NCBI GenBank assembly: GCA_050251945.1
Contig: JBFWLW010000006.1
Location: forward strand, 32,001-96,000
DNA length: 64,000 nucleotides
Reading direction: 5' to 3'
DNA from: Deferribacterales bacterium
GTDB taxonomy: Bacteria; Chrysiogenota; Deferribacteres; Deferribacterales; Geovibrionaceae
Part shown: positions 1 through 64,000 of the stretch, one piece after another
How the letters are laid out: every line of letters begins with the position of its first letter
Numbering within the stretch: the first letter of the stretch is position 1
Made by a program: the position numbers and the translations under genes
Notes under the pieces: model-generated
Seen by the model: only the letters and a program-made list of their open reading frames with translations
Databases searched by the model: none
Told to the model about the DNA's origin: nothing

Positions 1-1
1 C

Positions 2-916
2 ATCATCGTCGGAGGCGATTCACACACACTGCTTGGCGATTTTGATAATGCGGCGGGACCTTACCCGACTTTTGCAGAAAACAGAAACGGCGACAAGGTA
101 TGCATCGTTCAGGCATGGGAACACGGCAAGGTCGTGGGGTTTCTTATTGCTGATTTTGACGGCGGCAAGATACGCTCATGCGGCGGTAAGCCCTACCTGA
201 CAGCAGTTGAGGACGACAAACAGACTGCTGAAATAATATCAAAATACTCTTCGCAGGTACAAACACTGAAAAATTCCGTTGCCGGAATTGCGGAAGAGGA
301 GATAACCCACAGACGCACCCCCGCCGGTGCAGACCCTTATTCAGGGTCGGAAGTTGTTCCTCTCGTGGCACAATCGTTCTTTGAAGCCAGCAGACGGGCG
401 GATTTCAGCATACAGAATGCCGGCGGTATCCGCATGAGTATCCCGAAAGGTGACATCACAGTGGACGACGTGTATACGATGCTTCCCTTTTCCAACACTA
501 TCTTTGAAATTGAGCTTTACGGTCGCGAGGTCAAAGAACTGCTTGAAGACCAGATGCAGTCGGTCATAGATAAGGGTCCGAAAGGCGGATTCCCCTATTC
601 GTACGGTCTGCGCTACTCCATAAACGGCAAAAATCAATACGGCGAGCGGGTTAGCGATATTGAGATCAAAGACAAAAATACCGGAAAATGGATTGCTGTC
701 CAGCCTGACAAACTCTATGTCACAGCCACTAACTCGTTCCTTGCCAAAGGAAAAGACGGTTATAAGGTATTCCGGAGAGTCATAAAGGCACGCAGCACCG
801 GCACCGACACGGGGCTTGGCTATGCCGAAACCTTCATAGAGTTTCTGCAAAGGCACAAGACAATAAAGAAACTGCCGAAAGAGGAATATCCCATCAAAAG
901 CTACATTGAGCCGTAA
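2..916 (+). CDS. 5'-nucleotidase / NAD nucleotidase family (bifunctional metallophosphatase), 5'-truncated by window edge
   Basis: Frame open from base 2 ([14 protein letters not shown]); C-terminal domain motifs [22 protein letters not shown]. Confidence 0.9.
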
Positions 917-1001
917 TCTGACCGATTCGGCACAGGTTCTGAACCGCGGTGTACTTATCACAATCTCCCGACGTGCTATTATGCATGAAAAGGAGGCATA
1001 T

Positions 1002-1520
1002 ATGAGATACTTTACCTTCGTAATAATCACTTTACTTGCTGTTTCCGCATATGCGGCGGACTTCAGAGTGATCGTCCCCACAGAGAAAAACGGCGTTTTA
1101 TCCAACGAACAGGTGTTCAACGGATTCGGCTGTTCAGGCGAGAACGTTTCTCCGGAAGTGGTCTGGGAAAACCCGCCGAAAGGTACAAAAAGTTTCGCTC
1201 TCACAGTATACGACCCTGATGCTCCCACAGGCTCCGGCTGGTGGCACTGGGTTGTGACCGACATCCCCGCAAACGTTCACAGGGCAGAAAAGGGTAAAGC
1301 ACCTGATGGGAGTGTCCAGTCAGGTACTGATTTCGGCAGACCCGGCTACGGAGGACCCTGTCCGCCAGAGGGAACAAACCACAGATACATATTCACAGTA
1401 ACAGCGCTTAAGGTTGAAAAACTCGGTATCGACTCCTCTGCAAGCGGCGCTCTGGCAGGGTTCATGATAAACATGAACGCCATAGGCAAAGCTACTGCAA
1501 TCGTGCGCTACGGAAGATAA
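1002..1520 (+). CDS. YbhB/YbcL family (PEBP/Raf kinase inhibitor-like) periplasmic protein
   Basis: [13 protein letters not shown] and YGGPCPP..HRY motifs; signal peptide; AAGGAGG before ATG 1002. Confidence 0.92.
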
Positions 1521-1525
1521 ATTTT

Positions 1526-1548
1526 CGGGTGCGGTAAAAACGCACCCG
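1526..1548. terminator. Stem-loop after ybcL-like gene
   Basis: CGGGTGCG-GTAAAAA-CGCACCCG perfect 8-bp stem; weak U-tract. Confidence 0.5.
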
Positions 1549-1574
1549 TATTATACTTTCTACTAAGGTGAAAC

Positions 1575-2378
1575 ATGAGCAGAGAGATACGTTCCAGAAA
1601 AAATGTAGGCGCGGTGGGCACCATCGTTCAGGCATGCGAGGAGACGCTTTATAACCTTGCAATAGCCGACCCCTGCGTGATCATGGTGGAACTTGGCACC
1701 AAAAAGATGAAATCAAAGGAAAAAGGGTTTGAAATACGCTCTGCGCAGGCGCTTGCCATCTGGAATACGGTTTACATTGACGTTACTAACCTTAAGGCGG
1801 ATTCAGGTTTCTATCAGGCGTCGTGGATTGCATGGGACAGAGAACTCATTTCCGCATACGTCCTTAACCGCGCGGCAAAAAAGAACGACGCCAGAAGAGA
1901 CGTTGTTCATATACCGAAAACCGATAAAATGCTGAAAGATGCATTTGCAAGAGCCGCGGAAGGCATATCCGACGAATCTGTGCCGGAAGAGATAGCCGAA
2001 CACAGGATGGTTGAACTGCTGATGGTTCTGGACTCAAAAGGGAATTTTTCTCCGCCCGGCGCGGAAGTTCCACTTTCATGGAGACTGCGCAAAATGCTGA
2101 ACAGCGACCCTTCCCACAAATGGCGTGTGGCTGATATGACCAGAGAGGTAGGCATGAGCGAATCCACACTCCGTCGCAGACTTGCGGAAGAAAACATAAA
2201 CGTGGCGGAACTCATTACCGATGTACGGATGTCATATGCGCTCGCCCTTTTGCAGTCCACGGAGATGACAGTAGCCCGTATTGCTTCCGAAACAGGCTAC
2301 GACTGCGTTTCGCGATTCACCGCCCGCTTCCGCACACGTTTCGGGTTCACACCCTCCTCAGTCCGGGGGCAGAGATGA
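1575..2378 (+). CDS. AraC-family transcriptional regulator (YbcM-like)
   Basis: C-terminal double HTH: GMSESTLRRRL...IASETGYDCVSRFTARFRTRFGFTPS. Confidence 0.9.
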   Translation: MSREIRSRKNVGAVGTIVQACEETLYNLAIADPCVIMVELGTKKMKSKEKGFEIRSAQALAIWNTVYIDVTNLKADSGFYQASWIAWDRELISAYVLNRAAKKNDARRDVVHIPKTDKMLKDAFARAAEGISDESVPEEIAEHRMVELLMVLDSKGNFSPPGAEVPLSWRLRKMLNSDPSHKWRVADMTREVGMSESTLRRRLAEENINVAELITDVRMSYALALLQSTEMTVARIASETGYDCVSRFTARFRTRFGFTPSSVRGQR

Positions 2379-3704
2379 TATATCCATGATGCGCTCGTCT
2401 GCTGTCGTAAGCCCTCTGCGCATACTTTCGCGTATGTAGTCCATCCCGTTGTAAAAACATTTAAGCATCACAGACAGCAGAAATCTGCCCTTCGGGGTTA
2501 TCTCCGCATTCTCACCAGAACCGCTCACAGCTCCGAGAAGGCGCAATGCGTTATACTCTATGAAAGGCTTATGGGGAGGATTACCCTCCAGCCCGAACAT
2601 CTCCACCATCATGCGATAACGGTTTATCGCGCTTTTACCGAACGTCACACTTTTTGTAGCGGAGGTCATACCTTCTGATATTCTGTCGGCGTATGTTTTT
2701 AAAGAGAAGGAGTTGGCATAAAGCGTTCCGTCCAGAAAACTGAACGCACCGGAACCAAGTCCGACGTATTCCTGATGTTCCACTACGTATTCGTCTATGT
2801 TCGTACCCGCCTCGTGCGAATAAGCCCATGAAGTTCTCTGAATATAAGGCGCACCCATCATCTGAGTGATTAGCCTGTAATGCCCTGCCTCACTCTCATA
2901 TCCAGCCTTTCCTATCCGGCTGCCGAATTTGTGTCCGGCAAAAGGGGCATACATAAGCGGGTAAAAAGTGACCTGCTGCGGGTTAAGTTTCAGAACAGTA
3001 AAAATATCCTCGCCAAGCTCGTGGGCAGTCTGTCTGGGAAAGTTATACATCATATCGACGTTTACCACCGGAAACAGCTTGAGAATCTCCTCTACCTTGC
3101 GGTACTGTTCCCCGCCGCTGCCGAACTTCATTTTGCGCCCGATACGTTCCAGATATTTATCGTTAAAGGTCTGTATCCCGACGGAAAGCCTGTCCACCCT
3201 GCCCACTGTATGTTCCAGATTCTCAGGGTCTATATGGTTAGGGTCGGTCTCAATTGAAACCTCCTTCACATCAAAAAGCTCCTTCGCAAGGTCTATGGTC
3301 TTCGCCAGTTCTCTGGGGATAACTGTCGTTGTTCCGCCGCCAAAGCAGACTGAGCTGAATTTATATCCCAATGCCGCAGTCATGCGCATCTCGCGGCGCA
3401 GAAAACGGAAATAGTTTGCCGCTGTCTCCTCGTGGAATTTGAATCTATGGAAAGAACAATAAGGACAAAGCGTTACGCAGAAAGGAATATGGATGTAGAG
3501 CATATATGATCTGCCCTCTATGGGCTTCGGAAGGGAAACTATATCCGTTTCGTCGCTGAAACGCAGGTAATACTTTACCGCCTGTTTCATAACTGCGCGG
3601 ACAAGCTTTGCCGAATAGTCCCATTCAATCGCACCTGTGTTCGCATCGGGATTAAAGTGTGATACAGCCTTGGAAAATGAAGTTTCTCTTGGAAAACCGC
3701 TCAA
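2358..3704 (-). CDS. HemN-like class C radical SAM protein, probably menaquinone methyltransferase MqnK/MenK
   Basis: YIHIPFCVTLCPYCSF (CxxxCxxC), FGGGT, RLSVGIQTF, QVTFYPLM, GLGSGA; start (TTG 3704) uncertain. Confidence 0.75.
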   Translation of the reverse strand: MSGFPRETSFSKAVSHFNPDANTGAIEWDYSAKLVRAVMKQAVKYYLRFSDETDIVSLPKPIEGRSYMLYIHIPFCVTLCPYCSFHRFKFHEETAANYFRFLRREMRMTAALGYKFSSVCFGGGTTTVIPRELAKTIDLAKELFDVKEVSIETDPNHIDPENLEHTVGRVDRLSVGIQTFNDKYLERIGRKMKFGSGGEQYRKVEEILKLFPVVNVDMMYNFPRQTAHELGEDIFTVLKLNPQQVTFYPLMYAPFAGHKFGSRIGKAGYESEAGHYRLITQMMGAPYIQRTSWAYSHEAGTNIDEYVVEHQEYVGLGSGAFSFLDGTLYANSFSLKTYADRISEGMTSATKSVTFGKSAINRYRMMVEMFGLEGNPPHKPFIEYNALRLLGAVSGSGENAEITPKGRFLLSVMLKCFYNGMDYIRESMRRGLTTADERIMDISSLPPD

Positions 3705-3880
3705 ATCAGTACCCTCAATAAAATATATTTAATCGTTTGTTTTATATTAATCTCGGGTTCAAAATAAATAAAGAGAAATCGTTCACAAATATACAAAAAG
3801 AGAACCTATCGTGTCTCATTTAGTAAATCAGAACTGAATTTAAAACGGCTGCAGGCAAAAAAAATTATGATTTCAGATTA

Positions 3881-5215
3881 TCAGGAGTAAAGTTCGCGCT
3901 CGATGGTGGTGATAATAAGCTGAACTTCGCGGCTCTCTTTGTACTTATCAGCTATTGAATTGACCGAGTGCAGAACCGTAGAGTGATCTCTTCCGCCGAA
4001 CATTGAGCCGACTTCCTGCAATGAGAGGTTGAGCTTTTCCCTTAGAAGGTACATGGCAACCTGACGGGGCATGGAGATGCTTTTTGTGCGTTTTTTGGAC
4101 TTCATATCAGCCATTTTAACGTTGAAATACGACGAAACAGCCTCAATGATATTATCTGAAGTGACAACCCTGTCCTTTTTCACAAGGAATTTTTCAAGAG
4201 CCTGCGTGGCGAGGTCTATAGTTACTTTGCGCTTATGGAAGCTTGAGAACGCACTCAGGCGCACGAGAGCGCCGATAAGCTCTCTGATGTTCTCCGTAAC
4301 GAGGTTCTCCGCCATAAAAAACGCGACCTCCTGCGGCATGGGAAGCCCCATAAATTCAGCACGCTTGATAAGAATTGCGGTCTTCTCCTCAACACTGGGC
4401 GGCTGGATATCAGCTATCAGCCCCCATGAGAAGCGGCTTTTAAGTCTGTCTTCCATCTCCGGTATCTCTGCGGGGGTCTTATCGCTGGTGATAATTATCT
4501 GTTTCTGGTTATCGTAAAGAGCGTTGAAAGTGTTGAAAAACTCTTCCGTGCTTCGCTGTTTGCCGGAAAGGAACTGGACGTCATCGAAAAGAATAAGGTC
4601 AATATTGCGGTATTTATTCTGAAATTCGTCCATCTTTTTCATTCTGATGGCGTTTATCATCTCGTTGGTGAACGTTTCGCTGGTGCAGTAAAGCACTTTC
4701 ATCTTAGGGAATTTTTCAAGAATACGGTTGCCCACCGCCTGCATCATGTGGGTTTTTCCAAGCCCCACCCCGCCGTATATGAAAAGCGGGTTATACTGCA
4801 TGAACTGCCCTTCGGACACAGCCTGACACGCACTGTATGCAAATTCGTTTGAGCTTCCGGCAACGAAGTTTTCAAAGATATATTCTCTGTTGAGATTATT
4901 GCCGTTCTTTGGCTGCTGTATGATGGTTCCGGCGGGAACGCTGTGACCTTCCGTCTGTGCGGGGCGTTTTTCCGCGCCGACAGTAATGGAGACATCGGCC
5001 TCAACGGCAAGATTCTCCTTAAATACTTTCTTAATCTGAGGAAGATACTTATCTTCCGCCCATTTTTTATAAAATTTGTTTGGTGCGGTAAGTGTTATAA
5101 GGTCGCCGCGCAGCTCCGCCACAGCCATAGGCTCAAGCCAGACCTTGACCTCCTGCTCGGATATCTCTTTACGCAGGTATTTCAGCACTTCTTCCCAGAT
5201 TCCGGTTTCGTCCAT
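3881..5215 (-). CDS. dnaA: Chromosomal replication initiator DnaA
   Basis: YNPLFIYGGVGLGKTH Walker A, DDVQFL, RLKSRF, GGRDHSTVLHS domain IV. Confidence 0.98.
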   Translation of the reverse strand: MDETGIWEEVLKYLRKEISEQEVKVWLEPMAVAELRGDLITLTAPNKFYKKWAEDKYLPQIKKVFKENLAVEADVSITVGAEKRPAQTEGHSVPAGTIIQQPKNGNNLNREYIFENFVAGSSNEFAYSACQAVSEGQFMQYNPLFIYGGVGLGKTHMMQAVGNRILEKFPKMKVLYCTSETFTNEMINAIRMKKMDEFQNKYRNIDLILFDDVQFLSGKQRSTEEFFNTFNALYDNQKQIIITSDKTPAEIPEMEDRLKSRFSWGLIADIQPPSVEEKTAILIKRAEFMGLPMPQEVAFFMAENLVTENIRELIGALVRLSAFSSFHKRKVTIDLATQALEKFLVKKDRVVTSDNIIEAVSSYFNVKMADMKSKKRTKSISMPRQVAMYLLREKLNLSLQEVGSMFGGRDHSTVLHSVNSIADKYKESREVQLIITTIERELYS

Positions 5216-5302
5216 ACTGTCTTAATTATCCTGAAAAAATTGAATGAAAGAATATTATATCAGAACCTCACAAAAATGTATACTGTAACCGAAACAAATT
5301 CA

Positions 5303-6550
5303 TCAGTTCAGTATATACACTGTTTTGGGTCCTTCAAATATCTTAGATGCCTTTTTGATCTCGTCTTTCGTGATGTGACGCAGTACGTCTATATAATTCT
5401 CGAAATAGTCGCTTGAAAGTCCTACGTTCTCAAAGAAACAAGCGTACCATGCCTGTTTGGAGTTGGTCTGCGACTCGGTGAGTATCTTGCCCAGCATATA
5501 GTTTTTCACTGCCTCAAGTTCTTCGTCAGTGAGGGTTTCGGTGAATGTTCTGTTTATTCTGTCTATTGATTCCACGGCATCGGGAATGTTTTCCGAGTTA
5601 AGCCCGATATACGATATGAATCTTGACCGGCAGAGTTTTGATCCGTAAGCCGAACCGACGGAATAGGCATAGCCTTTGTCCTTGCGCAGTTCGTTGAAAT
5701 ATCTGCTGCTCATGCCTCCGCCAAGTATGTCCGCAATGACCTTAATGGAGGGATAATCCTTATCACCCGCATCAGGAGCTGTGTAACCTATGTAAAGTTT
5801 CGCCTGCTTGGCGTTTTTGTCCTTCTCTTCAATTCTGGAATCTTTAGCTATATCACTGCCTTCGCATGAAGGAACATATTCCTTTCCGGCAGGAAGCGCC
5901 GCAAAAACAGCACGAATCCGTCCCATCTGGTCGTCAGTAAAATTGCCTGCCACGGCAAGAGTGATGTTCTTTCCTGCAAACATCTCTTCCGCATATACCT
6001 TCATATCAGCTTCCGTAAGGGATTCAACGCTTTCCAGCGTTCCTTCGGAGGGCATTCCGTAAGGATGCGAACCGTACGTAGCCTTGTTAAAGTTATTGAA
6101 TGATCTTGCAGAAGGGTTGTCTTCTGAAGAAATAATAGCCTCTTTCAGCAGATTCTTTTCACGCTTGAACACCTCGCTGTCAATCACGGGGTTGTTGAGC
6201 ATAGTTGAATAGAACCCTATCAGTTTATCAAATTTGTCTGAAGGGATGGAGAATGAAACCTCCATAAAATCCGAACCCACTGACGCGGATATGCTCCCGC
6301 CGTAGAACTCGACCTGTTTCAGCAGTTCGCTGCTCTTAACCCATGCCGAGGTGAACAGATCGCCCAAGCCGTTATTTTTTTCGGTCTCTCTTATGGTGCC
6401 GCCCTTAACAAAGAATACCACAGACATTGTGTTCGTATAGGGACGTTTGATCTCGATAACTCTGACACCGTTTTCCATAACAGGCTTTCCTCCGGCATAA
6501 ACATAAAGCGCGCTGAACAGACTCAGCAGACAAATTAAAAATATTCTCAT
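5303..6550 (-). CDS. M16 (pitrilysin) family peptidase, non-catalytic-type subunit
   Basis: LGGGMSSRYFNELRKDKGYAYSV, HPYG motifs; HxxEH absent; signal peptide. Confidence 0.85.
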   Translation of the reverse strand: MRIFLICLLSLFSALYVYAGGKPVMENGVRVIEIKRPYTNTMSVVFFVKGGTIRETEKNNGLGDLFTSAWVKSSELLKQVEFYGGSISASVGSDFMEVSFSIPSDKFDKLIGFYSTMLNNPVIDSEVFKREKNLLKEAIISSEDNPSARSFNNFNKATYGSHPYGMPSEGTLESVESLTEADMKVYAEEMFAGKNITLAVAGNFTDDQMGRIRAVFAALPAGKEYVPSCEGSDIAKDSRIEEKDKNAKQAKLYIGYTAPDAGDKDYPSIKVIADILGGGMSSRYFNELRKDKGYAYSVGSAYGSKLCRSRFISYIGLNSENIPDAVESIDRINRTFTETLTDEELEAVKNYMLGKILTESQTNSKQAWYACFFENVGLSSDYFENYIDVLRHITKDEIKKASKIFEGPKTVYILN

Positions 6551-7149
6551 ATCACAAAAACCTTGCGTCCTTCAACCCTAAGTCTGTCCGCGCAGAACAG
6601 CGCAACAGCTTCGGGATATATTCTGTGTTCCTCTTTCAGTATGCGTTCGGAAAGAGTGTGGTCGTCGTCATCCTGCTGAACAGGTACCACCGCCTGAATA
6701 ATAATGCTTCCGTGATCCATCTCCTCGTCAACAAAATGCACTGTGCATCCTGCGAATTTCACTCCGTACTCGAACGCCTGTTTCTGCGCGTCAAGCCCCT
6801 TGAAAGAGGGAAGAAGCGAAGGATGTATATTAAGTATCCTGTTGCGGAACTCGCTTACAAAATATGGAGATATGATACGCATGAATCCAGCCAGACAGAT
6901 AAGCTCCACGCCGTTCTCTCTGAGTATGCGCACCAGTTCCCTGTCGTATGCCTCGCGTCCGTCGAACTCTTTCGGGTTAACGAACACTGCGTTCAGACCC
7001 TGTTCACGTGCGAACTCAAGCCCTTTGGCGTCTGCTTTGTTGCTTATGACAACGGCTATCTTGCCGTTTATAGCGCCTTCGTCTATTTTTTTCTTGATTG
7101 ATATAAAGTTACTGCCGCGACCGGACAGAAGAACAGCTATCTTTTTCAA
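6547..7149 (-). CDS. purN: Phosphoribosylglycinamide formyltransferase
   Basis: LSGRGSN, LAGFMRI, NIHPSLLP, GCTVHFVDEEMDHG. Confidence 0.97.
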   Translation of the reverse strand: MKKIAVLLSGRGSNFISIKKKIDEGAINGKIAVVISNKADAKGLEFAREQGLNAVFVNPKEFDGREAYDRELVRILRENGVELICLAGFMRIISPYFVSEFRNRILNIHPSLLPSFKGLDAQKQAFEYGVKFAGCTVHFVDEEMDHGSIIIQAVVPVQQDDDDHTLSERILKEEHRIYPEAVALFCADRLRVEGRKVFVI

Positions 7150-8171
7150 TTCACACCCTCAATCTCCACTTCGCCTGTGGATGTTACACTGCCTATGACA
7201 GCCGCGTCGTCCAGAAGTTTTATAATTTTATCCGCTTCGGATTTCTCAACGGCAATGATAAAGCCGACGCCCATGTTGAAAACTCTGTAAAGTTCTTTGG
7301 GCGCGACATTTGATCTGTCGAGTATGAATTTATATATTTCGGGCAGTTTGAAGGTTTTCGGGTCAATTTTACACCCTGTGCCTTCGGGAAGCACTCTGGG
7401 AATATTGTCGTAAAATCCGCCGCCTGTGATATGCACCATACCTTTGATGTCGATGCCTTCTGCAAGCAGTTTCATAATATGAGGAACGTATATTTTTGTG
7501 GGGACGAGAAGAGCGTTCTTAAGCTTCGTATCTCCGTATACAACGTCATCGGGTTTCATGTTAAGGCTGTCGAAAAACAGCTTGCGCGCCAATGAAAAAC
7601 CATTGCTGTGAAGACCGCTGGATGATATTCCCACCAGCACGTCGCCCGCCTTTATGCGTTCGCCTGTGATAGCCTTTGGCTTGTCCAGTATACCCACTGC
7701 GAATCCTGCAAGGTCGAAATCATCGCCCGCATACATTCCGGGCATCTCCGCAGTTTCTCCGCCCACAAGAGGACAGTCTGATATGCGGCAGCCCTCGGCA
7801 ATTCCTTTGACAACTTCCGCCATCTTCTCGGCAGAAAGTTTGCCTGTCGCCATATAATCCAGAAAGAACAGCGGTTTTGCGCCTGTCACTATGATATCGT
7901 TTACGCACATTGCAACAAGGTCAACGCCAACCGTGTCAAGTATATTCGTGTCTATAGCCACTTTCAGTTTTGTTCCCACTCCGTCGGTTCCCGACACAAG
8001 AACGGGATGCTCCATGTCCTTCATACAGGACACGTCAAAAAATCCGGCGAATCCGCCGATGCTTCCAAGCACGTTTTTATTGTATGTGGACTCAACCGTC
8101 TTTTTTATAACCGATACAAAACGGTTGCCCTCGTCGATATCCACTCCGCTTGATTTGTAATCCAGAGACAC
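7146..8171 (-). CDS. purM: Phosphoribosylformylglycinamidine cyclo-ligase (AIR synthase)
   Basis: TDGVGTK, DLVAMCVND, GGETAEMPG, SSGLHSNG, HITGGG, FNMGVG. Confidence 0.98.
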   Translation of the reverse strand: MSLDYKSSGVDIDEGNRFVSVIKKTVESTYNKNVLGSIGGFAGFFDVSCMKDMEHPVLVSGTDGVGTKLKVAIDTNILDTVGVDLVAMCVNDIIVTGAKPLFFLDYMATGKLSAEKMAEVVKGIAEGCRISDCPLVGGETAEMPGMYAGDDFDLAGFAVGILDKPKAITGERIKAGDVLVGISSSGLHSNGFSLARKLFFDSLNMKPDDVVYGDTKLKNALLVPTKIYVPHIMKLLAEGIDIKGMVHITGGGFYDNIPRVLPEGTGCKIDPKTFKLPEIYKFILDRSNVAPKELYRVFNMGVGFIIAVEKSEADKIIKLLDDAAVIGSVTSTGEVEIEGVN

Positions 8172-8180
8172 ACTCTCCCC

Positions 8181-9668
8181 CTATTTTCCTTTTACAAGTC
8201 TTTCTATCTCTTTTCTGATGGCGCGCTCCACAAGAACGGGAAGCTCTTCCTCCAGAATACGGGTTATCTTATCTGTAAGAACCTCTTTGATGGCAAATTT
8301 CAGAGTGTCCTCGTCAATCGCCTCGTACACCGCCTCAACAAGTTTTTCCTCGCTGATGCGCAGCAGCGGTTCAGGGTCTATATCCTTCGGTTCAGCCGGC
8401 ATAAATGGTTCCGGTTCATCCGCAGGTTCTTCATCCGCAGGTATATCGGCAGGAGCATCATCCGATCCGATGGGTGCCTCCACCTGCTCTTCCATAACGT
8501 CACTGAGCGAAAGCTCAGCCTGAATATCGGTCAGAACGGTTTCAACCGTCTCGTCCAGTGCCTCTTCCGCATCGTTCAACGTCGCGTCGGCATGCGTCAC
8601 ATCTTCTGAAATGTGTTCTTCGTTTATACCGTCGAGAATGTTGTCAAGCTCGTCCCCTTCCTGTTCCTCAAGCTCGATGAACAGATTCTCCTGTTCATCA
8701 TCCGTCAGTTCGTTGTCCTGTTCAAGCACAACCTCAACAGGTTCCTCCTGTTCCGCTTCTTTCTCCTCAGGGGGGTTCTCGTCAACCTCGACCAGCCCTT
8801 CAAATGAATCATGAGGTTCAGATTCAGACTGTTCAGGTTCATCTTTTATAATTTCTTCCGGCTCGGGGGTTGCCATTGCAAGCTCCGCCGCCAGTCTCTC
8901 TTCTTCTTTTCTGAGTTCCTCTTCGGCGAGAATCTGGTCTTCGTCAACCTCTATCAACCCGTCAAATGCACTGGAGGAAGGTGCCGCCGAACGCGCTATA
9001 TCAGAAAGGGCGTCCTCAGCAACCGACGGCATTTCAACGTTTGTCACAGGATGCACCTGCACAGGCTCGTCAAACACAGGTTCTTCAAAAACCGGTTCTT
9101 CATGTATTTCGGGTTCCGTATGCACAGTTTTTTCTTCAGCAAGCTCTTCGGGAAGAGTTATATCCTCAACGGCAACGGGGAGTTCTTCCTCTTTGGGTTC
9201 CTCCTCCGTGAGCATCATCTCCATCTCTTCGGGGACATCGGTCATTGCCGCAGCAAGTTCCTCATCTGTAGGCGTTTCCGAGATGTCGAGGGTTTCATGA
9301 CGCGGCGCGCCTCTGAATCCGCTGGCTATCTTTTCTTCAAGGGTTTTCGCATCGAAAGGTTTATATATGAAATCGTCTGCGCCGACTATATGGCAGAGAT
9401 TGCTGTCGAACTGGTCAAAAGCGCCTGTGAGCAGGATTATCACAACATTTCCGGCTGCTCCGCGAAGAGCCGCTATCATGTCTTTTGAAGTTATGTCGCC
9501 TAGTTTGTTGTCCAGAAGGATCAGGTCGGGTTTTTCAGTTTTGATATGACTCAGAGATTCTTCTTTGCTGAATACCTTGACAACATCGTATTTTTCCTTG
9601 TCCAGACAAAGGTCTATGACCCTGTGGATGGTGACGCTGTCGTCTACGAGCATTATTCTCTTCTTCAT
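8181..9668 (-). CDS. Response regulator: receiver + long acidic low-complexity linker + RomR/PopZ-like C-terminal helix
   Basis: N-term VDDSVTIHRVI...DLILLD...GADDFIYKPF; Glu/Asp/Pro-rich middle; C-term LPVLVERAIRKEIERLV. Confidence 0.75.
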   Translation of the reverse strand: MKKRIMLVDDSVTIHRVIDLCLDKEKYDVVKVFSKEESLSHIKTEKPDLILLDNKLGDITSKDMIAALRGAAGNVVIILLTGAFDQFDSNLCHIVGADDFIYKPFDAKTLEEKIASGFRGAPRHETLDISETPTDEELAAAMTDVPEEMEMMLTEEEPKEEELPVAVEDITLPEELAEEKTVHTEPEIHEEPVFEEPVFDEPVQVHPVTNVEMPSVAEDALSDIARSAAPSSSAFDGLIEVDEDQILAEEELRKEEERLAAELAMATPEPEEIIKDEPEQSESEPHDSFEGLVEVDENPPEEKEAEQEEPVEVVLEQDNELTDDEQENLFIELEEQEGDELDNILDGINEEHISEDVTHADATLNDAEEALDETVETVLTDIQAELSLSDVMEEQVEAPIGSDDAPADIPADEEPADEPEPFMPAEPKDIDPEPLLRISEEKLVEAVYEAIDEDTLKFAIKEVLTDKITRILEEELPVLVERAIRKEIERLVKGK

Positions 9669-9764
9669 AAAGCACCCCTGACCGATTGATTCACAATTCA
9701 CCGCTTCAGAAAACCTGACAAATCATGATAACATCATAATGCTGATTAATCAACGGATTAAGGC

Positions 9765-10259
9765 TTATCTGCACTCCATTTCGGGCTTGCCGAAACGCTC
9801 GATGATCCGCTTGTTCACACATGCGGGAACAAACTGCGCAACATCGCCTGCGTGCATGGCAACCTCGCGTATGGTGCTTGAGCTTAAGAAGATGTGTTTT
9901 TCAGTTGGCATAAGAAAGACGCTTTCGCAGTCGGGATCCATATTTCTGTTCATGAGGGCAAGCTGAAACTCAAATTCAAAGTCGCTCACCGCGCGCAGAC
10001 CGCGCACAACGACGGTTGCTTTGTGTTTCTTAAGAAAGTTCACCAGCAGACAGGTGAAAGGCACAACGGTGACCTGCGGCATATGTCTCATGGCTTCTTT
10101 CGCCATCTCAACTCTCTCGTCCAGAGAGAACGCAGTCTCCTTTTTCTTATTCTCGGACACGGCAAGAATGACATTGCCGAACAGATTCACCGCCCGTTCA
10201 ACAATATCCACATGCCCGTTTGTCATCGGGTCGAATGTCCCGGGATAGACTGCAATCAT
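9765..10259 (-). CDS. coaD: Pantetheine-phosphate adenylyltransferase
   Basis: YPGTFDPMTNGH, RGLRAVSDFEFE, SSSTIRE. Confidence 0.98.
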   Translation of the reverse strand: MIAVYPGTFDPMTNGHVDIVERAVNLFGNVILAVSENKKKETAFSLDERVEMAKEAMRHMPQVTVVPFTCLLVNFLKKHKATVVVRGLRAVSDFEFEFQLALMNRNMDPDCESVFLMPTEKHIFLSSSTIREVAMHAGDVAQFVPACVNKRIIERFGKPEMECR

Positions 10260-10795
10260 TTGTCACCGCCGCCTGATGCGATATAATATATTTTCGTATC
10301 GCCGTATTTTTTCTCATTCTCTATAAAAAAGTCTGTATTTGCAACATCAAATGGTGAACGGAAGCTCTCTTCAAAGACAATAGTTCCGCCATCTGCCAGA
10401 AGCCCGCCGTCTGCTATCATACCCAAAAGCTCCGCAGGTGCGTATTTCCCATATGGCGGGTCGATGAAGATAATGTCAAATTTTCCTGAAATCGTCGGGA
10501 GGATTTTTATAACGTCGCCTTTTATGACATCTGTGCTGTCTTCCATATCTCTGATATTCTTCTTAACAAATGTGACATCGGTATCCACAAAAACGGCTTT
10601 GTCAGCGCCGCGGCTTATCGCCTCTATGCCGTATGAACCAGTTCCGCAGAAAAGGTCGAGAACGTGAGCTCCCTCAACAGCATCGAAAAGAACGGAAAAC
10701 ACCGCGTTGCGAACCTTATCCGTTGTGGGACGAACCGACAAGTCTTTCGGCGTGAAAAGCTGCCTGCCTTTGAATGTACCGCTTATAATTCTCAA
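10256..10795 (-). CDS. rsmD: 16S rRNA m2G966 methyltransferase
   Basis: MRIISG..KGR, RPTTDKVR, LDLFCGTG, DPPY; adjacent to coaD. Confidence 0.93.
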   Translation of the reverse strand: MRIISGTFKGRQLFTPKDLSVRPTTDKVRNAVFSVLFDAVEGAHVLDLFCGTGSYGIEAISRGADKAVFVDTDVTFVKKNIRDMEDSTDVIKGDVIKILPTISGKFDIIFIDPPYGKYAPAELLGMIADGGLLADGGTIVFEESFRSPFDVANTDFFIENEKKYGDTKIYYIASGGGDK

Positions 10796-11741
10796 CTTCA
10801 GTTATCCTCTTGCATATAGATCTGATATCGGGCTTTGCGCCCTCTTTTATCTCAAGTCTGCCCTCACAGGCTTCTCTGTTATATCCGTTATAACCGTATG
10901 CAGTGTTTATGTATTTTCTGTCCAGAGCCAGATTATGCCCCAAACCGAGGTAGATGGCAACGGCAATTGTTTTCGCCATGTCGCCTGTCGCCGGATGGTA
11001 TTCCCCGGCGGCTATCTGCTCCTGCATACTCTGTGCATCCTGCAAACCGATGCGGATCACCTCGATATCCGCCGCTTCAAACAATATAAGACCATACGCA
11101 CAGCGCGCCAGCGTCTCGGCAAGAGGTAAGCAGACGTGTTCGCCCGACTGCCAGAGAGAATGGAGTTCAGTATCTTCCAGCACAACACATGGGTATATGC
11201 GCACATATTCAGGTTTTAAACCCAGTACAGTTCCAACCGTAACATCGAAGCTGTAGAAATTCTCGCCGTACATGCCAGTCATTATCTGCGCGGAAAGATT
11301 TTTAATATGTTTTTTAACCGTGTGAAGCGATTGAATGGTCTCTTCTGCACCGCAAGGACGTTTATTAAGCCTCAGGACTTCATCATCAAGGCTCTGTACT
11401 CCGATCTCTACTGTCTCCACACCGTTCGCCTTTGCCTCTGCCATGTTCATGTCGGTGACACAGTCGGGGCTGGTTGAAAACCGCAGTTTTGTAAATCCAT
11501 ACCCGTGAGCAATGGAATACAGCCTCCTCCTAAGTTCCTCGGGCAGGCAGGTAAAGCTTCCGCCATAGTAGGCAAGCTCATCCCAGCTACCTGATATATC
11601 AAGATATTTTTTTATCTGTTGTTCAACCGATGAAATAATCTCAGAAGGATTTTGACCTGTGATAGAATTTTGACTGCAATAGATGCATCTTTGTCTGCAT
11701 CCGGCGAAAGGAATGAATACCGGAAGGATCCTATTTTTCAT
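10716..11741 (-). CDS. Elp3-like radical SAM protein (typical rnc neighbour)
   Basis: PVFIPFAGCRQRCIYCSQ, YGGSFT, EIGVQS, RIYP, RIGLQ, YHPA; ATG 11741 overlaps rnc end. Confidence 0.85.
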   Translation of the reverse strand: MKNRILPVFIPFAGCRQRCIYCSQNSITGQNPSEIISSVEQQIKKYLDISGSWDELAYYGGSFTCLPEELRRRLYSIAHGYGFTKLRFSTSPDCVTDMNMAEAKANGVETVEIGVQSLDDEVLRLNKRPCGAEETIQSLHTVKKHIKNLSAQIMTGMYGENFYSFDVTVGTVLGLKPEYVRIYPCVVLEDTELHSLWQSGEHVCLPLAETLARCAYGLILFEAADIEVIRIGLQDAQSMQEQIAAGEYHPATGDMAKTIAVAIYLGLGHNLALDRKYINTAYGYNGYNREACEGRLEIKEGAKPDIRSICKRITEVENYKRYIQRQAAFHAERLVGSSHNG

Positions 11742-12435
11742 TACCCAGTTTCTTGAGCGCTTTTGCGGCTGCCGCTTTCTCCGCGTTCTTTTTTGTCTTT
11801 CCCTTGCCATCTTCGGTGACAAGCCCTTCCACATGCACGCGCACGAGGAATATCTTATCGTGTTCAGGACCGGATTCATCCAGAACCGTGTATTCCGGCA
11901 GGGTTCCGAACTGCCGCTGGGTTATCTTTTGCAGTTCGCTTTTGGAATCTATGAACGTACTGTTTGAGATATCTTCGTCAATCCTTGTGCCGAAATGTTC
12001 GATGATGATCTTGCGCGCTTCGTCGTATCCGCCGTCAAGATAGATCGCCGCCACCACTGATTCAAAGATGTCGCAGAGGAGCGATTCCTTATATTTGCCG
12101 CCGGACGCTTTTTCACCTTTGCCAAGAAGGATATGATCCCCAAGCTCCATCTCTGTTGCCACTTTGCTCAGGAATCCTTCGCTGACGAAAAAGCCCCGAA
12201 GTTTTGAGAGAAGTCCCTCGTCATAGTCCTTGTATCTGTCCAGAAGATACTCTGTGACTATCAGCTGAAGTACCGCATCGCCCAAAAATTCGAGCCGTTC
12301 ATAGTTTTTGTTGTTCTTCTTCTCATGGGCGTAAGATCTGTGTGTCAGAGCTTCCAACACCACAGATCTGTCGCCAAAGCTGTAACCTAGCTTATGTTCG
12401 AGAGTTTCGATATCCGAACTCAGCTTTTTATTCAT
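11731..12435 (-). CDS. rnc: Ribonuclease III
   Basis: ALTHRS, NYERLEFLGDAVL signature, C-terminal dsRBD. Confidence 0.98.
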   Translation of the reverse strand: MNKKLSSDIETLEHKLGYSFGDRSVVLEALTHRSYAHEKKNNKNYERLEFLGDAVLQLIVTEYLLDRYKDYDEGLLSKLRGFFVSEGFLSKVATEMELGDHILLGKGEKASGGKYKESLLCDIFESVVAAIYLDGGYDEARKIIIEHFGTRIDEDISNSTFIDSKSELQKITQRQFGTLPEYTVLDESGPEHDKIFLVRVHVEGLVTEDGKGKTKKNAEKAAAAKALKKLGNEK

Positions 12436-13675
12436 ATTTCTTAAATATCAATGTACCGTTTGTCCCGCCGAACCCAAACGAGTTGCTGAGCGCGTATTTG
12501 AAATCGCATTTCTCAGGTTTGTTGGGAACATAGTAGAGATCGCAGTCGGGATCAGGGTTGGTGTAGTTTATTGTGGGGGGCAGTATTCCCTTTTCCAGTG
12601 CCATACAGCAATAGATAGCCTCAACAGAACCGGCAGCACCGAGAAGGTGACCTGTCATGGACTTTGTTGAGCTTATTTTGACCTTTTTCGCATAGTCGCC
12701 GAAAACTTTTTTAACGGCAAGAGTTTCTATCTTATCGTTAAAAGGAGTGGACGTTCCGTGCGCGTTGATATAACCGATGTCTTCGGGTTTCAGACCTGCA
12801 TCTGCAAGAGCAGCCTGCATACATCTCATGGCGCCGTCGCCTGTTTCATCAGGTGCAGTCATGTGATATGCATCGGCAGACGCGCCGTATCCTGCAAATT
12901 CACCATATATTTTAGCGCCTCTTGCCATAGCGTGTTCGTATGACTCAAGGAGCATAATGCCGCATCCTTCGCCAATAACAAAACCGTCACGGTCAGTGTC
13001 GAAGGGACGTGATGCCTTTTCGGGGTCGTCGTTCCTGCGTGAAAGAGCCTTCATGTTGGCAAAACCGCCGATAGAGAGTGATGTGATGGCGCTCTCCGTT
13101 CCGCCGGCAAGCATAACATCGGCATAACCGTGCTGTATAAGTCTTGCAGCTTCGCCCACAGAATGGGTTCCGGTTGTACAAGCCGTAACAAGGCTGAAGT
13201 TGGGTCCTTTGAATCCGAATTCAATAGAAACCGCACCGCTCGCCATGTTTATAATAGACGTAGGGATGAAAAAGGGTGAAATCTTTTTAACGCCTTTCGC
13301 GTCAAAGTCTCTTGTTGTGTCTTCAATAGCTTTGAAACCGCCGATGCCTGAACCGATGTGAGTGCCGCATCTGGTGAGGTCGGCCTTTTCCAAATCGAAG
13401 TTCGCCATTTTCACAGCGATAGCTGAAGCAGCGATGGCAAAAATTACGAACTGTTCGTGCCTTTTGACAGCTTTCATGTCTTTAACATACAGGGCGGCGT
13501 CAAAATCGTCCACTACGCCTGCAAACTTGACAGGAAGTTCTTCCGTGTTCAGTCTTTCCGCAGGGATATATTTGATTCCGCTCTTACCGTTCATAAGAGC
13601 TTCCCAGTTTTTCTCGTTTCCGCTGCCGAGGGGCGTTACAAGCCCGTAGCCTGTTACAACTACTCTTCTCTTCAC
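12428..13675 (-). CDS. fabF: 3-oxoacyl-ACP synthase II
   Basis: RRVVVTG, TACTTG, NAHGTST, KSMTGHLLGAAG, SNSFGFGGTN; GTG start after GGAGG. Confidence 0.97.
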   Translation of the reverse strand: MKRRVVVTGYGLVTPLGSGNEKNWEALMNGKSGIKYIPAERLNTEELPVKFAGVVDDFDAALYVKDMKAVKRHEQFVIFAIAASAIAVKMANFDLEKADLTRCGTHIGSGIGGFKAIEDTTRDFDAKGVKKISPFFIPTSIINMASGAVSIEFGFKGPNFSLVTACTTGTHSVGEAARLIQHGYADVMLAGGTESAITSLSIGGFANMKALSRRNDDPEKASRPFDTDRDGFVIGEGCGIMLLESYEHAMARGAKIYGEFAGYGASADAYHMTAPDETGDGAMRCMQAALADAGLKPEDIGYINAHGTSTPFNDKIETLAVKKVFGDYAKKVKISSTKSMTGHLLGAAGSVEAIYCCMALEKGILPPTINYTNPDPDCDLYYVPNKPEKCDFKYALSNSFGFGGTNGTLIFKKYE

Positions 13676-13749
13676 AAAATCCTCCATTTAGAAAAGGTCG
13701 GGGGGACAACCTTAACGGAAATCCCCCCTCATCTGAATTATGATAAAAT

Positions 13750-13986
13750 TTACGCTTTTGCTTTTTCGATGTGAGAAATGGCATCGCCGACAGTTTTGAT
13801 CTTTTCTGCTTCCTCGTCCGGAATTTCAAGATCGAACTCTTCTTCAAAAGCCATGATAAGCTCAACAGTGTCAAGAGAGTCTGCGTCAAGGTCGTCTATG
13901 AAAGATGCGTCTTCTGTAACTGCGTCCGCATCAACATTAAGCTGCTCAACAATAATCTCTTTTACTTTAGCTGCGATATCTGACAT
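13750..13986 (-). CDS. acpP: Acyl carrier protein
   Basis: [20 protein letters not shown]. Confidence 0.98.
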
Positions 13987-14120
13987 TTTCTGTCCTCCTA
14001 TGATCTCTTTAAAGAATTATCTTCTTCTCATCACGTTGCATGTGTTATTTACTAAATATTGCGGCAGAAATCCAGTCATTTTAATTTCCACCTTATATAT
14101 AAGCTTCTTAAGAAGCTTTA

Positions 14121-14873
14121 TCACATATACATTCCGCCGTTGACGTGGATTGTCTGACCTGTGATATAGTCTGATGCCGGTGACGCAAGGAACATTACAG
14201 CCTCCGCAACGTCGTCTGCCTCGCCAAGTTCGCCAAGAGATATCTTCGCGAGCATAGCGTCGACAACGTCTTTGGGAAGTCCGTCTGTCATTGCGGTGCG
14301 GATGAAGCCGGGTGCAACAGCGTTAACTCTGATGCCGCGGCTTGCAAGTTCCTGTGCGGAAGTTTTTGTAAGACCGACAAGACCCGCTTTGCTCGCGGAA
14401 TAGTTTGCCTGTCCTGCGTTTCCGGAGAAACCCACCACGGAAGCGATGTTTACGATCTTTCCGTATCTTTTTTTCATCATGCCTTTAAGCGCGGCTTTCG
14501 TACAGATGAAAGCGCCTTTAAGGTTGATGTCGAGAACTCTCTCCCACTGCTCAACCTTCATACGCATAATGAGACCGTCCTGTGTTATCCCTGCGTTGTT
14601 CACAAGGATGTCCACAGCGCCGAGTTTCCCTTCAACCTCTTTGATCATCGCCTCAACGCTGTCCTCTTTGGACACGTCGGCAGCAAACGCAGCGGCTACG
14701 CCGCCTTTGTCTGTTATCTCTTTTACAACAGCTTCTGCATCCGCTTTGATATTAGCGATGTCGATATAGTTCACCGCAACTTTAGCGCCCTGTGCGGCCA
14801 TTTTAAGCGCGATGATGCGGCCGATGCCGCTGGAAGCGCCCGTTACCAGCGCTACTTTTCCTTCAAGTACCAT
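14121..14873 (-). CDS. fabG: 3-oxoacyl-ACP reductase
   Basis: TGASSGIG, NNAGIT, YSASK; in fab cluster. Confidence 0.96.
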   Translation of the reverse strand: MVLEGKVALVTGASSGIGRIIALKMAAQGAKVAVNYIDIANIKADAEAVVKEITDKGGVAAAFAADVSKEDSVEAMIKEVEGKLGAVDILVNNAGITQDGLIMRMKVEQWERVLDINLKGAFICTKAALKGMMKKRYGKIVNIASVVGFSGNAGQANYSASKAGLVGLTKTSAQELASRGIRVNAVAPGFIRTAMTDGLPKDVVDAMLAKISLGELGEADDVAEAVMFLASPASDYITGQTIHVNGGMYM

Positions 14874-14875
14874 GT

Positions 14876-15790
14876 TTACTCCGATAAATCCGCGACCTTG
14901 GAAACATTTTCCACGGTCACGTTCTTGTCTATTTTTTTGATGAGTCCCGCAAGAACCTGTCCTGCCCCCACCTCTATAAATCTGTCCACCCCTGAGTGTA
15001 CCATATTTTTTATCAGGGTTGTCCACAAAACTGCTCCGTCCACTTGTCTGCAAAGTGCATCGTAAACATCAGCAGCGGTTTTTTCTTCTTTTGCATCAGC
15101 GTTATTAAACACAGGCGTGTTCAGATCTTTTATGACTATGTTATTTTTAAGGTAATCTGCCATTTTTTCTCTGGCGGGTCTCATGAGCGAGCAGTGGAAG
15201 GGTGCGGAAACGGGGAGCAGAATCGCTCTTTTTGCCCCTTTTGCTTTTATCTTTTCGGAAAATTCTTCAACAGCCTCTTTATGTCCGGCTACTACTATCT
15301 GTCCCGGACAGTTAAAGTTTGCAGGTTCAACGACCTTAACGCCCGAAACCTCTTTGCAGGTCTCAACAACCGTTTCGTCGTCGATGCCCATCACCGCAGC
15401 CATGGCGCCAACGCCCACAGGCACGGCATCCTGCATAAATTTTCCTCTGTTGTGCACGGCAAGGACGCCTTCTTCAAAAGTGAAGCCGCCCGCGGCAACA
15501 ACCGCAGAATATTCACCAAGAGAGTGTCCGGCGAAATAATCCGCCTTAATTCTGTTCTTAAGCACTTCCCAGATACCAACACTCATAGTGAGCAGCGCGG
15601 GCTGGGTATTGTATGTAGTTTTAAGCTCCTCTTCGGAACCTTCAAACATTATCTTTGTCAGGCTGTAGCCAAGAGCCGAATCAGCCTTATCGAAAATCGC
15701 TTTTACTTCCGGCATGGCATCATAAAAATCTTTGCCCATGCCTACGAACTGCGACCCCTGTCCGGGGAAAACGACTGCTGTCTTACCCAT
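14876..15790 (-). CDS. fabD: Malonyl-CoA:ACP transacylase
   Basis: FPGQGSQ, GHSLGEY, VSAPFH. Confidence 0.97.
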   Translation of the reverse strand: MGKTAVVFPGQGSQFVGMGKDFYDAMPEVKAIFDKADSALGYSLTKIMFEGSEEELKTTYNTQPALLTMSVGIWEVLKNRIKADYFAGHSLGEYSAVVAAGGFTFEEGVLAVHNRGKFMQDAVPVGVGAMAAVMGIDDETVVETCKEVSGVKVVEPANFNCPGQIVVAGHKEAVEEFSEKIKAKGAKRAILLPVSAPFHCSLMRPAREKMADYLKNNIVIKDLNTPVFNNADAKEEKTAADVYDALCRQVDGAVLWTTLIKNMVHSGVDRFIEVGAGQVLAGLIKKIDKNVTVENVSKVADLSE

Positions 15791-15810
15791 TATATATGTC
15801 TCCTTATATC

Positions 15811-15890
15811 TCCCCCTTTATAAAAGGGGGATTAAGGGGGATTTAATTAAGAAAATCCACCCCGACCCTCCTTTGCTAAAGGAGGGAGGG
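15811..15890. repeat. Palindromic intergenic repeat family B (CCCCCTTT-nn-AAAGGGGG doublet), copy 1
   Basis: TCCCCCTTTATAAAAGGGGGATTAAGGGGGATTT...AAATCCACCCCGACCCTCCTTTGCTAAAGGAGGG; similar copies at ~18810 and ~38811. Confidence 0.85.
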
Positions 15891-15896
15891 AAATAA

Positions 15897-16874
15897 TCAG
15901 AACGTAAACGCCATGCTTCCCCATGTAAGCCCGCCGCCGAAAGCAGCCGAAACAACGTTATGACCCCGCTGTATGCGCCCGTCGCGGACAGCCTGATCAA
16001 GCGCCGTGGGGATTGTTGCCGCCGACGTGTTGCCATAGTTAGTAAGGTTAATTATTACCTTCTCTTTGTCAAGTCCAAGTCTCTTCGCAGCGGCGTCAAT
16101 GATACGCAGATTCGCCTGATGGGGGATCATCCAGTCTATCTGTTCGGATGAAAATCCCGCCGCATCCGCCGCTTCCTGAGCCGCATCCGCCATAGCGCGC
16201 ACGGCAATTTTAAAAACGTCGTTGCCCTTCATTTTTATCATGTGGTCAATAGCGGGTTCATTTATCATTTTTTTCAGATACTGTGATCCGAGGTTATCCT
16301 GTTTGAGAAGTTCGCCGTATTCCCCGTCCGCATAGTTGAATATGCTTCTGATGCCGGGTGTGGAATCAGCAGAGACAACGGCAGCACCAGCTCCGTCGCC
16401 GAATAAGATGCATGTGGATCTGTCGCGCCAGTCAACGCATGCGGTGAGATGTTCCGCACCGACGACCAGAATGTTTTTGGCGCTTCCTGAACGTATCATG
16501 CCGTCTGCGACACGCACCCCGTAAAGGAAACCTGAACATGCCGCGGCGAGGTCAAACGCCATGCACGTCTTTGCGCCGAGTTTATATTGAACCCTGCAAG
16601 CTGTTGAAGGCATTATAGTATCCGGTGAAAGAGTGGCAACTATGACAGCGTCGAGCTGATTAGCGTTCAGCCCGGCCATTTCCAGTGCTTTTTTACCTGC
16701 TTCCGCCGCCATATCGCTGCAGGATTCATCTTCCGCAACATGCCTCTGTTTGATGCCTGTGCGGCTGAAAATCCATTCGTCTGAAGTATCAAGAAATTGA
16801 GCGATATCGTCATTGGTCATTATTTTAGGAGGGAAATAGGAACCGGTTCCTGTGAATCTTGAATATATACTCAT
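15897..16874 (-). CDS. fabH: 3-oxoacyl-ACP synthase III
   Basis: DTSDEWI..RTGI, AACSGF, FGDGAGA, PHQAN, GNTSAA. Confidence 0.97.
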   Translation of the reverse strand: MSIYSRFTGTGSYFPPKIMTNDDIAQFLDTSDEWIFSRTGIKQRHVAEDESCSDMAAEAGKKALEMAGLNANQLDAVIVATLSPDTIMPSTACRVQYKLGAKTCMAFDLAAACSGFLYGVRVADGMIRSGSAKNILVVGAEHLTACVDWRDRSTCILFGDGAGAAVVSADSTPGIRSIFNYADGEYGELLKQDNLGSQYLKKMINEPAIDHMIKMKGNDVFKIAVRAMADAAQEAADAAGFSSEQIDWMIPHQANLRIIDAAAKRLGLDKEKVIINLTNYGNTSAATIPTALDQAVRDGRIQRGHNVVSAAFGGGLTWGSMAFTF

Positions 16875-16957
16875 GCGCCACCTGAAAGTTCAGCAAAAAT
16901 TAATTAGTTACCATGTAGAACTTTTCGGGAACATTGTTCCAGAAACAGACATTTTTG

Positions 16958-17980
16958 TCAACTCGTAATACCTGTGTCTGCTTTTGGGAGGGCTTTCTCT
17001 ATCTGGTCATTGAGTTTTTGCTTGGCAAGTTCATACGCCATTTTGATACTGTATTTCACAGCAGTGGAATTTGAACTTCCGTGACCTATGATACATACGC
17101 CGTTTACCCCAAGCAGAGGTGCGCCGCCGTATGATGAGTGGTCGGCCTTCTTCTTGATCCTTTTAAGAGCCGGGATCATAAAAAGAGCGCCTATTTTTGA
17201 AAGTGTGGATGAGCGTATCTCATCCTTAAGCATTTTTGAAATGTACCAGCCTGCGGACTCGGACACCTTAAGCGCCACGTTTCCGGCAAACCCGTCGACA
17301 ACTATGACGTCGGAAGTACCTCTGAAAAGATCCTTGCCTTCGACGTTGCCGTAAAAATTGATGACACCCCTGTTTCCAAGCTCGGTAAGTTCCTTGAACA
17401 CTGTCTTGGTGGTCTCGTTTCCTTTAACGTCCTCTTCGCCAACAGACATAAGACCGACGGTGGGTTTCTCTTTTTCCATCACGATAGCCGCATATGCGCT
17501 CGCCATGATTGCAAACTGGATGTAGTTCTCAACCTTGCAGTCCACGTTCGCACCCACGTCGCACATCACCGTATGCCCTTTTACAGTAGGCATGACAGCA
17601 GCGATGGCGGGACGGTCTATCCCGGGAAGAGTTTTCAGTATCATCTTGGCAACAGCCATAACAGCGCCTGTGTTACCCGCGCTGTAAAATGCCGCGCCGC
17701 TTCCGTCTTTGACAAGACGCAGACCTTCATGGATAGAGGAGTTCCTCTTTGCCCTGATGATCTGTGAAGGAAGGTCATCCATAGTGACGACCTGATCGGC
17801 ATGAACAATTTCGATATTTTTCGAGGCTTTCGGACCGTAGGCATCAAGCTCTGCTTTAACCTGTTTCTCATCCCCGACAAGGATAAGCTCGGTTCCGAAT
17901 TCCTGAACAGCTATAACGGCACCCTTGACAATCTCATGCGGGGCGTAGTCTCCCCCCATGGCATCAACGACGACTTTCAT
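16958..17980 (-). CDS. plsX: Phosphate acyltransferase PlsX
   Basis: VDAMGGDYAP, SAGNTGA, GNVEG, DGFAGN, HGSS. Confidence 0.97.
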   Translation of the reverse strand: MKVVVDAMGGDYAPHEIVKGAVIAVQEFGTELILVGDEKQVKAELDAYGPKASKNIEIVHADQVVTMDDLPSQIIRAKRNSSIHEGLRLVKDGSGAAFYSAGNTGAVMAVAKMILKTLPGIDRPAIAAVMPTVKGHTVMCDVGANVDCKVENYIQFAIMASAYAAIVMEKEKPTVGLMSVGEEDVKGNETTKTVFKELTELGNRGVINFYGNVEGKDLFRGTSDVIVVDGFAGNVALKVSESAGWYISKMLKDEIRSSTLSKIGALFMIPALKRIKKKADHSSYGGAPLLGVNGVCIIGHGSSNSTAVKYSIKMAYELAKQKLNDQIEKALPKADTGITS

Positions 17981-17981
17981 G

Positions 17982-18164
17982 TTATATCTCTTCTTTCGCC
18001 ACTACCTGTTTCTTGTTGTAATACCCGCATGAAGGACATACTCTGTGGTTGAGTTTCAGCTCACCGCAGTTTGAACACTTGCTGTAAGCCAGTGTTGCTG
18101 CATGATGATGGCTTCTTCTGTTGCCCTTTTTCATTCTGGAAGTTTTACCCTTCGGTACACCCAT
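17982..18164 (-). CDS. rpmF: 50S ribosomal protein L32
   Basis: MGVPKGKTS...CSNCGE..LNHRVCPSCGYY. Confidence 0.97.
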   Translation of the reverse strand: MGVPKGKTSRMKKGNRRSHHHAATLAYSKCSNCGELKLNHRVCPSCGYYNKKQVVAKEEI

Positions 18165-18207
18165 TTTAATACTCCTGTATCAGAGTAGCTGCGTCGTCCG
18201 CGCAGCC

Positions 18208-18705
18208 TCAGTTATTTTTTAATTGATCCAGTCCCGACCATCTGGGATCGGTTACATCTTTGCATTTACATTTGCCGAGGTTGAGGTTTTCACCGCACAC
18301 GGGACAAAGCCCTTTGCAGTCCTCACCGCATATAATTCTGACGGGCAGGTAAAAGACGACCTCCTGACGAACTATCTCGTCAAGATCTATCTCGTCCTCT
18401 TCAATCCAGCAAACGCCCATGTCGTCGTCTGTCAGTTCCGTCTCTTCTTTGACATCCTCAAGACTCTGGCGCATAAGCTGTATGCCGGCAGTCTGTTTTC
18501 CGAACCCTTTGACAGGTTCCAGGCACCTTGCACACGGCGCTTCAAAACTGTAGCTGAACTCAACGTCCAGAAACAGTCCGGAATCGGTGGGGATGAGATC
18601 CGCGGAGAAATTCTCCACGTTAACCTTCATGTCGTCTTCGGTAAAGGCGAAGTCTCCCTCGAAATGTCCGCCTTCCGCAAGAAGTTCTTCAAAAGACAGC
18701 TTCAC
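18208..18705 (-). CDS. yceD: YceD/DUF177 family protein
   Basis: CARCL, C.EDCKGLCPVCG, DPRW; precedes rpmF. Confidence 0.92.
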   Translation of the reverse strand: MKLSFEELLAEGGHFEGDFAFTEDDMKVNVENFSADLIPTDSGLFLDVEFSYSFEAPCARCLEPVKGFGKQTAGIQLMRQSLEDVKEETELTDDDMGVCWIEEDEIDLDEIVRQEVVFYLPVRIICGEDCKGLCPVCGENLNLGKCKCKDVTDPRWSGLDQLKNN

Positions 18706-18754
18706 GATATCAACTCCTGAAAAGCCCTGACCGTTTAAGGGTCAAAGAGCAACA

Positions 18755-18783
18755 ATACTAGTCATACAAATTCTGAAAGTCAA
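18755..18783 (-). promoter_or_regulatory. sigma70-type promoter for yceD-rpmF-plsX-fab operon
   Basis: Minus strand TTGACT-17 nt-TAGTAT. Confidence 0.6.
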
Positions 18784-18809
18784 GTTTATTTTATCACCCT
18801 ATTCCATTT

Positions 18810-18893
18810 CCCCCTTTAATAAAGGGGGATTAAGGGGGATTTACATTCAATTAAGAAAATCCACCCCAACCCTCCTTTTATAAAGGAGGGGGG
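18810..18893. repeat. Palindromic intergenic repeat family B, copy 2
   Basis: CCCCCTTTAATAAAGGGGGATTAAGGGGGATTT...AAATCCACCCCAACCCTCCTTTTATAAAGGAGGG. Confidence 0.85.
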
Positions 18894-18900
18894 AAAATCC

Positions 18901-18929
18901 TCACTTTCTGATGCCCGAATGTCCGAAAC
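18901..18929 (-). repeat. Duplicated 3' end of hisE (att-like)
   Basis: Reads FGHSGIRK-stop as do hisE 19300-19328; 25/27 nt identical over 18903-18929 vs 19302-19328. Confidence 0.8.
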
Positions 18930-18981
18930 AGCCGATCCTGAAGACGTATATGCTCCCTACACGGGCTTCATCATGAAGCCT

Positions 18982-19121
18982 CAGGTTGTTGACAAACTAA
19001 ATTTACACAGACTCACATTAGACTGCTTCGGATTAAAACCCTCGCAGAGACGTTTTTTGTCTTCGCGAGGAGCGCATGCGACGACGCGATCTCGCATTTT
19101 CCTGACTTTGTCGTCAGTCTG
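18982..19121. mobile_element. MITE (140 bp), IS1182-like ends, copy 1 of tandem pair
   Basis: Ends CAGGTTGTTGACAAACT / ACTTTGTCGTCAGTCTG; flanked by 20-bp direct repeat C(A/G)GGCTTCATCATGAAGCCT; internal family A doublet. Confidence 0.8.
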
Positions 19122-19141
19122 CAGGCTTCATCATGAAGCCT

Positions 19142-19281
19142 CAGGTTGTTGACAAACTAAATTTACACAGACTCACATTAGACTGCTTCGGGTTAAAACT
19201 CTCGCAGAGACGTTTTTTGTCTTCGCGAGGAGCGCATGCGACGACGCGATCTCGCATTTTCCTGACTTTGTCATCAGTCTG
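19142..19281. mobile_element. MITE (140 bp), copy 2 of tandem pair
   Basis: 3 substitutions vs copy 1; same palindromic direct repeat at 19122-19141 and 19282-19301. Confidence 0.8.
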
Positions 19282-19299
19282 CAGGCTTCATCATGAAGC

Positions 19300-19602
19300 C
19301 TACTTTCGTATGCCCGAATGTCCGAAACGTTCTGTCAATACAGCCGTAACTTCCTCGAAAGGCACGCCGCGCATTTCAAGCGCAACTATCATATGGTATA
19401 AATAGTCGGCGGCTTCACCTGCTACGTCTCTGTCAGTTTCGACAAGGATAGCCTTTATAAGTTCTGCGTTCTCCTCGCCGAGTTTTTTGATTATCTTGTT
19501 TGTGCCGCCCTGCAATAGTTTGCAGGTGTATGATTCGTCTGAAGGATTCGCTTTTCGCTCGCGAACCACGTCAACCAGTTTTCCGATTATTGATACGTCC
19601 AT
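19300..19602 (-). CDS. hisE: Phosphoribosyl-ATP pyrophosphatase
   Basis: SYTCKLL..G..KIIKKLGEENAE, EAADYLYH. Confidence 0.95.
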   Translation of the reverse strand: MDVSIIGKLVDVVRERKANPSDESYTCKLLQGGTNKIIKKLGEENAELIKAILVETDRDVAGEAADYLYHMIVALEMRGVPFEEVTAVLTERFGHSGIRK

Positions 19603-19617
19603 TTATTCCTCAAAACA

Positions 19618-19688
19618 GAGACTGCTTCGTCAAGCTTTTCCTCGCAGAGACGACATGTTGTCATTGCGAGCGCCGGCGCGGCAATCTC
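19618..19688. repeat. REP-like inverted doublet, family A
   Basis: GAGACTGCTTCG..CTCGCAGAGAC-spacer-GTCATTGCGAG..CGCGGCAATCTC. Confidence 0.85.
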
Positions 19689-19696
19689 ATTCTTAT

Positions 19697-20464
19697 TTAT
19701 TCAGTTATCCTCACCGGAACGCTGCGTTCCGCAAGGAACCTTTTGACCTCGCCGACAGAATATTCCCGAAAGTGAAAAATGCTTGCTGCAAGCGCAGCGT
19801 CCGCTTTTCCCTCTGTCAGTCCGTCATATATATGCTGAGGATTGCCTACGCCTCCGCTGGCGATAACAGGTATTCCCACAGCCTCAGCAACGGCACGGTT
19901 AAGCCCGTTGTCATATCCGTCCTTTGTTCCGTCGCAGTCCATGCTTGTCAGAAGTATCTCGCCGGAACCGAAACTCTCCATCTTCGCCGCCCATTCCAAA
20001 ACGTCGATACCCGTTGCGTTGCGTCCGCCGTGGGTATAGACCTCCCAGCCTCCGCAGTTCTGCCTGCGTTTCGCGTCTATGGCAACGACAATACACTGGG
20101 AACCGAATCTGAGAGCAGCTTCTTTTACAAACTCCGGTCGATGCACAGCCGCCGTATTTATGGACACCTTGTCCGCACCGGAATTCAGCAGATTTCTGAT
20201 ATCCTTTATTTCGCGAACGCCGCCGCCCACAGTAACGGGCATAAAAACGCGTTCAGCCGTGCGCGCAACGACATCAAGAATTATCCCTCTGTTGTCGGAA
20301 CTGGCTGTTATATCAAGAAAAGTAAGTTCATCTGCGCCCTGTGCGTCATATATTTCGGCAACCTCAACAGGGTCGCCGGCATCTCTGAGATTTACAAAAT
20401 TCGTACCCTTAACGACCCGTCCGTCTTTAACATCCAGACAGGGAATGATGCGTTTTGCCAGCAT
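19697..20464 (-). CDS. hisF: Imidazole glycerol phosphate synthase subunit HisF
   Basis: [42 protein letters not shown]. Confidence 0.98.
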
Positions 20465-20526
20465 AATTATACCTTTAATAATATTGTACGAAAATAATGG
20501 ACTAAATAGAGAAAAGGGTCAAGAAA

Positions 20527-21198
20527 TTAAAAGTTGAGCTGAACGTCCCTGCCCTTTATGGTCAGACACCCGTCCTTCGTCATCTGTTTTATGACGCGGG
20601 ACAGATTTTCGGGGGTACTGCCCAGAAGCACAGCAAGCTCGCATCTGGGAACGGGCAAGCGGAACCGTCTGTTGCGCTCCCTCTTTGAAAACTGCTCCAG
20701 ATATGTGCATAGCCGCTCCCGTGTGCCGTTCAGCGCATGGGATTCTATCAATCCGACCAGATGCACCATGTCAGACGCGCACCTTTGAAGCTGGTTTTCC
20801 AGAAGCTCACTGTCCGCCATAATGAGATTCTTTATACAGTCCCTCTCCACCATGAGGATTTCCGAATTTTCAAGCGTCATCGCGCCGAAAAGACTTTTTG
20901 TCACCACAATGCCCGAATCGCTGAGTTCCCCGGGGAAAACATATTTTATTGTTATTTCCTTGCCGTCCTCCCGTATCCTGTTCAGACGGACAAGTCCGTT
21001 CACAAGAAAACAGCAGTGCGCCGAAGGTTCGCCCTGTGCAAAAAGAACCTCCTGCCTTCCGCAGCGTACAAAACTGCTCTTCGCCATAACGGAATCCGCA
21101 AGAACCTTCGAGTGTTTTTTGAACCTCAGGCGGACAAAATCGTCAACGGCATCTTTTTTTCCTGAAATCTTAACATGTGTCAATGAATCCCACCTCAT
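20527..21198 (-). CDS. Crp/Fnr family transcriptional regulator
   Basis: cNMP-like domain (LFAQGE, DGKEIT) and HTH LAVLLGSTPENLSRVI. Confidence 0.88.
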   Translation of the reverse strand: MRWDSLTHVKISGKKDAVDDFVRLRFKKHSKVLADSVMAKSSFVRCGRQEVLFAQGEPSAHCCFLVNGLVRLNRIREDGKEITIKYVFPGELSDSGIVVTKSLFGAMTLENSEILMVERDCIKNLIMADSELLENQLQRCASDMVHLVGLIESHALNGTRERLCTYLEQFSKRERNRRFRLPVPRCELAVLLGSTPENLSRVIKQMTKDGCLTIKGRDVQLNF

Positions 21199-21284
21199 TT
21201 AATGATACTAAAAATCAATATCAACTGATTAGGAATTTTTGTCAACTGAAAACATACCAATAAGTATGATATCTGGAGGTTAAG

Positions 21285-23384
21285 ATGAAGAGATTTCTGC
21301 CGGCGGCCGTAGTGCTGCTTATGGCATCAACTGCATCTGCGGACAAGGACAGCATGATGCAGGACACCATTTATTTCGACACGGTGAAGGTAACGGATAC
21401 CACCGTTTCGGACGGACAAACGCTTCGGTCTACAAGCGCAACCGTTCAGGAAAGGAAGAAAAGCAATAACATTGCTGACTTCATTGAGCAGGATCCTGAA
21501 ATTAGCCTTAAACGCAGGAGCGCGTTCGGAGACAGCGGCGACATTCTCACGATCAGAGGACAGAGCGGCCAGCGTATCATGCTGAATCTTGACGGGCGCA
21601 GCCTGAACTCAACAGGTGTTAACGGCGGAAATTACATAGATTTCAACACCATTCCGCTGGACAACATCGAAAAGATTGAGATTATCAAGGGCGGAAGCAG
21701 TGCTGAATACGGGAATAACGCTATCGGCGGCGTTATCAACGCATACACCAAGCGCCCGACAAGCGACCCTTCAATTACTTTTTACGGAACTATGGGCGGA
21801 TGGGACGCAAGCGACGACTTTATGAACCTTCGGGGCAGTTATTCCCAGAAATTCGGCAATCTGGGCATCAGCCTCGGCATGAGCCGTCAGGAGGCTGACG
21901 CGTACCTCTGGAACAACGACTACCGCTCAACCCACGTAGCCCCGAAGTTATATCTCACAACTCCGTGGAAAGGCGAGCTCATCGCGGGAGTTGACTACAC
22001 AAAAACACGCAGAGGACTTATAAAGAACAACCGTGCGTCCGTTGATCCCGATTCTGCAGGATGGAGCCAGACTATAAACGCTGACGCTCCCCTTTCACTG
22101 GGTGACGTATTCTCCGGCGGCGCCGGCGGAAAGGCGATGTCTGTCATAGGTGAAGGCGCACACTCCAACGTGGAGAAAAAGCTTTACAGCGCGTCATATT
22201 CACAGCCAATCGGCAGCAGTGCTTATTTTGAATTGTCTGCATATAAAAACGACGAAGACAGGTTTGATACCAACTATTCCGACGGCACAGGAGGAGTTGC
22301 GGCGGGGGAACTTGTACTGGACAGAGAGGTTGAAGTGGACAGCAGCTACGGGTACAAAGCCAAGGTTGATGCCGAATTCGGAGCGCACAATGTAATTTTC
22401 GGCGCGGAACAGAAAAACCTCAGAGGAGGCGAAATCGCCGTCAACTACGTTGCGGCAAGCTGGAAAGGCAATATAGCCAGTTCCGATTCCGACCACAAAA
22501 TAGACAACACGGGCATCTTCGTTTCCGATTCATGGAAACTCACCGACAGATTTACAATTGACCTCGGTCTGCGTTTCGACGATTACGAGGCGAGCCAGCT
22601 TAAAAGCGGAAGCAGGGTCAAATATGACGACAGCAAGGTAACGCCAAAACTCGGCGCCACATATGCACTCACTCCGTCGGACAAGATAGGAATGTTCGTC
22701 TACCAGAGTTACAGAACGCCTGTCGCAAACGAGATGAACCACTACATTGACGGTTTAAGCTATTCCATGCTCGCGGACAAAGACCTCAAAGCTGAAACGG
22801 CAAACGCCGTCGACCTTGTATACAAGCATACTTTCGGCTCAAAAGGCTTCGCGAAAGTCTCAGCATTTTACTATGACATAGACGATTATCTCCTCTTCGG
22901 GAGCAAACCCGACGGTACCAGCGGACGCATAGCATATAATATTGATAATGCAAAATTCACTGGTGTAAGCACCGACGGCAGATACAACGTAACATCAAAA
23001 CTCAGCCTGAACGCAGGTCTGGCATGGCAGAAAACCGAAAAAGAAGGCGATCCCGTTGCCGATGCATATTCAGACTATGCAGACGACAAGGTTGACTACA
23101 TACCCGACTGGAAAGGCACCGCAGGCGCAAGCTGGAAATTTACAGAGAAATTCACTCTGGACGCATCATTCAATTATGTGGGGGAACGCAGTTACTTTTA
23201 TTACGGCAAGTCGCGCGAGCTTGACCCCTATACAACAGTTGACGCAGGACTGACATACGCCATGACAGAACACACGACACTTGAAGTCTATGCGGAAAAC
23301 CTGCTGAACAGAACCATTGAGGAACAATACGGCTACCCCACTGCCGGACTGATACTCGGCGCAAGCGTCAAGCTGGTGTTCTGA
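21285..23384 (+). CDS. TonB-dependent outer-membrane receptor
   Basis: Signal peptide, plug IEKIEIIKGGSSAEYG.NAIGGVIN, ENLLN, C-terminal Phe. Confidence 0.93.
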   Translation: MKRFLPAAVVLLMASTASADKDSMMQDTIYFDTVKVTDTTVSDGQTLRSTSATVQERKKSNNIADFIEQDPEISLKRRSAFGDSGDILTIRGQSGQRIMLNLDGRSLNSTGVNGGNYIDFNTIPLDNIEKIEIIKGGSSAEYGNNAIGGVINAYTKRPTSDPSITFYGTMGGWDASDDFMNLRGSYSQKFGNLGISLGMSRQEADAYLWNNDYRSTHVAPKLYLTTPWKGELIAGVDYTKTRRGLIKNNRASVDPDSAGWSQTINADAPLSLGDVFSGGAGGKAMSVIGEGAHSNVEKKLYSASYSQPIGSSAYFELSAYKNDEDRFDTNYSDGTGGVAAGELVLDREVEVDSSYGYKAKVDAEFGAHNVIFGAEQKNLRGGEIAVNYVAASWKGNIASSDSDHKIDNTGIFVSDSWKLTDRFTIDLGLRFDDYEASQLKSGSRVKYDDSKVTPKLGATYALTPSDKIGMFVYQSYRTPVANEMNHYIDGLSYSMLADKDLKAETANAVDLVYKHTFGSKGFAKVSAFYYDIDDYLLFGSKPDGTSGRIAYNIDNAKFTGVSTDGRYNVTSKLSLNAGLAWQKTEKEGDPVADAYSDYADDKVDYIPDWKGTAGASWKFTEKFTLDASFNYVGERSYFYYGKSRELDPYTTVDAGLTYAMTEHTTLEVYAENLLNRTIEEQYGYPTAGLILGASVKLVF

Positions 23385-24133
23385 TGAAAAACATGATGAA
23401 TCCCGAAGAGAAATGGGACAAAAAAGCGCTTACATATCCGAGATATACCTCGTCAGAGGATACATATGAAGCAAGGATCATCCGCACTCTGGAGGGTGCG
23501 GGTGTCTCCTTTAAAGGAAAACGTGTTCTGGACGTAGGCTGCGGAAGCGGCAAATTCACCCTCAGAATTGCAAAAGAGGCGGCATCGGTTCTCGGCACAG
23601 ACATTTCCTCCCAAATGCTTAGAATACTCCATGAGGATGCCGGAAAAGAGGGGGCGGATAATCTCCGCTCCCTCAAATGCACCTTTGACGATTTCGACCC
23701 GAAAGGCGAAAAATTCGATATCGTCTTCGCCTCCGTAACACCTGCCGTAAGGACGGAAGAACATTTCAGAAGGGTGACGGAACTTGCGGAAGAACACGTC
23801 GTATACATCGGCTGGGCAGGCAGAAAAGAATCGGAAATGCTCTATGCCCTGTACGACAAATGCGGCATATCACCCAAAATATTCAACGACGTTCCTGTGC
23901 TTAAAGAATGGCTGGCAAAAAAGGACATCCGATACCGGATAATACCCGTTGAAGAGACATGGGTGAGAACTTATGACCGCACAAAAGCGGAAGCACTCTG
24001 CATGGAAGCGATAGAGGACAATGCTTCCGGCGCCTGCGTCAAAACCGTCGCGCCGCTGCTTAACACCATGGCGGGTGCGGACGGCAGAATAACAGACAGG
24101 ATGCATGTCAAAATGGAGATGATAATATGGTAA
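23384..24133 (+). CDS. Class I SAM-dependent methyltransferase
   Basis: VLDVGCGSG, DISSQML, FDIVFAS. Confidence 0.9.
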   Translation: MKNMMNPEEKWDKKALTYPRYTSSEDTYEARIIRTLEGAGVSFKGKRVLDVGCGSGKFTLRIAKEAASVLGTDISSQMLRILHEDAGKEGADNLRSLKCTFDDFDPKGEKFDIVFASVTPAVRTEEHFRRVTELAEEHVVYIGWAGRKESEMLYALYDKCGISPKIFNDVPVLKEWLAKKDIRYRIIPVEETWVRTYDRTKAEALCMEAIEDNASGACVKTVAPLLNTMAGADGRITDRMHVKMEMIIW

Positions 24134-25203
24134 GGCTGCTGACTATAATTGCCCTGTCCGTGTGTTTTGCGACAGCAAACGCGGACGTAACCATAACCGA
24201 CATGATAGGCAGGAAGGTAAAACTTCCTGCCGGAAAAATTGAAAGAGTTATACCGCTGGCGAGCAGTATGAGCTTTATATCGTTCTTAAAAGCGCAAAAT
24301 TTGGTAGTTGGGATTGAAAAGACCGACAAAATGAACCATGCAAAACGCACTTATGTGTATGTCAATAAGCCCTTCACAGACAAACTGCCGATAATCGGCG
24401 AAGGCGGGGCGGCAAGGCGCCCGAACATCGAAGCTATGGTGGCTCTGAAGCCTGACATAATATTCACCATCACTGCGGACGCTTCGGAAGCGGACATGCT
24501 TCAGCGCAAAATGCGCGTTCCAGTGGTAGTGCTCAGTTACGGCTACACAGGAGTTGAGCTTGAAACTGTGTACAAATCTCTCCGGCTCACTGCTCAGATA
24601 CTCGACAGAAAAGAGAGAGCTGAACAGCTCATTTCATACGTTGAGGGGCTTAAAAAGGAACTCTCATACAGACCGAAAACCCCGGCAAAGGCATACATCG
24701 GCGCTGTTTCATATAAAGGTATCAGAGGTATAGACAGCACAGAAGCAAACTTTCTCCCATTTCGTCTGGCGGGCATAGACAACACTGTGGACGCGGCAGG
24801 ACGAAAAGGGCACATTTTTCTTGAAAAAGAATATGTTGTGATGCTCAACCCGCCTCTGGTTTTTATCGACAGCGCAGGTTTCGCCACTGCATCACAGCAA
24901 GCGGCAAAATCGCCGGAGCTTTATAAACGCCTGAGCGCTTTTAAAACCGGAAGAGCATATCTCATACCAGCTAACACCTTCTATTACATAAACATCGACC
25001 TGATGCTGTCCAATGCCTTTTTCATGGCAAAGACGGCATATCCGGAAGCATACGCAAATCTTGATCCTGAAAAGAAAGCGGGCGAGATAGTCAAAGCCTT
25101 CACAGGGCAGAACGTATTTGGCGTTATCAAAAACGATTCGGGCGGATTCAGGCGGATACTGCTTTCACCTGACGGGTTCAAAACAGAGGAAATAAAATGG
25201 TAA
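24127..25203 (+). CDS. Iron-chelate/cobalamin-type ABC transporter substrate-binding protein
   Basis: TDMIGRKV, PNIEAMVALKPD; signal peptide. Confidence 0.88.
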   Translation: MVRLLTIIALSVCFATANADVTITDMIGRKVKLPAGKIERVIPLASSMSFISFLKAQNLVVGIEKTDKMNHAKRTYVYVNKPFTDKLPIIGEGGAARRPNIEAMVALKPDIIFTITADASEADMLQRKMRVPVVVLSYGYTGVELETVYKSLRLTAQILDRKERAEQLISYVEGLKKELSYRPKTPAKAYIGAVSYKGIRGIDSTEANFLPFRLAGIDNTVDAAGRKGHIFLEKEYVVMLNPPLVFIDSAGFATASQQAAKSPELYKRLSAFKTGRAYLIPANTFYYINIDLMLSNAFFMAKTAYPEAYANLDPEKKAGEIVKAFTGQNVFGVIKNDSGGFRRILLSPDGFKTEEIKW

Positions 25204-26213
25204 GCAGGCTTACTTTCTGGGCTGTGCTTTCGGTTCTGCTTGTCATATTTGTTCTGTCCGGTTTGAAACACGGCGCTATAGAACATTCGTGGGCGGAAAC
25301 CGCGGCAGCCCTGTTCGGAAGCGGCAATGACGAAGACCTGCAATATTTCATCTGGCATCTGCGCCTTCCGCGCATAGCGGCGGCACTGGCTGTCGGCGGA
25401 GCACTGGCTGTCAGCGGCGTTATACTGCAAAACATACTGAACAACCCCCTCGCCTCCTCCTTTACTCTTGGACTTTCTCAGGGCGCGGCATTCGGGGCGA
25501 CTTTTTCAATAATAGTTCTCGGTGCGGGAACGGGGCTGTTCGCGGGGCTTGGCAACGTCGCTCTGGGCGCTTTCGCAGGTTCAATCCTTTCGGCGCTTAT
25601 AATCCTGCTGTTCTCGTTCGTACGCGGCATGACCCCACAGGGGCTTATCCTTGCAGGTGTGGCAATGTCAGCATTTTTCAGCGCCTGTACAATGCTTCTG
25701 CAGTTCTTTTCCACAGACACACAGCTTGCGGCGGCGGTCTTCTGGACGTTCGGCGATCTTGGCAAGGGCGGTTGGAGCGAAGCCGTTACCGTGCTTATCA
25801 TCACGTTTGCCGGAATTCTCTTTTCGCTCCGCTTAAGCTGGAGTTACAATGCTATTCAATGGGGCGAACTCTCCGCGTCCGGTCTTGGCGTCGAGGTGAA
25901 AAAGATACGCATAGCGTCTCTTGCGGCTACATCCGTTATGGCGGCTTTCGCAACTGCATATTACGGTGTGATCGGTTTCGTAGGGCTTATCGCACCGCAC
26001 ATGGTGCGTCTTATTTTCCGCCATTCAGGTCACGGATTTCTCATACCTGCATCCGCAGTTCTTGGCGGCGTTTTCCTTCTTGGTGCCGACCTTATGGGAC
26101 AGCTTGTGTTCTATCCCATATCACTCCCCGTGGGCGTAATAACCGCATTCGCAGGGGTGCCGATGTTCCTTTTTCTGCTTCTCAGGAGGTCTATGAAACA
26201 TGCTAACCGCTGA
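25197..26213 (+). CDS. FecCD/BtuC-family ABC permease
   Basis: LRLPR, LQNILNNPLA, GFVGLIAPH, PVGVITA. Confidence 0.93.
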   Translation: MVSRLTFWAVLSVLLVIFVLSGLKHGAIEHSWAETAAALFGSGNDEDLQYFIWHLRLPRIAAALAVGGALAVSGVILQNILNNPLASSFTLGLSQGAAFGATFSIIVLGAGTGLFAGLGNVALGAFAGSILSALIILLFSFVRGMTPQGLILAGVAMSAFFSACTMLLQFFSTDTQLAAAVFWTFGDLGKGGWSEAVTVLIITFAGILFSLRLSWSYNAIQWGELSASGLGVEVKKIRIASLAATSVMAAFATAYYGVIGFVGLIAPHMVRLIFRHSGHGFLIPASAVLGGVFLLGADLMGQLVFYPISLPVGVITAFAGVPMFLFLLLRRSMKHANR

Positions 26214-26949
26214 AAACCTGACTTTTAAACTGAAAAACGGCAGAAAAATTCTGGATGACGTATCCTTTTCACTTGGTGCGGGGGAACTTTGTGCCGTTAT
26301 CGGACCGAACGGGGCGGGTAAATCCACCATGATGAAAATTGCCTGTGCCATAATGAAACCGTCATACGGAGCTGTAACGGTCAAAGATAAAAAAATATCG
26401 GGGATGAAACGTCCGGAAATAGCAAAACACATAGCGTACCTGCCGCAGTTCACCCACGCCGTACCCTGTACGGTTTACGATTCTGTGCTTCTTGGGCGCA
26501 AACCCCACATAAGCTGGCACCCCGGGCAGACCGACAGAAACATCGCGGACAAAGTAATGACCGAGATGGGAATCGACAGTATGCGGGACAAATGCGTTAC
26601 GGAGATATCAGGAGGCGAGTTTCAGAAAACGCTCATAGCCCGCGCGCTGGTTCAGCAGGCGGAAATACTTATGCTGGACGAGCCGATAAACCACCTCGAC
26701 GTGAAAAACCAGCTCGACATCATGGACAGCATTGCAGAAATAACAAAGCGCTCAAAACTTGCCACTCTGGTTGTCATGCACGACCTGAATCTTGCAATGC
26801 GCTATGCTGAAACGATTATGCTGATGAACGACGGAAAGATACTTTATTACGGAGGCAGGGACGGGCTTACGGACGAACATCTGACGGAAGCTTATAGAAC
26901 TGAGATAAGTATCAGACAGGTGGAGGGTAAATACGCAGTGATATTTTAG
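26200..26949 (+). CDS. ABC transporter ATP-binding protein (FecE/BtuD-like)
   Basis: GPNGAGKST, ISGGE, LDEP.NHLD, HDLNLA. Confidence 0.94.
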   Translation: MLTAENLTFKLKNGRKILDDVSFSLGAGELCAVIGPNGAGKSTMMKIACAIMKPSYGAVTVKDKKISGMKRPEIAKHIAYLPQFTHAVPCTVYDSVLLGRKPHISWHPGQTDRNIADKVMTEMGIDSMRDKCVTEISGGEFQKTLIARALVQQAEILMLDEPINHLDVKNQLDIMDSIAEITKRSKLATLVVMHDLNLAMRYAETIMLMNDGKILYYGGRDGLTDEHLTEAYRTEISIRQVEGKYAVIF

Positions 26950-26962
26950 GCAAATATAAAGA

Positions 26963-27029
26963 GAGATTGCTTCGCTCACGCTCGCAAAGACAAGCCGTCT
27001 CTGCGAGGGCTTCTGCCCGAAGCAGTCTC
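26963..27029. repeat. REP-like inverted doublet, family A
   Basis: GAGATTGCTTCG..CTCGCAAAGAC-GTCTCTGCGAG..CGAAGCAGTCTC between convergent operons. Confidence 0.85.
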
Positions 27030-27030
27030 A

Positions 27031-27147
27031 TTATTTATTTGTTTTCTTCGGTTTGCAGAGTTTCTCTTTTTTGTTGGACTGCGCTCCGCATTTTGAACAT
27101 TCAAACTCTTTGTCTTTCTTCGGTTTTTCTCCGCATTTCTTGCTCAT
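27031..27147 (-). CDS. 38-aa Lys/Cys-rich small protein (not in ORF track)
   Basis: MSKKCGEKPKKDKEFECSKCGAQSNKKEKLCKPKKTNK; ATG overlaps ppk1 stop (ATGA). Confidence 0.7.
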   Translation of the reverse strand: MSKKCGEKPKKDKEFECSKCGAQSNKKEKLCKPKKTNK

Positions 27148-29171
27148 AGCTTCGCCTTCTGGGTGTAGAGTTTATGGTTGTTCTCTATAAGATAGTCCTG
27201 ATAGTTCAGTTTGTCTTTAGTTCCTTTCACTTTCACATATTCAGAGTCCTTCTGCATCCACACCTTCTGGTTGTCGCGGAGGTTCAGGTCAAGGATATTC
27301 AGCAGGAAGTTTCGACCCTCTTTCTTTGTTACCTCGAAGAAAAGCTCGACGCGCCTGTCCATGTTGCGCTCCATCCAGTCGGCAGTGCTGAAAAACACCC
27401 TCTTTTTTCCGCCCGCATGAAAATATATGATCCGCGGGTGTTCAAGAAATCTGCCCACGATACTGCGCACGCGGATATTCTCCGTCACGCCCTTAATACC
27501 GGCTTTGATTCCGCAGATACCCCTGACGATAAGCTCTATTTTAACTCCCGCACAGGAAGCCTCTATGAGCTTGTCTATCAGCTTCTTATCTATTACGGCG
27601 TTGACCTTCACTATCATCTTCGCCTCTTTGCCCGCTTTAGCAAAGGCGATCTCCTCGTCAATAAGCTCAAGCACCTTAGGCTTTATGTATTTCGGCGCGA
27701 GATAGAATCTGTTCCACGTGCCTATGTCGGTGTAGCCCATAAGGAAATTGAACATTGCGGCGCTGTCTTTGCCTATCTCTTCATCCGCCGTGATATAGTC
27801 GATATCAGTGTAAATACCAGCTGTAAACTCGTTGAAGTTGCCGGTGGACATGTGCGAATAACGCATCACCCGTCCGCTCTCTCTGCGGACTATCATGAGA
27901 TTTTTCGCGTGTATCTTAAGACCTGCTATGCCGTATGTAACTATGCAGCCCGCCTCTTCAAGCATATTCGCCCAATCGACGTTCCGTTCTTCGTCGAAAC
28001 GCGCCTTAAGTTCTATGACAACACTGACGTGTTTTCCGTTTTGCACCGCTCTGATAAGGCTTTCCAGAATAGTAGAGTTCTTGTTTGCCCTGTAAAGAGT
28101 CATCTTTATCGCCATAACGTCAGGATCTGCGGCGGCAGTCGCCACCATTCGGGAAACCAGACCGAAGTCATGAAACGGGCGATACATAATGATATCCTGC
28201 TTTTTTATCTGCTCAAAAATGTCCATGCTGCCGTCGATATATTCAGGCAGAATCGGCTTAAAAGGCGGATAGCAAAGGTCGGGGCGTTCCCCCGCTACAG
28301 AGAACAGGGACGTCATATCTATTATGTCGTCGATTATGTATACGTCGTTCTTTGAAAAGTGCAGGTGTGATTCCATATGATCCAATATCTCCTGCGGCAG
28401 GCGGCTGTCGGTCTCGACACGGCAGATGCCCCCCTTTTTACGGGATTTCAGGAAATTCTGAATTGAAAGGAGCAGGTCGTCTGATTCCTCCTCATCAAGC
28501 GTGAGGTCGGCGTTCCGTGTGACCCTCAGCAGATAGCTGTCAAGAACTTCATAGTCGGGGTAAACAATATTAAGGTATTTTGTAAGTATATCTTCCGTAA
28601 AAAGAAAATATATCTTATCCAGTTTAACGCGAAATATCCTGCGCAGGTTCTCCGGCAGGATAATTATGGAGTGGTGAACGACGCCGTCCTTTTTGATAAG
28701 CACATAAAGGCACAGGCGCAGGTTGTGTATGAACGGCATGGGGTTGTTTGAGGAGAGAGTCACCGGGGATATGACGGGGTATATCTCCTCGTTGAATATC
28801 GCTTCGGTGATATCGTCCAGATTAGCCGTCAGAGTGGGGGCTATCATGATGTTCTCTTTCTCAAGATCCTTTTTCAGTCCTGCGAATATCTCCTGACGCA
28901 GACCGGTCAGCTCGTGCGCCTTAGCGCTGATATGCTCAAGCTGTTCCTCCGGCGTGCTTCCGGATGCATCCAGCTTTGTATAGCCCGCTTCTATCTGGTC
29001 GCGCAGACCGCCCACGCGTATCATGAAGAACTCGTCGAGGTTGGATGAAAATATTGCCAGAAATTTCAGACGCTCAAGAAGCGGGACGGATGAATCCACC
29101 GCCTCCATCATTACCCGCCTGTTAAATTCCAGCCAGCTAAGTTCTCTGTTTATGTACGGACTGATACTCAT
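27144..29171 (-). CDS. ppk1: Polyphosphate kinase 1
   Basis: NRELSWLEFNRRV, NLDEFFM.RV, ELKARFDE, KIHAK, GRFLEH, ADWMERN. Confidence 0.97.
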   Translation of the reverse strand: MSISPYINRELSWLEFNRRVMMEAVDSSVPLLERLKFLAIFSSNLDEFFMIRVGGLRDQIEAGYTKLDASGSTPEEQLEHISAKAHELTGLRQEIFAGLKKDLEKENIMIAPTLTANLDDITEAIFNEEIYPVISPVTLSSNNPMPFIHNLRLCLYVLIKKDGVVHHSIIILPENLRRIFRVKLDKIYFLFTEDILTKYLNIVYPDYEVLDSYLLRVTRNADLTLDEEESDDLLLSIQNFLKSRKKGGICRVETDSRLPQEILDHMESHLHFSKNDVYIIDDIIDMTSLFSVAGERPDLCYPPFKPILPEYIDGSMDIFEQIKKQDIIMYRPFHDFGLVSRMVATAAADPDVMAIKMTLYRANKNSTILESLIRAVQNGKHVSVVIELKARFDEERNVDWANMLEEAGCIVTYGIAGLKIHAKNLMIVRRESGRVMRYSHMSTGNFNEFTAGIYTDIDYITADEEIGKDSAAMFNFLMGYTDIGTWNRFYLAPKYIKPKVLELIDEEIAFAKAGKEAKMIVKVNAVIDKKLIDKLIEASCAGVKIELIVRGICGIKAGIKGVTENIRVRSIVGRFLEHPRIIYFHAGGKKRVFFSTADWMERNMDRRVELFFEVTKKEGRNFLLNILDLNLRDNQKVWMQKDSEYVKVKGTKDKLNYQDYLIENNHKLYTQKAKL

Positions 29172-29261
29172 ATCAAACCGACCCCCTGTGTAACTATTGA
29201 CATCCGGAATGCGCCGCGCATCAGACCCGGTTGAGAGGCTGACGCGGCAGTTTCAAAAAAT

Positions 29262-30779
29262 TTATTCGTAAAGGATTCTTGCTTCAAGCTCTATAGGGAT
29301 ACCGAAAGTATCGGTGAATATTTTGCTTTTTTCGCTGAAAGCATGTTTTTCAAGGAATGCCATGCATTTACATTTCGCCTTTATAACAACTTTTCCGGTC
29401 TGTATGTCCACATCAAAATCCTGAACTATGTCCATGTGTGACGCATCCAGTGAATCGGCTATCCTCAGTATGCTTACCAGTTTCTTTATAATGAGCTGTT
29501 TCTCAACGGGAAAATAGTGATATTTCTGCTCAAACCACTTGTCCACGTCGCCGTTGTGCATCAGCACAAGGTACGAAACAAGCTTGACATGCTCTCGCGG
29601 AAGTCCCGGAATCTGCAGAGACTGTACAAGATAGTAAGAGTGCTGATTATGTTTCACCGAGTCGATGTAATAGCCCACATCGGAAAGAACCGCCGCCGCT
29701 TCAAGGATGAATTTCTCCATCCTGCCCAGAGAGTGCAGAGGTTTTAAGGCATCAAACAGCTTCATGGAGAACCTGACGGTGGTGTCGGCGTGCTGTCTGT
29801 CCATGTTGAACCGCTCGCCAAGCGCATATACGGTGTTGCGTACGCGGGTGAAAAATCCGCGGTCGCGAACCGTCTTCGTGTGGAAAAGACTCAGCATGTG
29901 AGGGAACGGCATCCTTGAAAACCGCACATGGTTAGTACCTATAAAATCCATCAGTTTCAGATATGTCACCAGTGTCGGAACAAGAACGCTCGCCTCGTCC
30001 TTCCTTATGTTCATAACGGTCTGTATCGTATCTCTGGGGAGCTGTTTAACGCGGTCGTAAAGCTCTTCCAGCTGCTTTCTGGAAAGCATGTTTTTTTTCG
30101 GCTGAAAGATGTTCAGAAGAACGTTCAGCGACGAACCTGCACTGACAAAATATTTAAGTTTGCATCCCGCAGGGAGTGCGCTTTTCATGGAATAGCACAT
30201 CTTTTCGACGTACTGTTCGTATGCCTTATACCTTATGCGGGCAGGGATATCACCGAAGATACGGCGAAGTCTCAGCGACCCGTACGGAAGCGCGCCGGAA
30301 TAGATATTCTGTTCGTCCTTAAGGATTGCCATGGCTATGTTTCCGCTGGATATGTTTGCCAGCAGAACACCCTCTTTCTCATAGTCGTCAAAGCCGTCTA
30401 TGTCGTTTTTGACACTCACAAATTTTATGTATATCTCGTCTGAGGGCTGGATGACCTCAAGCTCAATGCCTGTCTCCTGACGGATATGGTTGATGAAGAA
30501 CGCCTGATTGCCCGCCTCCCGCACACCGCTGGTGCAGACTGCCGCATAGTTCTTCTTTATGCCGTATTCATCCATCTTGGTCTTAAATTTTTTCAGTATG
30601 TCGGTGGAGGCGTACACGCTTTCAAGCGAGATATACCCCTTGGTAAAGGTGTCCCTGCCCAGCCTGAAAGGCTTTATCAGGTATTCGAGGGTACGCTCCT
30701 CTCCGTTAACGTATTCGCTTATGTGCATTCTGAAGGCGCTGGCGCCTATGTTTATGGCAGCAAAGATTCCGTTCTTCAT
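29262..30779 (-). CDS. Ppx/GppA family protein with degenerate catalytic motifs + HD-like C-terminal domain
   Basis: NIGASAFR, TSGVREA, NISSGNIA (instead of DIGGGSTE), LRIADSLDASH. Confidence 0.85.
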   Translation of the reverse strand: MKNGIFAAINIGASAFRMHISEYVNGEERTLEYLIKPFRLGRDTFTKGYISLESVYASTDILKKFKTKMDEYGIKKNYAAVCTSGVREAGNQAFFINHIRQETGIELEVIQPSDEIYIKFVSVKNDIDGFDDYEKEGVLLANISSGNIAMAILKDEQNIYSGALPYGSLRLRRIFGDIPARIRYKAYEQYVEKMCYSMKSALPAGCKLKYFVSAGSSLNVLLNIFQPKKNMLSRKQLEELYDRVKQLPRDTIQTVMNIRKDEASVLVPTLVTYLKLMDFIGTNHVRFSRMPFPHMLSLFHTKTVRDRGFFTRVRNTVYALGERFNMDRQHADTTVRFSMKLFDALKPLHSLGRMEKFILEAAAVLSDVGYYIDSVKHNQHSYYLVQSLQIPGLPREHVKLVSYLVLMHNGDVDKWFEQKYHYFPVEKQLIIKKLVSILRIADSLDASHMDIVQDFDVDIQTGKVVIKAKCKCMAFLEKHAFSEKSKIFTDTFGIPIELEARILYE

Positions 30780-32305
30780 ACCAGCCTTACGGGGAGTTTT
30801 AAAAGCTTAACAAGCATGTCCCGATTTCTTTCAAAGTCTTTTATCTCAAGGGTAATGTCCTTGTCGGATATGGGCTTGATGTCTATGGAAACATTTGTAA
30901 CAGTGATCTCAAGTCTGTCTATCAGTCCCTTGTGGGTTCTGTCCAGAGCGATGGCAAGCCTTAAAAGAGCCGCCAGTTTTTCAACGCGAAGCTGCATCGC
31001 CGGCAAAAGCGAGATGAACTCATCGTGTGCCGTCTTCGGCATACTTTTTCTGTGATATCTGGCTATGCTGGCTATCGCCTCGATCTCCTCATGGGTATAC
31101 CCCACAAGCTCGGAATGTTTTATCATATAATAAGAGTGCCTGTGATGTTTTGAATAGGCGATATGTTTACCTATGTCGCGCAGTAATGCCGCCGCTTCAA
31201 GAAGCGACCAGTCGCGTTCTATAAGCCCCATACGGTCTTTCAGCCCGTCAAAGAGCATTTTCGCCAGTTTCTCAACCTGAAAAGCGCCCGCTTCGTCAAA
31301 ATCGAACTTATTGCCTATCTCCACCAGTCTTGAATAGCGTACGCTGTCCATGCTGTTCTGGAACGGCAGTTCGATGCCCATTTTGTTTATGGTGTCTATG
31401 GTAAGCCCTGCACGCAGTCCGCCAGTCAGGGTGTAAAATCCGTCTATTCCGGTCTCTTCCAGTATCATATCCGTCTGAATCGCCGCGGAAAGTATGATAT
31501 CCGCACGTTTCTCTTCCATCCCCTCTATCTTTATGCGCTCTTCGTTGCTCTTCATCCTGATGTCGCTGATGAATTTTTTCAGAAACTTCCGCTCAACGTA
31601 TTTAACAAGGCTGTCGCGGAGGTTCTTGTCCTTATAGTGGCAGATGTAACCCACGTTGTTCATGGAGCCGCCGGTGCATATCACCATTTCAAGCCCCCTG
31701 CCCAGCTTCATCCTGTCGATAAATTCCGCGATATGCTCTTTCATGGCAAGTACCTGCGCGGACGTAGGAGGGTCCCCTTCCAGAAATTCGCGGGTGAGCC
31801 TGTTGCAGCCAAGAGGAAGGCTTTTTGCTTTTTCAACCTCGCCGTCTCTGACAACGGTATATTCGGCACTTCCGCCGCCTATGTCTGTTATCAGCGCGTA
31901 GCGGTCTTTCAGCTCAAAATTTGCGCTCGCCGCCAGATATGTCAGCCGCGCTTCCTCCTGTCCGCTGATGACCTCAACTTTTATTCCGCATTCCTGCTCT
32001 ATAATATTAAGTGTCTCGCCCAGATTGTCCGCTTCGCGGAACGCCGCAGTGGCAATGGCGCGTATCGTTTTGCACCCTTTGCTCTCGGCAAGACGCCTGA
32101 CATTATTAAGTGTGTTTACAAGTATCTCTATAGTCTCTTTGGGAAAATAGCCGAGGGTATATATGGTGTCGCCAAGACGTATCATCTCTTTGTAATCTTC
32201 AAGGACGCGGTAGCTTTTGTCCTTGACCTCGGAAATCTGCAGGCGGAGTGAATTGCTGCCTATGTCGGCAACCGCCACCCGAACGTTATCGTTTGATAAT
32301 GCCAT
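30776..32305 (-). CDS. ppx: Exopolyphosphatase Ppx/GppA
   Basis: DIGSNS, ATAAFREA.N, SGQEEA, DIGGGSAE. Confidence 0.9.
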   Translation of the reverse strand: MALSNDNVRVAVADIGSNSLRLQISEVKDKSYRVLEDYKEMIRLGDTIYTLGYFPKETIEILVNTLNNVRRLAESKGCKTIRAIATAAFREADNLGETLNIIEQECGIKVEVISGQEEARLTYLAASANFELKDRYALITDIGGGSAEYTVVRDGEVEKAKSLPLGCNRLTREFLEGDPPTSAQVLAMKEHIAEFIDRMKLGRGLEMVICTGGSMNNVGYICHYKDKNLRDSLVKYVERKFLKKFISDIRMKSNEERIKIEGMEEKRADIILSAAIQTDMILEETGIDGFYTLTGGLRAGLTIDTINKMGIELPFQNSMDSVRYSRLVEIGNKFDFDEAGAFQVEKLAKMLFDGLKDRMGLIERDWSLLEAAALLRDIGKHIAYSKHHRHSYYMIKHSELVGYTHEEIEAIASIARYHRKSMPKTAHDEFISLLPAMQLRVEKLAALLRLAIALDRTHKGLIDRLEITVTNVSIDIKPISDKDITLEIKDFERNRDMLVKLLKLPVRLV

Positions 32306-32319
32306 CAGTGCTCCTAAAT

Positions 32320-32400
32320 GAGACTGCTTAGGGCACATGCCCTAGCAGAGACTAATATGAGGTTTCGTTTTCGCGAGGGCTTTATGCCCGGAGCGATCTC
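32320..32400. repeat. REP-like inverted doublet, family A (diverged)
   Basis: GAGACTGCTTAG..CTAGCAGAGAC...GTTTTCGCGAG..CGGAGCGATCTC. Confidence 0.8.
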
Positions 32401-32419
32401 ACATTTTATTACAAGTATA

Positions 32420-33766
32420 TCAAATTCCGAGGGATTTTTTAACCCGTTTCCTGCCTTTGCGGAATATTCTGATAAGCTCCACCGCCGTTTCCCTTTCCTG
32501 CGCCTTTTTCAGCGTAAGCACTGCGAGGATATATCCGCAGGCTGTCAGCACCTTTGCGTCTTTTTCCTCATTCAGCCGTCCCTGCATGTGTGCGCACTGT
32601 ACAGAAAGGTCGTTGTATCTGCCCAGACTGTCCTGCAAAGCCCTCAGGCGCGTAAGAACGTCCGCAGTTTTCTCCTCTTTAATAAAGAGAGCGAAAAACT
32701 CTATGCAGTAACGCAGCTTTTTGAAAGCGATCCTCACCGAGTGTATCTGCTCGTCCGGTGTGTCGGCACCTACCCCGTCGGTGATGCTCTCCGCCAGACC
32801 GAATATCTTGGCAAGCGCTTTGTTTGCCGCTTTTTTCGTATTCACAAATCCTTTGCGCCCTATATGAGCGCGGGAGGATATCAGCTTTTCCCAGCCAGCA
32901 AGGTCTATGTTATACTCTTCGGATGTCAGGAAATTTTTCAGTTTTTCATAGCTTTCGTCACGTTCGCCTTTGAAATGTTCCCGCAGAGGCGCAAGCGCAT
33001 CCTTCATCTCGTCAGGAAGCAGTTCGTCATAACATTCAAGCTCTTCAAGATATACGTCCATATCTCTTGCCTTGCCGGTGTAGCCGCCGAGAGTGCGGAA
33101 AAAATTCTTATAGCGCGCTTCCTCCGCATCTTCGTAAACACCTTTCAGCATAGACATTGCAGACCTTGTTCTACGCACCGAAACACGGAAATCGTGCAGG
33201 AACTCCGCATCGTAACCGTTTATTATGCCGTCGGTGTTCAGCCTCATTATCTTTATCAGCTCCCCGTACACCGTTTCCATGGAATCGTGGAGCACAGCGG
33301 AGTCGTCCGCACGGCACTGAACACGCGTGGTGTAGCGCATCATGGGGTCGCCTTTGCGTTTCACATATGCCAAAAGCCCGCCGCCGAAACTTTTCAGTTC
33401 ATCCATGCAGTAGTGGAATGTAAATTCATCCTGCATCTCCGGTGTGTAAATAATGTATCCGTCGGGAAGCGTATAGAGGATGCCTTTGATTTCGTTTGCC
33501 GTGAATGAATGTACGATGATGCCGACAGACATCTTTTCAAAAAGGTGGCGTTTTTCCGATCGCACAGAACAGTCGCCGTTTTTAACATCAGCACTGCCGT
33601 TAAAGAACGCGGTATCTTTCCCGTCGCTGAAAAGCAGGCATCCGGCGCGGACGAGCAGCCACTCAAACGTGTCGTATATACTTATCGCAAGGTCTTTATT
33701 TTTTCTGTATCTGAGCCTGAACTTCCTGTCTGATAAAGGTTTAACGTCCGAAATATAATATGGCAT
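32420..33766 (-). CDS. CHAD domain protein (polyphosphate-binding)
   Basis: EFLHDFRVSVRRTRS, RDMDV, HSVRIAFKKLRY, LQDSLG..ND. Confidence 0.92.
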   Translation of the reverse strand: MPYYISDVKPLSDRKFRLRYRKNKDLAISIYDTFEWLLVRAGCLLFSDGKDTAFFNGSADVKNGDCSVRSEKRHLFEKMSVGIIVHSFTANEIKGILYTLPDGYIIYTPEMQDEFTFHYCMDELKSFGGGLLAYVKRKGDPMMRYTTRVQCRADDSAVLHDSMETVYGELIKIMRLNTDGIINGYDAEFLHDFRVSVRRTRSAMSMLKGVYEDAEEARYKNFFRTLGGYTGKARDMDVYLEELECYDELLPDEMKDALAPLREHFKGERDESYEKLKNFLTSEEYNIDLAGWEKLISSRAHIGRKGFVNTKKAANKALAKIFGLAESITDGVGADTPDEQIHSVRIAFKKLRYCIEFFALFIKEEKTADVLTRLRALQDSLGRYNDLSVQCAHMQGRLNEEKDAKVLTACGYILAVLTLKKAQERETAVELIRIFRKGRKRVKKSLGI

Positions 33767-33768
33767 GA

Positions 33769-34224
33769 TTAAAGCAGAGCCTTCTGCTGTATAAGGTTCA
33801 CAAGGACGCTGTCGTCTATATGAGCTATGGAGCCTTTTTTAAGCTGAAGCCGCAATGCCTTTCCGCCCGTGATGAACGATATGACTTCCGAAAGATCCGG
33901 TTCGTGACCGACAACCGCCAGAGGCGATGCGTGACGCCAGTCGGAGATCGTCTCCAGATAATCCTTTATCTTTGCCCCGGGATTCAGCCGCTCTCTGATG
34001 TCATATTTGACGCCGCATATTTCTGATATTATGGATGCCGTTTCAACTGAGCGCACAGCGGCGGATGTCAGAACTGCCGCGGGTTTATCATATAAGTTAA
34101 AGAAACGGGTAAAGGCGCGTTTTGCCCTGACCTTTCCTTTTTCCGTCAGCGGACGGTCGAGGTCTCTGCCCTTGAACACCTCTCTGTCCTCTGCGTGACT
34201 GTGGCGAATCAGATAAACTATCAT
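33769..34224 (-). CDS. sixA: SixA-like histidine phosphatase
   Basis: LIRHS, DRPLT..G, TSAAVRS.ETA, VGHEP, KKG. Confidence 0.88.
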   Translation of the reverse strand: MIVYLIRHSHAEDREVFKGRDLDRPLTEKGKVRAKRAFTRFFNLYDKPAAVLTSAAVRSVETASIISEICGVKYDIRERLNPGAKIKDYLETISDWRHASPLAVVGHEPDLSEVISFITGGKALRLQLKKGSIAHIDDSVLVNLIQQKALL

Positions 34225-34321
34225 AGCTGTCCCCGCATTATGTTAATAATACAAGGATACCAGAGGGGACACCGTTATACAAGGACTGGGGTGTGTATTA
34301 ATGTCAGAAAAGTGTAAAAGA

Positions 34322-34549
34322 TTAAGACTGACAGGAGAGTCCGTAGCGGACATAGCTGCGCAGAGCGATAAGGGCAAGATCGGCGAATTTCCCGTCGCCG
34401 CTGTTAAGGGTTATCTGTTCCATGCTGTTAACGGTGAATTCGGCAACCACAGAGCCTTCGGCGTCTTTAACACTGCCTTTGCCGCCTGTTATGCGGACCT
34501 TCCAGCCCGCAAACTCTATATCGCCTGTTTCAAAACTTGAAATTTCCAT
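34322..34549 (-). CDS. Hypothetical protein (75 aa)
   Basis: GGAG RBS, fills gap between satP terminator and sixA, natural composition. Confidence 0.6.
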   Translation of the reverse strand: MEISSFETGDIEFAGWKVRITGGKGSVKDAEGSVVAEFTVNSMEQITLNSGDGKFADLALIALRSYVRYGLSCQS

Positions 34550-34564
34550 CCGTCAGCTCCGCGC

Positions 34565-34597
34565 AAAAAACGAAAACGGCGGTCGATGAAGACCGCC
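34565..34597 (-). terminator. Intrinsic terminator after satP
   Basis: GGCGGTC/GACCGCC stem followed by U-rich tract on minus strand. Confidence 0.65.
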
Positions 34598-34631
34598 ATT
34601 ACCGTTTTGCTTTAACACCTTTGCAAAATTC

Positions 34632-35246
34632 TTACCCGATGGGCAGAACTGTTTTTTTGTAAACTTCGTTGAGAACCTGAGCCGCACCTGCATACATAGC
34701 AGAGAGACCGCAGAGAACGCCTTCAAATCCGGCGAATTTTTTGATGGATGCGCTTTCAAACATATCGCCTATGGCAAGAAGCATGAACAGTATCACAAGC
34801 AGGAAGAAAACAACCTGAAGAGCTTTGTTCAGCTTGAAAGTACCTATGAAAAGAATGAGAGAGAAGAAGCCCCACAGAAACAGATAAGCAGACATTGCCA
34901 CTGTGTCGGGTTTCTCAAATCCCATTTTAGGAAGGACTATTATACCAACGAGGGTAAGCCAGAAAAGTCCGTATGATGTAAAGGCTAATGTGCCGAATGT
35001 ATTTTTCTTTTTCCACTCCATCATGCCCACGATGATCTGTCCGAGACCGCCGTAGAAGATACCCATTGCAAGGATTCCGCTATCCATCGCAAAAAGACCG
35101 ATATTGTGCAGGTTAAGAAGAATGGTTGTCAGACCGAAACCCATAAGCCCGAGAGGAGCAGGATTTGCGGTTGTGTCTGCGAGAACTGTTTCCGCAATCT
35201 GTCCGATAGCCGCGTCTGTATTCACAGCTTCAACTTTGTTGCTCAT
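34632..35246 (-). CDS. satP: Acetate/succinate uptake channel SatP (GPR1/FUN34/YaaH)
   Basis: ANPAPLGLMGFG signature, YGGLGQ, NTFGTLAFTSYGLFW. Confidence 0.95.
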   Translation of the reverse strand: MSNKVEAVNTDAAIGQIAETVLADTTANPAPLGLMGFGLTTILLNLHNIGLFAMDSGILAMGIFYGGLGQIIVGMMEWKKKNTFGTLAFTSYGLFWLTLVGIIVLPKMGFEKPDTVAMSAYLFLWGFFSLILFIGTFKLNKALQVVFFLLVILFMLLAIGDMFESASIKKFAGFEGVLCGLSAMYAGAAQVLNEVYKKTVLPIG

Positions 35247-36170
35247 ATTCTACCTCCAAAGTGATAATGACTAATCATCAATAAACTTGCGTATTTTCCA
35301 GTTTATCAACCTTTGCTGATTTCTATATACAAACGGTTTTATGACAATGCAATAACTATTTATTCCGAGTGAACAAGGTTAATTAATGCTATATAGTTTA
35401 AGAACATAGTTCTATATTTACAGCATACGCTCTATTAATATTTAAATAAGGCTTTTACTGTATTGTTCAGCATACATTCATCTTTTTATGCACCGGAAAT
35501 GTCCCATTAAAATTACATTATGTTCTATTTTAATTTTTTTATGTCGGATGAAAAATTTTTGCTTACCGCTGACAAATTTTGTCATATGCAACCCTTATTC
35601 TGCGTATTTTACGCCTATAATGAATCTGTAAACACTAATGGTTAATCGAATCACCTTTAAAAGCCATTTGACAGGTTTTCTGTACAGCAGCGCAATAAAG
35701 TTGAGAGAATATATAGAGAATAGAACTATTAATAAAAAAATACAAAACTTTGTTTCTTTTACATTAATTTTGACAAAGCACGAGGCTGTTCTTATTCACA
35801 GTAAATGCTATATTTACAGCTATTATTGACCTACTTTAATGTTTATAACAGATTACTATTTATAACCATAGAAAAACAACAAAAGGTAAGCGGCCTTATT
35901 TTCCATGCTGATAATACACCAAAATGTTTACCAGTTATTACCGCCGTCAGAACGTATGGCAGTAATGATTAGTCAAAATACATGTTAATGATCGTATTAA
36001 CACAGATAAAACAAATTCAGGCATTTATTAAATCAGACTACTATCAGTCTCTTACATGCTTCCAACAGGGATTTTAAATTTAATATTTTTTTTGAAATTA
36101 AATTATCCTGCCATTCCAACCATTTCCGAATTTAAACAAATAAAGATTAGTTTGCGAAACATTATTTATG

Positions 36171-36199
36171 TTGACACCAAAATTAATTTACGAAATAAT
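36171..36199 (+). promoter_or_regulatory. sigma70-type promoter of the Phe-leader transcript
   Basis: TTGACA-17 nt-AATAAT; predicted +1 near 36206. Confidence 0.7.
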
Positions 36200-36205
36200 C
36201 TATCC

Positions 36206-36280
36206 ATGAATATGAACAGAACTTTCGCTGAAACCTCTTTTTTCTTTTTTGGTTTCTTTTGGTGCTCAGCCTTTGAGTAG
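36206..36280 (+). CDS. Phe-rich attenuation leader peptide (24 aa)
   Basis: MNMNRTFAETSFFFFGFFWCSAFE*: 8 Phe, 1 Trp; followed by antiterminator/terminator. Confidence 0.82.
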   Translation: MNMNRTFAETSFFFFGFFWCSAFE

Positions 36281-36345
36281 ACCGTGGAGTTCTGCACGAT
36301 AAGCTTGCAAAGGGCTGTGAGAACGAACTCACAGCCCTTTTTTTT
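36265..36345 (+). terminator. Attenuator: antiterminator (36265-36275 with 36308-36321) vs intrinsic terminator (36309-36345)
   Basis: AAAGGGCTGTGAG-AACGAA-CTCACAGCCCTTT(TTTTT), T8 run at 36338-36345; CTCAGCCTTTG complementary to the 5' arm. Confidence 0.85.
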
Positions 36346-36388
36346 GGCTTTAAATCAGTTCGGAAACATATATCGGAGGTATTTTAAG

Positions 36389-37501
36389 ATGAAGAAAACG
36401 GTAATTACGGTTCTTATGCTTCTTGTCTCGGTATGCGCCTACGCCGAGATAAAAATCGGTGCTCTTCTGGCGCTCTCAGGTCCTATCTCAAACCTTGGAA
36501 AGCCCGGTCAGGAGATCATCGACGGTGTCATCGCCGAGGCAAACAAAACGAAAATGCTGGGTGATAAGATAACTGTGGTAACATACGACACCCAGTCGCT
36601 CCCTGACAGGGCGCAGACATATGCAAAGAAGCTGATCGCCAAGGACAGGGTTGACGTTATAGTCGGTCCCAACGGAACCGGCGAGGCGCTCTCTGTTTTA
36701 GGCGAAGCGATGTCCTCCAAAACGCCGATGATGGCATTCGCCGGAGGAACATCAGTTGTAATGCCTGTCCGCCCCTACGTTTTCAAATCCCCCCAGACAA
36801 CCTCAACAGCAATCGAAAAAGCTTTCAACTATCTCAAGAAAAAAGGAATAACAAAAATTGCCGTCGCCGCTGACGCAACGGGTTTCGGTCAGGACGGTCT
36901 CGACCAGATAAACAAGTATTCCAAAGGTTTTACTATTACAGGCATTGAAAAGTTCAACGCAACCGACAACGACGTGACAACGCAGATGTCAAAACTGCTT
37001 GCCGCAAAACCGCAGGCGGTTGTGATATGGACAGTGGGCAGAGCAGGCGCGATAGCCGCAAAAAGCCTGCGCGCGCTTGATCCCAACATACTTATGGTTC
37101 AATCCCACGGCATAGCCGACAACTCTTACCTGAAACTTGCGGGAGCCGCCGCAGAAAACACCGTCATGCCCTCTGTTAAACTGACAGTGGCATCAAGCCT
37201 CCCCGCAAACGACCCCCAGAAAAAAACAATCGACGCATTCATCAAAAAGTACGGTAAACTCATAGACGAAACTTCCGTCCACGCGAGCTATGCTTACGAC
37301 GGTATCAACCTTGTCCTCGCCGCTCTGAAAAAAGCTAAGGCAGAGAAGATACCTCTTCAGCAGGCGATGGAGAAGATAACCAATTTCGTCGGTGTAACAG
37401 GCGTTTACAACATGAGCAAAACAGACCACTGCGGTCTTGACCTCTCTTCAATGGTCATCGTTAAGGTGAAAGACGGCAAATTCGTTCTGGAAGAGATGTG
37501 A
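36389..37501 (+). CDS. ABC substrate-binding protein, LivK/PBP1 class, aromatic-acid-binding (CouP/RPA1789-like)
   Basis: KIGALLALSGP, YDTQS, DVIVGP, GVYNMSKTDHCGLD; signal peptide; GGAGGT RBS. Confidence 0.82.
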   Translation: MKKTVITVLMLLVSVCAYAEIKIGALLALSGPISNLGKPGQEIIDGVIAEANKTKMLGDKITVVTYDTQSLPDRAQTYAKKLIAKDRVDVIVGPNGTGEALSVLGEAMSSKTPMMAFAGGTSVVMPVRPYVFKSPQTTSTAIEKAFNYLKKKGITKIAVAADATGFGQDGLDQINKYSKGFTITGIEKFNATDNDVTTQMSKLLAAKPQAVVIWTVGRAGAIAAKSLRALDPNILMVQSHGIADNSYLKLAGAAAENTVMPSVKLTVASSLPANDPQKKTIDAFIKKYGKLIDETSVHASYAYDGINLVLAALKKAKAEKIPLQQAMEKITNFVGVTGVYNMSKTDHCGLDLSSMVIVKVKDGKFVLEEM

Positions 37502-37549
37502 TTTAACTGGAATAACATGACTTAACATATTATAAAAGGTTACGGATAT

Positions 37550-37625
37550 GAGACTGCTTCGTCCTTTCAGTCCTCGCAGAGACAAACACCAGTCTTCGCG
37601 AGGAGCACCAGCGACGCGGCGATCT
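37550..37625. repeat. REP-like inverted doublet, family A
   Basis: GAGACTGCTTCG..CTCGCAGAGAC-GTCTTCGCGAG..CGCGGCGATCT. Confidence 0.85.
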
Positions 37626-37659
37626 AAATTCTGCCGTAACCTTTATTCCGGAGGAACAT

Positions 37660-38772
37660 ATGAAAAAAGTTCTCATAGCCGCATCTGTGCTTCTTCTAAG
37701 CATATCTGCATATGCAGAGGTGAAGATAGGTGCGCTGCTGGCTCTTACAGGTCCTATATCCAACATCGGCAAGCCTTCACAGGAGATACTGGAGGGCGTG
37801 ATAGCCGATGCCAACAAAGCGAACTTCATGGGCGAACCCATCACCCTTGCGGCATACGACACACAGGGGATGCCCGATAAAACAATGATGTTTGCCAAGA
37901 AATTAATAAACAAAGACAAGGTTGACGTTATAGTCGGTCCAACATCCACAGGCGAGGCAATGTCCGTTATCGGCACCATCATGGATGCCCGGACACCCAC
38001 AATGGGATTCGTCGGCGGCACGCCCCCTGTAGAACCTGTACGCCAGTACATGTTCAAGTCTCCCCAGAAAACATCCACAGCCGTTGAAAAAACTTTCGGC
38101 TACCTGAAAAAGAAGGGATGGACAAAGATAGGCGTTGTTGTGGACGCAACAGGTTTCGGTCAGGACGGACTTGACCAGATAAACAAATACGCCGCCGGAT
38201 TCACAATCACAGGCGTTGAAAAGTTCAACATGACAGACACCGACATGACGACCCAGATGAAAAAAATACTGGATACCAAACCTCAGGCGATTGTGGTGTG
38301 GACAGTGGGCAAAGCGGGTGCAGTAGCCGCGAAGAGCCTGCGCGCGCTGGATAATGACATCCCGCTGATCCAGTCACACGGCATAGCCGACTTCTCATAT
38401 ACAAAACTTGCAGGCGCTGCGGCGGAAGGTTCCATAATGCCGGCACTTAAGATAGTCGTCGCAAAACAGCTTCCCGCGAACGACCCCCAGAAAAAGGCAA
38501 TAGACCTTTTCAACAAACGCTACGGCAAACTGATAAATGAAACATCCGTACACGCAATTTACGCATACGACGGCATAAACCTGATGCTGAACGCTATGAA
38601 ACGTGCAAAAAACGAAAAGATAAGCATCGTTCAGGCGCTTGAGACAACAAAGAATTTTGCCGGAGCAACAGGCGTTTATAACATAACCAAAACAGACCAC
38701 TGCGGACTGGATATGTCCTCTCTGGTCATGGTCAGGGTTAAGAACGGTCAGTTTGTTCTTGAAGATATGTAA
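37660..38772 (+). CDS. ABC substrate-binding protein, tandem paralogue of 36389-37501
   Basis: Colinear similarity end to end (FKSPQ, DATGFGQDGLDQINKY, QSHGIAD, DHCGLD). Confidence 0.85.
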   Translation: MKKVLIAASVLLLSISAYAEVKIGALLALTGPISNIGKPSQEILEGVIADANKANFMGEPITLAAYDTQGMPDKTMMFAKKLINKDKVDVIVGPTSTGEAMSVIGTIMDARTPTMGFVGGTPPVEPVRQYMFKSPQKTSTAVEKTFGYLKKKGWTKIGVVVDATGFGQDGLDQINKYAAGFTITGVEKFNMTDTDMTTQMKKILDTKPQAIVVWTVGKAGAVAAKSLRALDNDIPLIQSHGIADFSYTKLAGAAAEGSIMPALKIVVAKQLPANDPQKKAIDLFNKRYGKLINETSVHAIYAYDGINLMLNAMKRAKNEKISIVQALETTKNFAGATGVYNITKTDHCGLDMSSLVMVRVKNGQFVLEDM

Positions 38773-38777
38773 AACTC

Positions 38778-38807
38778 AACGAGGGAGGCATTCGCCTCCC
38801 TTGTTTT
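38778..38807 (+). terminator. Intrinsic terminator-like hairpin after second SBP
   Basis: AACGAGGGAGGC-ATTC-GCCTCCCTTGTTTT. Confidence 0.6.
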
Positions 38808-38810
38808 AAG

Positions 38811-38900
38811 TCCCACTTTGTAAAAGGGGGATTTAGGGGGATTTTCTTTCCGGCTTTTCAATAACAAATCCACCCCGCCCCTCCTTTGTTAAAGGAGGGA
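38811..38900. repeat. Palindromic intergenic repeat family B, copy 3
   Basis: TCCCACTTTGTAAAAGGGGGATTTAGGGGGATTT...AAATCCACCCCGCCCCTCCTTTGTTAAAGGAGGG. Confidence 0.85.
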
Positions 38901-38978
38901 GAAAATCAGCTTTTTTCTTTAAATTCTTATTTCATTAGTGTACTATCTCATTCTGTCATTAATTTTACGGTGATTCAG

Positions 38979-40736
38979 ATGGTAAACGGTTTTTTTCTTG
39001 GCAACGAACTGATTGCTCTTGCCGCTGTTGATTCGGGAGTCAAAAGCGCATACGCCTATCCCGGAACCCCTTCAAGCGAGATACTCTCCGCTTTTTCAAA
39101 ATTTGCGCCCGAGCGCTATGCCCAGTGGTCGCTGAACGAAAAGATAGCTCTTGAGCTTGCCGCGGGCGAAGCGATATCCGGTTCATACACACTCTGCTGT
39201 ATGAAGATGGTGGGACTGAACGTAGCCGCCGACCCGCTTTTCAGCGTGGCATATACCGGCGTCGCAGGCGCGATGGTGCTTGTTTCGGCGGACGACCCCG
39301 GACCCTACAGCAGCCAGACGGAACAGGACAGCCGCATGTATGCCGTCAGTGCGAAGGTGCCGGTTCTCGACCCCTGCAACCCTCAGGATGCGTACCGCCT
39401 GACAAGGCTCGCATATCAGATATCCGAAAAATACCGTCTTCCTGTAATGGTCAGACCCGTTATGCGTGTCTGCCACTCACGCCAGAATTTTATGGCTGGC
39501 GACGTTTCAGAGCAGCAATCCCGTGAAACGGTTCTGCATGGAACGTTTCAGAAAGATACTCCGCGCTGGGCGGCGACACCGAAGTTCCGCCGCATCCTCC
39601 ACGAAAAGCTCAACAAAAACCTTGATCTGCTCGCCGCAGAGATGGCGCCGAAAATACCGGAAAAAAGATACGACATGGCAGTTGTCGCCTCAGGCTATGC
39701 ATACGCCATGGCGAAAGACGTTATAAATGAGATGAACCTTCCGTTCGACATGATAAAGGTCGACATGCCCTTCCCTCTGGACAAACAGTTTGTCATCGAG
39801 GCGGAGATGGTATACGACCGCATCGTCGTTCTTGAAGAGACCTTCCCCGTTATCGAGCATAACTTCACAATAAAAACCGAGGGCAGGCTCACCGGACTTG
39901 TCCCCTCCGAAGGGGAGCTTACTGCGGACATCATCGCCGACATCCTGTTCAAAACGGCAGGAATGACCCGCGAAGTTGCAAATACCGGAATAAGCACATC
40001 CGAAACACCTGTTCAGCTTAAGCCGCGCCTCTGCGCGGGATGCGGGCACAGACCCGCTTTCTATGCCATGAAGCTTGCCGCTCCGAAGGGCATCTTCCCC
40101 GGCGATATAGGCTGTTACACCCTTGGCGTTAATCTGAACGCTGTCGATACATGCATCTGCATGGGCGCTTCCATCACTTTCGCGGAAGCCATGAAGCGCT
40201 CCAACCCCGACAAACCCGTGATATGCACAATAGGCGATTCAACTTTCTTCCACACCGGCGTCACGGGACTTACAAACGCCGTGGTCAACAGCGCGCCCAT
40301 AGTCGTGGCGGTGCTGGATAATGAAACCACAGCAATGACAGGCTTTCAGCCCGTTCCCCACAAAACTGGCAAACTCACTATTGAGCTGGCTTGTCAGGGC
40401 GCAGGCGTCAGATACATAGTAAAAGTTGACCCTTATAACCTGAAAAAAGGCGTGGAGGCTCTCAAGCAGGCGCTTGCATACGCGCACACTGACAATTCCC
40501 CTGCGGTGGTGATATTCACCAAAGAATGTGTTACCAAAACGCGGTACAAGAATAAAAAAATTGTTGAAATAAGCGATGCCTGCACCGACTGCTCCATATG
40601 CTATGAGAAGTTCGAGTGTCCGGCAATTTACAGAGACAAAGCGAAGCGCATGGCAAAGATAGACGAAACCGCGTGCGTGGGGTGTATGGTCTGCATTCAG
40701 GTATGCCCGCAGAAGGCCATAGGGGTGAAGAAATGA
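38979..40736 (+). CDS. iorA: Indolepyruvate (aryl-pyruvate):ferredoxin oxidoreductase alpha subunit
   Basis: YPGTPSSEI, NEKIALE, K.VGLNVAADP, LCAGCGHR, GDIGCY, GDSTFFH..LDN (TPP), two C-terminal 4Fe-4S motifs. Confidence 0.93.
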   Translation: MVNGFFLGNELIALAAVDSGVKSAYAYPGTPSSEILSAFSKFAPERYAQWSLNEKIALELAAGEAISGSYTLCCMKMVGLNVAADPLFSVAYTGVAGAMVLVSADDPGPYSSQTEQDSRMYAVSAKVPVLDPCNPQDAYRLTRLAYQISEKYRLPVMVRPVMRVCHSRQNFMAGDVSEQQSRETVLHGTFQKDTPRWAATPKFRRILHEKLNKNLDLLAAEMAPKIPEKRYDMAVVASGYAYAMAKDVINEMNLPFDMIKVDMPFPLDKQFVIEAEMVYDRIVVLEETFPVIEHNFTIKTEGRLTGLVPSEGELTADIIADILFKTAGMTREVANTGISTSETPVQLKPRLCAGCGHRPAFYAMKLAAPKGIFPGDIGCYTLGVNLNAVDTCICMGASITFAEAMKRSNPDKPVICTIGDSTFFHTGVTGLTNAVVNSAPIVVAVLDNETTAMTGFQPVPHKTGKLTIELACQGAGVRYIVKVDPYNLKKGVEALKQALAYAHTDNSPAVVIFTKECVTKTRYKNKKIVEISDACTDCSICYEKFECPAIYRDKAKRMAKIDETACVGCMVCIQVCPQKAIGVKK

Positions 40737-41242
40737 TTCAGGGAATAATTTGCGGAAAAGGCGGACAGGGAGTCATAACCCTTAACGCCATGATAGGCAC
40801 TCTGGCTGCGAACATGGAAATACCCGCAGTATCGGCGGAAACCCACGGCATGGCTATGCGCGGCGGTTCCGTTGCAACGTACATCAAAATAGGCGAATGT
40901 CTCAGCGCCGCTGTTGCGGAAGGCTCTGCGGATTTCATCATCAGCCTCACCAAAGACGAAGCGCTCAGAAATATCAGCTTTATAAAAAAAGACGGGGTCA
41001 TCATCGTTGACACGGATGAACCCTTTGACATAAGCGGAGTGAAAATAATCTCTCTGCCGGCTTCCGACATAGCGGAGGAACAGTTCGGCGGCAGGATATA
41101 CGGCGGGCAGGTGCTTCTTGGCATATTTCTCGGCTGTTTTGACGGTATTGACACCGGAAAAGCACTTGAAATACTGAAAACTGCACCGAAAATAAGCATA
41201 CACGCCATAGAATACGGAGTCAGATATGCACAAACTCACTGA
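40733..41242 (+). CDS. iorB: Indolepyruvate oxidoreductase beta subunit
   Basis: GKGGQGV, ETHGMAMRGGSV; ATGA overlap with iorA. Confidence 0.9.
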   Translation: MIQGIICGKGGQGVITLNAMIGTLAANMEIPAVSAETHGMAMRGGSVATYIKIGECLSAAVAEGSADFIISLTKDEALRNISFIKKDGVIIVDTDEPFDISGVKIISLPASDIAEEQFGGRIYGGQVLLGIFLGCFDGIDTGKALEILKTAPKISIHAIEYGVRYAQTH

Positions 41243-42449
41243 CATACAGCTTTTAAAGCTGGGTACGACACTGCACCACATAAAAAAGGCAAACCCTTTC
41301 TATTTTCAAAGATACGAAACGGATAGAATCACCTCTTACGAAGACCTCACAAAAATGCCCTTTATAACAAAAGATATACTCCGTCAGGGATACCCCTTTG
41401 CATATGCGTGTGCAGACACAAAAAGCTGTGTGCGGATGCATATGTCAAGCGGCACCACAGGCAAACCCATCATAAACCCCATGACCGAAGGGGACGTCAA
41501 CCAGTGGGGCGAGATAATGGCGCGCTGTTACACCACGGCAGGTGTAACCGGCGAGGACACAGTTCAGATCACCCCGTCGTTCGGACTTTTTAACGGCGGT
41601 TTCGGTTTCCACTACGGCGCAGAGAGGCTGAAAAGCTTCATAATCCCCATGGGTGCAGGACGTTCACTGCTCCAGCTCCAGTTCATAAAAGACCTTGAAA
41701 CTACGTGCCTCTGCGCAATCGCTTCCTATCCTCTGAGGCTTATTGAAGTTGCCAAACAGGAAGGCTTTAGCTTTAGAGAGACGAAACTACGCGTGGGCAT
41801 CTTCGGTGCTGAAACGTGGACCGACGGCATACGCAGGCGTATCGAAAAAGAGATGGGTATCGAGACGTTCGACATCATAGGCATGACAGAGACAGGCGGC
41901 GTGGGGCTTGGCATAGACTGCAAAGACCACAGCGGAATACACGTCTGGGACGACCACTACATTGTCGAGATAGTCGATCCGGAAACAGGCGAGCCACTGC
42001 CCGACGGGGTGGAAGGCGAAATGGTGGTGACAACGCTCACCCGCGAAGGTCTGCCGCTGATACGCTACCGCACCCGCGACATCACAAAGGTTATAAGCCG
42101 CGAACCCTGTAAATGCGGACTTCATACGCTCAAGATAGCCAGACTGAAAGGCAGAACAGACGATATGCTCAAGGTGAAAGGCGTTAACTTCTACCCTGCA
42201 CAGATAGAATCCATCCTGATGGAGTTCACCGAAATAGGCGAAGAATACCGCATCATCCTTGACAAGAAGAAGGGTAAAGGGGACGTGACCCTTGCCGTTG
42301 AAACAGATACAATCACCGACGATGCAAAGGACAGACTTGACACGAAGCTTTACGATTTCCTCGGTTTCCGCGTGGATGTGCAGTATCTGAAACCGGGTAC
42401 TCTGGAGCGTTCCGCAGGAAAAGCCATCAGGGTTGTTGATAACAGATAG
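41226..42449 (+). CDS. paaK: Phenylacetate--CoA ligase family
   Basis: HMSSGTTGKP, GLFNGGFGFHYGAE, GAETW, GMTE, PLIRYRTRD, GRTDDM. Confidence 0.9.
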   Translation: MHKLTDIQLLKLGTTLHHIKKANPFYFQRYETDRITSYEDLTKMPFITKDILRQGYPFAYACADTKSCVRMHMSSGTTGKPIINPMTEGDVNQWGEIMARCYTTAGVTGEDTVQITPSFGLFNGGFGFHYGAERLKSFIIPMGAGRSLLQLQFIKDLETTCLCAIASYPLRLIEVAKQEGFSFRETKLRVGIFGAETWTDGIRRRIEKEMGIETFDIIGMTETGGVGLGIDCKDHSGIHVWDDHYIVEIVDPETGEPLPDGVEGEMVVTTLTREGLPLIRYRTRDITKVISREPCKCGLHTLKIARLKGRTDDMLKVKGVNFYPAQIESILMEFTEIGEEYRIILDKKKGKGDVTLAVETDTITDDAKDRLDTKLYDFLGFRVDVQYLKPGTLERSAGKAIRVVDNR

Positions 42450-43055
42450 CTATTTCGACGCTCTGGGCAGGTGATATCCGTAACGGAGCGTTATCATGCG
42501 TATCCCGAAAACCAGAAGTGCGCTTACGGTGGCGTTCATGGCAGGCGAAACGCCAGCATGGTGCAGAGCACAGTAAAGCGCGCCGCCCACTATACATGCC
42601 GACGCGTACACCTCGCGGGTAAGAACGAACGGGGTGGCGTTTATCAGCACGTCCCGTATCATCCCGCCCAGCGTTCCGGTCATCACACCGAATATCATAC
42701 TCCCCAAATATCCCACTCCGGCATGGAGAGCTATGTTGATTCCTATCACATTGAACACGCCGAGACCCAGCGCATCCATCCACACAAGCAGGTTATATGT
42801 CCGCTTGACGTGGCTGTGGAAAAGAAACACCACCAGCGCACCGGCAATGGACAGAAAAAGATAGTTCATATCGTTGAACAGGAACGGAGGCACACGGCCG
42901 AGCATCGTATCGCGGATGGTACCGCCGCCCACAGCCGTAACAATGGCGAGGAAGCTGACACCGTAAAGGTCAAGGTTTTTGCGGACTCCAGCAAGCGCGC
43001 CGCTGACAGCGAATGCGAAGGTGCCCAGAAGGTCGAGTGCATATAAAAGCGTCAT
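42450..43055 (-). CDS. Trimeric intracellular cation channel (UPF0126/YadS) family membrane protein
   Basis: GTFAFAVSGA, TAVGGGTIRD, DALGLG, GGMIRD, EVYA. Confidence 0.92.
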   Translation of the reverse strand: MTLLYALDLLGTFAFAVSGALAGVRKNLDLYGVSFLAIVTAVGGGTIRDTMLGRVPPFLFNDMNYLFLSIAGALVVFLFHSHVKRTYNLLVWMDALGLGVFNVIGINIALHAGVGYLGSMIFGVMTGTLGGMIRDVLINATPFVLTREVYASACIVGGALYCALHHAGVSPAMNATVSALLVFGIRMITLRYGYHLPRASK

Positions 43056-43798
43056 TCATGATCTCCGGTTGCCGCCGCCGTCACCATGTCGTTTCTGAAC
43101 ATACGGCAGGCGAGATATGAGGTCAGTATGTTGACCGCAAAGATCATATACATTACCACGAGCTGATATACAATAGCTTTCATAGGCGATACCCCCGCCA
43201 TTAAAAGTCCCGCCGCAAGCCCGGGAAGAAGCACCACGCCAAGTGATGCAATATTGTTCAGAACGGGAGTGACCCCGGCGCGCACTGCCGCCACAACAGA
43301 ATCCTTTGCAGCGATGTCCATATTAAGCCCCAGCGCCAGCATCCCCTGAATTGTCGGAATGTTAGCCCTGCACTCTGCGCGCAGTCTGTCCACGCTGATG
43401 CTGTGTGCGTTCATGCAGTTGCCGACCACCATGCCCGCGACAGGAAGAACGGCATTCATCTGGACAGGCACCGCCCCGCTCAGTATCACAGGCAGAAGCC
43501 CAAGCATTGAAGGAAGATAGATTGAAAGGAAACCGCGAACGATATGTCCGCCTTCGGTGTGCGATCTGCCCTTTGCGGTGTAGGCGGCGAACACGGACAT
43601 AAAAGCGGCGAAATATGTCACATGCCATACGTTTTCAAGCCTGAAAATATATTCAAGAACAAGCCCCATGATAAACATCTGAACAACGGAACGAACCGCC
43701 GCAAAACTTATGGATTTGTTCATATTCAGCCCCAAGCGGGACGAAGCAAATATCGTAAACAGAAAAAAAGCAATAATAGCTATGTATGAGCCTGTCAT
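43052..43798 (-). CDS. UPF0014 (FetB/YbbM-like) ABC permease
   Basis: RSVVQ, GMVVGNCMN, LALG, GVVLLPG, A..YQ. Confidence 0.88.
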   Translation of the reverse strand: MTGSYIAIIAFFLFTIFASSRLGLNMNKSISFAAVRSVVQMFIMGLVLEYIFRLENVWHVTYFAAFMSVFAAYTAKGRSHTEGGHIVRGFLSIYLPSMLGLLPVILSGAVPVQMNAVLPVAGMVVGNCMNAHSISVDRLRAECRANIPTIQGMLALGLNMDIAAKDSVVAAVRAGVTPVLNNIASLGVVLLPGLAAGLLMAGVSPMKAIVYQLVVMYMIFAVNILTSYLACRMFRNDMVTAAATGDHE

Positions 43799-43964
43799 AT
43801 TCCCTTCCGTTTGTTAAAAAAATTCACTTTCAGCAAATATCTAGTATTTAAATGTTTTTCAAAACTATGTATTGAAATACCTCGACATGTGTCTTATTAT
43901 TGTATCATATATAAACACAATATTTTGTGAATCCTTCTGATTCACACTGATTGAGGGCATTGTT

Positions 43965-46691
43965 ATGGAACCTCTTACTTCCGCAGCATCCCGAAAACAG
44001 AAACTTTTCGATGCCGCGATGATAATTTTTCTGTCTGCCGCCGGATACCTCGGAAACATTGTTAAATTCGAGATATTCTTTAACGTCGATTTCCTTTTCG
44101 GCAGTATAGCTGTCATGTACGCCATCAAACGCTACGGAAGGCTGGGCATAATTCCCGCCTTCATAGCATCGCTTTACACCTATACCCTCTGGAACCACCC
44201 GTATGCAATAATAATCTTCACAGCGGAGGCGGCTTTTGTGGCTTTCGCACGCAGACGGGAAGAGGACATCATAATACTTGACCTCATTTACTGGCTCACG
44301 CTTGGCGCAGGCATGGTATTCGTTTCATATCATTACATTATGGGGCTTCCGACCGAATCCGCCCAGATAGTCATCCTGAAACAGAGCATAAACGGGATAA
44401 CAAATACGCTCTGCGGCTCGCTCATATACCACGGTCTGAACTACTTTCGCAAGATATCCGGCTATAATTTCAGACGGATATCCTTCCGTCAGACGTTTTT
44501 CAAGATAATCATGCTTATCGCCGCAATACCTGCGCTTCTTTACGTTATCATAGGTGTGAAGATGCAGACGGTTTCTCTTGCAGAAGGACTTAAAGATAAT
44601 CTGAACACTATCTACAATACCGCCTCAATCTCTCTGGGGGCGCTCACAAACGACGTAAATAACAAGATCAATCTGATGGCTTCGCTTGAACAGGGACAGA
44701 AACCGCAGCACACTGAAGACCATATGAAAAGCATCCTGATGTCGTCCGACACATTAATGGGCGTGGGCTACGTTTCGCCTGATGCCACAGCAAGGGTTAT
44801 CTTCAGCAAGACAGACGGCAGGCTGACAGAACACAGAAATGTCGATTTGAATGAAAGAGTGATTTACAGACAGACCGCAAAGTCCGGCAATATAGTTTTT
44901 TCCGACCTTCTGCCCGGCAGAATTCAAAGCTCGCAGGGCAATATAATCCTTGCCGTAAAACCTTTATTTAACGGTAATAACGAACTCTCCGGCTATGTTC
45001 AGGGCAGTATAGATTTCAAAACAGCGGGAAGCCTCCTGCAGTCGGTTTCTAAGGATTCCGGTGTTCTGCTGACGCTTACAGACAGCCGCGGCAGAATAAT
45101 CATAAGTACCGATCCCCAAAAAGCAACAGGACAGAAACTCGGCTTTCCGCCCGGTTCATCCGCAGACGATTACGACAGGCGGGGGATTTTCCTCCTCACC
45201 TCCTGTCCGGCAGACAACATCTCCGTCATGACAAAATGGAAAACCGCCTCTTATATTAAGAAAGGAACGCTTGGCGGTTCGGGACTGACACTGACAGCTG
45301 TGGTTCCTCTTTCCGCGCACGTGAAACGCGCGAATGATATCGGATTCAGAGCGTTAAAAATAATCTATATAATGCTCATACTCTGTATTCTTGCCGCGCT
45401 GTTCATAAGCAGACAGGTAACATTCCATCTTGAAACCCTGCGCAAATGCTCCAGCGAGCTGCCTGAAATAGTCCATTCGGGCGGCAGGTTCTCAAGAATC
45501 AATTCTGTCTTTTCGGAAGTGTCAGAGCTTTCAGATAACTTTGTAAACATAGCCGCAATGCTCTCCGCAAAGTTCTCAGAACTTTCAAAACAAAAAGCGG
45601 AGCTGGCTCTGATACTCGACTCAATCCCTATGATCATTTTTATGAAGGACATCAACAACAGAATTCTGAGCGGGAACATGGAAGCGGCAAAAAAGATGGA
45701 TATTCCCTCAGAAGAGCTGGCAGGCAGAAACGTGAGCGACCTTTTTCCGGAACTGTCGGAGGATTTGTATGAGAACGACACAAAGGTTATTACGTCCAAA
45801 AAACCTTTGCTCGGCGTTATACAGAACTACAAACTCGAAGACAGAACCATTGTCGTCAAGACAGACAAAATACCAATACCCGACGAAAACGGGGATGTGT
45901 CGTATATACTGGTCATATCAAGAGACATAACGGATGAACTGAAGGCACAGGCAGATAAACAGCGTATGCTTGAGACCCTTTATCAGCAGTCAAAAATGGC
46001 GGAGATGGGCGCTATGACCGCCGCAATCGCCCACCAGTGGAAACAGCCGCTTAACACGATAGCGCTTCTGACCCAGATACTCAATTCCGACGCGCAGGAC
46101 AACAGCGCCACGAAGGAAAGCATTATCTCCTCCACCGACATGATAATGAAAAACGTGGAATTCATGGTGAACACAGCACATGATTTCACGGAATATTTCA
46201 AAACTACGAAAGAGAAACAGATGTTTCGCGCCTGTGAAACGATATCGGAAGTCTACAGCCTTGTTGAGCCGCAGTACCGCAAGTATAACATCACTGTCGA
46301 GGTTCACGAACACGAACATTTCCTCATATACGGACTGCGCAACGAGTTCAAACAGGTCTGCCTGAATATCCTGAACAACGCAAAAGACGCCTTGGTCGAA
46401 CGCAATGTCGACAACAAAAGAATAGACGTTTTCTATGAAAATGAAGAGAATTTCAGGAAGATAATCGTCACGGACAACGCAGGAGGCATAGACCCCTCGC
46501 TGCTGCCGGACAGAATTTTTGAGATATTCCAGAGTACAAAGGGAGAAAAAGGAACAGGATTAGGACTTTATATCTGCAAGTCTATAATAGATGAGCATAT
46601 GGGCGGAAAAATAACGGCTGAAAATACGGATCATGGAGCAAAATTCACCATATTTCTTCCAATGGATCAGACAATTACGAAGGAGAATTGA
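43965..46691 (+). CDS. Membrane sensor histidine kinase (multi-TM N-term, Cache-like, PAS, HisKA, HATPase)
   Basis: AIAHQWKQPLN, NILNNAKDA, DNAGGI, GTGLGLY. Confidence 0.92.
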   Translation: MEPLTSAASRKQKLFDAAMIIFLSAAGYLGNIVKFEIFFNVDFLFGSIAVMYAIKRYGRLGIIPAFIASLYTYTLWNHPYAIIIFTAEAAFVAFARRREEDIIILDLIYWLTLGAGMVFVSYHYIMGLPTESAQIVILKQSINGITNTLCGSLIYHGLNYFRKISGYNFRRISFRQTFFKIIMLIAAIPALLYVIIGVKMQTVSLAEGLKDNLNTIYNTASISLGALTNDVNNKINLMASLEQGQKPQHTEDHMKSILMSSDTLMGVGYVSPDATARVIFSKTDGRLTEHRNVDLNERVIYRQTAKSGNIVFSDLLPGRIQSSQGNIILAVKPLFNGNNELSGYVQGSIDFKTAGSLLQSVSKDSGVLLTLTDSRGRIIISTDPQKATGQKLGFPPGSSADDYDRRGIFLLTSCPADNISVMTKWKTASYIKKGTLGGSGLTLTAVVPLSAHVKRANDIGFRALKIIYIMLILCILAALFISRQVTFHLETLRKCSSELPEIVHSGGRFSRINSVFSEVSELSDNFVNIAAMLSAKFSELSKQKAELALILDSIPMIIFMKDINNRILSGNMEAAKKMDIPSEELAGRNVSDLFPELSEDLYENDTKVITSKKPLLGVIQNYKLEDRTIVVKTDKIPIPDENGDVSYILVISRDITDELKAQADKQRMLETLYQQSKMAEMGAMTAAIAHQWKQPLNTIALLTQILNSDAQDNSATKESIISSTDMIMKNVEFMVNTAHDFTEYFKTTKEKQMFRACETISEVYSLVEPQYRKYNITVEVHEHEHFLIYGLRNEFKQVCLNILNNAKDALVERNVDNKRIDVFYENEENFRKIIVTDNAGGIDPSLLPDRIFEIFQSTKGEKGTGLGLYICKSIIDEHMGGKITAENTDHGAKFTIFLPMDQTITKEN

Positions 46692-46754
46692 TATTTTATT
46701 ATTTGATAAATTGCGTACTATCTGCTATAGATGTTGTATCTTACTCTGTAAGAC

Positions 46755-46893
46755 CAGACTGATGACAAAGTTGAAAAAGACGAGATCGCTTCGTCGCTAC
46801 GCTTCTCGCGAAGACGTAAGATACTGTCATTGCGAGGAAGCCGCAGGCTGACGCGGCAATCTCATTGATTTTAACCAGTTTATCAACAACCTG
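46755..46893. mobile_element. MITE (139 bp), same ends as 18982/19142 copies, opposite orientation
   Basis: CAGACTGATGACAAAGT ... AGTTTATCAACAACCTG; flanked by 17-bp direct repeat ATCTTA(C/T)TCTGTAAGAC (46738-46754, 46894-46910); internal family A doublet 46782-46863. Confidence 0.85.
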
Positions 46894-46939
46894 ATCTTAT
46901 TCTGTAAGACTTATTTGATTTATTCATTGGGAGCACAAC

Positions 46940-49657
46940 TTGTTGAAGACCGTCCGCATTAATTTTTATGCGGTTTTAGTCATAGCCATGCTCGGTGCGC
47001 TTGGATATGTCTTTAACCAGAATAAACTTGAACTCTTTTTCAATGTGGATTTTCTGTTCGGCGGATTCTTCGCCGTAATAGCCATAAAAAGATACGGAGT
47101 TTACGGTATCTTTGCGGCCGTCATCGCATCATTCAGCACATATTTTCTCTGGAACCACCCTTATGCAATTATAATCTTCACAGCGGAAGCCTCCGTTCTT
47201 GCATATTTCAGCAGTAAAAGCGACGACCTCGTAATAATCGACATACTATACTGGCTGACGCTGGGTTTGCTGCTTGTGTTCTTTTTCTATTCAGGTCTGA
47301 TGGACATAGGAATAAAAAATTCCGCCATAGTATATCTGAAACAGAGCATAAACGGCATATTTAACACATTGTTTGCAGTGACAGCCGGAAACTTGTGGAA
47401 TCTTATCTCAAAGGAAATAGGGCTCAAATATTCAAAAGTTTCCCTTAAATCCATAATTTTCAGCACGATACTGTTCTTAACCGCAGTTCCGGCGCTGTTC
47501 TATATCGTTTCAAACGTGCGCCACCATGCCCGCGAGATATCAAACGATATGCAGCTTGAGCTGAACTCCATGGCAAACGCTGCGGCGCTCTCCACCGACA
47601 ACATTCTGCGTTCCAGCATAACAAGCCTGAACACACTTGCCGATAATATTCAGGAGTGTATCAACGATTCCGGAGTAAACTCTCTGGGCGAGGAGCGTAT
47701 AACAACCGTTCTCCGTTCGTCCGAAGTGTTTCTCGGGCTGGGTTTCATAAAAACCGACAAAACATCCGCTCCTCTATATACATACAGCGGCGGTGAGCTG
47801 AAAAGATATTACGGCAGAGACTACAGTGACAGGAATTACTACGCGCTTGCCGATAAAAGCAAAGATATAATCATCTCGGAAGCGCGCAAAAGCAACCTGC
47901 TTAACCTCAATAATTCTATACTGATAATGGTCAAAGCCATAAGAGGTGCAGACGGAAAAGTATTGGGATATGTTCAGGGCGGCATACAGTTTCAGTCTGT
48001 CTATAACCTTCTGAACACCATATCAAGAGATTCAGGCATCTTTTTCACTCTGGCAGACAAACAGAGCAGAACCCTTGTAACCACAAACCCCCAATATCAG
48101 GGGCAAAACTACATACCTGTCAAAAGTGCGGAAGGCATCATTGAAGATTTCGGCAACAGCATCCTGCAATGGACAACACTGCCAAAAGCCAATAAATCCG
48201 TCATGACCCGTTGGCAGAAGTCTTATTACATTAAATCCGTGCCTGTCAGTTCCGAGCAGTCACTTACCCTCACGGCGGAAATGCCTCTTTCCTCCTATGT
48301 CGCCGATATCATAAATATGGGGCTGAATGCGCTTGCGGTCATATATGTAACAATCATACTTTCGGTCATACTCGCGTGGTTTGTAAGCCGCAGAACCGCA
48401 TTCCACCTGAGCAAACTGTCCTCAAGAACAGCACACATACATGAAAACCTGCAATCCGACTCGTCAGACGGCTGGCCGAACTCGGTTTTCAGCGAGATAA
48501 CCGAGCTTTCCACAAACTTCCGCCAGATGGAGGAAGAGCTTACTAAATATTTCAAAGAACTCAACATACAGAAGAACGAACTGGAAATTATTCTGGATTC
48601 ACTGCCTATCATAATTTTCCTGAAAGACACCAGAAACTACATCACCTTTGCCAATAAGACCGCTTCAAATTTCGTTTCTCTCGGCAGGATAGACAAAAAA
48701 CCTGTCAGCGATATCTTCCGCCACGACCACGCAAGATTCTTCGCCGACGACAAAAAAGTTATGGAAACAAAAAAACCGGTGTTTAAGATAGTGCAGACAT
48801 ACCCGTTTGAATCGGGTGCAATAACTGTCATAACCGACAAGATACCCCTTTTCGGAGAGGACGGAAGCGTTAAGTCAATTCTTGTTATCTCCAGAGATAT
48901 CACAGAAGAACTCAGGGCACAGGAAGACAAACAGAGAACCCTTGAGATACTTTACCAGCAGTCCAAAATGGCGGAGATGGGAGCCATGATAGGCGCAATA
49001 GCACATCAATGGAAGCAGCCGCTTAACTCCATCGCTATTCTGACACAGCTTATCGAAGCGGATGTGGAAGATGAACAGCTCAACACCGAAACACTGATGA
49101 AGAACACATCAATAATAATGAGCAACGTCAGCTTCATGTCGCAGACGGTGAATGACTTCATCAGTTTCTTCAAGCAGGGCAAAACAAAGGAACGGTTCAA
49201 ACCCTGCGAAACGATAATTGAAATATACAACCTGCTGGACAGACAGTTCACTAAGAACAATATCGAAGTGGTTTTTCACGAACACAGGCACTTTGAAGTT
49301 TCCGGCATCAAAAACGAATTCAAACAGGTCTGCCTGAACATAATGAACAACGCCAAAGAAGCGCTTATAAACTGCGAAACAGCAAACAAACGTATTGATA
49401 TCTTTTACGAACACGACGACCTGATGAACAGGATCGTCATAGAGGATAACGCAGGCGGCATCCCGGAAGACCTGCTCCCGAACAGGCTTTTTGAAATGTA
49501 CCAAAGCACGAAGGGCGAAAAAGGCACAGGACTTGGTCTTTACATATGCAGATCCATCATAGAAGAACATATGGGCGGACGCATAATCGCAGAAAATACC
49601 CTTTCCGGCGCCAGGTTCATTATAATGCTCCCTTCCGAGGAAGTAACTGCCTCCTGA
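46940..49657 (+). CDS. Membrane sensor histidine kinase, tandem paralogue of 43965-46691
   Basis: Shared FFNVDFLFG, WNHPYAIIIFTAEA, LKQSING, HQWKQPLN, STKGEKGTGLGLY. Confidence 0.92.
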   Translation: MLKTVRINFYAVLVIAMLGALGYVFNQNKLELFFNVDFLFGGFFAVIAIKRYGVYGIFAAVIASFSTYFLWNHPYAIIIFTAEASVLAYFSSKSDDLVIIDILYWLTLGLLLVFFFYSGLMDIGIKNSAIVYLKQSINGIFNTLFAVTAGNLWNLISKEIGLKYSKVSLKSIIFSTILFLTAVPALFYIVSNVRHHAREISNDMQLELNSMANAAALSTDNILRSSITSLNTLADNIQECINDSGVNSLGEERITTVLRSSEVFLGLGFIKTDKTSAPLYTYSGGELKRYYGRDYSDRNYYALADKSKDIIISEARKSNLLNLNNSILIMVKAIRGADGKVLGYVQGGIQFQSVYNLLNTISRDSGIFFTLADKQSRTLVTTNPQYQGQNYIPVKSAEGIIEDFGNSILQWTTLPKANKSVMTRWQKSYYIKSVPVSSEQSLTLTAEMPLSSYVADIINMGLNALAVIYVTIILSVILAWFVSRRTAFHLSKLSSRTAHIHENLQSDSSDGWPNSVFSEITELSTNFRQMEEELTKYFKELNIQKNELEIILDSLPIIIFLKDTRNYITFANKTASNFVSLGRIDKKPVSDIFRHDHARFFADDKKVMETKKPVFKIVQTYPFESGAITVITDKIPLFGEDGSVKSILVISRDITEELRAQEDKQRTLEILYQQSKMAEMGAMIGAIAHQWKQPLNSIAILTQLIEADVEDEQLNTETLMKNTSIIMSNVSFMSQTVNDFISFFKQGKTKERFKPCETIIEIYNLLDRQFTKNNIEVVFHEHRHFEVSGIKNEFKQVCLNIMNNAKEALINCETANKRIDIFYEHDDLMNRIVIEDNAGGIPEDLLPNRLFEMYQSTKGEKGTGLGLYICRSIIEEHMGGRIIAENTLSGARFIIMLPSEEVTAS

Positions 49658-49753
49658 ACACACCATTTTCGGTAGTCACCAACATAGGACGCGTAATCTT
49701 TCCATTACTGGTGTATATTTATAGAATATACACGCAATTTATGGAGGGCATTA

Positions 49754-51223
49754 ATGCTCGAAAGTTTCAAAGAATCCGAAATCCTCTCCAAAGACCAATA
49801 CACTCAGGAACTGAATAATCTCCGCACACAGCTTATAGACGCGCAGTATGAATTCAAAAAATACAAAAGACCGATGATAGTCATCCTCACGGGTCTGGAC
49901 GGCGCGGGCAAAGGCGAGCTTGTAAACTTTATGGCGGACATAATGGATACAAGGCTCATCGAAACCTCTACATTCTGGCAGGAAACGGACGAAGAGAGGG
50001 AACGTCCCTACTACTTCCGCTACTGGAACGCTATGCCCCCGGGCGGGAAACTGGGCATATTTTTCAACGGATGGTACGACAGAACAATACGCCGCGCGCT
50101 GGAATCCAACGACGATCCGGAGGCTTTCGCAAGAGGTCTTGAAGAAGCGGCGGACGTTGAAAAGATGCTCGCACAGGACGGCACGGTAATCGTCAAAATA
50201 TGGGCGCACATAACTAAAAAAGAGCAGAAGAAACGCCACGAAAAACTGATAAAAAAGGGAAAGCAGTCCGAAGAAATATCTAAGCGCGCCCTGTGGTATT
50301 TCAGCAAATACGAAAAGATAACCGAATGTGCGGAAGCCGCATACAAGGCAACCCACAATGAATTCGCCCCGTGGGAGGTCATAGACTGTACCGACAGGCG
50401 CACAAGAGAGATACATTTCCTGCGTGTGATACTTGATAATATGAACCGCGCACTGAAAGAAAATATGCCGAAAAGCAGAACTGAAAATCTGTCCGGTCTC
50501 ACTTTCCCCGATGTTCTCGGCAGTTTGAAACAGCAAAAGGATACAGACCCGAAAACATACCGGAAGGAGCTTGACGGGCTTATCGACGATATAAAACCAC
50601 TGGTATGGGAAGCATATCAGAAGTGCATCAGCACCATGATAGTCTTTGAAGGCTGGGACGCCGCAGGCAAAGGCGGCTGCATACGCAGACTTTTAAGGGC
50701 ATTCGATATGCGTCTTTCAAAGGTAACGTCCATCGCCGCGCCGACGTCGGAAGAGCTTTCCCGTCATTACCTCTGGCGCTTCTGGCGTCAGGTACCGCGC
50801 GCAGGTCACATCGCCATCTTCGACAGGTCTTGGTATGGCAGGGTTCTGGTGGAACGTCTGGAAAATATCACACCGCCCGCCGACTGGTTCCGCGGGTATT
50901 CAGAGATAAACAGCTTTGAAAAGCATCTCAGCGACCGCGGCGTACACCTTGTAAAGTTCTTCCTGCACATAACGGACGACGAACAGCTTGACCGTTTCAA
51001 AGAACGTCAGGAAATACCGTGGAAGCAGCACAAAATAACCGATGAGGACTGGCGCAACAGGGAAAAGAACAATGAATATCAAGACGCTTATAACGAGATG
51101 TTCTTCAAGACCAGCACCAAATACGCACCTTGGAAGATAATACCCGCAAACGACAAAAAAGGTGCGCGGACGGAAGTTTTAAAGCATATAAAAGGAAGCC
51201 TGCAAAAGGTTCTGAACAAATAA
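49754..51223 (+). CDS. pap: Two-domain PPK2 (polyphosphate:AMP phosphotransferase)
   Basis: GLDGAGKG and FEGWDAAGKGG, FDRSWYGRVLVER, KITDEDWRNR. Confidence 0.92.
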   Translation: MLESFKESEILSKDQYTQELNNLRTQLIDAQYEFKKYKRPMIVILTGLDGAGKGELVNFMADIMDTRLIETSTFWQETDEERERPYYFRYWNAMPPGGKLGIFFNGWYDRTIRRALESNDDPEAFARGLEEAADVEKMLAQDGTVIVKIWAHITKKEQKKRHEKLIKKGKQSEEISKRALWYFSKYEKITECAEAAYKATHNEFAPWEVIDCTDRRTREIHFLRVILDNMNRALKENMPKSRTENLSGLTFPDVLGSLKQQKDTDPKTYRKELDGLIDDIKPLVWEAYQKCISTMIVFEGWDAAGKGGCIRRLLRAFDMRLSKVTSIAAPTSEELSRHYLWRFWRQVPRAGHIAIFDRSWYGRVLVERLENITPPADWFRGYSEINSFEKHLSDRGVHLVKFFLHITDDEQLDRFKERQEIPWKQHKITDEDWRNREKNNEYQDAYNEMFFKTSTKYAPWKIIPANDKKGARTEVLKHIKGSLQKVLNK

Positions 51224-51224
51224 G

Positions 51225-51248
51225 AAAGGCACGCAAAAGCGTGCCTTT
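51225..51248. terminator. Bidirectional intrinsic terminator
   Basis: AAAGGCACGC-AAAA-GCGTGCCTTT between convergent genes. Confidence 0.8.
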
Positions 51249-51253
51249 TATCT

Positions 51254-51745
51254 CTAGTTTTTCATGTTTATAAACTGAAGCGGAACATCTATGTCGGATG
51301 TTTTCATAAGCTGGATAACGGACTGAAGATCGTCGATCTTTTTACCTTCAATACGGACACGCTCATCCATGATGGATGCGTTCACTTTCAGCTTTGAATC
51401 CTTTATCATCTTCACTATCTTCTTGGCGTTGTCCTTGCCGAGCCCTTCCTCAATTTTGACTTCAAACTTTCTATGTCCTTTAGATGTATTTTCCGCCTCG
51501 CCAAACGACAGGACGCGTGAATCTATTCCTCTTTTTGAGCAGTGTTTTATCATCATTTCTCTGATAGCCTGCGCTTTCATGTCGTCGTGGGTCACGATTT
51601 TTATGACCTTGTCTTTTTTATTCAGCTCTATTTCCGTGTCGGAACCTTTAAAGTCAAACCTGCTGTCCACCTCTTTCTTAACAAGATTAACAGCGTTGTC
51701 CATTTCCTGCATATCTATCTCATTCACAATGTCAAATGAAGGCAT
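51254..51745 (-). CDS. yajQ: YajQ family nucleotide/c-di-GMP-binding protein
   Basis: MPSFDIV, DNAV, RFDFKGS, GKKIDDLQ, PLQFIN. Confidence 0.95.
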   Translation of the reverse strand: MPSFDIVNEIDMQEMDNAVNLVKKEVDSRFDFKGSDTEIELNKKDKVIKIVTHDDMKAQAIREMMIKHCSKRGIDSRVLSFGEAENTSKGHRKFEVKIEEGLGKDNAKKIVKMIKDSKLKVNASIMDERVRIEGKKIDDLQSVIQLMKTSDIDVPLQFINMKN

Positions 51746-51815
51746 TACACCCCTCCGATATTTACTACTATACAAATAATCATTGATTTTACAGCAAATC
51801 AAGTGATAATTGCGC

Positions 51816-53480
51816 ATGAATTTTTTTTGCAGTAAAGACTGCCCCGATACATGCGCCGTCAGGGCTGAATTTAAGAACGGGAAATATCACTTCACAGGCA
51901 TAGCCGAAAGCTGGCAGAAAACGGGCTTTGTCTGTTCAAAATTCAAAGTGTTCGCTGAACGCGAGATAAACTCCGGTATACGTTCATATGAAATGAAGAA
52001 CGGCGAAAAGCGCGAATTTGAAAGCGACAGCGCAGCCGTTTCCGCATTTGGCGATATTCTTGAAAAGTATAAAAACAAAAGAATACTCTACCTGAAAGGT
52101 TCCGGCTCGCTGGCTTACAACATGGGCTACTGGGACAGATTTATGAGCAGTTTTGCACACTGCACAAAGATAACCGGAGGCGTCTGCGGAACCACCGGTG
52201 ACGACGCTCACTCTGCTGACTTCGGAACGGAACTTAATCCGCCCGTCGAAAATATAGCTGACTGTAAAACCGCCATCCTCTTCGGAAAAAATGCCGCCGT
52301 TATAAGTCAGCACCTCTACGCATATCTGAAAGAACTTAAAAAAGACGGGCTGAAGATAGTCTATATAGACCCGATACGGACAAAGACTGCCGATATAGCA
52401 GACAGATACATCAGCATCCGTCCCATGTGCGACGGACTTATTGCCGCGGCTCTGCTCACTGAACTTGGCTTTGAAGACGGACATAACGTCAGCGAGCTTA
52501 TCTCACGCGCAGGAATATCGCAGGACGATCTGCAATACCTGAAAGACGCCATACAATCCGGCAAAACAGCCTTTATAGAAGGTTTCGGCATGCAGAGAAA
52601 CCCGAACGGAATGAACATGATAAGGCTCATCAACCGTCTTGCGGTTAAAAGCGGAAATATCGGCACGCTCTACTACGGACAGGGTTCAAAGCGTTTCTGG
52701 AAGGGGCTTGGCGCCGTCTTTCCTCATTACGTCCACATAGATACAGTGGCAAAAAGACTTGCTGACGGCGAATTTGATCTGTTCGTCAACGTTGCCGCAA
52801 ACCCCGCGATGACCTATCCTGATGCAAAGAACTGGGTCAGGGGCATAAAGAACACACCGACTGTTGTCGTTGACGTTTACCCCACCCGCACTTCGGAAAA
52901 CTGTCAACTGTTCATCAAAACAGGCGGCATCTTCGCGCAGCAGGATTTCATGGGCAGTTATTTCTTCCCTCATAAACACAGGAGAGAAAAGCTCACAGAT
53001 GAACTGGCTGACATAGATATAATTACCCGCCTAAGCAACTGGTTCGGAATAGACCTTAACTTTGCGGAACCGGACACTGCAGTACCGGCACCCAGAGTGT
53101 ACAAAGATGAACGGATAGAGCCTGCAATCCCCGAAGAACAGGGAAAATTCAGCCTTCTGAGCCTTTCGCATCCCGCATATCTGAACAGTCAGCACCTTCC
53201 GAACATAGTCGAAAAGCTGAAAATTGCATTTATTAACCCGAAGGATGCGGCGGAACTTGGCATACAGAATGGCGATAAAATTAAGGTATCCACCGATGCA
53301 GGTCATTACATCGCATATGCAGAAATAAGTGACACTGTTTCCCGAAAAGTAATAATGAGCTATAAAAACGTTCCAATGGTCGCAGGATTCATAAACGACG
53401 CCACGCCGCCAATGCTGACAGATTCCGGCAACGGAATGGTCTATTACGGCATTCCCGCAGACGTTGCTAAAGTCCTTTAA
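51816..53480 (+). CDS. Molybdopterin-dependent oxidoreductase family protein (short)
   Basis: CSKDCPDTC...CSK 4Fe-4S motif, IDP.RT.TA..AD, ANPA, C-terminal INPKDAAELGI.NGD. Confidence 0.85.
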   Translation: MNFFCSKDCPDTCAVRAEFKNGKYHFTGIAESWQKTGFVCSKFKVFAEREINSGIRSYEMKNGEKREFESDSAAVSAFGDILEKYKNKRILYLKGSGSLAYNMGYWDRFMSSFAHCTKITGGVCGTTGDDAHSADFGTELNPPVENIADCKTAILFGKNAAVISQHLYAYLKELKKDGLKIVYIDPIRTKTADIADRYISIRPMCDGLIAAALLTELGFEDGHNVSELISRAGISQDDLQYLKDAIQSGKTAFIEGFGMQRNPNGMNMIRLINRLAVKSGNIGTLYYGQGSKRFWKGLGAVFPHYVHIDTVAKRLADGEFDLFVNVAANPAMTYPDAKNWVRGIKNTPTVVVDVYPTRTSENCQLFIKTGGIFAQQDFMGSYFFPHKHRREKLTDELADIDIITRLSNWFGIDLNFAEPDTAVPAPRVYKDERIEPAIPEEQGKFSLLSLSHPAYLNSQHLPNIVEKLKIAFINPKDAAELGIQNGDKIKVSTDAGHYIAYAEISDTVSRKVIMSYKNVPMVAGFINDATPPMLTDSGNGMVYYGIPADVAKVL

Positions 53481-54009
53481 CAACTTCCCTGAGCGCCCGA
53501 ATCTCCTTATAGAATGAGATACCCGCTACACCTTTGTAGCCTTTGCCTTTAAGCTGACAGACGTTTGCTGTGCAAATCCCGCCGAGAGCATATACGTCCC
53601 TGCCCAAACAGGAAACATCCAAAGCGCCCAGCGGCTTTACTTCATAATCCTTGACCGTATGGAAAATGGGACTGAGCATATAATATGCCGCCTTATTATC
53701 TTTTATCTCATCAATGCAGTGTGCGGAATATCCCACAGACAGAGACTCGTCTACGTTCCCGCACATGTTGTCAGCACCCAGCTGGACACCGTAATACCCA
53801 AGCAAAGCGGCAATCTCCTTTCTCTCTGAAAGTATCAGACGGGCGTCGGGGAGTGCTTCGCGCAGTTTTTTTGCCTCGTCATATATCAGTTCGGCGGGCT
53901 TATTTTTTATACGCAGCCAGAGTGCATCCGCAAAGGGTGAACAACCAACGGCGATACTAAGCCAATCGGCACCCATAGTGTCGTAATCTATTATCTGAAT
54001 TATTTCCAT
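53467..54009 (-). CDS. Thiamine-phosphate synthase / TenI-like protein
   Basis: GYSAH, SPIFHT.K, YALGGI, GVAGIS. Confidence 0.75.
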   Translation of the reverse strand: MEIIQIIDYDTMGADWLSIAVGCSPFADALWLRIKNKPAELIYDEAKKLREALPDARLILSERKEIAALLGYYGVQLGADNMCGNVDESLSVGYSAHCIDEIKDNKAAYYMLSPIFHTVKDYEVKPLGALDVSCLGRDVYALGGICTANVCQLKGKGYKGVAGISFYKEIRALREVVKGL

Positions 54010-56855
54010 CAATCCTTCCCGAAAACCCTTTTAAACGCTGCACGCACCGAACGGCGCAGGTTGTGGTATTCCTCAAGGAGCGCCGTGCCGCCGGACTTGT
54101 ACCCGAAAAATTCCGCCATTCTGTCCAGAAGTTTCTCGTCCTTCGGCAGTCTGGACGTGTCCGTATTGTCGTAAATGCGCACAAGATTCTCAAGGTGTCT
54201 GAAAAACAGATAGCCCTTGTGAAAGCAGTAAAAATCGCGGCTGGTCACGAGTTCCAGATCTTTGAAAAAATGAATGGCATCATGGGTGTTCGGTGTATGG
54301 AGCTGTTCGTATTTGCACCCGTACATGAGCTGGAACATCTGCGCGGAGAACTCTATATCCAGAAGTCCGCCGTAGCCCGCCTTTATGTCGTTCTTCTCAT
54401 ACGGCAGCCCCTTTTCGTTCTCAATGCGCATCCGCATGTCGTATATTTCTTTGACGCCTGCGTCAGCTATCAGACACACATAGAGTGACTGTGCTTTTAT
54501 CCGCTCGAACTCTGCGGCGAGGGGCGAGTTGTAATTTATGACGCTGGAACGCATCAGCGCCTGTTTTTCCCAGAGCATTGCTCCCTTTTTCTGATAATCC
54601 TCAAAGCCCGCAAGGGTCGTTACCAGAGTTCCGCTGGATCCGCTGGGGCGAAGACGCATATCGGTTTTGTAAAGATATCCGTTGTGGCTGTAGGCGCTGA
54701 GAAATGTTATGCTTCTCTGCACCATCTTTGAGTAAAACTCCTGATTTGTTATGGAGTTTTCGCCGTCTGTGGCGCCGTATCCGTCGTAAAGGAAAACAAG
54801 GTCTATATCGGAGCCGAAGCTCATTTCGATACTCCCTACTTTGCCCATCCCCACAAGGAGATACCCGCACGGTTTCCCGTCCTCAGTCATCGGATATCCA
54901 TATTTTTCCGCAAGCTGTTCATAGATATAGCTGAACGCAAAGTCAACCGTACCTCTGGCAAGCTCAGTCAAAGCGCGCATAGTGTCTATGATGTTGCTCT
55001 GCTTGTTCAGATATGCATACCCCGCGTTGAACATGAAAATCTTGTGCCTTATCCGTGCCGCCTCCGGCATCAGGTCGGGCATGTCGCGGTATTTTTCCGT
55101 ATGCTGGATGAAATCCTCTTTTATCTTATCTGCGGTGAAATCTATAGGCTTGGGGTCATAGATATAGTCCAGCAGGTCGCGGTTTTTCATTATCTGGTCG
55201 GTCAGATAGCGGCTGTATGAAAAGATATTGATAAGCTTCTGAATTATGAACGGCGCTGTTGAAAAGAGATCGTGCAGAAGATATATAGTCGTATTGCTCG
55301 CAAGCATCTTTTCAAAATTATGCAGGACGTCCACACTGCCGGATTTTCCTTCAAGCCCGTTCAATATCATAACAAAAAGGGCTTTCAATATCTGCCTGTC
55401 GCTCTTCACACGGGGGCGGTCCTTCTGCCCTTCCATTACCCGCCTTACTATCTTCACGCACTCAAGCGGTTCGTTTATCTTAAGCTGCTTAAGTATACCC
55501 GCCGCCTCTTCGTCGGATATGTCCCCGTCGAAAACAAGAAACACGCCTTCGTCCGCTCCGGCATCGGTGAACAGTTTTGAAAATTCATCGTTCACCTGTT
55601 TTGTCACGGCAGCATATCTCTTTTCAAAATCAGCGGCGGAAGAAAACCCGCACCTTTCCAGATACAGCGGATAGGTATCCGACTGTTCCGGAACGATATG
55701 CGTCTGACGTTCGTTCTCAATCTGCGCCATGTGTTCTAGTTTCCGTAGAAAGCAGTAGCTTTCGCGAAGCATTTTTGAAGTTTCCGGGGTCATAAGTCTG
55801 TTTTTTGTAAGAATATCCAGACTTTTCAGCGTATTCGGGTTAAAAATAGCCTTATTTGATGGATAATTGATTATCTGCAAGGTCTGAACGACAAACTCTA
55901 TTTCGCGTATGCCGCCATATCCGAGCTTAACGTGTTTAACGTTGCTTCCTTTAAGTTCAACCCGCTTATTTATCTTCTTTTTTATGTCCTGAAGGTCGTT
56001 CATAAGGTTGAAATCCAGACTTCTGCGAAAGACGAAAGGTTTTACAGCTTTTTTGAAAGCTTCCCCAACCTCAAGACTTCCCGCAACGGGAAGCGCTTTC
56101 AGAAGCATCATCCTTTCCCAGCTCTGTCCGTATGTTTCGTAATAGGTGTCGTATGCGCGGACAGGCATGGCAAGAGCGCCCCTGTCCCCGTCCGGACGCA
56201 GGCGAAGATCCACTCTGAACACTATCCCGTCCTTCGTCCGCTCGCCTATATATCTTGTGACATACTCGGCAACTCTGCTGAAATATGCATGATTATCAAT
56301 TGATTCGGCTCCGTCCGTGCTGCCGATGTCGCAGCCGTAAACGTATATTACGTCTATGTCAGAGCTGAAATTAAGCTCCCATCCGCCGAGCTTTCCCAGC
56401 CCTATTATACAAAAACCCACCTCGTTGTTTTCCTCGTCTCTCGGTGTTCCGTGCTGTTTTTTAAGCTGAGTGTCGGCAAACTGATAAGCCGCCTCACAAC
56501 ACGCCGAAGCGAACGCCGACACATGTGCTGTGACATCAGCGCATGAAGCGCCGAAACACATATCCTCTGCGGCGATGCAGACGTATTCCCTCATCTTTAC
56601 AGTGCGCAGGTGCTCCATGAACTCTGTTTCCGTCATAGAGGATACGTCGGCTTTCATTATATCATCAAGGATGGTTTGCCTTTCGCGCACGGTACCGAAC
56701 AGCTCCACAGCATTTTTCATTCTGCATGGATTGTTCATCAGCCAAGTGCCGATATACTCCGAGTGCCTTGATATGTACGCCAGAACCTTCGCATTTTCAG
56801 GCGATATGCCCTGTTCAGCTGCGCCCGCCTCTGTCTGTTTCTCTTTCTCTATCAT
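54009..56855 (-). CDS. glnE: Bifunctional glutamine synthetase adenylyltransferase/adenylyl-removing enzyme
   Basis: GKLGGWELNFSSDIDV, RVDLRLRP.G, KLGYGGIREIEF; second GKVGS.EM.FGSDIDL, DMRLRPSG domain. Confidence 0.95.
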   Translation of the reverse strand: MIEKEKQTEAGAAEQGISPENAKVLAYISRHSEYIGTWLMNNPCRMKNAVELFGTVRERQTILDDIMKADVSSMTETEFMEHLRTVKMREYVCIAAEDMCFGASCADVTAHVSAFASACCEAAYQFADTQLKKQHGTPRDEENNEVGFCIIGLGKLGGWELNFSSDIDVIYVYGCDIGSTDGAESIDNHAYFSRVAEYVTRYIGERTKDGIVFRVDLRLRPDGDRGALAMPVRAYDTYYETYGQSWERMMLLKALPVAGSLEVGEAFKKAVKPFVFRRSLDFNLMNDLQDIKKKINKRVELKGSNVKHVKLGYGGIREIEFVVQTLQIINYPSNKAIFNPNTLKSLDILTKNRLMTPETSKMLRESYCFLRKLEHMAQIENERQTHIVPEQSDTYPLYLERCGFSSAADFEKRYAAVTKQVNDEFSKLFTDAGADEGVFLVFDGDISDEEAAGILKQLKINEPLECVKIVRRVMEGQKDRPRVKSDRQILKALFVMILNGLEGKSGSVDVLHNFEKMLASNTTIYLLHDLFSTAPFIIQKLINIFSYSRYLTDQIMKNRDLLDYIYDPKPIDFTADKIKEDFIQHTEKYRDMPDLMPEAARIRHKIFMFNAGYAYLNKQSNIIDTMRALTELARGTVDFAFSYIYEQLAEKYGYPMTEDGKPCGYLLVGMGKVGSIEMSFGSDIDLVFLYDGYGATDGENSITNQEFYSKMVQRSITFLSAYSHNGYLYKTDMRLRPSGSSGTLVTTLAGFEDYQKKGAMLWEKQALMRSSVINYNSPLAAEFERIKAQSLYVCLIADAGVKEIYDMRMRIENEKGLPYEKNDIKAGYGGLLDIEFSAQMFQLMYGCKYEQLHTPNTHDAIHFFKDLELVTSRDFYCFHKGYLFFRHLENLVRIYDNTDTSRLPKDEKLLDRMAEFFGYKSGGTALLEEYHNLRRSVRAAFKRVFGKD

Positions 56856-58798
56856 TTCGTCTCCGGTAAAAGTATTTTAAACTCGCACCCTTCGCCCGGC
56901 GCGCTGTGAACCTCTATGAAACCGCCGCTGTCCATCACCACCTGTTTAACGGTGGCAAGTCCAAGCCCGGCTCCTTTGCGTTCTTTTGTGGTAAAAAACG
57001 GTTTGAACATGTTTCTCTGGTCGTTTTTGTCTATACCGCGCCCGGTGTCTTTCACCCTGAGTTCAAAGAACATTCCGTAATGCATTTCATTCTTTGAAGT
57101 AGTAACGGTTATAATGCCCCTCTTGTCCATGGCGTCCGCCGCGTTCTGGCAAAGATTGACAATCATCTGTATGTATCTGCTCTCTGCTATCTTTATCATC
57201 ATTCCTTCAGACGTGTCGGAATAAAGGATTGAAACGTCCGGCGGCAAAAGGTTCGACGCGATGTCGATAGCCATGGAAGTGAGCTCTCTTCCATATCTGG
57301 GTTCCGGTTTCTCCTCTGTGTTCCGTGCGCTTTGCAGAACTTTCTGGATATACATTCTTGCGCCGTCCACAATACCGTTTATACTCTCCAGATGCAGTTC
57401 CCTCTTTTCATCGTCATCTGCGCGCTCCGCCAGCCCGAACTGCAGAGATATGTTCTGCAATATATTGCTGAAATCGTGCGCCATTCCCGATGCAAGCGTT
57501 CCAACCGCCTCGCGTCTCTGTGCAAGATAAAAGCTGTTCTGCATGTTTTTATAATCCGTGATATCCGTGAAGACCGAAAGTACCGCCTGCGTACCTTCGC
57601 TGTCCATGAGTATTGCACTCACCGACACGTTCATTATTTCGCCGCTGCTTTTGACAATACCAAACTCTCCGAAGTTTTCCACTTCCCCTTCGTGCATGTT
57701 ATCCAGTCTGACGCGGAACTTTTCTTTTTCGCGCACATAGTCAAAAATGTTTCCATTTGAGTTTTCGGAACATTCAAGCTCACGGAACTTGCTGTTCTGT
57801 TCAATAATATTGCCGTTTTTGTGATGCACGACAATATATTCGGGAATCGCCTGAAAAAGACTTTCGTTCTTTTTGCTCAACATGTTCAGGTGGCGGGTTC
57901 TGTCTGCTATCTCATCGGAAAGTTTTTTATTAACTCTGAGCATCTCGATTATTATAAGCAGGATAAGCGCGCCAAGGGGCAAAAACACAATTACAATCGC
58001 ATAATCGCCCGCCCATGGGAAAAAGCTGAAGACAAACTGCCTCTTATACTTCTCCGTGGTGTATATAAGGCAGAATTTTGTGCCGTGAACTGAAAAATCG
58101 TAAAAGCCCGCCTGTCTGCTGTCATATTCTGCCGTGTTGCCGTGTTTGATGCCCGCTTTCAGCCTGATCAGCTCCTGAATCTCGCGGTTGTTGGGATACG
58201 CTCTGACATCGTCGATGATAAGCTCGCTCCTGCCGCCGCTGTTCACACCGTTCCAGTAGCCTTTTATCCCCTTGTCATCCATAACGGTGAAGATGTCGTA
58301 TACGGAGCCGCTGAAAACGCCATCGCGCATAACCGGATAGATGAATATCATGTTGCGGCTGCTCTCTAAGTTAAGAAGACCGATATAGACCTCTCCGCGT
58401 TTAACGGTTGAGGCTATTTCGTCATTTTTTGGCGCAGGGATTGAGCAGTCGTCCGCCCCAAGTGTGATACTTTTAATTATCTCAAATCCGCTGTCGGTTA
58501 TGCCCGTGCTGAAACATTCCCCAATGCTGTAATGCTTATCTATAAATTCAGAATATTTCTGGAGGCGCTCCTCCATTTCCTGCGGGTTTGCCGCCGCGGC
58601 AACGTCCCCAAGGTTGTCCTCCCGCTCGTGGAGGATATGCTCAATGAAACGTCCGATGAGTTTAGAATTGCCCGACGCTTCCGCGGAATACTTGCCGGTA
58701 AGGCTTTCGTCGGACTCCCGACCTGAAACAAGTATCACCACGCTGCCTATGGCAACAATAAACATCAGTATTATAAGTCTGTTAAAAAATCTAAACAT
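56852..58798 (-). CDS. PAS-containing membrane sensor histidine kinase (NtrB-like core)
   Basis: GTLASGMAHDFSNIL, NLCQNA.DA, DTGRGI, FKPFFTTK, GLGL. Confidence 0.9.
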   Translation of the reverse strand: MFRFFNRLIILMFIVAIGSVVILVSGRESDESLTGKYSAEASGNSKLIGRFIEHILHEREDNLGDVAAAANPQEMEERLQKYSEFIDKHYSIGECFSTGITDSGFEIIKSITLGADDCSIPAPKNDEIASTVKRGEVYIGLLNLESSRNMIFIYPVMRDGVFSGSVYDIFTVMDDKGIKGYWNGVNSGGRSELIIDDVRAYPNNREIQELIRLKAGIKHGNTAEYDSRQAGFYDFSVHGTKFCLIYTTEKYKRQFVFSFFPWAGDYAIVIVFLPLGALILLIIIEMLRVNKKLSDEIADRTRHLNMLSKKNESLFQAIPEYIVVHHKNGNIIEQNSKFRELECSENSNGNIFDYVREKEKFRVRLDNMHEGEVENFGEFGIVKSSGEIMNVSVSAILMDSEGTQAVLSVFTDITDYKNMQNSFYLAQRREAVGTLASGMAHDFSNILQNISLQFGLAERADDDEKRELHLESINGIVDGARMYIQKVLQSARNTEEKPEPRYGRELTSMAIDIASNLLPPDVSILYSDTSEGMMIKIAESRYIQMIVNLCQNAADAMDKRGIITVTTSKNEMHYGMFFELRVKDTGRGIDKNDQRNMFKPFFTTKERKGAGLGLATVKQVVMDSGGFIEVHSAPGEGCEFKILLPETK

Positions 58799-58892
58799 AT
58801 ATTCTTCTTATGATTATTCAACAGTGCTTGACCTAAGCCACTGTTATGCCATAATTTTAAAAAGCAAATGTCAATTGTGCAAGAGGTATATC

Positions 58893-60728
58893 ATGTCAGA
58901 CACTTTTAAAAAGCTTAACGCGCCTCAATCCGTTGTAAAAAATGCGGACAAGCTGCTTAAACCTGCTTCATACGATATCCGTGCCTATGTGGGCGAACCG
59001 GGGAATTTCTTCACTGAAAAGGCGGTTCTGACCCCCGAAGCGATTGAAACAATAGGCAGGATACTCGGCTGTCAGGAATTCGTTCTGCGTTCGGGAGTCC
59101 GTATGAGTCTTAAAGCTGGCGACACAATTGTGATTGGCTACGACAACGGTCCGACATCGGAGCCGCTGGCGGCGGCAATGGCGAAAGGACTTGTAAGTCA
59201 GGGGATAAACGTTTACGACATAGGCACATCATCCTCCGGTCAGGTATATCAGAACCAGAACCAGCTCGGAGCGAAGGCGCACGTACAGATAACCCGCTCA
59301 CATGTCGAGGTGACAACCAACGGTGCAAAGTTCGGTATTTCCACACAGGGCATTCACACCTATCTTCTGGAACAGATGAACGTCTTCCTCAAGGAACAGT
59401 ATCCGGTCAGAAATCTGCCCGAATCTGAATACGGCAAAATATACGATAAAAAAACGGAAGGCAGAAAAGCGTATTTCGATAAGATGAAAGCCGTATACGG
59501 CGAATATTTTGCGAAAAGGGATAACTCCATGGTCGCCGTGAACCTTTTCGGCGGCACCGGACTTCAATATAAAGACCTGTTCCTTGATATTCTCGGTAAA
59601 GATACGCTCATTCTCGGTGACAACATAGACGTTAACAGCGGCAACGTTCTTGCAGACCCCACCCGAAAAGAGATGCTGGCAAAAGTTCCGCACCTTCAGG
59701 AAGCGCTGGAAAGTGGCAAACGCGTCCACTCCTTTGACCTTGACGCCGACAGAGGCTCACTTACGGAAGGTTCCGAAGCACTCACGGTTTCAGGAACGGG
59801 ACATTACCTCGGCGACGCACTCGCTTTTATTCTTGCCGACCACAAGCTGAAACTGACTCTGCCGGCTCTCAAAGCCTTTCTTACGAAAAAAGGCATTAAC
59901 CCTACCAACCTTAAAGCCATAGATAAGATAGCGAAAACTTTCTACATAGACGCAAGATATACCGGAGCGGTGAAACAATATGTCGAAGCCCTCGGCGGGA
60001 CAACCGTATTTCACCCGAAAGGTCACTCCCTCTGGAAAGAGACAATAACGGAAAACATGAAGCTACTGTCATCTCTGGCAGGATACGACTCCATCGACCT
60101 GTTCGTTCAGGAAACAGGTTACAGAGACCTCCAGATAGAGGCAAGTCTGCACTTCTTCTCCACGGACACTAAGGACGGAATTCCCAGAGACGATGCTGTG
60201 GAGAATATCTTCATCCTTGAACAGGTCATAGACGCTCTCGGTATTAATAAACTGGCTGACTACTTTAAAACGATACCCGCCAGATTCGCTACAAAAGAAA
60301 TACGCACCGTTTCCGCCTCAAACGAACAGAAAGAACAGATAACCGCGGAAGCAGTTGCGGCATTGCGTGAGCTGTTTACGGGTAAGACAGGATTTGACGT
60401 TACGGAGTTTGAAGGTCAGATAAGAGTTGATTTTTCCGAAGGATTCATAATGTACGGAATGTCTAACACGTCGCCCAAACTGACTTTCATGGCGGAGGGA
60501 AGCACAGTCGAAATGCGCAATAAAGCGCTTGCTTTCGTTTTGGCGCTGCACAACAGCCTTAAAAAGAAATACGGCGACAGCGAACCCATGGATCTCTCAG
60601 AAAACGATTTCTTCGTTAAAGACAGCTCGTACGGCATGACGGAACCCGATAATGTTACCATGAACGATAAGCCGGCTGACGATTTTATCGTATGGTGCGG
60701 TATAGAAAAAAGTACAATGGATTACTGA
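58893..60728 (+). CDS. Divergent alpha-D-phosphohexomutase (PMM/PGM-like)
   Basis: YDIR, IGYD, ITRSH..NGAK (phospho-Ser loop), FDLDADR metal loop, SNTSP. Confidence 0.75.
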   Translation: MSDTFKKLNAPQSVVKNADKLLKPASYDIRAYVGEPGNFFTEKAVLTPEAIETIGRILGCQEFVLRSGVRMSLKAGDTIVIGYDNGPTSEPLAAAMAKGLVSQGINVYDIGTSSSGQVYQNQNQLGAKAHVQITRSHVEVTTNGAKFGISTQGIHTYLLEQMNVFLKEQYPVRNLPESEYGKIYDKKTEGRKAYFDKMKAVYGEYFAKRDNSMVAVNLFGGTGLQYKDLFLDILGKDTLILGDNIDVNSGNVLADPTRKEMLAKVPHLQEALESGKRVHSFDLDADRGSLTEGSEALTVSGTGHYLGDALAFILADHKLKLTLPALKAFLTKKGINPTNLKAIDKIAKTFYIDARYTGAVKQYVEALGGTTVFHPKGHSLWKETITENMKLLSSLAGYDSIDLFVQETGYRDLQIEASLHFFSTDTKDGIPRDDAVENIFILEQVIDALGINKLADYFKTIPARFATKEIRTVSASNEQKEQITAEAVAALRELFTGKTGFDVTEFEGQIRVDFSEGFIMYGMSNTSPKLTFMAEGSTVEMRNKALAFVLALHNSLKKKYGDSEPMDLSENDFFVKDSSYGMTEPDNVTMNDKPADDFIVWCGIEKSTMDY

Positions 60729-60742
60729 TACGATAGGTCGTA

Positions 60743-60773
60743 ATTGCCGGAAGATTCAAACACTTCCGGCAAT
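60743..60773. terminator. Hairpin between convergent genes
   Basis: ATTGCCGGAAG...CTTCCGGCAAT 11-bp stem. Confidence 0.7.
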
Positions 60774-61678
60774 CAGACCATCCCCTGTGGTTTCAATTCT
60801 AACTGCGTGAGACCCGAATGTTTCTCATCGGGTACTTCTATGATTGAATACGAGTCTTTCGACTCTAAGAGAAGTCTTGCAAAAAGGTTATTCATCTGGT
60901 GACCGGACTTATAGGCGCGGATGTGTCCGAATATCCGGTATCCTGTCAATGAGATGTCGCCTATCAGGTCAAGCACTTTGTGTCTGACGAACTCGTCGCT
61001 GAAACGAAGTCCCTCAGGGTTCATTATGTAATCGCCGTCAATGACCACGGCATTCTCAAGGCTTCCGCCCTTTGCCAATCCCATCTGCCAGAGCGATTCG
61101 ACCTCCTGTTTGAATCCGAAGGTGCGCGCACCGGCTATCTCGTCTGCAAACGACTGTTCATCCACCTGAAAGAACGCTCTCTGCTGACCTATGGAACCGC
61201 TTTCAAAATCTATGTCGAATGTGACCTTAAAGAAACGCGAGGGGATTATCTCAACCCACTTGCCGTCCTTTTCCAGTCTGACCTTTTTATTGAATTTCAG
61301 ATATTTTCTGGGTTTACCCAGTTTTTTTAAGCCGACAGCGGCTATCATGGGGATAAAGGGCTTTGCCGAACCGTCAAGGATCGGAACTTCCGGTCCGGAA
61401 ACCTCTACCATGGCGTTATCCACACCCATTCCGTAAAGAGCGGACATGATATGTTCTATGGTGCTGACAGCATGTTCGCCGCATTTTATGGTTGTGGCGA
61501 GCATAGTTGACGTTACGGCATACGGCGTTACGCGGGTGTATTCAGACGCAACATCGCTCCGTCTGAAACAGATTCCTGAATCGGCAAAGGCGGGATGGAC
61601 GGTCATTGATATCTTCTGACCTGTGTGCAGCCCGATGCCCTCGATTGTAAAACTCTTTTTAATTGTTGTCTGTTTCAT
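60773..61678 (-). CDS. lpxC: UDP-3-O-acyl-GlcNAc deacetylase
   Basis: GIGLHTG, TIEH, EVPILDGSA, ARTFGF, HKVLDLIGD, KSGH. Confidence 0.97.
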   Translation of the reverse strand: MKQTTIKKSFTIEGIGLHTGQKISMTVHPAFADSGICFRRSDVASEYTRVTPYAVTSTMLATTIKCGEHAVSTIEHIMSALYGMGVDNAMVEVSGPEVPILDGSAKPFIPMIAAVGLKKLGKPRKYLKFNKKVRLEKDGKWVEIIPSRFFKVTFDIDFESGSIGQQRAFFQVDEQSFADEIAGARTFGFKQEVESLWQMGLAKGGSLENAVVIDGDYIMNPEGLRFSDEFVRHKVLDLIGDISLTGYRIFGHIRAYKSGHQMNNLFARLLLESKDSYSIIEVPDEKHSGLTQLELKPQGMV

Positions 61679-61689
61679 GCCCAGAAAAG

Positions 61690-61706
61690 AGCAATATGTG
61701 TGCCAA
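61690..61706 (-). promoter_or_regulatory. sigma54 (-24/-12) promoter of lpxC
   Basis: Minus strand TTGGCAC-ACATA-TTGCT matches TGGCAC-N5-TTGCW. Confidence 0.75.
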
Positions 61707-61804
61707 CGCTGAAACCCGCCACTGACAAGAATTTGTCAATAATTTGTATGAAAAATACAACAAAAAGGCGGGCTGTTATGTATTATTTTAGATACAGTTG
61801 ACTG

Positions 61805-63124
61805 TCAACCCCTGTAAAGATCTTTGAACAGCATATACTCTTTTATGAAAGAGAGTTCCACTTCCGTAACGGGACCGTTTCTGTGTTTTGCGATGATAAC
61901 TTCGGCAATTCCTGCTCTGTCGGACTGCTTGTTGTACACCTCGTCGCGGTACAGGAAGATGATCATATCGGCATCCTGCTCAATTGCGCCGGATTCACGA
62001 AGGTCGGATATCATCGGGCGCTTGTCTGCTCTCTGTTCAACACCACGGTTAAGCTGTGAAAGAGCTATGACGGGGATATTCAGTTCTTTTGCAAGAGCCT
62101 TGAGCGATCTTGATATCTCCGATATCTGCTGTTCGCGGTTATCTCCTTTCGTTGCACCCATAAGCTGAAGGTAGTCCACGAATATAAGGTCAAGCCCCTG
62201 TTCACGCCTTATCCTGCGGCATTTTGCACGCAGTTCAAGCGGTGTGATGGCTGGGGTGTCGTCTATGAACAGCTTCATATCGCCAAGAACACCTGCGGCG
62301 CTTGCCAGCTTCTGCCACTCCTCCATGGAAAACTTGCCGCCTCTCAGCTTGCTGGACTCAACGCCCGCCTGTGCGGCGAGAAGACGCTGTGCCAACTGGT
62401 GGGAGGACATTTCAAGGGAGAAGAACGCAACGCTGCGGTTATCTCTGTATGAAGCGTTGAGCGCAAGGTTAAGAGAAAACGCAGTCTTACCCATACCGGG
62501 ACGTCCGGCAACAATAACAAGGTCGGAGTTCTGCAGACCGTTCGTAACTTCGTTAAGGTCTTTAAAGCCTGTGTTGATACCGGAAAGCTGATCACTTCTG
62601 TGGAAGAGACTGTTCAGCATATCCAGAGTTTCATGCATCAGCGTACTCAGCGGCTGAACACCGTTCTTAAGCTTATGTTCCGCCAGAGAGAATATCCGTT
62701 TTTCTGCATTTTCAACAACTTCCGCCACATTCTCCGGCTGTTCGTAGCTGAATTCGGTAATCTCAACCGCAACGCCGATGAGCTGGCGCAGAGTTGCCCT
62801 GTCACGGACGATCTCCGCATAATGCCCGACGTTTGCGGAAGTGGGGATGATGTCCACAAGGGAGGAAACGTATTCAACGCCGCCAGCCCTTTTAAGGTCT
62901 TCATCAGACATTGAACCGATCACGGTAACAACGTCAACAGGTTTCCCCTGTTCCTGCAGCCAGAGTATCTTTCTGTAAAGGCTCTGGTGGGCGGGAATAT
63001 AAAAATCGTCCGCCTGTATTTTGTCCACAACTTTATCAAGAGCCTTATCATCAAGGAGTATCGAGGCGATGACCGCCTGTTCCGCCTCTTTGTTGTGCGG
63101 CGGAACACGTCTCATATCAGACAT
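61805..63124 (-). CDS. dnaB: Replicative DNA helicase
   Basis: PPHN.EAEQ, GRPGMGKT, VDYLQL, LSQLNR, SDLRESGAIEQDAD, KHRNGP. Confidence 0.98.
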   Translation of the reverse strand: MSDMRRVPPHNKEAEQAVIASILLDDKALDKVVDKIQADDFYIPAHQSLYRKILWLQEQGKPVDVVTVIGSMSDEDLKRAGGVEYVSSLVDIIPTSANVGHYAEIVRDRATLRQLIGVAVEITEFSYEQPENVAEVVENAEKRIFSLAEHKLKNGVQPLSTLMHETLDMLNSLFHRSDQLSGINTGFKDLNEVTNGLQNSDLVIVAGRPGMGKTAFSLNLALNASYRDNRSVAFFSLEMSSHQLAQRLLAAQAGVESSKLRGGKFSMEEWQKLASAAGVLGDMKLFIDDTPAITPLELRAKCRRIRREQGLDLIFVDYLQLMGATKGDNREQQISEISRSLKALAKELNIPVIALSQLNRGVEQRADKRPMISDLRESGAIEQDADMIIFLYRDEVYNKQSDRAGIAEVIIAKHRNGPVTEVELSFIKEYMLFKDLYRG

Positions 63125-63125
63125 G

Positions 63126-63569
63126 TTATTCTGCTTTCACATTAACTTTTACTTCGGCGTTGATATCCATGAATATTTTGACCTTTATGCTGTATTCGCC
63201 CGGTTCTTTTATATGGTCTTTCATGGCGATGTCTTTTTTGTCCACCTCAACACCGGCATCGAGCAGGGCTTTCGCGATATCAGAAGACGTGATGGCTCCG
63301 TAAAGCTTTCCCGTGTCCCCGCCCTTGCCTGTAATGGTTATGCCTGTCTTGTTAAGCAATTCGGCAAATGCTTTCGCTTCAGATATTTTAAGAGCTTCAC
63401 GGTCTTTTGCCGCCTGTTTTTTAGATTCCAGCGCCGCAATATTTGCAGGTGTCGCTTCAATGGCAATCTTCTTTTTGAACAGGAAGTTCTGCGCGTAGCC
63501 GTCCTTTGCCTCTTTTATCTCGTCTTTTTTCGCGACGCCTTTTACGTCTTGAAGAAATATTACTTTCAT
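63126..63569 (-). CDS. rplI: 50S ribosomal protein L9
   Basis: [28 protein letters not shown]. Confidence 0.96.
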
Positions 63570-63590
63570 TGTTCTGTCTCCCATTCCATC

Positions 63591-63663
63591 GACTGCTTCG
63601 GACACAGCCTCTGCATAGACAAAAAAAGTGTCTTCGCGAGGAACAATGTAACGAAGCGATCTC
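63591..63663. repeat. REP-like inverted doublet, family A (diverged)
   Basis: GACTGCTTCG..CTGCATAGAC-GTCTTCGCGAG..CGAAGCGATCTC. Confidence 0.75.
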
Positions 63664-63666
63664 ATA

Positions 63667-63999
63667 TTAATTGTTGTCAATATCTGCTAAAACATCAACT
63701 ATCTCATTGAAGGAATAACCCTTTCTGTAAAAATGAGCAATACATTTCTGTTTAAGCTCATAGGGGGTTTTCGCCTTCTTCGTTTCCATATACCGTCCGA
63801 CCATCTCCGCAAGCTGAGCCTTAGTGTCGATGCCCCGTTCGTCCGCTATGTCCTGCATATCGTTCAGGTCGGCGTCCACGCCCTTTTCGCGAAGCTCTTC
63901 GACTATGCGGTATTTACCATAACCCGATCTGAGCCTTGAGGCTATGAGATTTTTTCTGGCGCTGCCGTCATTTATGTAACCGTAATCTTTCAGCTTGAC
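63667..63999 (-). CDS. recX: RecX family regulator, 5'-truncated by window edge
   Basis: Frame open to edge: LKDYGYIND...[16 protein letters not shown]...FYRKGYS. Confidence 0.8.
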
Positions 64000-64000
64000 G

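Follow-up and report, generated by a model that had tools for sequence, protein, structure and literature searches.

A predicted phenylalanine-codon leader-peptide attenuator upstream of putative aryl-acid binding-protein and iorAB-paaK genes in Seleniivibrio

Transcription attenuation at the E. coli trpL leader follows a model of alternative 1:2, 2:3 and 3:4 pairings. Phenylalanine is read in a related manner in Gammaproteobacteria, where the pheL-pheA and pheM-pheST leaders (Phe_leader, RF01859), as outlined in PMC3082878, combine a short ORF carrying a Phe run with alternative helices and an intrinsic terminator. According to a 2010 survey, leader-peptide attenuation had until then been described solely in Proteobacteria and Actinobacteria, to which the survey itself added Firmicutes (PMC2965389). 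In mycobacteria, leaderless short ORFs encoding polycysteine are described as Cys-responsive attenuators (10.1101/834739).

Here, we describe a locus within a 64,000-nt stretch of DNA (the window) from the genus Seleniivibrio (Deferribacterota). Judged from the sequence and its conservation, the locus is likely to be a transcription attenuator of the ribosome-mediated leader-peptide kind, sensing charged tRNA-Phe. This reading as a Phe-codon attenuator had been proposed in an initial annotation of the window and gains comparative support, as the promoter, the ORF with its in-frame Phe run and the terminator are present in all seven genomes of the genus. The locus shares with pheL and pheM the short Phe-run ORF, the predicted alternative helices and the intrinsic terminator, with read-through likewise expected when charged tRNA-Phe runs low. 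Unlike these systems, however, the Seleniivibrio leader occurs in Deferribacterota and matches no Rfam sequence or structure, its start is predicted to be leaderless and lacks a Shine-Dalgarno sequence, and its target is neither pheA nor pheST but a gene series for two periplasmic binding proteins of putative aromatic-acid type (SBP1 and SBP2), IorAB and a PaaK-like ligase. The proposed three-state logic resembles that of trpL, with an anti-antiterminator that includes leader codons, an antiterminator sharing bases of the terminator 5’ arm, and the terminator itself. Here, in contrast to trpL, the regulatory codons do not form part of segment 1 but sit in the loop that the 1:2 helix closes, and no single 2:3 pairing stands out. 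As with the mycobacterial polycysteine ORFs (10.1101/834739), a leaderless first cistron rich in a single amino acid would control a downstream operon, albeit with another amino acid and in another phylum. The mechanism is thus classical, and the novelty lies in the genes it would control and in the group of bacteria. We found no description of a leader-peptide attenuator in Deferribacterota in the literature searched, and no paper in the open-access library covered that connects a phenylacetate-CoA ligase with both attenuation and a leader.

Table 1 Features of the predicted attenuator and its downstream genes (positions in the window)
Feature	Position	Strand	Remarks
Sigma-70-type promoter, TTGACA-17 nt-AATAAT	36171..36199	+	11/12 matches; best site in 35200-36500
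Leader ORF, MNMNRTFAETSFFFFGFFWCSAFE	36206..36280	+	Start, stop and frame kept in 7/7 genomes
Segment 1, CAGAACUUUCGC, codons 4-8	36217..36228	+	5’ strand of anti-antiterminator helix
Regulatory Phe codons, FFFFGFF	36239..36259	+	Trp codon next, 36260-62
Antiterminator candidate A, upstream strand, CAGCCUUU	36267..36274	+	Pairs with AAGGGCUG, 36310-17
Segment 2, GUGGAGUUCUG(C)	36284..36295	+	Begins 4 nt past stop codon
Antiterminator candidate B, upstream strand, GUUCU.CAC....AGCUU	36289..36306	+	Pairs with 36312-36324
Intrinsic terminator	36309..36345	+	13-bp stem, 6-nt loop, T run; -22.1 kcal/mol
SBP1, Peripla_BP_6 periplasmic binding protein	36389..37501	+	PF13458, E 6.5e-50; GGAGG Shine-Dalgarno upstream
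SBP2, SBP1 paralogue	37660..38772	+	68% identity to SBP1
IorA-like arylpyruvate:ferredoxin oxidoreductase, alpha subunit	38979..40736	+	Putative start ATG 38979
IorB-like beta subunit	40733..41242	+	Start overlaps iorA stop
PaaK-like AMP-forming aryl-acetate-CoA ligase	41226..42449	+	AMP-binding and AMP-binding_C_2 domains

Direct reading of the DNA bore out the ORF as initially annotated, that is, 24 codons from the ATG at 36206 to a TAG at 36278-80, with eight Phe, one Trp and the FFFFGFF run. Six of the Phe codons fall within a single stretch of seven. A crude genome-wide scan, blind to terminators with interrupted stems, returned 175 distinct small ORFs that have at least four identical residues in eight and adjoin a simple terminator. 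Four of these were Phe-based, and the present leader (six) was the sole one with at least five Phe in eight codons. Of its other candidates, two rich in Thr and two containing Phe were inspected; by eye they lay in what reads as longer coding sequence, and no fitting gene followed them.

No Shine-Dalgarno sequence was seen before the leader ATG, which follows the end of the -10 box by 6 nt. Given this short gap, the mRNA is probably leaderless or nearly so, and we infer a transcription start at or beside the ATG. Promoter-like sites as such are not above shuffles in 35200-36500 (four found, shuffle mean 5.6). The -35 hexamer TTGACA and the ATAAT of the -10 box are invariant in the alignment of all seven genomes. 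Between the terminator and SBP1 no promoter-like site was found, so transcription of SBP1 must cross the terminator.

The terminator hairpin (36309-36321 with 36328-36340) has seven G-C among its 13 pairs, and the initial call of a perfect 13-bp stem with a T8 run was confirmed, with the qualification that the first three T of the run (36338-36345) sit inside the stem. It is the one terminator-like site in 35200-36500, as compared to a shuffle mean of 0.5 (sd 0.6). All seven genomes retain it, and the substitutions it has acquired yield G-U pairs. The leader ORF before this terminator, together with the long U-rich tract at 36237-36260, might suggest an attenuator that senses UTP, as at pyrBI, in which polymerase pauses in the U-rich tract at low UTP and ribosome coupling decides on termination. 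The pyrBI leader ORF, however, runs through its terminator, whereas the ORF studied here ends 28 nt before the stem, too far for a terminating ribosome to melt the hairpin directly. As the downstream genes also have no link to pyrimidines, we regard UTP sensing as extremely improbable.

Leader, promoter and terminator are present in each of the seven Seleniivibrio genomes searched (G000, the host genome, to G006), which fall into two clades. A DNA search recovered the leader from four of six congeners at 79-93% identity; those of G001 and G003 escaped blastn and came to light when the DNA 5’ of the orthologous SBP was inspected. In the latter two, the ORF spans 28 codons, four more than in G000, and encodes MIENNVNTLFSGFFFSFFFCFWHSDCHE and MKKNNVNSLFSDFFFSFFFCFWHIDCRR. 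The promoter is the same, the ATG lies 7 nt past the -10 box, the in-frame run reads FFFSFFFCFW instead of FFFFGFFW, and the stop codon stands just 5’ of a segment pairing back upstream of the Phe run, followed by the terminator. The indel between the clades measures 12 nt, a multiple of three. The ATG-defined frame is the one with most Phe codons in either clade (six in G000 versus three and four in the other two frames of the T-rich tract; seven in G003 versus four and a stop in the other frames), and what is conserved is an in-frame Phe run, not merely a T-rich tract out of frame. Within the five-genome clade the run is invariant in its nucleotides, without TTT/TTC swaps, so that coding constraint and RNA or DNA constraint are inseparable there. 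No variant was seen at 36230-36272 in these five genomes or in metagenome contigs. Among sequencing runs, none of RNA was listed as containing the locus, and DNA contigs of four runs showed just variants already present in the genus genomes.

A conserved ORF of this kind could instead encode a small hydrophobic membrane peptide that acts as a protein, with the hairpin as its own terminator and the SBP operon expressed by leaky read-through. In favour of this, the product is hydrophobic, 24-28 residues long and conserved throughout the genus. Its conserved residues, however, are just the Phe run and the Trp, while both ends of the peptide vary freely (SAFE, SASE, SSPE, SDCHE, IDCRR). Moreover, past the hairpin no promoter-like site was found that could serve SBP1, and this reading gives no role to the 1:2 helix enclosing the run. 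We therefore consider a functional membrane peptide very unlikely.

Outside the genus, Phe-rich ORFs upstream of orthologous genes were absent from the 13 loci inspected: none of four SBP-orthologue and none of nine iorA-orthologue loci had a small ORF with at least five Phe in eight codons. The maximum was four (locus L061), without a terminator-like site as judged by a simple and insensitive terminator finder, which failed, too, on the terminators of G001 and G003, whose stems are interrupted. DNA matches to the T-rich run in three genomes of other genera (G018, G020 and G025) lay inside long open frames and were dismissed as chance. A metagenome scan with the SBP alignment gave 310 pattern matches and no relative; one with a degenerate leader pattern gave no match. 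By eye, no such leader was apparent upstream of pheA in the host genome or at a second iorA paralogue (C1:251059).

Folding of the leader RNA (36200-36350) gave -50.3 kcal/mol, as compared to a mean of -34.1 (sd 3.7) for shuffled sequences, none of 200 of which was as stable. The better supported of its switching elements is one absent from the initial annotation, namely the helix between segments 1 and 2 (36217-28 with 36284-95), which has 11 pairs and one bulge. Its duplex energy was matched by 50, 3, 19, 12, 16, 0 and 2 of 500 shuffles in the seven genomes; the helix hence beats most shuffles and is weakest, indeed marginal, in G000 (50/500). Comparison between the clades revealed CAGAAC/GUUCUG to become GUGAAC/GUUCGC, with two pairs changed on both sides and still paired. 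Segment 2 is invariant in five genomes and metagenome contigs, and its 3’ part can also base-pair to the 5’ arm and loop of the terminator as part of candidate B. Less favourably for the switch, a ribosome halted on the last Phe codons would already have passed segment 1, which its footprint then no longer covers.

With respect to the antiterminator, the initial annotation had assigned CTCAGCCTTTG at 36265-36275 as complementary, with bulges, to the terminator 5’ arm. The position was right, and the best pairing (candidate A) is neater than that with bulges, consisting of eight contiguous pairs at -14.3 kcal/mol, with a pairing probability of 0.44-0.64 when the ribosomal A site is at 36248. 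It is one of three overlapping candidates, none uniquely supported, and in G000 lies at chance level, since 105 of 500 shuffled upstream strands do as well or better. Across the seven genomes, 105, 167, 59, 212, 14, 295 and 248 of 500 shuffles of the region past the run paired equally well or better with the terminator 5’ arm and loop, the sole duplex better than shuffles being that of G006 (14/500). In candidate A, position 36273 has changed from U to C in G002, G004 and G005, and in G002 alone is this balanced by A-to-G at 36311. Candidate B forms a hairpin (36289-36324) of -9.7 kcal/mol. By eye, its clade variants in G000, G002, G004 and G005 fall on unpaired positions or give G-U pairs, and G006 adds two mismatches; an analogous pairing is present in G001 and G003.

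Folding with and without a masked ribosome footprint gave a divided answer. Whatever ribosome mask was applied, the terminator won thermodynamically in full-length folds, and the switch is therefore beyond the reach of equilibrium folding. In nascent transcripts lacking the 3’ arm, by contrast, a ribosome on the early Phe codons leaves the 5’ arm sequestered by 36267-74 or 36289-306, and without a ribosome just the inner hairpin forms (-3.9 kcal/mol).

Alternatively, the ORF might not be translated at all. The long-range helix and the terminator, together with the U-rich tract, would then make up an attenuator that depends on a protein or an RNA, or else a partial terminator that constitutively damps expression. 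Such a reading would agree with the missing Shine-Dalgarno sequence, with the nucleotide-invariant U-rich tract of the five-genome clade and with the want of an antiterminator that has statistical support. Yet the spacing between -10 box and ATG is constant, the frame survives the 12-nt indel, and both the Phe-maximising frame and a stop just 5’ of segment 2 are kept in two clades that blastn does not match to each other. Nor does the RNA match an Rfam family: a scan of 35200-36500 at E up to 10 returned eight matches, the top one scoring 26.4 bits where the gathering score is 50, with no bacterial cis-regulator among them and no Phe_leader (RF01859), other leader family, T-box or riboswitch. 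On balance, an untranslated ORF appears unlikely.

We accordingly propose the following scheme for the Phe-codon attenuator. Transcription would begin at or beside the ATG of the 24-codon ORF. On an untranslated leader, segment 1 would pair with segment 2 and the terminator would form, leaving a transcript end ~45 nt 5’ of SBP1. When phenylalanine is ample, the ribosome would reach the stop codon and cover 36263-36293, including strands able to pair with the terminator 5’ arm; since these would be hidden, the terminator would again form. When Phe-tRNA is scarce, the ribosome would stall within the FFFFGFF codons and block the 1:2 helix, leaving 36265-36306 free to sequester the terminator 5’ arm through candidates A and B, and RNA polymerase would read on into SBP1-SBP2-iorA-iorB-paaK. 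Most likely, the predicted switch turns the operon on when phenylalanine is short.

Which genes such a switch would command is summarized in Table 1. The nearest solved chains to SBP1 are 3sg0, 7ylt and 4dqd (E 1e-36 to 1e-38). Of these, 3sg0 and 4dqd are Rhodopseudomonas structures determined with aromatic keto-acids bound. PMC10374108, which deals with the indole-3-acetate-specific SBP IadK2, contains the code 7ylt, and 7ylt may be a structure of that protein. IorA carries the TPP and 4Fe-4S domains, and IorB the POR gamma-type domain, expected of the two subunits. The best match of IorA is TIGR03336 IOR_alpha at 579.6 bits, under the cut-off of 650.9; the best matches of IorB are IOR_beta models, all under their cut-offs, and those of the ligase are PaaK models at 358-362 bits, under cut-offs of 646-700. 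G001, G003 and G006 share the arrangement leader-SBP-SBP-iorA-iorB-paaK. Attenuator control and co-transcription of iorAB-paaK can only be inferred, because two hairpins (38782-38801 and 38880-38901) separate SBP2 from iorA. The operon contains no ABC permease or ATPase genes, and LivHM-type permeases are encoded on other contigs of the genome. Its neighbours encode a UPF0014 protein, a glycine-transporter-family protein and a histidine kinase.

Together, SBP1, SBP2, IorAB and the PaaK-like ligase fit a route from aryl acids via arylpyruvates to aromatic amino acids, and Phe starvation would therefore induce a salvage pathway that makes Phe. IOR with aryl acids is presented as a second way in which Methanococcus maripaludis makes aromatic amino acids (PMC4162585, citing Porat et al.), and an IOR beside an AMP-forming arylacetate-CoA ligase has been argued to be anabolic for a Bacteroides pair (PMC13285125). 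The Seleniivibrio genes resemble these systems in joining an IorAB-type oxidoreductase to an AMP-forming aryl-acetate ligase, and differ in that the pair is accompanied by two binding proteins and a Phe-codon attenuator. The passages of PMC4162585 and PMC13285125 drawn on here do not mention regulation of the pair by a Phe attenuator. The view in the initial annotation that the targets are non-biosynthetic is thus probably wrong in spirit, as the gene set fits the Phe-making route of those two papers. In such a salvage, phenylacetate, and perhaps other aryl acids, would be bound and imported, converted to the CoA thioester, reductively carboxylated to phenylpyruvate and transaminated to Phe. 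The downstream genes thus probably turn scavenged phenylacetate into phenylalanine. Tryptophan may be rebuilt as well, given the conserved Trp codon of the leader. The genome also encodes pheA, so salvage would not be essential for making Phe.

Alternatively, the attenuator could be real but the operon catabolic, with phenylacetate or related acids serving as carbon or electron source, or with Phe fermented oxidatively. IOR is oxidative in peptide fermenters and is reported in the conversion of phenylalanine to phenylacetate by B. thetaiotaomicron (PMC13285125), and de novo synthesis is provided for by pheA. A leader of Phe codons that activates at Phe-tRNA scarcity, however, makes little sense for Phe breakdown; the AMP-forming ligase type favours synthesis of the CoA ester (PMC13285125), and no other aromatic-ring degradation genes were seen beside the operon. 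We hence rate a catabolic operon as distinctly unlikely. For the anabolic reading in full, namely that in this respiring, pheA-bearing member of the Deferribacterota an SBP/IorAB/PaaK-like pathway induced by Phe starvation rebuilds Phe, perhaps also Trp, from aryl acids, under a leaderless switch that arose within one genus, we stay tentative and judge the chances of the whole to fall just short of even.

If the attenuator operates as predicted, the locus would be a compact, probably leaderless, Phe-responsive switch that extends leader-peptide attenuation to Deferribacterota and links two orphan binding proteins to an aryl-acid pathway. Whether IOR and PaaK-type ligases of anaerobes break down or synthesize aromatic amino acids is still argued from enzyme types, as discussed in PMC13285125. 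A leader that reads the supply of Phe-tRNA would offer independent, testable evidence for their anabolic direction.

The phenylalanine-rich leader ORF and its FFFFGFF run read exactly as the initial annotation had given them, and the terminator hairpin with its T run, which it had likewise described, proved to be the sole terminator-like site in 35200-36500 (mean in shuffles, 0.5). A putative sigma-70-type promoter, which the initial annotation did not include, has a -10 box ending 6 nt from the leader ATG. That leaves no space for a Shine-Dalgarno sequence, and any translation of the ORF would have to start on a leaderless or almost leaderless mRNA. The region contains no more promoter-like sites than shuffles do (four versus a mean of 5.6); this predicted promoter is supported by its score and by being conserved. 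Folding of 36200-36350, the leader, gives -50.3 kcal/mol, as compared to -34.1 +/- 3.7 for shuffled sequences, none of 200 equaling it. No Rfam family matched the leader region, the eight hits at E up to 10 being eukaryotic, viral or sRNA models far under their gathering scores. Between the promoter and a divergent gene for a GPR1/FUN34/YaaH-family channel lies an unusually long (~920 nt), A+T-rich intergenic region (35247-36170), also lacking an Rfam match.

Features of the leader and its downstream operon (window coordinates)
Feature	Position	Strand	Description
Promoter, sigma-70 type (putative)	36171-36199	+	TTGACA-17-AATAAT, 11/12 matches
Leader ORF	ATG 36206 to TAG 36278-80	+	24 codons, MNMNRTFAETSFFFFGFFWCSAFE, 8 Phe and 1 Trp
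Phe run FFFFGFF	36239-36259	+	read in the leader ORF frame
Terminator	36309-21/36328-40, T tract to 36345	+	perfect 13-bp hairpin, 6-nt loop
Antiterminator candidate A	36267-74 with 36310-17		8 contiguous pairs; -12.7 to -14.3 kcal/mol, varying with the strands chosen for duplex folding
Antiterminator candidate B	36289-36324		hairpin, -9.7 kcal/mol; its GUUCU is also part of the 1:2 helix; G001 and G003 have a counterpart
Antiterminator candidate C			CUUUUG:CAAAGG pairing, weak, seen by eye only
SBP1	36389-37501	+	Peripla_BP_6 binding protein, paralogue of SBP2
SBP2	37660-38772	+	Peripla_BP_6 binding protein, paralogue of SBP1
IorA-like subunit	38979-40736	+	start inferred; best NCBIfam match IOR_alpha, 579.6 bits, under the 650.9 cut-off
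IorB-like subunit	40733-41242	+	
PaaK-like AMP-forming ligase	41226-42449	+	PaaK models best matches, under their cut-offs

Searching 61 related genomes at the DNA level returned the whole leader in four of the six other species of the genus (79-93% identity); three short matches in other genera fell inside coding sequence and were rejected as leaders. Across the five aligned leaders, the frame, start and stop of the ORF are all kept, its codons at either end differ and change the encoded residues, and the stretch extending from the Phe run as far as CUCA is invariant, as are the 15 bases after the stop. The leaders of the two diverged genomes, G001 and G003, were missed by blastn (their SBP is ~70% identical). 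Inspection revealed a diverged form upstream of the orthologous SBP, with the same promoter, an ATG 7 nt past the -10 box, ORFs of 28 codons (MIENNVNTLFSGFFFSFFFCFWHSDCHE and MKKNNVNSLFSDFFFSFFFCFWHIDCRR) and then an interrupted-stem terminator. The device is present in all seven genomes of the genus, and the gene order leader-SBP-SBP-iorA-iorB-paaK is common to G001, G003 and G006. Leader length differs by 12 nt between the clades, and in both the frame set by the ATG holds the most Phe codons; the relatives thus conserve more than the out-of-frame T tract that the initial annotation had raised as a counter-indication. Directly 3' of the Phe run lies a single Trp codon (36260-36262), with an equivalent at the leader-carrying loci L015 and L016 and Trp retained in both clades (FFW, CFW). 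Speculatively, this codon may make the leader somewhat responsive to Trp as well, IOR enzymes also acting on indolepyruvate.

Outside the genus, no comparable ORF was found at four SBP-orthologue loci or at nine iorA-orthologue loci (49-60% identity). Metagenome contigs yielded no new leader variants, with none at 36230-36272 or 36281-36299. One other Deferribacterota genus, g7, carries the SBP and iorA orthologues at separate loci, neither with a leader (L017-L020; L056, L059-L061). Both kinds of locus share a similar GGTTAAAT(A/T)T...TTGAC(T/A) motif near the promoter, which suggests that a shared DNA-binding regulator may replace the attenuator there.

The best supported RNA element of the leader is a helix that the initial annotation did not mention. 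Within it, segment 1, CAGAACUU.CGC (36217-28, codons 4-8), pairs with segment 2, GUGGAGUUCUG (36284-95, its first base 4 nt past the stop), enclosing the Phe run. G001 and G003 form an equivalent helix from other bases (GUGAAC.CCCUGUUU with GAAUAGGGGUUCGC): from clade to clade, CAGAAC/GUUCUG becomes GUGAAC/GUUCGC, altering two pairs on both strands with pairing retained. The energy of this 1:2 duplex was reached by 50, 3, 19, 12, 16, 0 and 2 of 500 mononucleotide shuffles in the seven genomes, support that is convincing in most of them and marginal in G000.

The terminator (3:4) is kept throughout the genus, substitutions yielding G-U pairs, and at -22.1 kcal/mol it prevails in every equilibrium fold. 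The antiterminator is the weak point of the attenuator reading. The pairing with the terminator 5' arm proposed initially exists and could be refined to eight contiguous pairs (candidate A), but it is one of three overlapping candidates able to sequester that arm, and the best antiterminator duplex was reached by 105, 167, 59, 212, 14, 295 and 248 of 500 shuffles in the seven genomes. In nascent-transcript folds lacking the 3' arm, candidate A or B captures the 5' arm when the ribosomal A site is placed at 36239 or 36248; without a ribosome, a -3.9 kcal/mol inner hairpin forms alone. These predicted folds fit what the model needs, but their discrimination is modest. A U-to-C change at 36273 in G002 is matched by A-to-G at 36311, which suits candidate A; G004 and G005 carry the same U-to-C change with no matching one.

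We judge it likely that the leader is a classical three-state leader-peptide attenuator. If it is not translated, the 1:2 helix would form, followed by the terminator, and transcription would stop; a ribosome at the stop codon would cover ~36263-36293, again with termination. A ribosome stalled on the Phe run would disrupt the 1:2 helix and free 36265-36306, so that the 5' arm could be sequestered, giving read-through. The analysis establishes the elements and how they are conserved; the transcription start, leaderless translation, the antiterminator in use and the response to Phe are predictions.

No promoter-like site was found between the terminator and SBP1. The closest solved relatives of SBP1 are 3sg0, 7ylt and 4dqd (E ~1e-36 to 1e-38); of these codes, 7ylt is mentioned in work describing an SBP specific for indole-3-acetate (PMC10374108), a mention that does not in itself tie code to protein. 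ABC permease genes are absent from the operon, and LivHM-type permeases are encoded on other contigs. The source genome G000 also encodes a third, orphan Peripla_BP_6 protein (G000:C2:306091-307218, 34% identity; no adjacent permease genes) and a second IorA paralogue (G000:C1:251059-252765, 38% identity) within another operon lacking a leader.

The 158-nt SBP1-SBP2 spacer holds a palindromic repeat element at 37525-37650 (core ~37548-37625), with 52 matches in G000 at E up to 0.001, and folds at -54.5 kcal/mol (z -6.7). Since the congener spacers measure only ~58-81 nt, the repeat has the look of a G000-specific REP or MITE-like insertion. The repeated 'LREERMRRRDLAFS' pseudo-peptides of our genome-wide scan probably derive from this element, a link suggested by their recurrence beside hairpins. 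Two G+C-rich hairpins (38782-38801, followed by TGTTTTAA, and 38880-38901) occupy part of the 207 nt that separate SBP2 from the inferred start of iorA. They may be mRNA-stabilizing or partial-termination elements setting the level of binding protein above that of the enzymes; with these hairpins in between, control by the leader past SBP2 is putative.

In the open-access literature searched, we found no paper in which phenylacetate-CoA ligase is linked to a leader and attenuation. According to a 2010 survey, leader peptides were then known from Proteobacteria and Actinobacteria only, the survey itself adding Firmicutes (PMC2965389). Leaderless, amino-acid-rich short ORFs have been described as attenuators in mycobacteria (10.1101/834739), resembling the amino-acid-rich and probably leaderless ORF here. 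While the mechanism is classical, the target operon and the phylum appear to be new, and the start is probably leaderless.

As to the choice of target genes, Methanococcus maripaludis has a second way of making aromatic amino acids, by IOR acting with aryl acids (Porat et al., cited in PMC4162585), and a Bacteroides IOR beside an AMP-forming arylacetate-CoA ligase has been argued to be possibly anabolic, such ligases favoring CoA-ester synthesis (2026, PMC13285125). Drawing on these precedents, we favor, on balance, reading the operon as a Phe-making route, in which an aryl acid would be bound, activated and reductively carboxylated to phenylpyruvate. The initial interpretation holds in part: the Phe leader-peptide attenuator is supported, whereas the proposed new logic of non-biosynthetic targets is probably not borne out. 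G000 also encodes a bifunctional pheA with no visible leader upstream, and a crude genome-wide scan returned no other leaders of this kind. On the Phe-making reading, induction of the operon by Phe-tRNA shortage would follow ordinary biosynthetic logic, and salvage would relieve de novo synthesis whenever phenylacetate is on hand.

Follow-up and report, generated by a model that had tools for sequence, protein, structure and literature searches.

IorAB oxidoreductases and PaaK ligases are usually taken as signs of aromatic breakdown, and the locus considered here, in which genes of both kinds follow two genes for periplasmic binding proteins, raises the question whether such a cluster could be biosynthetic. 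It lies in a Seleniivibrio window of 64,000 nucleotides, this being the whole stretch of DNA that was analysed. Five plus-strand genes were found where the sequence-only reading had placed them: SBP1 (36389..37501) and SBP2 (37660..38772), followed by iorA (38979..40736), iorB (40733..41242) and paaK (41226..42449), which overlap by 4 nt (iorA/iorB) and 17 nt (iorB/paaK). The SBPs are of the Peripla_BP_6 family, IorA combines POR_N, TPP and Fer4, IorB is a POR protein, and PaaK belongs to the AMP-binding family. The gene order is retained in all seven Seleniivibrio genomes.

The proposal to be weighed is that Phe shortage would switch on the genes for aryl-acid uptake (SBP1-SBP2), PaaK would convert phenylacetate to phenylacetyl-CoA, IorAB with reduced ferredoxin would carboxylate the latter with CO2 to phenylpyruvate, the reductive direction being presumed, and a general aminotransferase would yield Phe. 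We consider this salvage of phenylacetate into Phe the best reading and a reasonably probable one, because of the conserved Phe attenuator, the biosynthetic genes under similar leaders in the same genome, the lack of a detectable catabolic route, and the AMP-forming ligase beside IorAB. Thus, the anabolic direction proposed from the sequence stands as the likeliest, but two parts of that proposal, the control of the enzymes by Phe and the branch towards Trp, receive no clear support from the leader.

The signal for Phe shortage, on which the sequence-only reading drew without giving its position, is situated upstream of SBP1 (36171-36348), just outside the interval initially described; the conserved Phe leader and terminator are real, although their control probably extends at most in part to the iorAB-paaK enzymes. 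A sigma-70-type promoter, TTGACA-17-AATAAT (36171..36199, plus strand), matches the consensus at 11 of 12 positions, with the predicted +1 at or beside the leader ATG. TTGACA and ATAAT are invariant, and the ATG is 6-7 nt downstream of the -10 box, in 7/7 genomes; as this leaves no space for a Shine-Dalgarno site, the leader ORF is probably leaderless. The ORF (36206..36280, plus strand) has 24 codons, eight of them for Phe (a run of four, then two), one for Trp and none for Tyr; only 3 of the 30,241 short ATG ORFs genome-wide contain at least six Phe within nine codons. It is followed by an intrinsic terminator with a 13-bp stem and a U run (36309..36348, plus strand; z -4.8). Antiterminator segments (36263..36325, plus strand) are predicted, by folding with a masked ribosome footprint, to pair with the 5' arm of the terminator while a ribosome is held up at the beginning of the Phe run, the contrast being modest.

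The leader and the terminator are present in all seven genomes, with 6-8 Phe and no Tyr codon in each. In the terminator alignment 95.6% of cells are paired, four pairs have G-U-compatible changes and one has a two-sided change; the covariation alone is not significant (26/500 shuffles, seven related sequences). Hence the region has the make-up of a leader-peptide attenuator, that is, a conserved codon-rich short ORF between a promoter and an intrinsic terminator, and we infer from the folding that it would act by ribosome stalling. The pheL-pheA and pheM-pheST attenuators of E. coli likewise comprise a Phe-rich short ORF, competing hairpins and an intrinsic terminator with a U run. The Seleniivibrio leader differs from them in several respects: no Rfam leader family (e.g. 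Phe_leader) matches the window at the gathering threshold, the ATG is at the predicted transcription start, the target is a pair of uptake genes rather than pheA, and the phylum is Deferribacterota.

To describe the switch we used the energy needed to free the terminator arm with the ribosome footprint masked. The pairing probability of this arm did not separate the states, since the arm also pairs within weak local hairpins. A stall on the first Phe codons is predicted to hold the arm most strongly, at 8-10.5 kcal/mol at best, compared with 3.5-5.3 kcal/mol in the absence of a ribosome, in five of the seven genomes. Antitermination on Phe stalling is predicted in the right direction in 7/7 genomes, clearly in five and weakly in two (G004 and G005, 9-9.7 vs. 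7.7), and the contrast with a ribosome at the stop codon is small, only 1-4 kcal/mol. A stall at the single Trp codon is predicted to cause antitermination in none of the seven genomes, and Trp sensing by the leader was rejected on this ground. Folding thus predicts Phe, not Trp, as the sensed amino acid, and the suggested extension of the route from indoleacetate to Trp receives no support from the leader.

Leaders of similar design are found elsewhere in the same genome: one with three Trp codons before trpE and the trp operon, and one of the Phe/Tyr type, kept in 7/7 genomes, before the gene for a stand-alone DAHP synthase. Therefore, such leaders mark supply genes in the host organism; none of this type was picked up before its pheA operon.

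The caution, voiced in the sequence-only reading, that a hairpin and a repeat separate SBP2 from iorA and that the enzyme genes may have their own promoter proved well founded. The terminator-like hairpin (38778-38805; -22.4 kcal/mol, z -6.6, 0/200 shuffles) is followed by a dispersed palindromic repeat that gives 39 genomic BLAST hits, counting itself; the sequence of the whole element (38778..38905, no strand assigned) is not conserved across the genus, and a terminator-like hairpin is found upstream of iorA in four of the seven genomes. A weak internal promoter-like site, TTTAAA-17-TACTAT (38918..38946, plus strand; a consensus match only), lies 32 nt upstream of iorA, and sites scoring 8-9/12 are found 32-35 nt upstream of the iorA ATG in 7/7 genomes. 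As both features precede iorA, the five genes were not read as a single transcript; control by the attenuator is probably confined for the most part to the binding proteins, and most transcription of iorAB-paaK would start at the weak internal promoter, the attenuated one contributing some read-through at best. Between SBP1 and SBP2 there is a conserved hairpin (37536..37643, plus strand), possibly a partial terminator, whose loop in this genome carries an inserted REP-like repeat (37545-37615) with 128 BLAST hits genome-wide.

Given this layout, the attenuator could control the uptake of phenylpyruvate or of Phe itself, requiring at most one transamination, with iorAB-paaK being a separately transcribed neighbour about which the Phe signal is uninformative. 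The internal promoter-like site and the terminators before iorA fit this alternative, as do the binding proteins. The closest fold and sequence matches of SBP1 and SBP2 fall within the aromatic-acid B-III (CouP-IadK2-RPB4630) group, so that the initial label of CouP-like is right as a class: the best fold match is 4DQD, a phenylpyruvate complex (Z 45.8, rmsd 2.0, 341 aligned), followed by CouP entries (Z 43.8-44.5), both above the Leu/Val binders (Z <=39.9). The fold is common to RPB4630 (4DQD/3SG0), CouP/RPA1789 and IadK2 (7YLT), at Z 42-46, and the two SBPs, tandem paralogues 68% identical to each other, resemble the pair IadK2/IadK3. They differ from these binders in an identity of only 25-30%, in the absence of an adjoining permease, and in the loss of the carboxylate-binding Arg (R197 in CouP, R199 in IadK2), replaced by Ala or Met in both. 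In the sequence alignment, Thr102 and Ser222 of CouP are kept as Thr77 and Thr195, Arg197 is not, and Asp replaces the pocket Phe168 of IadK2; the lost Arg and this Asp also favour uptake of phenylpyruvate or Phe.

The distribution of the genes bears on the same alternative. The closest SBP orthologues (at least 53%) are found only in four genomes of another genus, g7, which also have this type of iorAB-paaK, a point in favour of salvage; there the two are unlinked, a point in favour of the alternative. In Seleniivibrio, on the contrary, the linkage of SBP to ior-paaK is retained in 7/7 genomes despite the repeated rewriting of the spacer, and this group of SBPs recurs with paaK or ior, related SBPs being found inside paaK-ACT-SBP-SBP-livHM clusters in four other genomes; amino-acid binders, moreover, are well behind among the fold matches (Z <=39.9 against 44-46). 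On balance, we regard uptake of phenylpyruvate or Phe as rather unlikely. A LivHMGF-type permease is encoded at C9 of this genome (G000), between two other paaK genes in a cluster without an SBP, and we infer that the orphan SBPs dock on it.

The salvage reading requires a ligase, IorAB, uptake and an aminotransferase, and this gene set is present. IorAB has the two-subunit architecture of its family (POR_N, TPP and ferredoxin domains in alpha, POR in beta, with YPGTP, TPP and FeS motifs). IorA, a divergent second copy of the arylpyruvate (indolepyruvate):ferredoxin oxidoreductase alpha subunit with YPGTPS, TPP and Cys motifs, scores 579.6 bits against the TIGR03336 cut-off of 650.9, which the C1 alpha copy passes (690.4); IorB (169 aa) is above the cut-off for PF01558 and below that for TIGR03334 (89.6 vs. 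205.8 bits). Hence we file the pair as a divergent IOR-like paralogue with putative arylpyruvate / aryl-acetyl-CoA activity. The AMP-forming aryl-acetate-CoA ligase has P-loop and adenylation motifs and belongs to the PaaK clade, with 4R1L (E 7e-105), 2Y27 (1e-87) and 2Y4O as its best solved relatives; it scores 358.4 bits against the TIGR02155 cut-off of 646.3, and the two C9 copies are also below it (552.7 and 618.5). It carries Phe where PaaK1/PaaK2 carry Ala/Ile, a position that we take to set the pocket size, so that Phe would presumably disfavour larger rings.

The lack of catabolic paa genes, noticed initially in the window, extends in the case of PaaA to the entire genome, which is 99.97% complete. 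The genome search suggested along with that observation recovered the pheA operon and an aminotransferase, and for PadEFGHI found no spare 2-oxoacid oxidoreductase. The genome also contains no bam ring-reduction genes that could be found, no ADP-forming acyl-CoA synthetase beyond SucC, one lone HGD-D protein and one short AOR-like protein. PadB may be among its 18 molybdopterin enzymes, as we take PadB to belong to their family, that of DMSO reductase; the zero matches to PF02738 bear on enzymes of the xanthine-dehydrogenase type, not on PadB. A breakdown route for phenylacetyl-CoA, or a ring-degrading continuation, thus appears to be missing from the genome, with PadB alone as a possible exception. 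Since the genome also encodes a de novo pathway to Phe and another iorAB/paaK/liv set (iorAB at C1, paaK copies at C9), the module would be an accessory salvage one, and with de novo synthesis present salvage is dispensable.

Salvage draws further support from the matches of the SBPs to aromatic-acid binders, a phenylpyruvate-bound protein in fold and an indole-3-acetate binder in sequence, and from locus L149, where an SBP gene and iorA-iorB-paaK lie together behind a leader. Several observations weigh against it: the Phe signal perhaps stops short of the enzymes, a leader is rare before ior-paaK in the genomes and metagenome operons compared outside the genus, and for G004 and G005 only a weak switch is predicted. 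To these are added the lost carboxylate Arg, three enzymes below equivalog cut-offs, oxidative homologues, thioesterases, and dispensability.

The IOR reaction is reversible, and IorAB could therefore act oxidatively, turning phenylpyruvate into phenylacetyl-CoA and reduced ferredoxin for overflow or fermentation, after which one of the four hot-dog thioesterases encoded in the genome could free the aryl acid. A parallel is BT0430-0429 of Bacteroides thetaiotaomicron, reported in the oxidative direction, where deletion of BT0430 lowers aryl-acetate production (PMC10746243), and the ligase 4R1L of the same species is the best solved match of the locus PaaK; IorA3B3 of Desulfococcus multivorans, of the same enzyme family, is also oxidative (PMC5109826), but that organism has bam genes. 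Against an oxidative role, which we hold to be improbable, an AMP-forming ligase spends ATP on the CoA ester in the opposite direction, the cluster is headed by a starvation-type leader, and neither downstream degradation nor an ADP-forming synthetase was found in the genome. For the reductive direction, the accounts of Methanococcus maripaludis in PMC4162585 and PMC3462420, which cite Porat et al. 2004, describe how aryl acids are turned into aromatic amino acids by way of Ior (MMP0713-0714), and PMC7356843 reports that rumen bacteria make Phe from phenylacetate. As far as those accounts go, the M. maripaludis route resembles the one proposed here in a reductive IorAB acting on aryl-acetyl-CoA beside a complete de novo pathway; Seleniivibrio differs in being bacterial, in ABC-type binding-protein uptake, in a ribosome-read Phe attenuator upstream, and in a direction deduced from the genes.

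Equally improbable is a third alternative, in which the substrate of the divergent enzymes is a different acid, be it indole-3-acetate (giving Trp), 4-hydroxyphenylacetate (giving Tyr) or one that is not aromatic, and phenylacetate is left to the housekeeping C1 iorAB and C9 paaK. It is suggested by locus L149, where SBP-iorA-iorB-paaK with an identical PaaK pocket motif lie close together after a terminator and a leader of the Trp type, by the indole-3-acetate-specific IadK2 as the best sequence match of the SBPs, and by all three enzymes scoring under their equivalog cut-offs, whereas the C1 IorA exceeds its own. Against it, Tyr codons are absent from the leader in all seven genomes, a stall at the Trp codon is predicted to have no effect, and the assumed pocket-size position of PaaK is occupied by Phe.

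Salvage chemistry and attenuation are each already known, and the new evidence is the leader; hence annotation and physiology are where most is gained. A starvation-type switch on the uptake partners, in a genome that yielded no breakdown route, argues independently that bacteria can use such clusters for biosynthesis. It also puts classical attenuation by Phe and Trp in Deferribacterota, where the leader genes may themselves be leaderless. Among openly available papers, a literature search brought up none on Deferribacter leader peptides or on the control of ior/paaK by attenuation. More speculatively, and we would sooner doubt this than assert it, leader-peptide attenuators might be a sign that the ior-paaK-liv clusters of many anaerobic bacteria, as a rule annotated as aromatic catabolism, are largely CO2-fixing amino-acid salvage modules, wired in different lineages to Phe, Tyr or Trp, with the leaderless Phe mini-gene of Seleniivibrio switching the whole module.

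Outside the genus, iorAB-paaK orthologues in seven genomes have no adjoining SBP or leader. No leader was found at 23 other SBP loci, several of whose first genes have short upstream DNA, nor one with a terminator at eight of them when 500 nt upstream were taken. In the wider PaaK subfamily, other aromatic-rich ORFs were not situated before the operon and were dismissed as chance occurrences; a leader precedes one of the 24 metagenome operons having enough upstream DNA.

The five ORFs described in the sequence-only reading stand where it had placed them, all on the plus strand, and their families agree with the Pfam/NCBIfam matches: the tandem periplasmic binding proteins SBP1 (36389-37501) and SBP2 (37660-38772), both Peripla_BP_6, are followed by iorA (38979-40736; IOR alpha), iorB (40733-41242; IOR beta) and the PaaK-type ligase gene paaK (41226-42449), after which the next gene is convergent. 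The products of iorA, iorB and paaK each score below their own equivalog cut-off, and the catalytic motifs are unbroken in all three enzymes. The near-identical loci that carry an organism name come from Seleniivibrio.

That reading had also assumed Phe induction, leaving its source unstated; a sequence basis does exist, but it is situated upstream of the interval considered there. A promoter that agrees with the consensus at 11 of 12 positions (36171-36199, +) precedes a 24-codon leader ORF with eight Phe codons and one Trp codon (36206-36280, +), its ATG being 6 nt past the -10 box, and a terminator with a 13-bp stem and a U run (36309-36348, +; z -4.8). At least six Phe within nine codons are found in three of the 30,241 short ATG ORFs of the genome, and two of these three precede a terminator and an aromatic gene. 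The promoter-leader-terminator layout is retained in all seven compared Seleniivibrio genomes (six to eight Phe, one Trp, no Tyr), even in the two where SBP1 is only 70% identical. As the ATG lies 6-7 nt downstream of the -10 box in each of them, the arrangement suggests that the leader ORF may be a leaderless mini-gene. Pairing in the terminator stem is 95.6% across the seven genomes; significant covariation was not found in this set, since the sequences are few and related. A gene for an acetate uptake transporter of the SatP/YaaH type (34632-35246, -) is divergent from the leader side of SBP1, with an AT-rich gap of about 900 nt in between (35247-36170), and is syntenic in all seven genomes. 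The genes at 27144-34224 (-) presumably form a run with a polyphosphate kinase, two Ppx/GppA-type phosphatases, a CHAD-domain protein and a SixA-like phosphatase.

The switch was assessed as the energy required to free the 5' arm of the terminator, with the ribosome footprint masked in folding. This energy is maximal, at 8-10.5 kcal/mol, with the A site at the opening Phe codons of the run; it is 3.5-5.3 kcal/mol in the ribosome-free state in five genomes (7.7 in the sister genomes G004 and G005), and 5-8.4 kcal/mol with the ribosome at the leader stop codon. The predicted direction fits classical attenuation, the margin being small. When the ribosome is stalled at the Trp codon, the folding equals or nearly equals the ribosome-free state in all seven genomes, hence Trp sensing by this leader is not predicted, and the earlier suggestion that the route might extend from indoleacetate to Trp is not borne out by this leader, whose Trp codon is predicted to be silent.

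The scan that returned the SBP1 leader also found a leader that carries three Trp codons in a row, together with a strong terminator, upstream of the trpE operon (contig C1, 457184-457273, -; locus L186), and an unannotated Phe/Tyr leader with a terminator upstream of a stand-alone second DAHP synthase gene (contig C4, 133324-133404, -), the latter kept in all seven genomes (loci L185, L201-L207). The organism thus places such elements on aromatic supply genes. Beyond the trpE leader terminator there is one more hairpin with a U run.

The spacer between SBP2 and iorA contains repeats differing from genome to genome, with the last ~60 bases conserved. The caveat that iorAB-paaK might have its own promoter carries weight: a promoter-like site (8-9 of 12) is located 32-35 nt ahead of the iorA ATG in all seven genomes, preceded in four (G000, the genome under study, G002, G003 and G006) by a hairpin with a U-rich tail, the spacer of the other three holding repeat palindromes only. 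Between SBP1 and SBP2 there is another conserved hairpin, and iorAB-paaK orthologues in seven genomes of other genera have neither SBP nor leader. The Phe signal probably reaches the enzymes only in part, and the switch is tied firmly to the uptake genes only. Two dispersed palindromic repeat families are seen at 37545-37615 (128 BLAST hits) and 38805-38905 (39 BLAST hits), and one dispersed repeat is inserted into the loop of a conserved hairpin.

With moderate confidence, we favour the following mechanism. Under Phe shortage, ribosomes stalled in the leader would keep the terminator from forming, and SBP1 and SBP2 would be made; an aryl acid would enter via a LivHMGF-type permease and be converted by PaaK to its CoA ester, with ATP spent to AMP. 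IorAB would carboxylate this ester using reduced ferredoxin, and an aminotransferase would complete Phe. The genome (completeness 99.97%) also encodes the de novo route, with a PDT-containing pheA followed by a HisC-type aminotransferase and DAHP synthase; further ORFs behind pheA may, judging by their sequence, be tyrA and aroA. A housekeeping iorAB is present on C1, its alpha subunit scoring above the cut-off; one such copy is found in 38 of 41 genomes.

Class I benzoyl-CoA reductase requires two HGD-D-type subunits, and the genome has one HGD-D, which stands alone. The whole-genome search revealed no PaaA and no ADP-forming acyl-CoA synthetase other than SucC; AFOR_N occurs once, as a partial match in a 482-aa protein, the five POR domains are all attributable to two IorB and to pyruvate- and 2-oxoglutarate-type enzymes, and there are four thioesterases. 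Of the genes named in the sequence-only reading, pheA and an aminotransferase are present and PaaA was not found; PadB is not distinguishable among 18 molybdopterin enzymes. Of its anabolic salvage, the direction stands as probable, given the Phe leader and no catabolic continuation found in the genome, but the switch is firm for the uptake genes only.

Contig C9 (70326-76811; L184) carries a paaK-ACT-livH-livM-livG cluster that also contains a second paaK and lacks a binding protein, and a third SBP, 34% identical, is solitary on C2 (306091-307218; L187). The order includes four other genomes in which the cluster reads paaK-ACT-SBP-SBP-livH, their LivH sharing 60-61% identity with the C9 copy; the C9 cluster has lost the binding proteins that its relatives retain in place, and its permease is the most likely partner of the SBPs in the window.

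The predicted SBP1 model (pLDDT 96.3) matches the 4DQD phenylpyruvate complex (Z 45.8) and CouP entries (43.8-44.5) better than Leu/Val binders (at most 39.9). Direct uptake of phenylpyruvate or Phe, with the enzymes unrelated, would agree with the first match and with a switch firm for uptake only; set beside the SBP genes within paaK clusters of relatives, we regard it as unlikely. The best sequence match is 7YLT, a structure from the Variovorax iad work, which is IadK2 as assigned through residue numbering; IadK2 is described as binding indole-3-acetate and not phenylacetate (PMC10374108). The CouP carboxylate ligands are given as Arg197, Ser222 and Thr102 (PMC3610893); the hydroxyl positions Ser222 and Thr102 are kept in the window SBPs as invariant Thr195 and Thr77, whereas Arg197 aligns with Ala or Met. 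The predicted ligand is an aromatic acid, at the level of class only, and a substrate other than an aryl acid feeding Phe seems improbable beside a Phe-rich leader. Oxidative overflow through IorAB, the direction reported for the same enzymes in Bacteroides (PMC10746243) and Desulfococcus (PMC5109826), would have to operate beside a Phe leader and is given little credence.

The salvage route favoured here is already known and the switch is of a known kind, the Seleniivibrio cluster being a further instance: aryl-acid conversion to aromatic amino acids is described in M. maripaludis (PMC4162585, PMC3462420) and, as a labelling result, in rumen bacteria (PMC7356843). A literature search covering few subscription papers returned no attenuator tied to ior/paaK and no Deferribacter leader peptides.

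This PaaK type occurs in 15 of 68 genomes of the phylum. Close SBP orthologues (at least 53%) are limited to the genus and four genomes of another genus, all four having this iorAB-paaK at a locus separate from the SBPs; the named proteins at this identity are from Deferribacter. Ligases 60-67% identical outside the phylum belong to Spirochaetota, Desulfurobacterium, Thermodesulfatator and Hippea; as Desulfurobacterium and Thermodesulfatator are chemolithoautotrophs, a role in assimilation fits. Among the best 80 of 341 metagenome loci, 48 have ior genes, six an SBP match (one at only 22% identity) and six liv permeases. A leader was found in one of 24 metagenome operons whose upstream sequence spans 450 nt or more, attenuation in this PaaK subfamily being otherwise rare. 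In that operon (L149) a Trp-type ORF and a strong terminator (5085-5265) precede closely packed SBP-iorA-iorB-paaK, which suggests indole-acid salvage; since its ligase falls outside the Deferribacterota clade, the module has been wired there independently. Behind the L149 terminator is a short tandem repeat. In five metagenome loci (L124, L143, L160, L161, L162) the same PaaK type directly follows a class I/II aminotransferase gene, and in two of them a DAHP synthase gene is nearby.
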